DNA of 18,001 nt from NCBI GenBank assembly GCA_040752575.1, contig JBFMGK010000008.1, positions 1 to 18,001 on the forward strand, given 5' to 3'. Position 1 is the first letter of the stretch, and the number at the start of each line of letters is the position of its first letter. The notes beneath the pieces are model-generated. The model made no database searches, had not been told where the DNA came from, and was given only the letters and a program-made list of their open reading frames with translations. This document shows, in pieces, positions 1 to 18,001 of the stretch. Both the position numbers and the translations under genes were made by a program. Origin of the DNA: Candidatus Bipolaricaulota bacterium (GTDB lineage Bacteria; Bipolaricaulota; Bipolaricaulia; UBA7950; UBA9294).

Positions 1-803
1 CTCAGGAGGGAGTTCCGCTCCTCCTCCGCGCGAGCGCGGAGCGCGGCGAGGCGAGCGACGCGTGCGAGACCGACACGCTCTACGGCCAGGGCGACCTGGC
101 GCGCGAACGCACGAAGGAACGCACGCTCTCCATCGCTCGTCGGCCCGTGGATGGAGAACGTCACACGCTCAGGGGCCGATGCGTCGAGTTCCAGCCGGAC
201 GAGCTTCGCGACGGCGCCTCCTCCACGAGCCGTGCGACGCGTCTCTCCGCTGGCGTCCGGGACGCCGGCCGCCTCGCAAGGGGGGGAACCGCTTTCCCGC
301 TCCAGACTCACGCTGCTCGGGCCGCCGAAGACCTGCGCTGCGTGGCGTGCCGCGCACGCGACGACGTCCCTTTCGTCGTCAAGTCCCGCGAGATCCCGCG
401 TGAGGGCGTAGAGGGCAGCCGCCTGCCGCTCGCGGCGACGCGCACGCTCCTCCTGATTGCGGAGCCGCGACATCAGTTCGCTGGTCGCGACGCCGACCCC
501 GAACATCATGACGAAAGTCAGCACGTGTCTTGTCTGTTCGATGCTGAACGTTAGGAACGGCAGGACAAAGAAGAAGTCAAACGATGCAACGGAGAGAGCG
601 GCTGCAAGAAGAGACGGTCCCCGACCCAAAGAGAACGCGAGAAGGATGATCGTCAGCAGATAGAGAATGACGATGTCGGACTCGGCAAGCCACGCCCGCG
701 CGAGAGCCGCCGCTGCAGTCGTGCCCGCAACGGTCAGCGCCGCGACGGCGTAGGCTGCCCATCCGTGAAGAGACCGAGACTCCGCGTCGAATCGCCCACC
801 CAT
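1..803 (-). CDS. KdpD-like membrane sensor histidine kinase (DUF4118 TM domain + GAF-like region); partial, runs off the left edge
   Basis: Manual translation from ATG 803 (absent from the ORF track because it has no stop in the window): MGGRFDAESRSLHGWAAYAVAAL...SDIVILYLLTIILLAFSLGRGPSLLAAALSVASFDFFFVLPFLTFSI...QAAALYALTRDLA...FLRAFARQVALAVER...REEERNSLL. This matches the KdpD TM bundle and the segment just before the HisKA His box. Confidence 0.85.
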   Translation of the reverse strand, partial: MGGRFDAESRSLHGWAAYAVAALTVAGTTAAAALARAWLAESDIVILYLLTIILLAFSLGRGPSLLAAALSVASFDFFFVLPFLTFSIEQTRHVLTFVMMFGVGVATSELMSRLRNQEERARRRERQAAALYALTRDLAGLDDERDVVACAARHAAQVFGGPSSVSLERESGSPPCEAAGVPDASGETRRTARGGGAVAKLVRLELDASAPERVTFSIHGPTSDGERAFLRAFARQVALAVERVGLARVARLAALRARAEEERNSLL

Positions 804-890
804 CGCCCCCCGTGACTTCGCCGACTCCCTGTTCCGCACGCATCCTCGCGTGCGTCGCCTCACGACCTTGATACCCCAAGCGTCGACTGC

Positions 891-919
891 ATTGTGAGGA
901 CCAGCCGCCGAGCTGTCAA
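891..919 (-). promoter_or_regulatory. sigma70-type promoter for the KdpD-like gene
   Basis: Minus strand TTGACA (919-914), 17 bp, CACAAT (896-891). Confidence 0.6.
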
Positions 920-1107
920 TTCGTGCGACAGGATCTGTGGCGCGACGGTGTCCGCGCTCTCCCCCACGGGAGCCCCATCGCCCCGGACTCGGACAACCGT
1001 CCCTTCTGGAACGCGGACGCGATACCGCACCGACAGCCGTTCCATCGGCGCCGGTTTGTGTGACGAACGCACGCCCGCGCCCGGCGGCCCAGCCGTACGC
1101 TCGGCGC

Positions 1108-1806
1108 ATGAAAAGACCCTGGCTTGTGATCGTCCTCTTTGCGGCGCTGGTCGTCGTGATCGTCCTGGGAATCCGGGCGATCTGGAAAAGGCCGGATGGA
1201 GGGTCGGTCGCGCTCCTCCCGCCGGCGGTCGTTGTCGTCGTGGACCCCGCGCACGGGGGGCGGGATCCTGGAACCGTAGCGGACGGGGTGAACGAGAAGG
1301 ACGTCACCCTCGCGATCGCCCAGAAGATCGAGGCGTTCGCTCCAGAGTTCGCCACGTTGCGCATTGTGCTCACACGCTCGTCGGATGCCGACCTCTCGGC
1401 GGACGACCGGCTGGTGGTTGCGACGCGTGAGAACGCCGCGCTCTATCTGTCGATCCAGTGCAATGCCTTCACGCAGCCGACGGCCACCGGCGCGGAGACG
1501 CTCGTCGACAGCGTCCACACGCAGGGCGATGCGGCGTGGGCGTTTGCCGATGCCGTCCAGAAGGGCCTCGTGGCCCAGAGTGCCGCCCGCGACCGCGCGG
1601 TTCGCGCCCAGGGCTCGTCGTTCCAGCGGCTTCTGATCCCCGCAGCAACGGTGTACGTCGGTTTCCTGACGACGCCCGAGGAGCGTACGAAGCTCGTCGA
1701 CCCGACGTACCAGGACGCGCTGGCGCGCGGCATCCTGCAGGGAATCGCGAATCACGTCGCGGCGGCGAATCTCGCGCCAACGCCATCGACGACGGAACTG
1801 CCCTAG
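1108..1806 (+). CDS. N-acetylmuramoyl-L-alanine amidase (Amidase_3) homolog with N-terminal membrane anchor; active site degenerate
   Basis: MKRPWLVIVLFAALVVVIVLG anchor; motifs VVVDPAHGGRDPG, EKDVTLAIA, VLTR, LSIQCNA, VYVGFLTTPEE. Start placed at ATG 1108, 6 nt after TACGCT. Confidence 0.88.
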   Translation: MKRPWLVIVLFAALVVVIVLGIRAIWKRPDGGSVALLPPAVVVVVDPAHGGRDPGTVADGVNEKDVTLAIAQKIEAFAPEFATLRIVLTRSSDADLSADDRLVVATRENAALYLSIQCNAFTQPTATGAETLVDSVHTQGDAAWAFADAVQKGLVAQSAARDRAVRAQGSSFQRLLIPAATVYVGFLTTPEERTKLVDPTYQDALARGILQGIANHVAAANLAPTPSTTELP

Positions 1807-2312
1807 GCGAAAGGCTCGAAGCGGTCTTGCGTCGCTCGGCAGATGGGGCAGACGCCGGGGGGACGCTCACGCGCACAGAGGTAGCCGCAGACGCGACAGC
1901 GCCACACGGGGAAGCAGCCGCCCTGCAGGCGCACCGAACCGTCTTCGCGGGGAGACGCACGACGTTCGCCACGGCGCGGCCGTCGCTCGGGAATCGAGCC
2001 CACGGGCCGACGTCCGGACAGCACGTCGTCCGCGACGTACAGACCGCAATAGCACGCTCCCCACTCCAGAAGATCTGCGTCGCGGTAGTCGCACGGGCAG
2101 ACGATATCTCGATCGTCGTCGACATCGCCCGACGCCAGTCGGCATGGGCACGCGGCATATCCGTAGCGCGCTTCGTTCGCCAGCAGTCCCTCGGCCAGTG
2201 CCGTGGTGAACTCCACGTCCGGGTTCAGGTGGTAGCCTCCGCGCTCGGCGTCGCGCGACAGCTGCTCGCGGAGTGCGCCGGGGTCGCGTCGGGGTGATGG
2301 GCGAGGCGTCAT
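1803..2312 (-). CDS. Ferredoxin-thioredoxin reductase catalytic-subunit family protein with C-terminal rubredoxin-like domain
   Basis: YGYAACPCR, DIVCPCDYR, GACYCGLYV (FTR CPC/CPC/CxC motifs) and WRCRVCGY...CPIC. ATG 2312 overlaps the glutaredoxin stop (ATGA). Confidence 0.92.
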   Translation of the reverse strand: MTPRPSPRRDPGALREQLSRDAERGGYHLNPDVEFTTALAEGLLANEARYGYAACPCRLASGDVDDDRDIVCPCDYRDADLLEWGACYCGLYVADDVLSGRRPVGSIPERRPRRGERRASPREDGSVRLQGGCFPVWRCRVCGYLCARERPPGVCPICRATQDRFEPFA

Positions 2313-2599
2313 GTCGTGAGGGCGCGCCGGATGTCCTCGGGCTGGAATCCGACGATGCACGTCGCGCCATCGATCACCAGGGTCGGGAACCGCTCGTCGC
2401 GCCCGAGACGCTGGAGTTCGGCGACGGCGTCGCGCCGTGCGTCGTCGTTCAAGAGGTCCACGTAGACAAAGTCGAACGGCACGCCGAGTTCCTCGAGGAG
2501 CTGGCGCGTCTTTCGACACCAGACGCACGTGGAGAGTCCGTAGAACATCGTCCGATGCTTGCCGGGCTCGCGGCCCGCCACGCTTCCCCTTGCGTCCAC
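2309..2599 (-). CDS. Glutaredoxin/NrdH-like protein
   Basis: YGLSTCVWCRKT active site, FPTLVI cis-Pro motif, IVGF; AAGGAGG RBS before GTG. Confidence 0.92.
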   Translation of the reverse strand: MDARGSVAGREPGKHRTMFYGLSTCVWCRKTRQLLEELGVPFDFVYVDLLNDDARRDAVAELQRLGRDERFPTLVIDGATCIVGFQPEDIRRALTT

Positions 2600-2784
2600 G
2601 CTTCCTCCTTGTGCTTTCGGCCTGTGCCGCGCCCCGCCAGTCTAGGGGCGAACCTCGAGGGCGGCAACCCGCCGTGCCCGCCCCCATCCACGAGCACGCC
2701 GCACGCCGGCCATGCGCGCTTCATGCGAGCCGAGTACCGTAGAACGAGAGCCCGGGGGTCCTCCGCGGGTGGAAAGGAGAAGCC

Positions 2785-3999
2785 ATGAACAGCCCCAGTC
2801 CAAGGATCCGACTTCTGATCCTCGCAGCGCTCACCACCGCCCTCGTCGGCGGATGTCGACTTCTCGACGTCGTGGGCGCCGCAGATGAGGTGACCGACCT
2901 GTCGTATCCCGTCGTCGACACCGGGCAGGTCAAGACCTACGACGCTGCGTCGGAGATCGCCGCGCCGGACAGCGGGCAGCCCTTCTACGGACAGGACGCT
3001 CAACACGAAGGGCGGACTCCGCGTTATCGGAGCCACGGCGACGGAACGGTGACCGATCTTGTGACGGGGCTCATGTGGCAGGTCGCCGTCGGCCCCAAAC
3101 GCACGTACAGCCAGGCAGCGTCCGAAGCTTCGAGTTGCGCCCTCGCCGGGTACCCGGACTGGCGTCTGCCGACGATCAAGGAGCTGTACTCGCTGATCGA
3201 TTTCTCCGGACTCGACGTCGACCCCACGAGCACGTCAGGGGCTACGCCGTTCCTCGACACCGAGGCGTTCGACTTCCGCTACGGAGACGTCTCCGCCGGG
3301 GAGCGAATCATCGACGCCCAATGGGTTTCCAGCACGTCGTACGTGGCGGGCCAACTGGTCTTCGGCGTCAACTTCGCGGACGGGCGCATCAAGGGGTACG
3401 GAACCACGATGCCGGGTGGAGCGCAGAAGACGTTCTACGTGCGCTACGTAAGGGGCGCAGCGTACGGAGCGAACGACTTCGTGGATCGCGGCGATGGGAC
3501 GGTTCTCGATGCAGCAACGGGACTTCTGTGGTCGAAGGCCGACTCGGGACGCGGCATGGATTGGCCGTCGGCGCTGGCCTACGTTGAATCGCTCAACGCC
3601 GCAGCGTTCCTTGGCTATTCCGACTGGCGTCTACCGAATGCGAAGGAACTCCAGTCGATCGTCGACTACGGACGTTCTCCTGACACGACGGACTCTCCGG
3701 CCCTCGACCCCGTCTTCAGCGCCACGCCCATCGTGAACGAAGGCGGCAAGACCGACTGGGGGTTCTTCTGGACGAGCACGACCCACGCGTCGGTGCGCGG
3801 CGGCAGTTCGGCCGTCTACATCGCCTTCGGCCGCGGACTGGGGTACATGAGCGGTCGATGGGTCGACGTGCACGGCGCGGGCTGCCAGCGGTCGGATCCC
3901 AAGACGGGAAGCGCGTCGCAGTACCCGCTGGGGCACGGACCGCAAGGCGACGCGGTCCGCATCGAGAACTTCGTGCGCGTCGCGCGTGACGCCGACTAG
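2785..3999 (+). CDS. DUF1566 (Lcl C-terminal) domain lipoprotein with two repeats
   Basis: Lipobox LVGG-C; two GDGTVxDxxTGLxW...DWRLPxxKELxS repeats; AAAGGAG RBS. Confidence 0.88.
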   Translation: MNSPSPRIRLLILAALTTALVGGCRLLDVVGAADEVTDLSYPVVDTGQVKTYDAASEIAAPDSGQPFYGQDAQHEGRTPRYRSHGDGTVTDLVTGLMWQVAVGPKRTYSQAASEASSCALAGYPDWRLPTIKELYSLIDFSGLDVDPTSTSGATPFLDTEAFDFRYGDVSAGERIIDAQWVSSTSYVAGQLVFGVNFADGRIKGYGTTMPGGAQKTFYVRYVRGAAYGANDFVDRGDGTVLDAATGLLWSKADSGRGMDWPSALAYVESLNAAAFLGYSDWRLPNAKELQSIVDYGRSPDTTDSPALDPVFSATPIVNEGGKTDWGFFWTSTTHASVRGGSSAVYIAFGRGLGYMSGRWVDVHGAGCQRSDPKTGSASQYPLGHGPQGDAVRIENFVRVARDAD

Positions 4000-4119
4000 C
4001 CGTCGAGAGCATGCGTCGCGATCAGGGCGGGCGGCCCACGTGGGGAATCCTCGCGGGATCGGGACGAAACCCCAAGGCCTGATCGTCGCGCACCGAGAGG
4101 CGAAACAGGGAGGGAGCTC

Positions 4120-4800
4120 ATGCTTCAGGTGAACGAGCCGGCCCGCAGTTTCACGGTCCGCCCGATCGCCGCGGGGGATCGAGAGGCCGTGCGGCGCCTC
4201 GCCGCGGAAGACCTCTACGAGAGGCCCGGCCTCCTGAAGCGGTTCCCGCGCTGGGGCGAGTACCGCGCCGACGGGCTCGCGCACTTCTACGACGCCGAGC
4301 CGGAGTCCTGCTTTGTCGCCGTCTCCCAAGGCGAAGTCGTCGGGAATCTCCTCGGGACGACGGACGCAGCGAGGAGCGAGCAGCGACGCCTCTCCTACAC
4401 TCGGCCCCTCCAGCGAAGGCGCCTGCTGCACGGCGCCTATGGAGTGCCCGTCTTTCTCGTTCCCATCGTGAGGACGGAACGTCGGCCGCCGCTGGATCCG
4501 CCGCCGCCCGTGGATCGCGAGCTCTACCCCGCGGAGTTCCACCTCGGCGTCGCGGAGACCTGGCAACGCAGAGGCGTCGGACGTGCGCTGGTCGCTCGAT
4601 TCGAGGGCTACTTGAGGGATCGCGGAGTTCCCGGCTACCGCATCTACGCGGCGTCGTACCACCCCAAGGGCGTTGCGTTCTATCGGCGGCTCGGGCTTGA
4701 CGAACTCGGAACGTTCCGCTGGAAGCTGCACGACGGCAGCGCGTGGCGCGAGGTGACGGAGCACGTGTTCGTACGCCGCCTCAAGCGCGGAAGCCCCTAG
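4120..4800 (+). CDS. GNAT family N-acetyltransferase
   Basis: Motif A HLGVAETWQRRGVGRALV and AFYRRLGL; GGAGGGAG RBS. Confidence 0.85.
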   Translation: MLQVNEPARSFTVRPIAAGDREAVRRLAAEDLYERPGLLKRFPRWGEYRADGLAHFYDAEPESCFVAVSQGEVVGNLLGTTDAARSEQRRLSYTRPLQRRRLLHGAYGVPVFLVPIVRTERRPPLDPPPPVDRELYPAEFHLGVAETWQRRGVGRALVARFEGYLRDRGVPGYRIYAASYHPKGVAFYRRLGLDELGTFRWKLHDGSAWREVTEHVFVRRLKRGSP

Positions 4801-4881
4801 GAAGAGCTGGCTCGCCGAGCGCGACCCGCCCGGACTTGTCCGCCCGCACCGGATTGTGCTAGGAACGAGCGGAGGTGGGGA

Positions 4882-5655
4882 ATGAAAACGCTTTCGCTCG
4901 TCTTGGCGACGTGCGGGCTCGTCGCGGCCGGCGCGCTCGCGAACGAGGTGTCGGTCGACTATCTGGGACACTCTTGTTTCGCGCTGAACGAAGAGGCCGG
5001 CCCGGTCATCGTGATCGATCCCTACGCCGACTACCTTCCCTACCCCGCGCTTCCGCGCGCGGCCGACGTCGTCTTGATCACCCACGGGCACATCGACCAC
5101 TGCCCCTACTGCTTTGGGCAACAGGAACGCGTCTCGGGAGATCCGACGATTGTCTGGCCGTTCGACGCCCAGGGACAGGTCAGGGAGGGGACGTGGAAGA
5201 TCGCCGACGGCCTCTCGGTGCGGTTCATCGAAGCGAGCCATGTCACGGCAAGCGGCGGCGGCGAGGGCCTGGTCACTCTGTTCAGCTTCGCGCTGGGCGG
5301 CATCCAGTTCGCTCACCTTGGCGATCTCGGCCGGCTCCTCACTCCCGAACAGGTCGCCGCTCTCGGCGCGGTCCAGGTGCTGTTCGTGCCCGTTGGCGGC
5401 GCGTACACGATCGGCGCCGCGGAGGCCGTCGCCGTGGTCAAGCAGCTTCCGACGGTTCGGATCGTGATTCCTATGCACTTCTTCGTCGACGAGTATTGCC
5501 CCTGGCCCGACATGGCGCCGGCGGACGGCTTCCTTTCCCTTGCCGAGGAAGAGGGGTGGAGCGTACGGCGTCCCGCGTCGTCCCGGGTCGGCCTTGAGCC
5601 GGAGACGCTTCCCGAGGCCGTCGAGGTCTGGCTTCTTCCCTTCGCGATCGAGTAG
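4882..5655 (+). CDS. Secreted MBL-fold metallo-hydrolase
   Basis: Signal peptide (MKTLSLVLATCGLVAAGALA), YLGHSCF, IDPY, THGHIDH (HxHxDH), HLGDLG, IPMHF; GGAGGT RBS. Confidence 0.9.
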   Translation: MKTLSLVLATCGLVAAGALANEVSVDYLGHSCFALNEEAGPVIVIDPYADYLPYPALPRAADVVLITHGHIDHCPYCFGQQERVSGDPTIVWPFDAQGQVREGTWKIADGLSVRFIEASHVTASGGGEGLVTLFSFALGGIQFAHLGDLGRLLTPEQVAALGAVQVLFVPVGGAYTIGAAEAVAVVKQLPTVRIVIPMHFFVDEYCPWPDMAPADGFLSLAEEEGWSVRRPASSRVGLEPETLPEAVEVWLLPFAIE

Positions 5656-5716
5656 CGAGACGCTGTGGATACGAACGAGGCGTACTGTCCGTCTCTGGTA
5701 TACGCGAGGGGGACCT

Positions 5717-6145
5717 GTGGACGAGTTCGTGGTGAGCAAGGCCGGCGAGAGCGAAGCTACCGAGGTCGGCAACGGCCTGCGGGAGTACAACCACGCCGCG
5801 ATCGGAGAGATTGCGTATTCGCCCGTGTGGCTGGCGGCGAAAGACGCTGCCGGGGCGGTTCTCGGCGGGTTCATCGGCACGGTGTACCTGGGTTGGCTGG
5901 CGATCGACGTCCTCTGGGTCGCCGAGTCGCATCGCGGCCGCGGAGTCGGCGCTGCCTTGCTGCGCGAGGCGGAGAAAGAGGCCGTGGAGCTTGGGGCCCG
6001 CGCAGCGTATCTCGACACGTTCCGTTGGCAGGCGAGGGAGTTCTACGCGAAGCACGGCTACTCCGAGTTCGGCCGACTCGAGGACTTCCCCACGGGCCAC
6101 TGGCGCGCGTTCATGAGGAAGGATCTGACCGCCCCAGACGCATAG
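5717..6145 (+). CDS. GNAT family N-acetyltransferase
   Basis: GTG start after GAGGGGG; LWVAESHRGRGVGAALL and YLDTFRWQAREFYAKHGY. Confidence 0.9.
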   Translation: MDEFVVSKAGESEATEVGNGLREYNHAAIGEIAYSPVWLAAKDAAGAVLGGFIGTVYLGWLAIDVLWVAESHRGRGVGAALLREAEKEAVELGARAAYLDTFRWQAREFYAKHGYSEFGRLEDFPTGHWRAFMRKDLTAPDA

Positions 6146-6232
6146 CTCGACGCCCAGCAGGCCCTCATGAAGTCCCTTCGCGGGCAGCCTCATCCAGGCC
6201 CGCTTGTGCAGAGAACGGCGCTCTGCTCGGCC

Positions 6233-7282
6233 CTACCCCGCCTTCCGATGCGGGTGCCGGTGGTGTGCGTCCGGCGCGTGCGGGTGCGAGTGCAGGAGCC
6301 GCGGGTGGGCATGGGCGTGAGCGTGTCGAGTTGCGGCCGCTACGCCATCCGGATGGTCATGCGCGTGGTGGCCGTCGTCGTGTCGGTGCGCGTGCGCGTG
6401 AACGGTGTCGAGATGCACGTGCCGGTGTTCGTGCCGTTCGCCGGCGAGAACGAAGGCGGCAGCGGCCATGAGCCCGAGAGAGACGAAGAACGCCCATCCC
6501 GGCAGCTCCCGGAACACGAGGAGCGAAAGCGCCGCGCCGACAAACGGCGCGAGGCCGAACAGCACGCCCGTGCGCGCCGCCCCCACGCGACGCAGCGACT
6601 GAACGAACAGCGAGATGCTCGCCCCGTAGCTCGCCGCGCCGAGGAGGAGCGCCAGCAGCACCTGGCTCCACGCCGGCCACAGCCGTCCCAGGCCCGCCGC
6701 CAGCGCGAGCGAAAACGATCCTGCGGCAAGGCCCTTGACGGCGACGATGCGACTCGGGTCCTTGAGCGAGATTCGCCCCGTCAGATTGTTGTCGAGGCCC
6801 CAGGCGAAACAGGCGCCGACCACGGCCAAAGCGCCAAGAGAGCCCGTCCATCCGGACGACGGATCGAGCGACAGCAGGGCGCCGCCCGCCGCAACCGCCG
6901 CAATCGCACCCCACGTCCGGAGGCCGACGCGCTCGCGGAACAGCGCCAGCGCGAAGAGCCCCGTGGCGACGACCTCGAGGTTCAGCAAGAGCGAGGCGGT
7001 CGCCGCCGACGTGCGCTCGAGCCCGACGAGGAGTAGGATCGGCCCCGCGACACCCCCGGCGAGCACCGCGCCGGCCAGCCACGGGAGGTCCCGCCGTTCG
7101 AGGCGGGCCTCCAACTCCCTCGCCCCCAAAGCCCTCCGAACCAGGACCAGGAGACCGAGCGAGATCCCCGCTCCCGCGTAGAGAAGCCCGGCCAAGAGAA
7201 TGGGATCGACGTCGCGCAACAGGAGCTTCGAGAGCGGCACGCCAACTCCGAACAGCACCGCCGCCAGAACCCCGTACAGCAT
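6233..7282 (-). CDS. DMT/EamA family transporter with His-rich C-terminal tail
   Basis: About 10 hydrophobic segments in two EamA repeats (GLERTSAATASLLLNLE, WGLDNNLT); tail HEHRHVH...HAHRHDDGHHAHDH...HAPDAHHRHPH. Confidence 0.92.
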   Translation of the reverse strand: MLYGVLAAVLFGVGVPLSKLLLRDVDPILLAGLLYAGAGISLGLLVLVRRALGARELEARLERRDLPWLAGAVLAGGVAGPILLLVGLERTSAATASLLLNLEVVATGLFALALFRERVGLRTWGAIAAVAAGGALLSLDPSSGWTGSLGALAVVGACFAWGLDNNLTGRISLKDPSRIVAVKGLAAGSFSLALAAGLGRLWPAWSQVLLALLLGAASYGASISLFVQSLRRVGAARTGVLFGLAPFVGAALSLLVFRELPGWAFFVSLGLMAAAAFVLAGERHEHRHVHLDTVHAHAHRHDDGHHAHDHPDGVAAATRHAHAHAHPRLLHSHPHAPDAHHRHPHRKAG

Positions 7283-7304
7283 CGTCCCCCCCTACTCCAG
7301 CCTC

Positions 7305-7376
7305 TATTCCGGGGACATAATACTCAATTCCATTCCGTATTCCGGGGACATAGTACTCAATGCGACCCCCGGGGAC
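7305..7376 (+). repeat. Left tandem repeats flanking the RAYT gene
   Basis: TATTCCGGGGACATA(A/G)TACTCAAT at 7305-7328 and 7338-7361 (33-bp period), plus a degenerate CCGGGGAC at 7369-7376. Confidence 0.9.
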
Positions 7377-7464
7377 GCAGTCGTCCAAGGCACTCCGCAG
7401 GCTCGACAGACATCCTGAACGTGGTCCTGTTCCTTTCTAGCTGCCTCTAAGATATGCTCTCCCT

Positions 7465-8121
7465 ATGGCACGCATGGCTCGCGTTGTTGTGCCCGGCCTG
7501 CCGCACCACATCGTTCGGCGAGGCGTGCGCGGCATGGACGTCTTCTTCTCCGACGACGACCGGGCGGAGTACGTTAGGCAGTTGGCGGATCAGGGGCACC
7601 GGTTCGGCGTTGAGTACATCGCATGGTGCCTGATGACGAATCACGTGCATCTCGTCGCGATTCCGCGGGAGCTCACAAGCCTCGCCCTCGGGGTTGGCGA
7701 GGCGCACCGCAGGTACACGCGCTTCGTCAACTTCCGAGAAGGCTGGCGCGGCTATCTGTTCCAGGGGCGGTTCCACTCCTATCCCCTCGACGGCACACGC
7801 CTGCTCTGCGCCGTGCGCTATGTCCTACGGAACCCCGTCCGCGCGGGACTTGTCGCAAACGCGTGGGACTACCGCTGGTCCAGTGCCGGCTGGTTTGTCG
7901 GCGAGCGAGCGGGAGATCCGCTGGCCGTGCACTGCGAGATGCTTGGGGACATCGTAGACCGGCGCGCCTTCCTGCTCGAGGAGGAGGACTCGCTTGCGGA
8001 GCTACGGAAGCACGCGCGCACAGGACGCCCGCTTGGAAGTGAGTCGTTCATCAGGGAGCTTGAGCAACGGACGGGACGTGTCCTGAGTCCCAGAAAGCGA
8101 GGGCGCAAGCCTCAGCATTAG
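7465..8121 (+). CDS. REP-associated tyrosine transposase (RAYT/TnpA-REP, Y1 HUH family)
   Basis: MARMARVVVPGLPHHIVRRG start, WCLMTNHVHL (HUH), GYLFQGRFHS, RYVLRNPVRAGL (catalytic Tyr plus NPxRAG), YRWSSA. Confidence 0.92.
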   Translation: MARMARVVVPGLPHHIVRRGVRGMDVFFSDDDRAEYVRQLADQGHRFGVEYIAWCLMTNHVHLVAIPRELTSLALGVGEAHRRYTRFVNFREGWRGYLFQGRFHSYPLDGTRLLCAVRYVLRNPVRAGLVANAWDYRWSSAGWFVGERAGDPLAVHCEMLGDIVDRRAFLLEEEDSLAELRKHARTGRPLGSESFIRELEQRTGRVLSPRKRGRKPQH

Positions 8122-8172
8122 GTACTATGTCCCCGGAATCGGGCTTCGCATTAAGTACTATGTCCCCGGAAT
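8115..8172 (-). repeat. Right tandem repeats flanking the RAYT gene, inverted relative to the left pair
   Basis: GCATTA(G/A)GTACTATGTCCCCGGAAT at 8115-8139 and 8148-8172 (33-bp period). The reverse complement of the second copy matches 7339-7363 at 24/25. Confidence 0.9.
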
Positions 8173-8176
8173 TCGA

Positions 8177-9640
8177 CTAGGTGTAGGTGAGGCGGCCTTC
8201 GACGCGGCTTGTCAAACGAGGGTGGCTTCCGAAGAACTCCCGCAGGACGTCCTGGATCGAGGTCGCGGCGACCTTCGAACCGCCTCGTGCCTCCAGCTCC
8301 TCGCGGGAAATCCCTAGGAACTCCTTCGCATTCCGCGTGTGGTACTCGGGGATCACGACGCTGTAGAGGCCGTCGTCGCGAACGGGCTCGCCCCGGACGT
8401 CGAGGGAAACCAGGCGGTGCTCTGCGTCGCGGTATACGGCCTTCATGCCGCGGTTGACCTGATAGCACTCGCCCTCGCCGGTGCGGTTCTCGGGCCGCAT
8501 GATGTGCGCGAAGACCCGCAACAGGTCCCGTCCTGCCACGACGAAGCGGAAAAGGGGCTCGTCGAACGGGAAGCAGGCGGCGAAGTCGCCCAGCGTGACG
8601 ACCGAACCCAGAACTGCGGATCGGATCGAACCACTTCCGACCAGCACAAGGTCCGCCCGCGTCATCTCGGCCAGTCCGTCGGCCACGAGGTTCCCAAGCG
8701 GGGTCTCCTCGACCCGAGTCGGGTGTCGCAGCGGTTCGGCAAAGGTGCACAGCGTCGCGGCGTACTTGCGATCGACGGCCGTCTTGTAGGCCTCGACGTA
8801 GGCTTGCAGCTCCCTGTCCGGCTCGGCAATCGCTTCATCGATGGGTACAAGCTTCCACGACCACTGGACCACCGAGTTTGTGTCGTCGTCGATCACGAGA
8901 TCGAAGCGGCCAATCTGATCGGTGCCGACTCCGGCCTGCGCAATGAGCACCCCGTTGACCTCAGCCGGCTGCTCGAGCACGGTGTGCGAGTGGCCTCCGA
9001 TGATGAGATCGACGCCCCACTCGGGCTTCAGAAGGCCTGCCAGTTCAAGGTCGGACTCAAACCCGATGTGGGTCAACAACACCGTGAGGTCAATGTCGTC
9101 ATTCTTGTACGCATTCGTGATGCGCCCCACTTCGGCGCTCGCCTCCTCGAGACTCAGGAAGCTCGCGACCTGCGCATCGCGCGACAGGTCCGCCAGGATC
9201 TTGTCGGTGATGATCCCGATGAACAGGACGTCGAGTCCGCCGGCCCGGCTGATGTGATAGGGCTTCATCAGACGACGGCGGTAGGCTCGAAGGTACAGAT
9301 TCGCGTTGACAATCGGGAAGCTCGCCACTTTCTCGAGAAACAACAGGTGGGGCAACCCGTAGTCGAACTCGTGATTGCCGAGCGAAACCACATCCGGGGC
9401 CAGGTAGTTCATGATCTCGATCGTCGAGATCCCTCGGTACTCGCTGTCGATGATCGATCCCTGGAGCATGTCGCCGCTGATCACGTAAAGGACGTTGTCG
9501 ACCTCGTCGCGCACACGACGCACGTAGCCGGAAAGCCGCGCCAGGCCGCCGATGAGCTTGCCTTCCTTTCCGCCGGCCTCGGAAAGGAAGTCCCCGTGCA
9601 TGTCGTTCGAATGAAGAAGCGTCAACGGCACGGGCTTCAT
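8177..9640 (-). CDS. Bifunctional metallophosphatase / 5'-nucleotidase, no signal peptide
   Basis: HSNDMHG, SGDMLQGS, LGNHEFDYG, THIG and GGHSH motifs; 5'-nucleotidase C-domain (ETPLGNLVAD, GSIR, FPF). Confidence 0.93.
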   Translation of the reverse strand: MKPVPLTLLHSNDMHGDFLSEAGGKEGKLIGGLARLSGYVRRVRDEVDNVLYVISGDMLQGSIIDSEYRGISTIEIMNYLAPDVVSLGNHEFDYGLPHLLFLEKVASFPIVNANLYLRAYRRRLMKPYHISRAGGLDVLFIGIITDKILADLSRDAQVASFLSLEEASAEVGRITNAYKNDDIDLTVLLTHIGFESDLELAGLLKPEWGVDLIIGGHSHTVLEQPAEVNGVLIAQAGVGTDQIGRFDLVIDDDTNSVVQWSWKLVPIDEAIAEPDRELQAYVEAYKTAVDRKYAATLCTFAEPLRHPTRVEETPLGNLVADGLAEMTRADLVLVGSGSIRSAVLGSVVTLGDFAACFPFDEPLFRFVVAGRDLLRVFAHIMRPENRTGEGECYQVNRGMKAVYRDAEHRLVSLDVRGEPVRDDGLYSVVIPEYHTRNAKEFLGISREELEARGGSKVAATSIQDVLREFFGSHPRLTSRVEGRLTYT

Positions 9641-10389
9641 GGAGAGTCTCCGCGGACGCCTTCGATGACCGCCTGGAGGACCTCCTCGGCTCGCTCTTCC
9701 TCACCGGGAGGGATGGGGATCGAGACAACGTAGCTCTGACGCGTGAAGAAGAACCTGCCGTAGACCACGGGTGCGGAATACTCGAAGTTCAACGTGGGCC
9801 TTCGGCCTCGCGAAACTCCGCCTCCCTCGACGCGAGCCCCCAGCAGCCGCCAGGTGTGCAGCATACCCAGCACGTAGGCGCCTTCTCGACTGACAAGCGC
9901 CAGCGGTTCGGCACGCCGACGCCGGGCCTCGCGATAGCGCGGCGCCGCAGTTGCGACGACCGCCAGAATCGCGACGACGCCGAGCATGGTGAAGAAGACC
10001 CACCGCCCCGCTTCCGGGTCGGCAATCCAGAACCCGCCACCGATGAGGACCGCGAAGAGGGCGATGATGAGCAGGAGACCCCAACTGGCTTTCCGCTCTT
10101 CGACGGCCTCTTCGGTCGCCTGTCGTTGTTGGCTCTCGGGCGCGTACGTCCAGCGCACAAGGAGGCCCTGTCCTGCCAGGAGCCGCGCCAGGATCCGGCT
10201 ACGGGCTGTGAACACGAGGGCCGCAATCAGCGCAACAATCCCGACAAATAGACAGCCAAAGGCGATCGCGAATCCGCCGTCCATCCCGTCCATGCCAAGC
10301 CAAAACGGAAGGAATCCCCCCAGGATGCTGAGGCCAAGGATCGACCACCATGCGAGAGCCACCCGTGCCTGTCGGTTACGGCGTGCCAT
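9637..10389 (-). CDS. Hypothetical membrane protein (about 4 TM segments)
   Basis: Start chosen at MARRNRQARVALAWW (ATG 10389, 7 nt after TACACT); four hydrophobic stretches; stop overlaps the nucleotidase start (ATGA). Confidence 0.75.
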   Translation of the reverse strand: MARRNRQARVALAWWSILGLSILGGFLPFWLGMDGMDGGFAIAFGCLFVGIVALIAALVFTARSRILARLLAGQGLLVRWTYAPESQQRQATEEAVEERKASWGLLLIIALFAVLIGGGFWIADPEAGRWVFFTMLGVVAILAVVATAAPRYREARRRRAEPLALVSREGAYVLGMLHTWRLLGARVEGGGVSRGRRPTLNFEYSAPVVYGRFFFTRQSYVVSIPIPPGEEERAEEVLQAVIEGVRGDSP

Positions 10390-10704
10390 GCACGCCAGTG
10401 TAGCGAAAGCCTGTGGGTCTGTCTTCTGCCAGCATGGCCGGCAGAGCGCACGATGGTCAGAGCTCTGCACCGGAGGATCGACGAACGCACCCCGAGCCAC
10501 GTCCGTCTCGGCGCCGTAGGGTGCGAGGCGATTGGCCAAGGGGCTGGCCGAACGCGGTGACGGCCCGAGCGTTCGCCGCCGCACCATGCGTCCCTTCTCT
10601 CAGGAATCCGGGGGCCAGCAGACGCGGGGCAGTTCAATGTCCAGCACGTGGCATCAAGGGACTCGGAGCGTTCGCGGCTCAATGGCCGATGCGCCACAAA
10701 TAGA

Positions 10705-10732
10705 GAGGCGGCAACCCGAAAGCTGCCGCCTC
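10705..10732 (-). terminator. Intrinsic terminator of the cold-shock gene
   Basis: Minus strand GAGGCGGCAGC-TTTCG-GGTTGCCGCCTC followed by TCTATTT, about 24 nt after the stop. Confidence 0.75.
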
Positions 10733-10755
10733 ATTCTTGAGTGTTCGAGGGATTG

Positions 10756-10968
10756 CTACGAGATGACGACGATGTCGTCTGCCTGGGGCCCCTTCTGTCC
10801 CTGACCGAGGGTGAACTCCACCTTCTGGCCCTCGCTGAGCGACTTGAAGCCCTCACCACGGATCGAGCTGTAGTGAGCAAAGACATCCGGACCTTGCTCT
10901 TGCTGGATGAAGCCGAAACCCTTCGTTTCGTTGAACCACTTCACCGTACCATTCTGACGATCTGCCAT
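10756..10968 (-). CDS. cspA: Cold-shock protein (CspA family)
   Basis: [15 protein letters not shown] (RNP1), DVFAHYS (RNP2), [27 protein letters not shown]. The symbol is family-level only. Confidence 0.96.
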
Positions 10969-11082
10969 GTTCTTTCGCCTCCTGCGTGTTGGAGGTTTCG
11001 TACTGCGAGAGCGTTCTAGACGGGATCCACAGATGTCTTGTCCCCTGGGTAAAACGGCTGCAGAGCTACCAACAACATGTGG

Positions 11083-11111
11083 ATGGTACCCGTTCGCCCT
11101 CCCAGGCGCAA
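11083..11111 (-). promoter_or_regulatory. Putative csp promoter giving a ~105-110 nt 5' UTR
   Basis: Minus strand TTGCGC (11111-11106), 17 bp, TACCAT (11088-11083); long 5' UTRs are typical of csp genes. Confidence 0.45.
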
Positions 11112-11221
11112 AGTGACGCGCATAGCAGCCCGGAATCGCCGGAAACGGAATTCACAGGGAGTTCGCCAAGAAGGGCGTCACAAACTCCTGGGGATTGAAG
11201 AGCATCCAAACGTACAAGCGG

Positions 11222-11303
11222 GAGGGATTCATGACCCCGGCCGTCCACCTCTACGCCCGCTGGTGGACGGCTTGGCAGTTCGCGAGACGGTCAGGCGACC
11301 GCT
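11222..11303 (+). repeat. Structured dispersed repeat, copy A
   Basis: 76/82 identical, ungapped, to 17834-17915; hairpin GCCGTCCACC-12nt-GGTGGACGGC. Confidence 0.9.
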
Positions 11304-11442
11304 GAATTGGGCGCCGCGGCTTGTGGATCTGCCGGTCCGGACGACGGGCGGCCCCTTCACCCTTTCAGGGTCTCCCACACAAGCTGGCCCTTGGGCCGCT
11401 CGGGGGGGAGCGCCTCGCTGGCAGACGTGGGGGATCCAGGCC

Positions 11443-12681
11443 TCACTCGCTGAGGAGTTTGTACAGGCAGTCCTCGACCTCTGCATCTGACAGCACATCC
11501 AGCGATCCGACAGGCACATCGCACGACACGGTTGACCAGGGGACGTCCATGGCCGCGATGAAACCGTCTCGATCCAGAACGAAGAGCCCCTCGACACGAC
11601 GGTAGAGCTCGCCGACCGAGGAGTCCTGTGCGGCGAGGATGCTGCCGGGCTCCAACGGAAGCAAGCCCGTAGCCAGGGGACTAGCATTCGTTGCCACAAC
11701 CACCACCGCGACGCGATCGCCGTACGAGCCTCCCACTTCGCGAAGGAGGGGAAGCCGGGCCGGCTCCTGTCGAGATGACCCGCAGTCGACACAGCCATCG
11801 CTCTCCGGCCACCACGCCAGCAGGAGGACGACAGGACGGCCTCGCAGATCTGACAGCTTGACAGTCCTGCCGGCGACAGTTGTGACCTCGAAATCCGGCG
11901 CTCGTTCGCCCGCCGCGATCACTGGGCGCGGGGCCGCGGTTCCTTTCTCGTCGACAACCACGCGCCTGCCATCTGGAGAAACGGACTTCACCGCGTACAG
12001 AGTGGTCCCGACCTGGAACTCGCCACCGGGTCCGTACACGTCTGTCGATCCGGGCAGGATGTCGATCTCACCGTCGCCGTTCGTGTCAACGGCCACCAGC
12101 AGGCTCGCAGGATCGTCGTAGCGGGCGTCGTTTCGGAGCGTTCCAAGAGCAATGGGTACCAGTGTCCCGCCCAGATCCAAGAGCCCGCTCCGGTGGCAGA
12201 ACCCTCCGTACAGAAAGGTAAGTGCGGAGGAGCCGAGCTGCTTGTCCACGAGGAGGAACGTGCGATGCGGGACCTGGACGACCGTGGCGCCTGCGCGGTA
12301 TTCCACCTCGACGTCGACATACCATCCATACGTGTCTCTGGTAATCTGCGTCGAGGGCAGCTGCTCCGTCTCATCCGAGAGGTCCTCATCGTTGTCTTGA
12401 TCGATCCAGAGCCTTGGCGTGGGCTGTGTGGACAAGGCCACAGTGACCCCGGCGTCGGGACCATCTCCCAGCGCAAGAAGACCGAAGACCAGCGAGGGTA
12501 TGACAGGCAGACCCGTGATGCCTTCCTGCGGCGCGGGTGTGAGGCGCACCTCCGTCATGGGGACCGCGGAGACCATCATCGGCCACGGAACGAGTTCACT
12601 GAGAAGGCCGACGGAGTCAGCCGCGCAACTCGCGCCCGCCAGCGACAGAACCATGGCTATGCACGCTAGAGTTCCTCGCAT
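11443..12681 (-). CDS. Secreted redoxin (TlpA/AhpC-TSA-like) domain protein
   Basis: Signal peptide; DxDxD-type loops (DQDNDEDLSDE, DTNGDGEID); C-terminal GERAPDFEV...LSDLRGRPVVLLLAWW..GCVDC...LFVLDRDGFI. Confidence 0.8.
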   Translation of the reverse strand: MRGTLACIAMVLSLAGASCAADSVGLLSELVPWPMMVSAVPMTEVRLTPAPQEGITGLPVIPSLVFGLLALGDGPDAGVTVALSTQPTPRLWIDQDNDEDLSDETEQLPSTQITRDTYGWYVDVEVEYRAGATVVQVPHRTFLLVDKQLGSSALTFLYGGFCHRSGLLDLGGTLVPIALGTLRNDARYDDPASLLVAVDTNGDGEIDILPGSTDVYGPGGEFQVGTTLYAVKSVSPDGRRVVVDEKGTAAPRPVIAAGERAPDFEVTTVAGRTVKLSDLRGRPVVLLLAWWPESDGCVDCGSSRQEPARLPLLREVGGSYGDRVAVVVVATNASPLATGLLPLEPGSILAAQDSSVGELYRRVEGLFVLDRDGFIAAMDVPWSTVSCDVPVGSLDVLSDAEVEDCLYKLLSE

Positions 12682-13094
12682 AGGCAATCACCTTCGTTCC
12701 AGTAAGGGCCGGCCCAGATGGTCGGGACGTAGCAGCTGGCGTACGCTGTCACCCGCCCTGACCCCGAGGTGCTCTTGCTCTTGTAGCATGTCGCCGGCCC
12801 AAAGGGTGTGACAACCACGCAATCGGCGATTCCGGTGACGCGGAGAGGGAGACCCTGCATCTGATCGTCATAGCGCTCGAACGTTGACCTCGTCGCACAC
12901 AGGTAGGTATAGTTATTGTAGATGCAGTCCAGATTGCATTGAACACTGACACAGCCCGAGTCGCCGTAGAGGGGCACCACCCGCTCTCTCGTGACGAGTG
13001 CACCGTTCGCGAAGACCCCATCAGCGCACGCGGCAACGCCGCATACACTGAGGCAAGCGAGAACACACACCACTAGCCTTCCGCCCTGTCGCAT
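12666..13094 (-). CDS. Small secreted cysteine-rich hypothetical protein
   Basis: AGGAGG RBS, signal-like N-terminus, 13 Cys in 142 aa; stop overlaps the redoxin start. Confidence 0.72.
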   Translation of the reverse strand: MRQGGRLVVCVLACLSVCGVAACADGVFANGALVTRERVVPLYGDSGCVSVQCNLDCIYNNYTYLCATRSTFERYDDQMQGLPLRVTGIADCVVVTPFGPATCYKSKSTSGSGRVTAYASCYVPTIWAGPYWNEGDCLCEEL

Positions 13095-13141
13095 GCTCCG
13101 CCTCCTATCCTGGGTGCTATCTACACTACTGAGCTTTTCAG

Positions 13142-13170
13142 ATTGTACTCCTGCGTATTCCCACGGTCAA
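13142..13170 (-). promoter_or_regulatory. sigma70-type promoter of the Cys-rich/redoxin operon
   Basis: Minus strand TTGACC (13170-13165), 17 bp, TACAAT (13147-13142). Confidence 0.65.
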
Positions 13171-13431
13171 GAGCGCACCCGCGCGAGCTTCTGTCCCCAG
13201 GAAGAAGAGAAGGCCCGACCGGGCGCCCAAGAGCCAACCGGATGGCTGAGCACTCGGCGGCCGGTCGTGATCTGTGGCGCCTGGTTCATCGAACCCGCGA
13301 TGAACCGGCTGGTCGTGTCACCGCCGGTGCAGACGAACCCAGATCGCGACCATGGGTCAAGACGAAGCCGGCGTGGACAGCCGTCCCGCTTATCCCTTTA
13401 GGGCAGCGGGAATGGGGAACTTATATCCGGC

Positions 13432-13803
13432 CTAGCTCAAATTGGCCTTGCAGACCGGGCAGACGTAATGCCCCAGAAGCCTGCTCGCCAGGATCTTCTG
13501 TCCCTTCGTGTCGTAGCACGCCGTGCAGAATAGACCGTCTTCTCCCTCGAACTTGTAGCATCCGAACTTGACTTCAGACGGCTTCTCGCGCGTCCTAGAC
13601 TGAGTTTCCCTTAGGAGCCTATTCTCCTCGGAGAGAATTGCGATTCGTTCCTTGAACTCCGCAATAGCCATCTTCGCGTCGGCCAATTCGTTCGACAGGT
13701 CAGCGAGCAGGTTGCGCATCTCTGCCTGATCGGCCTTCTTGGCTATTTCTTTCAGCTTCGACACGAGCGCAATGGCGCTGTTCACTGAAGCGAGAATGTC
13801 CAT
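13432..13803 (-). CDS. Hypothetical coiled-coil protein with C-terminal Zn ribbon (IS passenger)
   Basis: MDILASVNSAIALVSKLKEIAKK helical heptads, then FCTAC...YVCPVC; own promoter upstream. Confidence 0.85.
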   Translation of the reverse strand: MDILASVNSAIALVSKLKEIAKKADQAEMRNLLADLSNELADAKMAIAEFKERIAILSEENRLLRETQSRTREKPSEVKFGCYKFEGEDGLFCTACYDTKGQKILASRLLGHYVCPVCKANLS

Positions 13804-13825
13804 GTGCCACCACCACCCGCCGAGC

Positions 13826-13854
13826 ATCATAGACACGCGCGCCCGCTGCTGCAA
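13826..13854 (-). promoter_or_regulatory. Promoter of the Zn-ribbon passenger gene
   Basis: Minus strand TTGCAG (13854-13849), 17 bp, TATGAT (13831-13826). Confidence 0.5.
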
Positions 13855-13932
13855 TCGCGGGAACATCGTGCGCCATATATCTGACCACGAACTGGTCAGA
13901 GCAAACGAGATTCGGTTCGAGTACAATGCCGC

Positions 13933-14006
13933 GCCCCCGTACCTCAACGGATAGAGGACACCTTTGGCGAAGTGTGAAGTTCAGAGTTCGAGTCTCTGCG
14001 GGGGTA
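13933..14006 (+). tRNA. Non-canonical tRNA: anticodon GGC with bulged stem, or 8-nt loop; Arg-like D-loop; no encoded CCA
   Basis: Acceptor GCCCCCG/CGGGGGT + A73; D arm CCTC-AACGGATA-GAGG; T arm CAGAG-TTCGAGT-CTCTG; anticodon arm CACCT-TTGGCGA-AG[T]GTG; TACAAT -10 box at 13922-13927. Confidence 0.85.
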
Positions 14007-14023
14007 CTTGCGTATTCTTGCCC

Positions 14024-14057
14024 TTGACAGCCAACACGTCAATGTCTACACTGTCAA
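14024..14057 (+). promoter_or_regulatory. Near-consensus sigma70 promoter overlapped by an inverted repeat
   Basis: TTGACA (14024-14029), 17 bp, TACACT (14047-14052); TTGACAG...CTGTCAA inverted repeat at 14024-14030 / 14051-14057. Confidence 0.7.
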
Positions 14058-14148
14058 CTGCCAAAGGTACTCTGTCCGGGTAGCGCTATGCGCCTTGGAC
14101 TCGGAAAGAGATGCTGACGAAGCCTCCGAGAGGGGGCTTCGTCGTTGT
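14058..14148 (+). ncRNA. Candidate ~90-nt small RNA (IS passenger)
   Basis: Lies between the promoter and a terminator-like hairpin and has no ORF; nested stems CTCT/AGAG, CCGGGT/ACTCGG, GCGC-TAT-GCGC. Confidence 0.5.
14116..14148 (+). terminator. GC-rich terminator-like hairpin, possibly bidirectional with the transposase
   Basis: GACGAAGCCTCC-GAGA-GGGGGCTTCGTC then GTTGT; the G-U pair forms only on the + strand. Confidence 0.6.
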
Positions 14149-14152
14149 ACTG

Positions 14153-15013
14153 CTAACAGCTTCCTAGAACAAAGCTGACTAGCGCCTCACGATCCTTGAG
14201 GTTTGACTGCCGGAAGGCGAACTCGTCCAGGTATTCCTGAAGGTACTTGGCCGAGAGATGGTGGTAGACGCCCATCAGGCCGCGCTTGAAGAGGCCCCAG
14301 AAGTTCTCGACGCGGTTGACGTGGACGCCACGGCGGGAGTACTGCGAGTGTCCGGCCCAGCCGTGATTCACGGTGTAGTGTGGCGCGATGTCTCCGAGGA
14401 ACTGGAGGCGGAGCGCGGCGTCCGTGTAGAACGACCTGACCTTGCCGAGGTTCGTAGTGCAGACACGAACAATCTCCGCCTTGGTCAGGCGTTCCAGAAC
14501 GAACATGCGAACGGTTCCAGACGTGCGCGAGACCATTCCCAGAACGTCCTTCGCGCAGTAGGGGATGTTCCCGGTCGCAGTGCCGCCATCGGCCTTGATA
14601 ACGCCCTCGTCGATCTCGACTTTCCCGGTTACGCGCACGCCGAGCATGTTCTTCTGGATTGCGAGGCGTATACGGCGGCTCAGGTACCAAGCGGTTTTGT
14701 ATGTGACGCCAAGCTCGCGCTGGATCTGCTTCGACGAGATCCCTTTCGGGGAGTGGCAGCCGAGCCAGACAGCCATTAGCCAGCGTGGTAGATCAATGTG
14801 CGTCTTGTGGAACACGGTTCCAGATGTGACAGAGAACTGATACCGGCACTCGCACTGCCACTGATGGCGAGATCCCATGTAGGTGACGGACTTCGATCCG
14901 CAGCGGGGACAAGTCACGCCGTTGGGCCAGCGCATCGAGGCCATGTACTCCTCGCAGGATTCTTGCGTAGAGAACTGCTTTCGCGCTTCGACCAGGCTTG
15001 TGATCTTGTCCAT
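14153..15013 (-). CDS. IS1595 family DDE transposase
   Basis: N-terminal Zn ribbon (RWPNGVTCPRC...WQCECRYQFSVTSGTVFHKT), HTH (GISSKQIQRELGVTYKTAW), VEIDE, YTD, HVNRVENFWGLFKRG, YLDEFAFR; GGGAGG RBS before ATG 15013. Confidence 0.96.
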   Translation of the reverse strand: MDKITSLVEARKQFSTQESCEEYMASMRWPNGVTCPRCGSKSVTYMGSRHQWQCECRYQFSVTSGTVFHKTHIDLPRWLMAVWLGCHSPKGISSKQIQRELGVTYKTAWYLSRRIRLAIQKNMLGVRVTGKVEIDEGVIKADGGTATGNIPYCAKDVLGMVSRTSGTVRMFVLERLTKAEIVRVCTTNLGKVRSFYTDAALRLQFLGDIAPHYTVNHGWAGHSQYSRRGVHVNRVENFWGLFKRGLMGVYHHLSAKYLQEYLDEFAFRQSNLKDREALVSFVLGSC

Positions 15014-15027
15014 GTCTTGACCTCCCG

Positions 15028-15098
15028 CGTTCATTATCCAATGAACGTATCGAGAGTCAAGCCCTTGGCGGCCCGGTTCATTGCTTGTAGAATGAACC
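15028..15098. promoter_or_regulatory. Divergent promoters (transposase / RHH), each overlapped by a GTTCATT...AATGAAC palindromic operator
   Basis: CGTTCATT-ATCC-AATGAACG (15028-15047) covers the -10 of minus-strand TTGACT-16-GATAAT. GGTTCATT-8nt-AATGAACC (15075-15098) covers the -10 of plus-strand TTGGCG-17-TAGAAT. Confidence 0.7.
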
Positions 15099-15099
15099 C

Positions 15100-15270
15100 A
15101 TGCCTAGGAAACCGATGTTCGAGAAGGACCCGCTGGTTCCGAAGCAGATCTCGCTTCAGTTCAGCATCAAAGAGGCCCTGAAAGCCGCCGCGCTGAAGTC
15201 GGGGAAGTCTGAGTCTGAGATCGTGCGGGATGCCCTAGCCGCCGAATTGAAGAAGTACGGAAAGGACTAG
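15100..15270 (+). CDS. CopG/ribbon-helix-helix DNA-binding protein, 56 aa, leaderless (below the ORF-track cutoff)
   Basis: MPRKPMFEKDPLVPKQISLQFSIKEALKAAALKSGKSESEIVRDALAAELKKYGKD*: beta strand, helix, then the GxSxSEIVRDAL helix typical of RHH; ATG 6 nt after TAGAAT. Confidence 0.85.
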   Translation: MPRKPMFEKDPLVPKQISLQFSIKEALKAAALKSGKSESEIVRDALAAELKKYGKD

Positions 15271-15281
15271 TCGAACCCGTC

Positions 15282-15917
15282 TCACGATCTCAGGGGCATC
15301 TTGCCAATCAGAGATCCAAGATCCACGGACGACCAACACGCTTTGCGCAACTCCATCCCGTCTGGTGGGAAACCGACGTGGATAACACGTTTGCCTTTCT
15401 CCTGGACGAATTCGACCGCAGGGATGTAGTCTGCATCGGCCGAAACAAGAACGGCCGTGTCATACGTGTCTTCCCAAGCGTGCTTCAGGAGGTCCGTGAC
15501 AAGCCCCGTGTCAATGCCTTTCTCTCCCATTCTTCGGATTGGTTCCTTGCAGTACGGGCACACGGAGATCTCTGCGTGGCAGACGGGGCATTTGGGAGGG
15601 CTCTTTGGCTTGCGTTCTTTCGTGACGACCTTCATCCCCGGCGCTCTGGACACCACATTCTCTAGCCACGACTTCAGATGCCCGTCTTTGGGGTTCCAGG
15701 CGTCATATGAAGCGTAGACGATTCCACCCACATACTTTCCTGGCGATTCCCCGGTTGCTGCGATTACCTCGTCCGCACGGTTAGCGATCCAAACCGGCAA
15801 CGCAATCCAATCCAGTTTCAGTTGCGCGCCAGCTCGCTCGTTGAGAGTCAGTTGGAAGTTCCAGTAGTCGAGAAAGACCCGAAGGCGCTGAGTCTGAGCT
15901 GCGGGGTTCTCTGACAC
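15282..15917 (-). CDS. NYN domain (LabA/DUF88, PIN-like) ribonuclease with inserted Zn ribbon (IS passenger)
   Basis: RVFLDYWNF, CPVC...CPYC, EKGIDTGLVTDL, AVLVSADADYIPAV, KGKRVIHVGF, ELRKAC; GGAGG RBS favours GTG 15917. Confidence 0.93.
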   Translation of the reverse strand: MSENPAAQTQRLRVFLDYWNFQLTLNERAGAQLKLDWIALPVWIANRADEVIAATGESPGKYVGGIVYASYDAWNPKDGHLKSWLENVVSRAPGMKVVTKERKPKSPPKCPVCHAEISVCPYCKEPIRRMGEKGIDTGLVTDLLKHAWEDTYDTAVLVSADADYIPAVEFVQEKGKRVIHVGFPPDGMELRKACWSSVDLGSLIGKMPLRS

Positions 15918-15940
15918 GCTCAACCTCCGACTAAGGAATT

Positions 15941-16028
15941 CAGGGGGGCCATGGCGGCCCCCCTGGGTCTATCATTTCAGGCGGCTCTCACCGGGGTCTA
16001 TGGCATACCGCCTGAGGGCTGTAATGAC
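15941..16028 (-). ncRNA. Structured leader RNA plus terminator-like hairpin upstream of NYN-1
   Basis: GUCAUU/AAUGAU and UCAGGCGG/CCGCCUGA stems, ATAGACCC present twice, then a perfect 10-bp CAGGGGGGCC/GGCCCCCCTG hairpin. Confidence 0.5.
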
Positions 16029-16063
16029 TTGAGTGTAGCGCGATCCGCAGATCTGTCAAGTCA
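16025..16063 (-). promoter_or_regulatory. Promoter of NYN-1 bracketed by an inverted repeat
   Basis: Minus strand TTGACA (16059-16054), 16 bp, TACACT (16037-16032); TGACTTGA / TCAAGTCA inverted repeat at 16025-16032 / 16056-16063. Confidence 0.65.
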
Positions 16064-16354
16064 CAGATGTCCTCCAGATGGCAGAAATAGGGCCATTCGG
16101 AGCCCCGCGCACTTGCTGCAAGGATCCGTGCGCGAAGACCGCAATCCCCCTGCTGCGGTCGCGGGATAGACGCTAGTACGGAGTCTGCCGGCGGTAGGTC
16201 GGGCGGCGAGAATGGCTTCATATGCGTGCAGACTAGCCGCGCCGCAGCTCTGGGACAAGGCTGTAATGGGTGGCCGCGGCCCTAAAGGGATAAACATGAC
16301 AGCCGTCGAGGCGCGCTCCGAACCAAGAGTCCTGCCGCAGCGCGCCTACGACCG

Positions 16355-16414
16355 GAGGGACTTGCGAACCCGGCCGTCCTCCGCCTCGCCCATTGGAGGA
16401 TGGCTTGGCAGGTC
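16355..16414 (+). repeat. Structured dispersed repeat, copy B (diverged, shorter)
   Basis: GAGGGACTTGCGAACCCGGCCGTCCTCC-12nt-GGAGGATGGCTTGGCAG aligns ungapped with the first 60 nt of copies A and C. Confidence 0.8.
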
Positions 16415-16690
16415 TGCCGGCTGCTCGCGACGCAGCCTCGGGGAGGCATCACTCTCCGGGCCTTGAAGCGAGCGCACGACAGGAATCACGTTCCACTCTA
16501 ACTTGACTCCTCTGCACGACGGTTCGTGAGCTCGCCACCGAGGATCGCTGTCGAACCTTGTCAGTCTGCGCTCCCGGGAGTTCGATGCTCTTCCCTAGAG
16601 ATGCATCGAGCTGACGAACTACTCTTCCTCAAGGATATGTGCTATCATCATCCGATACTCCATCTGGACGCGCCGGGTGACCAACGTCCC

Positions 16691-16719
16691 TTGACGGTCG
16701 GAAGGTGTGGGCATAGGAT
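16691..16719 (+). promoter_or_regulatory. Promoter of NYN-2
   Basis: TTGACG (16691-16696), 17 bp, TAGGAT (16714-16719). Confidence 0.6.
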
Positions 16720-16725
16720 GTGCGC

Positions 16726-16816
16726 AGTTATCGTCCTCTTGTCGCTAGGCCGGATGAATCAATCCGAGCAGGTGCCGAGAGAGTATTTCCAGGGCAGCCT
16801 GCGGGCTGCCCTTTCT
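16726..16816 (+). ncRNA. Structured leader RNA plus intrinsic terminator upstream of NYN-2
   Basis: CTCTT/GAGAG outer stem, CGGAT-GAATCA-ATCCG apical hairpin, then AGGGCAGCC-TGCG-GGCTGCCCT-TTCT (16791-16816) before the GGAGG RBS. Confidence 0.5.
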
Positions 16817-16836
16817 GCTGGACAGCGGAGGCTCCA

Positions 16837-17722
16837 ATGAGAGTCGCCCTGTTCTTCGACGGAAAGAACTTCTGCAGCGCCCTCTCAGCTAGGCACCCCG
16901 GCGTTGAGATCGACTACGACAAACTAGCAGCCTGGGTCACCAGCAAGGTTGGTGGCACCATCCCCGAGTTTCAAGGCGCTTACTAACTACACTGGCCACA
17001 GCGAGGCCCCCGGCGGCGCAACGCAGCCGTTCACGAGCTTCCTGACGAACCTCAACTTGCGGACGGGCTTCTTCGTACAGCGAGAACCGCGCGTCCGAAG
17101 GACTGCGAAGTGTAGACACTGCAACCGCGGCCGGAACTATTGGACGGAGAAGCGCGTCGACACACGACTCGTCGCAGACATGATCCACTACGCTGCAGTG
17201 GACGCCTACGATGTCGCTGTTCTCTTCTCTGGTGATCAGGACCTAGTTCCTGCTGTGGACGCAGCAAAGCATCTTGGCCGGCGGGTGTACGTCGCCACAT
17301 GGTCGCAGCGTGGGCTTTCGAGGGAGCTGCGCGCGTGCTGTTTCGGCGAGATCTGGCTGGAGGACGGGCTACCCGTGTTTCAGACAGGCCGGGTGCGTGC
17401 AACTTCCGCTCCTGCGTCGAGAACGGCAACAGCGTCTCCAGCCGCAACACTGCCTGCGGCGCCCCCGAGCACAGCCTGGGCGGGCGGACCCACGGCGCAG
17501 TCCACAATAGCTGCCGAGTTGACCAAGGCCGAGGGCAGGCTCCCCTGGGTGTCGCGCTGGTACTTCGAGAATCGCTGGGGCGGGGTAGGGCTACCCCCGC
17601 CCGGTTCCCCGGAGCGAGCGGCGGCCGTTCAGGCAGCAGTTCAGAACGCAGAGATCGAGGAGTATGAACACCCCGACCGGCTTGGAAGGGCAACAACAGC
17701 CCTACGAAGTCCGGCCGCGTAG
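16837..17722 (+). pseudogene. NYN domain protein with C-terminal extension, interrupted by a 1-nt insertion (or sequencing error)
   Basis: MRVALFFDGKNF...FQGAY-TAA at 16984-16986. Removing one A gives GAYYYTG, in frame with EKRVDTRLVADMI, AVLFSGDQDLVPAV, GRRVYV and SRELRACC. Confidence 0.88.
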
Positions 17723-17833
17723 CGGATCCGTCTCCCCCTGGAAAGGTGTTCGGGAGAAGCCACTCAGCGGGCCCGGATGACGCTGTGAACCACCTGGGAA
17801 AGGAACACAGACACTGTCGGACTTCTACGTCCA

Positions 17834-17915
17834 GAGGGGTTCATGAACCCGGCCGTCCTCCTCTACGCCCGCTGGAGGACGGCGTGGCAGTTCGCTAGAC
17901 GGTCAGGCGACCGCT
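17834..17915 (+). repeat. Structured dispersed repeat, copy C
   Basis: 76/82 identical to 11222-11303; hairpin GCCGTCCTCC-12nt-GGAGGACGGC. Confidence 0.9.
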
Positions 17916-17943
17916 AACTGCGGCGATCCAAAGCGACTTCGAA

Positions 17944-17997
17944 CGTACATGAGAGACGGGGCCACGTGACGATCAATGGCCCCGTCTCTCATGTACG
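17944..17997. repeat. Perfect 21-bp inverted repeat with 12-nt loop
   Basis: CGTACATGAGAGACGGGGCCA / TGGCCCCGTCTCTCATGTACG. Confidence 0.9.
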
Positions 17998-18001
17998 CCC
18001 G

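Follow-up and report, generated by a model that had tools for sequence, protein, structure and literature searches.

A complete IS1595-family element in a Candidatus Bipolaricaulota genome with a predicted NYN ribonuclease cassette, a zinc-ribbon gene and a tRNA-like gene between its ends

Groups of the IS1595 family such as ISNwi1 and ISNha5 reportedly carry passenger genes, as Siguier et al. are said to have described in 2009. Insertion sequences with passengers form a named category, the transporter IS or tIS (PMC7986276). Irregular tRNAs (allo-tRNAs) have been linked to transposable elements and to toxin-antitoxin loci in Acidobacteria (Mukai et al., NAR 2017, PMC5389517), and the NYN protein HEC-09 gave no protection against the phages tested in the assays that its preprint reports (10.1101/2024.01.29.577857). 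The window analysed here, i.e. the whole stretch of 18,001 nt (Candidatus Bipolaricaulota bacterium, GCA_040752575.1, contig JBFMGK010000008.1, positions 1 to 18,001, forward strand), contains a complete IS1595-family element of 2,914 bp at 13385-16298. Its ends enclose the NYN, Zn-ribbon and tRNA-like genes, which places it among the transporter ISs. The reading that we consider moderately probable is that of a tIS with a core of transposase and ribbon-helix-helix (RHH) protein and a mosaic cargo of separately travelling modules.

Features of the IS1595-family element, with positions in the window
Feature	Position	Strand	Evidence or remark
Left target duplication ACAGCCGT, 8 bp	13377..13384	.	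part of GACANNTGTC-like target
Left terminal inverted repeat	13385..13409	+	core TTATCCCTTTAGGGCAGC, also at ends of L014, L015, L017, L018, L004, L007
Coiled-coil and Cys4 zinc-ribbon protein, 123 aa, passenger	13432..13803	-	ORF; phrog_1244 match 2.3e-6
tRNA-like gene, tRNA-Arg-type body, irregular anticodon arm	13933..14007	+	Rfam tRNA, ARAGORN
Two overlapping promoter-like sites	14014..14052	.	plus 14024-14052 (TTGACA-17-TACACT); minus 14042-14014
Putative small transcript	14055..14150	+	promoter-like site and hairpin 14116-14143, z -4.04
IS1595-family transposase	14153..15013	-	Pfam, NCBIfam; likely start ATG at 15013
Divergent control region	15014..15099	.	palindromes 15028-15047, 15073-15098; facing promoter-like sites for transposase and RHH
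Ribbon-helix-helix protein, 56 aa	15100..15270	+	Pfam RHH_1 8.2e-6
NYN (LabA-like) ribonuclease, 211 aa, Cys4 zinc ribbon inserted	15282..15917	-	Pfam NYN 2.3e-14
NYN promoter and two-hairpin leader	15918..16059	-	promoter 16059-16032; leader ~110 nt, conserved
Right terminal inverted repeat	16274..16298	-	repeat search and comparison of relatives' ends
Right target duplication ACAGCCGT	16299..16306	.	copy of left one

An earlier note on this DNA had delimited the unit by 25-bp terminal inverted repeats (21/25) and a perfect 8-bp duplication, and both a repeat search and a comparison of ends were in agreement with this. The search yielded inverted repeat arms at 13363-13409 and 16274-16320 (47 nt, 77% complementary), and about 21 of 25 positions were matched by eye between the two terminal repeats. 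The direct repeat round the element is really 10/10 (GACAGCCGTC); the IS tip was set 5 nt before TTATCCC by means of simple family members, including the plain IS in L081, which gives the 8-bp duplication and the length of the element. Close relatives have the core TTATCCC(T/G)TT at their ends, as do plain ISs of ~1 kb (L048, L061, L078, L081), and duplications of 8 bp were also found in L014, L015 and L098. The GACANNTGTC target is strongly preferred by the clade, abutting elements have one target copy in common, and in three complete relatives (window, L014, L015) the copies of the central dinucleotide are direct, not inverted. The genome contains 11 occurrences of the target motif, where about 21 would be expected. 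The element would have been inserted recently by cutting a near-palindromic GACANNTGTC-type site, with duplication of 8 bp. Its G+C content is 55-59%, compared with 61-72% upstream, and it is single-copy in the 2.16-Mb genome, as is each of its parts. The search for further copies and for the empty site, which had been proposed before, gave no second copy in the genome; 61 relatives, the 184 genomes of the phylum and run X1 (no joints) all yielded no empty site, so that we infer mobility of this copy from its ends alone.

The transposase matched DDE_Tnp_IS1595 (PF12762, ISXO2-like DDE; 1.7e-19, spanning profile positions 40-151 of 153), the N-terminal Zn_ribbon_IS1595 (PF12760; 6.8e-12) and NCBIfam NF033547 (140.7 bits, cutoff 75). 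Together with the ends, these matches bear out the previous description of a complete IS1595 element with passenger genes. An upstream ATG at 15034 was not taken as the start, because a promoter-like site and a palindrome both cover it; the alignments with relatives begin at residue 7-8. The RHH gene is likewise divergent from the transposase gene in L108 (79% identity, no NYN) and in L098/L109 (54% identity), and L015, which also has no NYN, has an RHH gene opposite in strand to its transposase and ~0.5 kb upstream, beyond an ORF of 111 aa. The palindromes of the control region are kept in L108, and a different palindrome is present in L098. Transposase and RHH genes in divergent arrangement, with palindromic operators, are one of the recurring units, and comparison of the loci showed that RHH accompanies the transposase, not NYN. 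The core machinery would consist of the DDE transposase and this small protein, which probably represses its own gene as well as that of the transposase by binding to both palindromes of the control region and so shutting down the two promoters.

The NYN protein showed invariant residues D17, D136, D161 and D163 as well as C110, C113, C120 and C123 in 31 sequences. Its predicted structure (pLDDT 93) had 2QIP as the best fold match, followed by the MARF1 NYN, while comparison with solved structures gave no match at sequence level. By profile, acidic residues and PIN-like fold it is an NYN/LabA-like ribonuclease (PF01936) of predicted activity. The leader in front of the gene folds with a z of -3.73, and in 7 sequences 4 of its 30 pairs showed compensatory changes; Rfam 15 covariance models gave no match at E up to 1 in the promoter and leader region. 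NYN gene and leader share 71-81% nucleotide identity across six loci (L003, L094, L095, L096, L097, L098). An IS1595 transposase or its remnant adjoins NYN in L003, L094, L095, L098 and L109, and the cassette stands beside IS1595 transposases in 3/5 contexts, including a second complete element. This element (L098/L109, 2,973 bp) has a transposase of only 37% identity; inverted repeats (34-nt match, 85% complementary) form its ends, and the 8-bp duplication TTTGCAAT flanks it. Close NYN relatives were found in only 3 of the 184 genomes of the phylum, and all three adjoin such a transposase. The cassette appears to be self-contained, with a consensus-like promoter, the two-hairpin leader and an RNase with a zinc ribbon that is catalytically intact as judged by its residues, and would have been acquired by at least two distantly related IS1595 transposases. 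The leader may limit NYN synthesis by autoregulation, most likely through recognition of its conserved hairpins by the RNase itself or by a partner. The cassette probably earns its keep as a nuclease that is of use against competing mobile elements or phages.

NYN and RHH were also considered as a toxin-antitoxin pair. In L003, L095 and L096/L097, however, NYN is intact and RHH is absent (tblastn), which makes a toxin-antitoxin pairing of the two unlikely and RHH more likely a transposase regulator than an antitoxin. The two genes are convergent in the window (RHH on the plus and NYN on the minus strand), in L098 they are separated by the transposase, and RHH has no C-terminal tail past its fold (residues 16-52 of 56). 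Neither this arrangement nor the retention of NYN without RHH is that of a type II toxin-antitoxin system, whose genes are co-transcribed neighbours.

The zinc-ribbon protein belongs to no Pfam family, and its 123 relatives, of ~124 aa, occur in many phyla. A relative of its gene with 72% nucleotide identity adjoins an IS30-like fragment in L006, where no IS1595 is present, and this widespread coiled-coil/zinc-ribbon protein would be the second passenger after the NYN cassette. The third, the tRNA-like gene, matched RF00005 with 46.2 bits (E 3.1e-7, gathering score 29), and its acceptor stem is that of the host tRNA-Arg(CCU). The acceptor, D and T arms are standard and the usual tertiary positions intact; only the anticodon arm is damaged, with a bulged or inserted U required by Infernal in its stem (loop UUGGCGA). 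ARAGORN reported 'tRNA-???' with a 6-nt loop and no nameable anticodon. The cloverleaf of a decoding tRNA is therefore present, and the regular 5-bp anticodon stem and 7-nt loop are missing. C35 and G3:U70 are tRNA identity rules; a loop read as GGC would be without C35, and the stem is without G3:U70. An allo-tRNA (8-9 bp acceptor, 4-3 bp T stem) was ruled out by the 7 acceptor and 5 T base pairs. The gene appears to derive from tRNA-Arg; since the body is retained, the RNA should be processed like a tRNA, and owing to the irregular anticodon arm it is unlikely to decode.

Five promoter-like sites were found in the element in a scan in which 0.9 were expected. Four of them precede NYN, the transposase, RHH and the putative small transcript, and the fifth, the minus-strand site of the overlapping pair, faces the tRNA-like gene in antisense direction and, beyond it, the Zn-ribbon gene. 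Of the promoter signals that the earlier note gave to each part, the scan yielded none for the tRNA-like gene. The list of passengers stood for NYN with its structured leader, RHH, the Zn-ribbon protein and the tRNA-like gene, while the orphan small RNA is reduced to a promoter-like site and a hairpin, with no Rfam 15 covariance model matching at E up to 1 in its region. This hairpin, 10 nt beyond the transposase stop, may be the transposase terminator. The stretch with the tRNA-like gene and the putative small transcript had no relative among the 184 genomes of the phylum. In a ~97% identical contig from one groundwater run, the promoter region is accompanied by both the tRNA-like gene and the Zn-ribbon gene, indicating that the left arm exists elsewhere as a unit.

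The cargo was then compared across related loci. Relatives of NYN, RHH and the Zn-ribbon protein were found in 0/80 loci with relatives of the transposase (tblastn), and a tRNA in 0/10 loci with NYN relatives. The closest relatives, with transposases of ~80% identity, vary in their cargo: membrane and small proteins in L014, RHH, small proteins and a 280-aa protein in L015, a DUF3800 protein in L016 and other proteins in L018. The proposed co-carriage in homologous elements was seen for NYN, RHH and transposase in L098/L109 and failed for the RNA parts. The passengers look like separately travelling modules, as judged from these comparisons, and not like one RNA-based system. Several points count against the reading as a tIS with mosaic cargo: the joint left arm of the 97% contig, the density of tRNA-like genes near transposases given below, and the tRNA body, which is canonical at all positions inspected by eye, more than a decaying pseudogene would keep. 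The lack of a second copy and of an empty site also counts against it, as does the defence-library search, in which NYN matched no candidate but HEC-09, which gave no protection.

Apart from the window, tRNA-like genes were seen to cluster at IS1595 transposases in several phyla, and at some loci the anticodon arm has a nearby exact copy that varies in step with it. They are of different kinds between groups (7/5, 8/4 allo-tRNA, long variable arm); L027 and L039 have 8/4-type UAU species at their IS1595 transposases, and related species occur in L036 and L083.

Such genes may be a general working part of IS1595 elements, their RNA serving to control or direct the transposase, with the window copy as one member; we regard this as unlikely. 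Across 80 loci, their density up to 1 kb from an IS1595 transposase was 9x that at greater distance, suggesting that the gene may be more than a mere passenger: 14/18 ARAGORN calls fell into this zone, to which 28% of all flanking sequence belongs (binomial p 1.4e-5, the loci not being independent), and 13 of the 14 lay on the strand of the transposase. The window, L024, L036 and L043 have theirs inside units bounded by inverted repeats, and the Bacteroidota cloverleaf is kept by compensatory changes in 13/21 pairs (7 sequences). The exact second copy of the anticodon arm, differing in step from locus to locus, was present at 10 loci, with inverted copies in L004, L009 and L024, and the window's arm starts with GGACACCT, the first 8 nt of the clade target consensus (flanks of L015 and L014). 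However, the window's arm has no second copy (no exact repeat of at least 10 nt), its gene is convergent with the transposase whereas 13 of the 14 near genes share the transposase strand, and no tRNA-like gene was found in the closest transposase relatives (L014, L015, L016, L017, L018). The kinds also differ between groups, at least one nearby tRNA, that of L038, is an ordinary host gene (71.8 bits, with CCA), and the Bacteroidota arm copy sits within a larger conserved unit, so that its role as target DNA is only putative.

It is improbable that the tRNA-like gene and the small-RNA signals are inert, i.e. a decaying captured tRNA-Arg and a chance promoter by the transposase terminator. The irregular anticodon arm, the lack of relatives in the phylum and a hairpin exactly where that terminator would be agree with this, as does the description of tIS cargo as often unrelated to transposition (PMC7986276). 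Yet damage is limited to the one arm, the number of promoter-like sites exceeds expectation, and in the 97% relative the plus-strand promoter has unchanged hexamers despite 2 substitutions and 2 indels in the spacer. Very improbable, finally, is the single addiction or anti-phage module of the earlier note, in which the tRNA-like RNA and small RNA would restrain, decoy or compensate for NYN and RHH would be regulator or antitoxin: the shared pair of ends, the five promoter-like sites, the intact catalytic residues, the irregular tRNAs near toxin-antitoxin systems in Acidobacteria and domain-level PADLOC matches (HEC-09, E 1e-13, residues 119-191, about a third of the protein; NYN model, 3.3e-6) speak for it, but the counts of 0/10 and 0/80, the left-arm RNA stretch without relatives in the 184 genomes, the intact NYN genes in loci without RHH, the arrangement of NYN and RHH, the tailless RHH and the missing protection by HEC-09 in the reported assays speak against it.

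With transposase and RHH as core and the cargo as a mosaic, the element can be set beside the known systems. It shares with IS1595 tISs the N-terminal zinc ribbon and ISXO2-like DDE domain, the 8-bp duplication, passengers inside the ends and short inverted repeats common to plain 1-kb members. It differs in its cargo (RNase cassette with conserved leader, transposase-paired RHH, tRNA-like gene), a combination not described in the literature searched on the family, as had been supposed, and in the GACANNTGTC preference of its clade, with one target copy common to abutting elements. With NYN/LabA-like RNases (PF01936; 2QIP, MARF1 NYN) the protein shares domain, invariant acidic residues and fold, but it has an inserted Cys4 zinc ribbon, a conserved leader and repeated linkage to IS1595 transposases. 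As in VapBC-type type II toxin-antitoxin systems (PIN RNase with RHH/AbrB), a PIN-like RNase and an RHH protein occur in one element; here, in contrast, the two do not form one operon, RHH is without a toxin-binding tail and NYN is found without RHH. HEC-09, as described an NYN protein embedded in Hma systems, has the NYN domain in common with the window protein, but its N-terminal part differs and it did not protect against the phages that were tried. As with the allo-tRNAs reported from Acidobacteria, a non-standard tRNA gene adjoins transposon genes, but the window RNA is an ordinary 7/5, tRNA-Arg-type molecule of another phylum in which only the anticodon arm is irregular.

The sequence ACAGCCGT was read on both sides of the element, and a repeat search recovered inverted repeats between these two copies. 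The transposase matched both IS1595 Pfam domains and scored 140.7 bits with the NCBIfam IS1595 model against a cutoff of 75. The complete IS1595 transposon with terminal inverted repeats (TIRs) and a perfect 8-bp duplication that the earlier note had described was thus confirmed in its ends, its duplication and its transposase domains. Five sigma-70-like promoter-like sites were found in the element, compared with 0.9 in shuffled sequences; its G+C content was 55-59% against a background of 61-72%, and every part was single-copy in its own genome (2.16 Mb, 78 contigs). On balance, we favour reading the element as a transporter IS (tIS; passenger genes between inverted repeats) with a core of transposase and RHH repressor and with passengers that are independent modules. 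The transposase would be repressed by the RHH protein; the NYN passenger would be an autoregulated RNase cassette with a probable function in conflict, the Zn-ribbon passenger a small protein forming a module of its own, and the tRNA-shaped RNA would be processed and not decoding. A REP-like short hairpin with the core GCCGTCCTCC...GGAGGACGGC is repeated around the insertion, one copy starting about 40 nt to its right; relatives of it adjoin tRNA clusters in the genomes G007 and G004. The window ends in a long near-perfect hairpin, which gave weak chance matches to microRNA models, far below gathering scores.

Features of the window and of the element, by position
Feature	Position	Strand	Remark
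REP-like hairpin copies	11221-11281; 16346-16472; 17825-17893; also G000:C56:880-905
Palindrome in host DNA	13283-13308		GGTTCAT-N12-ATGAACC
Inverted-repeat arms	13363-13409; 16274-16320		47 nt, 77% complementary
8-bp duplication	13377-13384; 16299-16306		ACAGCCGT
Element	13385-16298		2,914 bp
Zn-ribbon gene	13432-13803	-	coiled-coil/Cys4 protein, 123 aa, without Pfam family
tRNA-like gene	13933-14007	+	Rfam tRNA model, 46.2 bits; ARAGORN names no anticodon
Promoter-like site of candidate sRNA	14024-14052	+
Candidate sRNA	14055-14150	+
Hairpin	14116-14143
Transposase gene	14153-15013	-	probable start
Palindromes of divergent control region	15028-15047; 15073-15098		86-bp region; overlapping two promoter-like sites
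RHH gene	15100-15270	+	RHH_1 protein (Pfam), 56 aa
NYN gene	15282-15917	-	NYN-domain protein (Pfam)
NYN promoter and leader	15918-16059	-
Target-like motif	16062-16074	-	GGACATCTGTG
Second NYN-domain gene	16720-17722	+	host gene
Hairpin at window end	17940-18001	-

Among 80 loci from other genomes fetched through the transposase (such loci carry L-numbers), the TIR core TTATCCCTTTAGGGCAGC was also present at the ends of L014, L015 (two elements), L017, L018, L004 and L007, and a shorter version of it bounded plain 1-kb ISs in L048, L061, L078 and L081. The sequence GACANNTGTC abutted every end in the closest clade, comprising the window, L004, L014, L015 and L017; the transposases of the last three are about 80% identical to that of the window. 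The central dinucleotide of the target is repeated directly, not inverted, in three complete elements, indicating an 8-bp duplication of a preferred near-palindromic target and not an extension of the repeats. In its own genome the target motif occurred 11 times versus about 21 expected. In L014 (94-141) and L015 (5831-5870), two oppositely directed IS ends share one copy of the 10-bp target between them, as expected if each insertion recreates the target, indicating tandem insertions into a regenerated target. Elements of the closest clade are 2.7-3.9 kb long for a transposase of 0.86 kb, so that cargo carriage is the rule there. The cargo of the closest relatives differs and is mostly unnamed: L014 has membrane proteins and small Cys-rich proteins, L015 an RHH protein among others, and L016 a DUF3800 protein. 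The work delimits a clade of IS1595 elements in which the palindromic target is strict and the cargo interchangeable. The search for other copies and for the empty site that the earlier note had proposed yielded neither in the own genome, in 61 relatives or in 184 genomes of the phylum, and blastn with the element against a plasmid collection gave no match. In one public DNA run (X1), 6% of the words were present; its contigs are short, cover 13405-13662, 13816-14098 and some of the transposase/RHH region, and showed no joints. No RNA run was among the matches listed.

The RHH gene is likewise divergent from the transposase gene in L108 (RHH 79% identical, no NYN gene) and in L098/L109 (54% identical). 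L015 also has an RHH gene; it is on the strand opposite to the transposase gene and about 0.5 kb upstream of it, beyond an intervening 111-aa ORF. The divergent control region is kept in L108, while L098 has a palindrome of its own. An ATG at 15034 lies inside this region and transposase relatives align only from residue 7-8, so that translation of the transposase probably starts at 15013. The RHH protein has no tail beyond its fold (residues 16-52 of 56, Pfam), and we infer that it is the element's repressor. A role as antitoxin of the NYN protein was rejected as unlikely on account of the gene order and of the NYN genes kept without an RHH gene, the latter in itself an argument against such a role. 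A palindrome in host DNA about 80 bp to the left of the element resembles the operator-like ones of the divergent control region.

Measured between the -35 hexamer and the stop codon, the NYN cassette was 71-81% identical in L003, L094, L095, L096, L097 and L098, with conservation starting just 5' of TTGACA-16/17-TACACT/TACAAT. Its leader consists of two hairpins (single-sequence fold -50.7 kcal/mol, z -3.73); an alignment fold of seven sequences gave 30 pairs, four of them with compensatory changes, and the loops were likewise conserved. No match to the leader was found in Rfam 15. Residues D17, D136, D161 and D163 and four cysteines of the protein were invariant in 31/31 aligned relatives, and its model (pLDDT 93) had as nearest folds the LabA-like protein 2QIP and then MARF1 NYN domains. 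The contexts of the cassette are diverse. It lies inside the 2,914-bp element in the window, and in L098/L109 inside a 2,973-bp element with inverted repeats (best match 34 nt, 85% complementary) and a perfect 8-bp duplication TTTGCAAT, together with a transposase that shares only 37% identity with the one in the window, an RHH gene and the gene of a 171-aa protein. It is followed by a transposase remnant in L003, L094 and L095, stands without transposase and RHH gene in L096 and L097, and is reduced to the leader and the first 48 codons in L100 and L101. These contexts, taken with the presence of close cassette relatives in 3 of the 184 phylum genomes, indicate a mobile unit captured by different IS1595 lineages. 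The leader of this repeatedly captured RNase cassette is a candidate new cis-regulatory RNA, absent from Rfam, for which a ligand or partner can be sought.

The motif GGACATCTGTG, one mismatch from the target consensus of the clade, lies directly upstream of the NYN -35 hexamer, and GGACA is kept at this place in the cassettes of other loci; the motif may be an old capture boundary. Immediately to the right of the insertion, the host carries another NYN-domain gene, whose product shares 37% identity with the cargo NYN over 81 residues and likewise contains a Cys-rich insert; its reading frame breaks in two near 16985, owing either to a frameshift or to an error of assembly. In L097, two spurious ORFs (about 3700-3943 and 6230-6476) have near-identical translations, suggesting that the NYN cassette and a galE-like gene lie between direct repeats of about 240 bp. 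Membership of the NYN protein in a proven defence system was not retained as a reading. Its sequence had no match among solved structures, and PADLOC matched at domain level only, to the NYN domain of the candidate HEC-09, for which the accessible part of the preprint (10.1101/2024.01.29.577857) states that the authors found no protection.

ARAGORN made 18 tRNA or tRNA-like calls, many of them irregular, in 16 of the 80 transposase loci. Fourteen lay within 1 kb of the transposase, a zone comprising 28% of the flanking bases, and 13 of these were on its strand; the density was 0.096 per kb near the transposase versus 0.010 far from it (binomial p 1.4e-5, the loci not being independent). In Acidobacteriota (L027, L036, L039 and L083), UAU 'tRNA-Ile' species of 85-90 nt were found 0.4-2 kb downstream of the transposase on the same strand; an 8/4 arrangement is present in two of them, and the species in L036 passes the Rfam tRNA-Sec threshold (58.5 bits). 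A possible tie of allo-tRNA-UAU to transposable elements or toxin-antitoxin loci is suggested in the accessible text of Mukai et al. (PMC5389517). A 75-nt tRNA-like gene precedes the transposase by 17-31 nt in the Bacteroidota loci L051, L052, L059, L060, L066, L068 and L077. The cloverleaf of these genes shows compensatory changes in 13 of 21 pairs (seven sequences), with a G:U third acceptor pair (G3:U70) in 7/7 and GACA at the end of the loop. A direct copy of 12-15 nt, matching the 5' strand and loop of the anticodon arm, is found 160-215 nt upstream; its sequence varies between loci together with that of the arm, and it is exact in five of the seven (two mismatches in L060; cut by N in L051). 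Three more Bacteroidota loci (L135, L137 and L140) showed the order tRNA-like gene, terminator, arm copy (11-16 nt), transposase. The gene upstream is conserved across the Bacteroidota loci, indicating that the arm copy is inside a larger conserved unit. With no right-hand duplication found, and only one or two copies per genome from which to delimit the ends, flanking target DNA is at most a possible origin of the copy. Inverted exact arm copies of 13-15 nt, about 40-75 nt from the tRNA-like gene, were present inside or beside IS1595 elements of other lineages (L004, 2340-2352; L009, 1294-1308; L024, 5169-5181) and could pair with the arm on one transcript. A unit of about 3 kb in a Zixibacteria MAG (L043, 3014-6070) has 16-nt inverted repeats and contains a broken IS1595 transposase, tRNA-Gln(TTG), tRNA-Ala(TGC) and a HARE-HTH protein.

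The clustering of tRNA-shaped genes beside IS1595 transposases, seen in Bipolaricaulota, Bacteroidota, Acidobacteriota and others and in some cases accompanied by a co-varying arm copy, raises the alternative that the tRNA-like gene is a working part of IS1595 elements, which we regard as rather unlikely. For the gene of the window, no second copy of its own arm of at least 10 nt was found; the best inexact match of the arm is just upstream of the NYN -35 hexamer, and the arm opens with GGACACCT, the 8 nt with which the target consensus of the clade starts. In a broader version, to which we give marginally less credence still, IS1595 transposons of several phyla would use a tRNA-shaped RNA, its arm either co-varying with a nearby direct or inverted copy or target-like, as a device setting the expression or site choice of a DDE transposase; the gene in the window would be one form of it, and the NYN cassette with its leader a second new RNA-protein module of the family. 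Should the RNA act on transposition, it would be a new kind of RNA partner for DDE transposases; should it have no such role, the clustering still accounts for many "odd tRNA" annotation calls.

The tRNA-like gene of the window has an acceptor stem identical to that of the host tRNA-Arg(CCU), and its three best global matches among host tRNAs were arginine tRNAs. Its D and T arms and its variable loop are regular. The anticodon arm is irregular, Infernal inserting a U in its 3' strand with the loop UUGGCGA and ARAGORN drawing a 6-nt loop. By identity rules, the RNA would presumably be charged neither with Arg (no C35 in the UUGGCGA reading) nor with Ala (no G3:U70). A groundwater contig over 13816-14098 differed by 8 substitutions and 2 gaps, and among the 6 substitutions and 2 indels listed none fell within the gene. 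That the irregular arm marks an inert pseudogene is improbable in our judgement, since the restriction of the damage to a single arm fits it poorly.

The promoter-like site and hairpin that follow the tRNA-like gene could yield a transcript of about 90 nt, with a fold z of -4.04. The promoter/terminator-bounded small RNA proposed from them earlier stands as regards these two signals. The hairpin, however, is situated 10 nt beyond the stop codon of the transposase, and the closest transposases are not followed by a conserved form of this region; a minus-strand promoter-like site also overlaps the plus-strand one. The family of the Zn-ribbon protein, about 124 aa long, is widespread and without annotation of use; the protein matches phrog_1244, and tblastn against phages gave no match. 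In L006 its gene stands alone beside an IS30-like fragment. Four matches with 35-42% identity were obtained on Burkholderia/Paraburkholderia plasmids, and in the two Burkholderiaceae plasmids inspected (L126, L127) the Zn-ribbon gene is preceded by two unnamed genes of the same orientation, one encoding 63-80 aa and the other about 300 aa, with VapBC or type I restriction genes nearby.

The cargo does not travel together. No match to the NYN, RHH or Zn-ribbon proteins was found by tblastn in the 80 transposase loci (0/80), and a tRNA was absent from all ten NYN-relative loci (L003, L094-L101 and L109; 0/10). In DNA searches of the 184 phylum genomes, the transposase, RHH, NYN and Zn-ribbon genes were each matched separately, and 13933-14152, which holds the tRNA-like gene and the candidate sRNA, had no match. 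The co-travelling, RNA-centred cargo of the earlier note, with RNAs that restrain, decoy or compensate for the NYN RNase, was not borne out, and an integrated system of this kind, failing the co-occurrence test, is very improbable.

A literature search with little coverage of subscription journals found no paper joining IS1595 with tRNA-like RNAs or NYN genes. IS1595 itself is said to include passenger-carrying groups. Transporter ISs are the simplest vehicles for genes without a function in transposition, and their contents outside clinical bacteria are little known. The element preferred here, a transposase and RHH core with independent passengers, would join the passenger-carrying ISs, which form a named category in the accessible text of PMC7986276.

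Follow-up and report, generated by a model that had tools for sequence, protein, structure and literature searches.

A covarying small RNA encoded beside a NYN-domain ribonuclease gene and its possible role in a mobile two-gene cassette

Introduction

To our knowledge, all NYN-domain enzymes characterised so far cut RNA, and stand-alone bacterial NYN (LabA-like) proteins are common, of which we know of almost none with a known substrate or partner. Self-regulation through a transcript's own structure is familiar from other ribonucleases, including RNase E of E. coli acting on the rne leader, RNase III acting on the rnc leader and Regnase-1 acting on a stem-loop in its own 3' UTR. Systems in which an RNA opposes a nuclease are best exemplified by type III toxin–antitoxin loci, whose antitoxin is, in the accessible text of PMC5086642, a tandem array of short nucleotide repeats. 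For one of them, ToxIN, phage escape mutants have made or captured a ToxI-like RNA, as far as the available parts of two reports describe (PMC5086642; PMC3475682). Structured RNAs have also been reported 5' or 3' of PIN-domain PhoH2 genes in the accessible portion of a preprint on noncoding clusters (bioRxiv 10.64898/2026.10.21.760802). The term 'NYN' has 0 occurrences in that portion, and the supplements may list such a cluster. A literature search joining 'type III toxin-antitoxin' with 'NYN' found nothing.

Here we describe a NYN-domain gene and its upstream region in an 18,001-nt stretch of Candidatus Bipolaricaulota DNA (the window). The original prediction had seen in this region a promoter, a structured RNA with a repeated motif, a hairpin and a nuclease gene, a layout reminiscent of type III loci. 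We find that the so-called leader is a strongly conserved, folded small RNA with two covarying helices. From sequence comparison we tentatively read the pair as a mobile two-gene cassette, in which a small-RNA gene of about 100 nt accompanies a NYN RNase and the RNA restrains the enzyme by a type III-like logic.

Results

The cassette lies on the minus strand at 15282..16100, a block common to relatives in other genomic contexts, and begins some 40 nt before the -35 box (an approximate limit) and ends with the NYN stop codon. It opens with the predicted sigma-70-type promoter, TTGACA-16-TACACT at 16032..16059 (minus strand), which matches 10 of 12 consensus positions; a promoter scan of 14000-18001 returned seven promoter-like sites where 1.0 was expected. 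The small RNA follows at 15931..16027 (minus strand) as a full match to covariance model R1 (72 bits, E 5e-15; the same sequence is part of the R1 seed), and its transcript probably starts near A16025. On this strand the predicted RNA 5' end is box 1, AUUACAGCCC at 16016..16025, with the family consensus AUUGAAGCCC, that is, AUU-N4-CCC. The P1 stem (15977..16015) pairs UCAGGCGG at 16015-16008 with CCGCCUGA at 15984-15977 and encloses the variable region P2 (16007-15985). Box 2, AUGAUAGACC at 15966..15975, has the consensus AUU-N4-CCC and stands directly 5' of P3 (15941..15965), the 10-bp GC hairpin that had been noticed from the sequence. The P3 arms, CAGGGGGGCC at 15965-15956 and GGCCCCCCUG at 15950-15941, pair perfectly over 10 bp around the loop GCCAU, the lowest five of these base pairs forming the CAGGG/CCCUG foot. 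The tail AAUUCCUUAG at 15931..15940 holds 5 U in 10 nt (family consensus W-AUU-n-UUU) and, together with P3, looks like an intrinsic terminator. The U-tail of this particular copy is weak, as had been remarked.

The expected GGAGG ribosome-binding site is found at 15924..15928 (minus strand), 6 nt before the GTG start codon at 15917 of the NYN-domain ribonuclease gene (15282..15917, minus strand), which encodes 211 aa, including a CxxC..CxxC zinc-ribbon insert. The minimum free energy (MFE) fold of the leader reaches -50.7 kcal/mol (z -3.6), a stability equalled by 0 of 200 shuffles. BLAST and the covariance model reveal no copy of the RNA besides this one in the 2.16-Mb genome. A second NYN gene in the window, NYN-2, has a leader in which models R1 and R2 give only a 4.9-bit hairpin match, and we do not claim it as a member of the small-RNA family on this sequence evidence.

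Two finer elements of the predicted RNA fared less well. Of two nested stems, the inner one, UCAGGCGG/CCGCCUGA, is part of the MFE fold and covaries, but the outer one, GUCAUU/AAUGAU, lies outside that fold and is not conserved in the family: over 70 distinct members 57% of its cells are paired, with three of five tested pairs mostly unpaired, and we reject it as a family feature. The 18-kb window does hold two copies of the octamer ATAGACCC and no more, at 15994-16001 and 15965-15972, both within the leader; chance would give 0.21 occurrences, and two copies were reached in 5 of 200 shuffles. The first AUAGACCC copy falls within P2 (16001-15994) and is not conserved even in the closest relatives; the second overlaps box 2. 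Because the octamer is not conserved in the related loci L013 and L014 or in the wider family, its proposed role as a repeated recognition or cleavage motif is unsupported, and it was discarded as a functional repeat. The repeated element of the family is instead AUU-N4-CCC directly 5' of each of two hairpins.

The RNA is a family trait of the NYN subfamily. It adjoins 85 of 88 subfamily homologues, with exactly one match each at E<=0.01 in these NYN-anchored loci, a figure that describes the family and is no independent test, because most of the 88 loci supplied sequences for the covariance model. Among the three exceptions, L027 has no upstream DNA, and L012 and L109 match model R2 weakly (21.7 and 24 bits). 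The RNA and NYN gene occur in many uncultured bacteria, and the RNA also in one phage. The family arrangement, with one copy of about 100 nt per locus, is a near-consensus sigma-70 promoter, box 1, P1, a second AUU-N4-CCC box, P3 and a U-rich tail. Across the subfamily the predicted order is kept, in which a promoter and a structured RNA are followed by a terminator-like hairpin and the nuclease gene. Rfam 15, searched at E<=1 with the leader and 18 related loci, returned nothing for the RNA, only tRNAs and spurious miRNA-type matches.

Comparing upstream regions of NYN homologues for covariation, which had been suggested as a check, shows a conserved and strongly covarying structure. A model-free MAFFT alignment contains compensatory changes in 14 of 18 pairs, and the model-fitted alignment of 70 distinct sequences contains double changes in 16 of 18. 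In the latter, 94.1% of cells are paired, against 72.3% in shuffles and 39-47% when partners are slid. All seven modelled pairs of P1 have changed on both sides (91.7% of cells paired), and compensatory changes there are already seen against L014; P2 varies in length and sequence across the family. The P3 helix is 95.7% paired in the 70 sequences, with upper pairs 100-105 showing 18-40 double changes and foot pairs 95-99 with 126-130 (CAGGG/CCCUG) nearly invariant. Among non-Watson-Crick cells, 74 are G.U and 22 are A.C, which fits an RNA read from the same strand. The unpaired boxes are conserved as well. Column counts over the 70 distinct sequences are A64 U57 U61 G53 .. C64 C64 C69 for box 1 and A67 U68 U48 NNNN C58 C58 C69 for box 2, at equal spacing. 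AUU recurs after P3, and at least 5 U occur in the 10 nt after P3 in 60 of 70 distinct members.

The RNA and its neighbouring gene appear to travel together. In alignments with L013, L014 and L022, similarity is lost right after the stop codon and, at the other end, about 40 nt before the -35 box. The cassette has sharp borders, and even relatives 76-89% identical sit in different contexts. Only 4 of 184 genomes in the phylum carry the gene. A survey of the longest ORF on each side (106 ORFs, non-redundant loci) found no recurrent partner; the flanking ORFs include a DNA methylase, IS1595, an integrase, McrBC, a ResIII helicase, AbiEi and housekeeping genes, and the cassette frequently lies close to tRNA genes, an integrase or IS1595. 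Many neighbours are housekeeping rather than defence genes, which counts against the preferred explanation. As part of that explanation, the RNA and NYN gene would constitute an autonomous, horizontally moving two-gene cassette. The same sharp borders among close relatives, the neighbouring tRNA genes, integrase or IS1595 and the patchy distribution could also mark a selfish element in which NYN is a homing-type nuclease and the RNA or its hairpin serves expression, insulation or mobility. We give this reading only a slight probability: the characterised NYN-domain enzymes that we know of all cut RNA, no target-site duplication or empty-site comparison was found, and the strand-specific G.U pairing and covariation indicate a functional RNA rather than a DNA site. 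Since mobility is also typical of toxin–antitoxin modules, a homing element and the preferred restraint of the RNase by its RNA are compatible.

One RNA copy is separated from the enzyme altogether. A phage genome of 60.8 kb, complete by its direct terminal repeats and a CheckV value of 100%, contains a copy scoring 78.3 bits, ahead of a 47-codon ORF and an HNH endonuclease gene, and a NYN gene is absent from it by the subfamily profile and by PF01936 at E<=1, a PF01936 search that was positive in 10 of 14 known genomes used as its control. Upstream of the phage copy no sigma-70 promoter was seen (best match 6/12). A second viral copy, L105, is broken by a contig end. In the second viral pattern scan, seven of nine loci were chance matches, with no model match at E<=0.1.

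The RNA usually has a predicted promoter of its own. Upstream DNA of 50 nt or more is available for 68 distinct RNAs; 55 of these have a promoter match of at least 9/12, and in 59 of the 68 the end of the -10 box lies 4-8 nt ahead of the RNA model. By this spacing the transcript would start at the first AUU-N4-CCC box. Almost all linked RNAs (82/85) lie on the same strand directly upstream of the NYN gene, P3 standing 17-89 nt (family median 36) before the start codon, which is kept in L013 and L014. The remaining three loci differ: the RNA and the NYN gene converge in L063 and L061 and diverge in L059. The RNA's own promoter is clear in L063 and L059, and the best match in L061 is weak (8/12). 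L063 is a close relative of the ordinary tandem locus L098, with 82% identity in the RNA and 76% in the protein. Because of these convergent and divergent loci with promoters of their own, the RNA is not only a 5' leader; it is tied one-to-one to the NYN gene irrespective of orientation. The proposal that it is a dedicated partner of NYN rather than a plain leader gains from these loci and from the orphan phage copy. There are only three orientation-variant loci and a single complete orphan phage genome, a small basis that counts against the preferred explanation.

The prevailing placement in 82 of 85 loci would equally be explained by a purely cis-acting leader, and this too counts against the preferred explanation. 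One such arrangement is an autoregulatory substrate without toxicity, where NYN is an ordinary accessory RNase that binds or cuts the RNA and so sets its own expression. The position of the RNA 17-89 nt before the start codon, a conserved hairpin foot and boxes resembling a protein recognition site, and the many housekeeping neighbours would all suit this. We nevertheless judge it unlikely, given that convergent and divergent copies with their own promoters cannot act as leaders, that an orphan in a NYN-less phage would have no obvious role, and that so patchy, cassette-like a distribution is less in keeping with a regulated housekeeping RNase than with a module for defence or selfish spread.

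A riboswitch or attenuator is the other cis-acting possibility. There, the RNA would be an aptamer for a small molecule or cellular factor and P3 the terminator of the expression platform; promoter, folded RNA, terminator with U-tail, RBS and gene form a transcriptional-riboswitch layout, and conserved single-stranded boxes flank the helices. A riboswitch always resides in the 5' UTR of the regulated gene, whereas here three of 85 loci place the RNA where control of NYN transcription is impossible and the phage copy precedes other genes without any NYN gene. Moreover, expression platforms do not usually have a terminator foot of invariant sequence, as found here, inspection by eye showed no conserved antiterminator pairing, and the RNA associates with one gene family only. 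We regard this reading as very improbable. Box 1 CCC could pair with the invariant GGG of P3, a pairing on which covariation cannot decide because the positions never vary.

In the protein, Pfam NYN (PF01936) matches at 54.6 bits against a cut-off of 24.2 (E 2.3e-14). A set of 1.84 billion representatives contains 154 clusters of the subfamily (50% identity, E<=1e-30). The acidic catalytic residues that had been described as intact, D17, E132, D136, D161 and D163, are invariant in 58 homologues, as are N20, C110, C113, C120, C123, K133, G134 and W195. The AlphaFold2 model (pLDDT 94) has a PIN-like alpha/beta fold and Foldseek matches it to NYN proteins, the best PDB matches being 2qip (E 1.2e-8) and the MARF1 NYN domain (3e-5); by sequence the PDB yields only a marginal match to 2qip (E 0.14). 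Foldseek also matches Sir2, probably through a shared Rossmann-like fold and zinc ribbon arrangement and not through function. A PADLOC match to HEC-09 (E 1e-13) is limited to the NYN core (residues 117-189 against model positions 88-163 of 203), a confinement that counts against the preferred explanation.

Structure prediction suggests that the enzyme may be a symmetric dimer. The homodimer model scores 0.48, against 0.00 for the best of three controls; the score expresses the model's own confidence and is not a measurement. A score of 0.48 is attained by 20 of 30 proteins solved as one-chain pairs and by 1 of 23 solved as single chains. Across runs at least 98% of contacts agree, the pLDDT of the partner is at least 88, and the modelled interface is formed by the zinc ribbon (residues 108-129) and helix 133-148.

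A dimer beside an RNA with conserved protein-like recognition elements would also suit a ribonucleoprotein, in which the RNA does not inhibit the NYN RNase but, as a stable scaffold, sensor or specificity factor, would activate or target it. Bacterial Y RNAs, encoded beside rsr, are a comparable cofactor case. The PhoH2-associated structured RNAs, so far as the available text of the preprint describes them (bioRxiv 10.64898/2026.10.21.760802), are comparable as well. One-to-one linkage in any orientation and a separate promoter and terminator speak for such a cofactor. On the other side, the RNA has no variable unpaired guide-like segment, its variable parts being the P2 hairpin and the P3 loop, and a phage copy without the enzyme suits a decoy or antidote better. 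We consider a cofactor role improbable.

Discussion

The reading that we tentatively prefer, an RNA that restrains its NYN RNase, may be spelled out as follows. The RNA would be produced in excess because most transcripts should stop at P3, and the NYN gene would, in the usual tandem layout, be expressed by read-through past this hairpin. A symmetric NYN dimer, modelled as joined via the zinc ribbon, could bind two repeated RNA units, in each of which AUU-N4-CCC precedes a hairpin whose base is conserved, and might cut the RNA at the AUU boundaries. Binding would keep the RNase inactive for as long as the RNA is supplied; the supply might fail, for instance, during phage infection. By analogy, the overall logic would be that of a type III toxin–antitoxin or abortive infection system, with a different toxin fold and a structured, non-array RNA.

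Several observations count against this account besides those given above. The toxin is not ToxN-like and the RNA is not a tandem array, so both sequence traits that define type III systems are lacking. The phage copy has no sigma-70 promoter and the U-tail in the source DNA is weak. Both the AUU cleavage and the pairing of a dimer with two units are steps that we infer. A more far-reaching version is doubtful: the pair could represent a new RNA-antitoxin class, with a dimeric NYN toxin held by a two-unit RNA in a 0.8-kb addiction or abortive-infection module that phages counter with the RNA alone.

Whatever its role, the NYN subfamily gains a concrete candidate RNA partner, and this RNA has unusually clean comparative support with no counterpart in Rfam 15. 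If it is an antidote, type III-like RNA antitoxins extend beyond ToxN-fold toxins and tandem repeat arrays, and members of this kind would have escaped any search that relies on repeats. In that case the orphan copy in the phage would illustrate counter-defence by RNA in nature.

Comparison with described systems places the protein among the LabA-like and MARF1-type NYN proteins (PF01936; PDB 2qip, 6fdl, 5yaa), with which it shares the fold and acidic catalytic residues, whereas the present subfamily adds the zinc-ribbon insert and a dedicated RNA neighbour. As with the E. coli rne and rnc leaders and the Regnase-1 3' UTR stem-loop, a conserved hairpin, possibly recognised by the enzyme, occurs in an RNase's own transcript; unlike these elements, the RNA described here has a promoter-defined 5' end and a terminator, and some copies lie on the strand opposite to the gene or in a phage that lacks the enzyme. 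The PhoH2-associated RNAs, as presented in the accessible part of their preprint (bioRxiv 10.64898/2026.10.21.760802), likewise include an uncatalogued covarying motif beside a PIN-like nuclease gene, but both the protein family and the RNA differ here.

The cassette also resembles the type III systems ToxIN, CptIN and TenpIN. Both combine a single strong promoter with a non-coding RNA, a Rho-independent terminator and an endoribonuclease gene, P3 here being the terminator palindrome between RNA and nuclease gene, and both are small autonomous cassettes that spread horizontally with RNA and protein co-inherited. The orphan in the phage recalls the ToxIN-escaping phage mutants known from the available parts of PMC5086642 and PMC3475682, in that the phage here carries the RNA alone. 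The differences lie in both components. In place of ToxN, CptN or TenpN, the nuclease is a NYN (PIN-like) domain with a zinc ribbon, for Pfam finds only NYN and the structural matches are 2qip and MARF1; the original prediction was right to set NYN outside the classical type III toxin families. In place of a 34-45-nt tandem repeat array there is one structured RNA of about 100 nt with two dissimilar hairpin units; Tandem Repeats Finder reports 0 tandem repeats in the leader, which offers only the two AUU-N4-CCC boxes and no array like those of ToxI, CptI or TenpI. The RNA is, moreover, not upstream of the gene in three loci. Because the toxin fold differs and a tandem repeat array is lacking, the cassette is not a member of the type III toxin–antitoxin family, and its resemblance to that family is one of layout, mobility and a phage-borne RNA.

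Promoter, leader and gene of NYN-1

The NYN-1 gene is preceded on the minus strand by a promoter, a structured leader and a ribosome-binding site, and all features listed in the original prediction (promoter, stem, GC hairpin, GGAGG and NYN reading frame) were found there. The promoter, TTGACA-16-TACACT (16059..16032), agrees with the consensus at 10 of 12 positions. The leader contains an inner stem read from the sequence, UCAGGCGG/CCGCCUGA (P1), preceded by box 1, AUUACAGCCC (16025-16016), and a perfect 10-bp GC stem, CAGGGGGGCC-GCCAU-GGCCCCCCUG (P3, 15965-15941), preceded by box 2, AUGAUAGACC (15975-15966), and followed by the tail AAUUCCUUAG. GGAGG stands six bases before the GTG start at 15917, and the reading frame of 211 aa ends at 15282 (Pfam NYN, E 2.3e-14). 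The predicted fold of the 117-nt leader has an energy of −50.7 kcal/mol, an advantage of 3.6 sd over shuffled sequences, and 0 of 200 shuffles were as stable. It is a single copy in the 2.16-Mb source genome and has no family match in Rfam 15 at E ≤ 1; 18 related loci were likewise without an Rfam match.

A covarying RNA family

Two close homologues in species genomes (protein identity 89% and 76%) retain promoter and leader, the DNA farther upstream being unrelated, and the inner stem of one relative (L014) reads UCGGGCAG/CUGCCCGA, two compensatory changes from the window stem. A protein-profile scan of metagenomes gave 80 loci with 88% to 42% identity to the window protein, nearly all with the same upstream architecture as judged by eye. 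Aligned with MAFFT, 52 of these RNAs show a two-helix consensus (P1 and P3) in which 14 of 18 pairs carry compensatory changes. In a model-fitted alignment of 70 distinct sequences, double-sided changes occur in 16 of 18 pairs and 94.1% of cells pair, versus 72.3% when shuffled and 39–47% when partners are slid; this alignment is biased toward the model's structure, and the MAFFT alignment, free of that bias, has the same outcome. G.U cells outnumber A.C cells in the helices (74 versus 22), as expected of an RNA read from this strand. A conserved leader structure, on which the proposed type III toxin–antitoxin-like layout depended, is present among NYN homologues, and these comparisons establish a new structured RNA family.

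At E ≤ 0.01, the first covariance model (R1), built from the MAFFT alignment, finds the RNA exactly once in each of 85 loci out of the 88 anchored on an NYN gene, a count that describes the family and is no independent test, as most loci supplied model-building sequences; the E-values are rough because calibration was shortened. Three loci were missed: L027 lacks upstream DNA, and the divergent RNA versions of L012 and L109 give weak matches to the second model (R2; 21.7 and 24 bits, respectively). L012 encodes a 39%-identical homologue, and its longer leader (about 150 nt, 1340-1500) carries extra hairpins ahead of a P3-like hairpin.

Family box 1, AUUGAAGCCC, lies immediately 5′ of P1, which covaries in all seven modelled pairs and encloses a variable hairpin, P2. 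Box 2, AUU-NNNN-CCC, lies immediately 5′ of P3 at a spacing equal to that of box 1. The five pairs of the P3 foot, CAGGG/CCCUG, are almost invariant in sequence, whereas the remainder of P3 (upper stem and loop) is free to vary. The tail consensus is W-AUU-n-UUU, with at least five U in 10 nt in 60 of 70 members. From this anatomy, the RNA reads as two 'AUU-N4-CCC plus hairpin' units followed by a third AUU. An unconserved spacer leads to the ribosome-binding site and the NYN start codon, which lies 17–89 nt (median 36) from P3. Sufficient upstream DNA was available for 68 distinct members; 55 of them have a sigma-70 promoter matching at 9 or more of 12 positions, and in 59 of all 68 the −10 box ends 4–8 nt ahead of the model start, a position that makes the A of box 1 the likely transcript start. 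By these features, the RNA possesses a separate promoter and an end resembling a terminator.

Two further elements of the original prediction fared less well. The octamer ATAGACCC, proposed as a repeated motif, does have two occurrences in the 18-kb window, each of them within the leader (expected 0.21; 5 of 200 shuffles reach two), but its first copy is absent from the two close homologues and is, by the alignments, a clade-specific P2 loop sequence, while the second is box 2. The outer GUCAUU/AAUGAU stem is no family feature: 57% of its cells pair and three of five tested pairs are mostly unpaired.

Pairing of the RNA with one NYN subfamily

The RNA lies directly upstream of the NYN gene on the same strand in 82 linked loci and elsewhere in three. 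It is convergent with the gene in L063, with its own promoter TTGACT-17-TACCAT, and in L061, where P3 and the NYN stop codon overlap. L059 has the divergent arrangement, with a TTGACA promoter for the RNA itself and a separate 5′ region for the NYN gene. L063 resembles the normal tandem locus L098 closely (RNA identity 82%, protein identity 76%), which indicates that the rearrangement was recent and kept both genes. As judged from these arrangements, the RNA is strictly paired with one NYN subfamily in any orientation and is more than a leader, and its being a cis-acting riboswitch or attenuator of the NYN gene appears quite improbable.

Across 58 homologues of the protein, F15, D17, W19, N20, E132, K133, G134, D136, D161, D163 and W195 are invariant, as are the zinc-ribbon cysteines 110, 113, 120 and 123. 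The best PDB structure matches of the AlphaFold2 model (pLDDT 94) are 2qip, an uncharacterised LabA-like protein, and the MARF1 NYN domain; structural matches to Sir2 probably reflect a shared Rossmann-like fold and zinc-ribbon arrangement. The PDB sequence search returned 2qip only (E 0.14), and the PADLOC matches, HEC-09 and 'NYN', cover only the catalytic core. The homodimer model clears the tool's threshold with a score of 0.48 (the model's own confidence only; best of three controls 0.00). Of 30 proteins solved as one-chain pairs, 20 attained this threshold, as did 1 of 23 whose structures are single chains. The runs of the model show at least 98% contact agreement and partner pLDDT of at least 88, and the modelled interface consists of the zinc ribbon and helix 133–148. 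One dimer reading the two repeated RNA units would be compatible with this model. That the RNA serves the enzyme as a ribonucleoprotein cofactor seems unlikely.

Genomic context and mobility

With E ≤ 1e-30 and clustering at 50% identity, the subfamily comprises 154 clusters out of 1.84 billion representatives; within the phylum, the gene is present in only 4 of 184 genomes. Four close relatives lie in four different contexts, and the stretch in which they are alike begins some 40 nt before the −35 box and ends at the stop codon. Among the longest ORFs per flank of non-redundant loci (106 ORFs), no recurrent partner gene was found; flanking genes include those for DNA methylase, IS1595 transposase, integrase, McrBC, ResIII helicase and AbiEi, and housekeeping genes for fumarase, peroxiredoxin, DnaJ, SAM synthetase and GluRS. 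These comparisons establish a cassette-like mobility of RNA and NYN gene, and the two together read as an autonomous unit.

The window cassette lies within an island after a tRNA gene (13933-14006, plus strand). The island contains an IS1595-family transposase gene (14153-15034, minus strand) and a 56-aa ribbon–helix–helix (CopG-type) gene (15100-15270, plus strand), which converges on NYN-1, the two stop codons being separated by 11 nt. The cassette of L014 is likewise abutted by an IS1595 transposase gene. A promoter-like site with the NYN-1 hexamers, TTGACA-17-TACACT (14024-14052, plus strand), directly follows the tRNA gene. As in the window, 4 of 18 Rfam-scanned loci (L030, L036, L069 and L084) have tRNA genes no more than 1.5 kb from the cassette, and in L036 a partial tRNA-like match (32.6 bits) also follows the NYN gene closely. 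A long, near-perfect hairpin of about 25 bp at the end of both window and contig (17940-18001) is the source of spurious Rfam miRNA-family matches.

The island also holds a different NYN gene, NYN-2 (16691-17722, plus strand), divergent from NYN-1 and about 0.6 kb away, with a promoter-like site TTGACG-17-TAGGAT (16691-16719), a 9-bp leader hairpin AGGGCAGCC/GGCUGCCCU (16791-16812) and GGAGG. Neither R1 nor R2 recognises its leader. The frame from ATG 16837 stops at 16984-16986 and the NYN core goes on in another (16949-17722), so the gene is frameshifted or the assembly is in error.

Phage and viral copies

A pattern scan of viral contigs found an excellent RNA copy (78.3 bits; phage genome G184 31079-31181, within the stretch L104 1493-2239) in a 60.8-kb phage genome that is complete by direct terminal repeats and CheckV (100%). 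Neither the subfamily profile nor PF01936 at E ≤ 1 finds an NYN gene in this genome; the control for the PF01936 search was positive in 10 of 14 known genomes. The copy has no recognisable sigma-70 promoter upstream and is followed by a ribosome-binding site, a 47-codon ORF, an HNH/NUMOD4 homing-type endonuclease gene and a DUF5131 phage gene. A second viral copy is cut by a contig end, and a wider pattern scan of viral contigs added only chance matches. NYN homologues occur on four viral or proviral contigs, three with the RNA upstream at 45–49 bits; the fourth, L109, has only the weak match (22.5–24 bits), lacking P3. In L109 (1924-2001), box 1 and P1 are kept and P3 is seemingly absent. Because it comes from one complete phage only, the orphan RNA is a lead and no pattern.

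Role of the RNA and comparison with type III systems

The RNA family, its own promoter and terminator-like end, its pairing with NYN, the mobility and the phage orphan all agree with an RNA acting as dedicated partner of the enzyme. With a strong promoter and a terminator ahead of the nuclease gene, RNA would be made in excess over enzyme, as in type III toxin–antitoxin systems (PMC5086642). Phages are documented to escape the latter by carrying the antitoxin RNA (PMC5086642; PMC3475682). On the strength of the dedicated-partner data, the RNA-excess layout and this precedent, we tentatively favour an inhibitory, antidote-like role. That the RNA is a non-toxic autoregulatory substrate is a weaker possibility, which we consider rather doubtful. 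A selfish homing-type cassette is a very unlikely account of the family.

Our literature search found no paper joining NYN with type III toxin–antitoxin systems, and the main text of a 2026 preprint mapping noncoding clusters (bioRxiv 10.64898/2026.10.21.760802) does not mention NYN. The proposed type III-like layout holds for promoter, structured RNA, hairpin and nuclease, but not for toxin fold or tandem repeats, of which none was found in the leader. Since these two features define type III systems, the cassette is no member of them and would be type III-like in its working at most.
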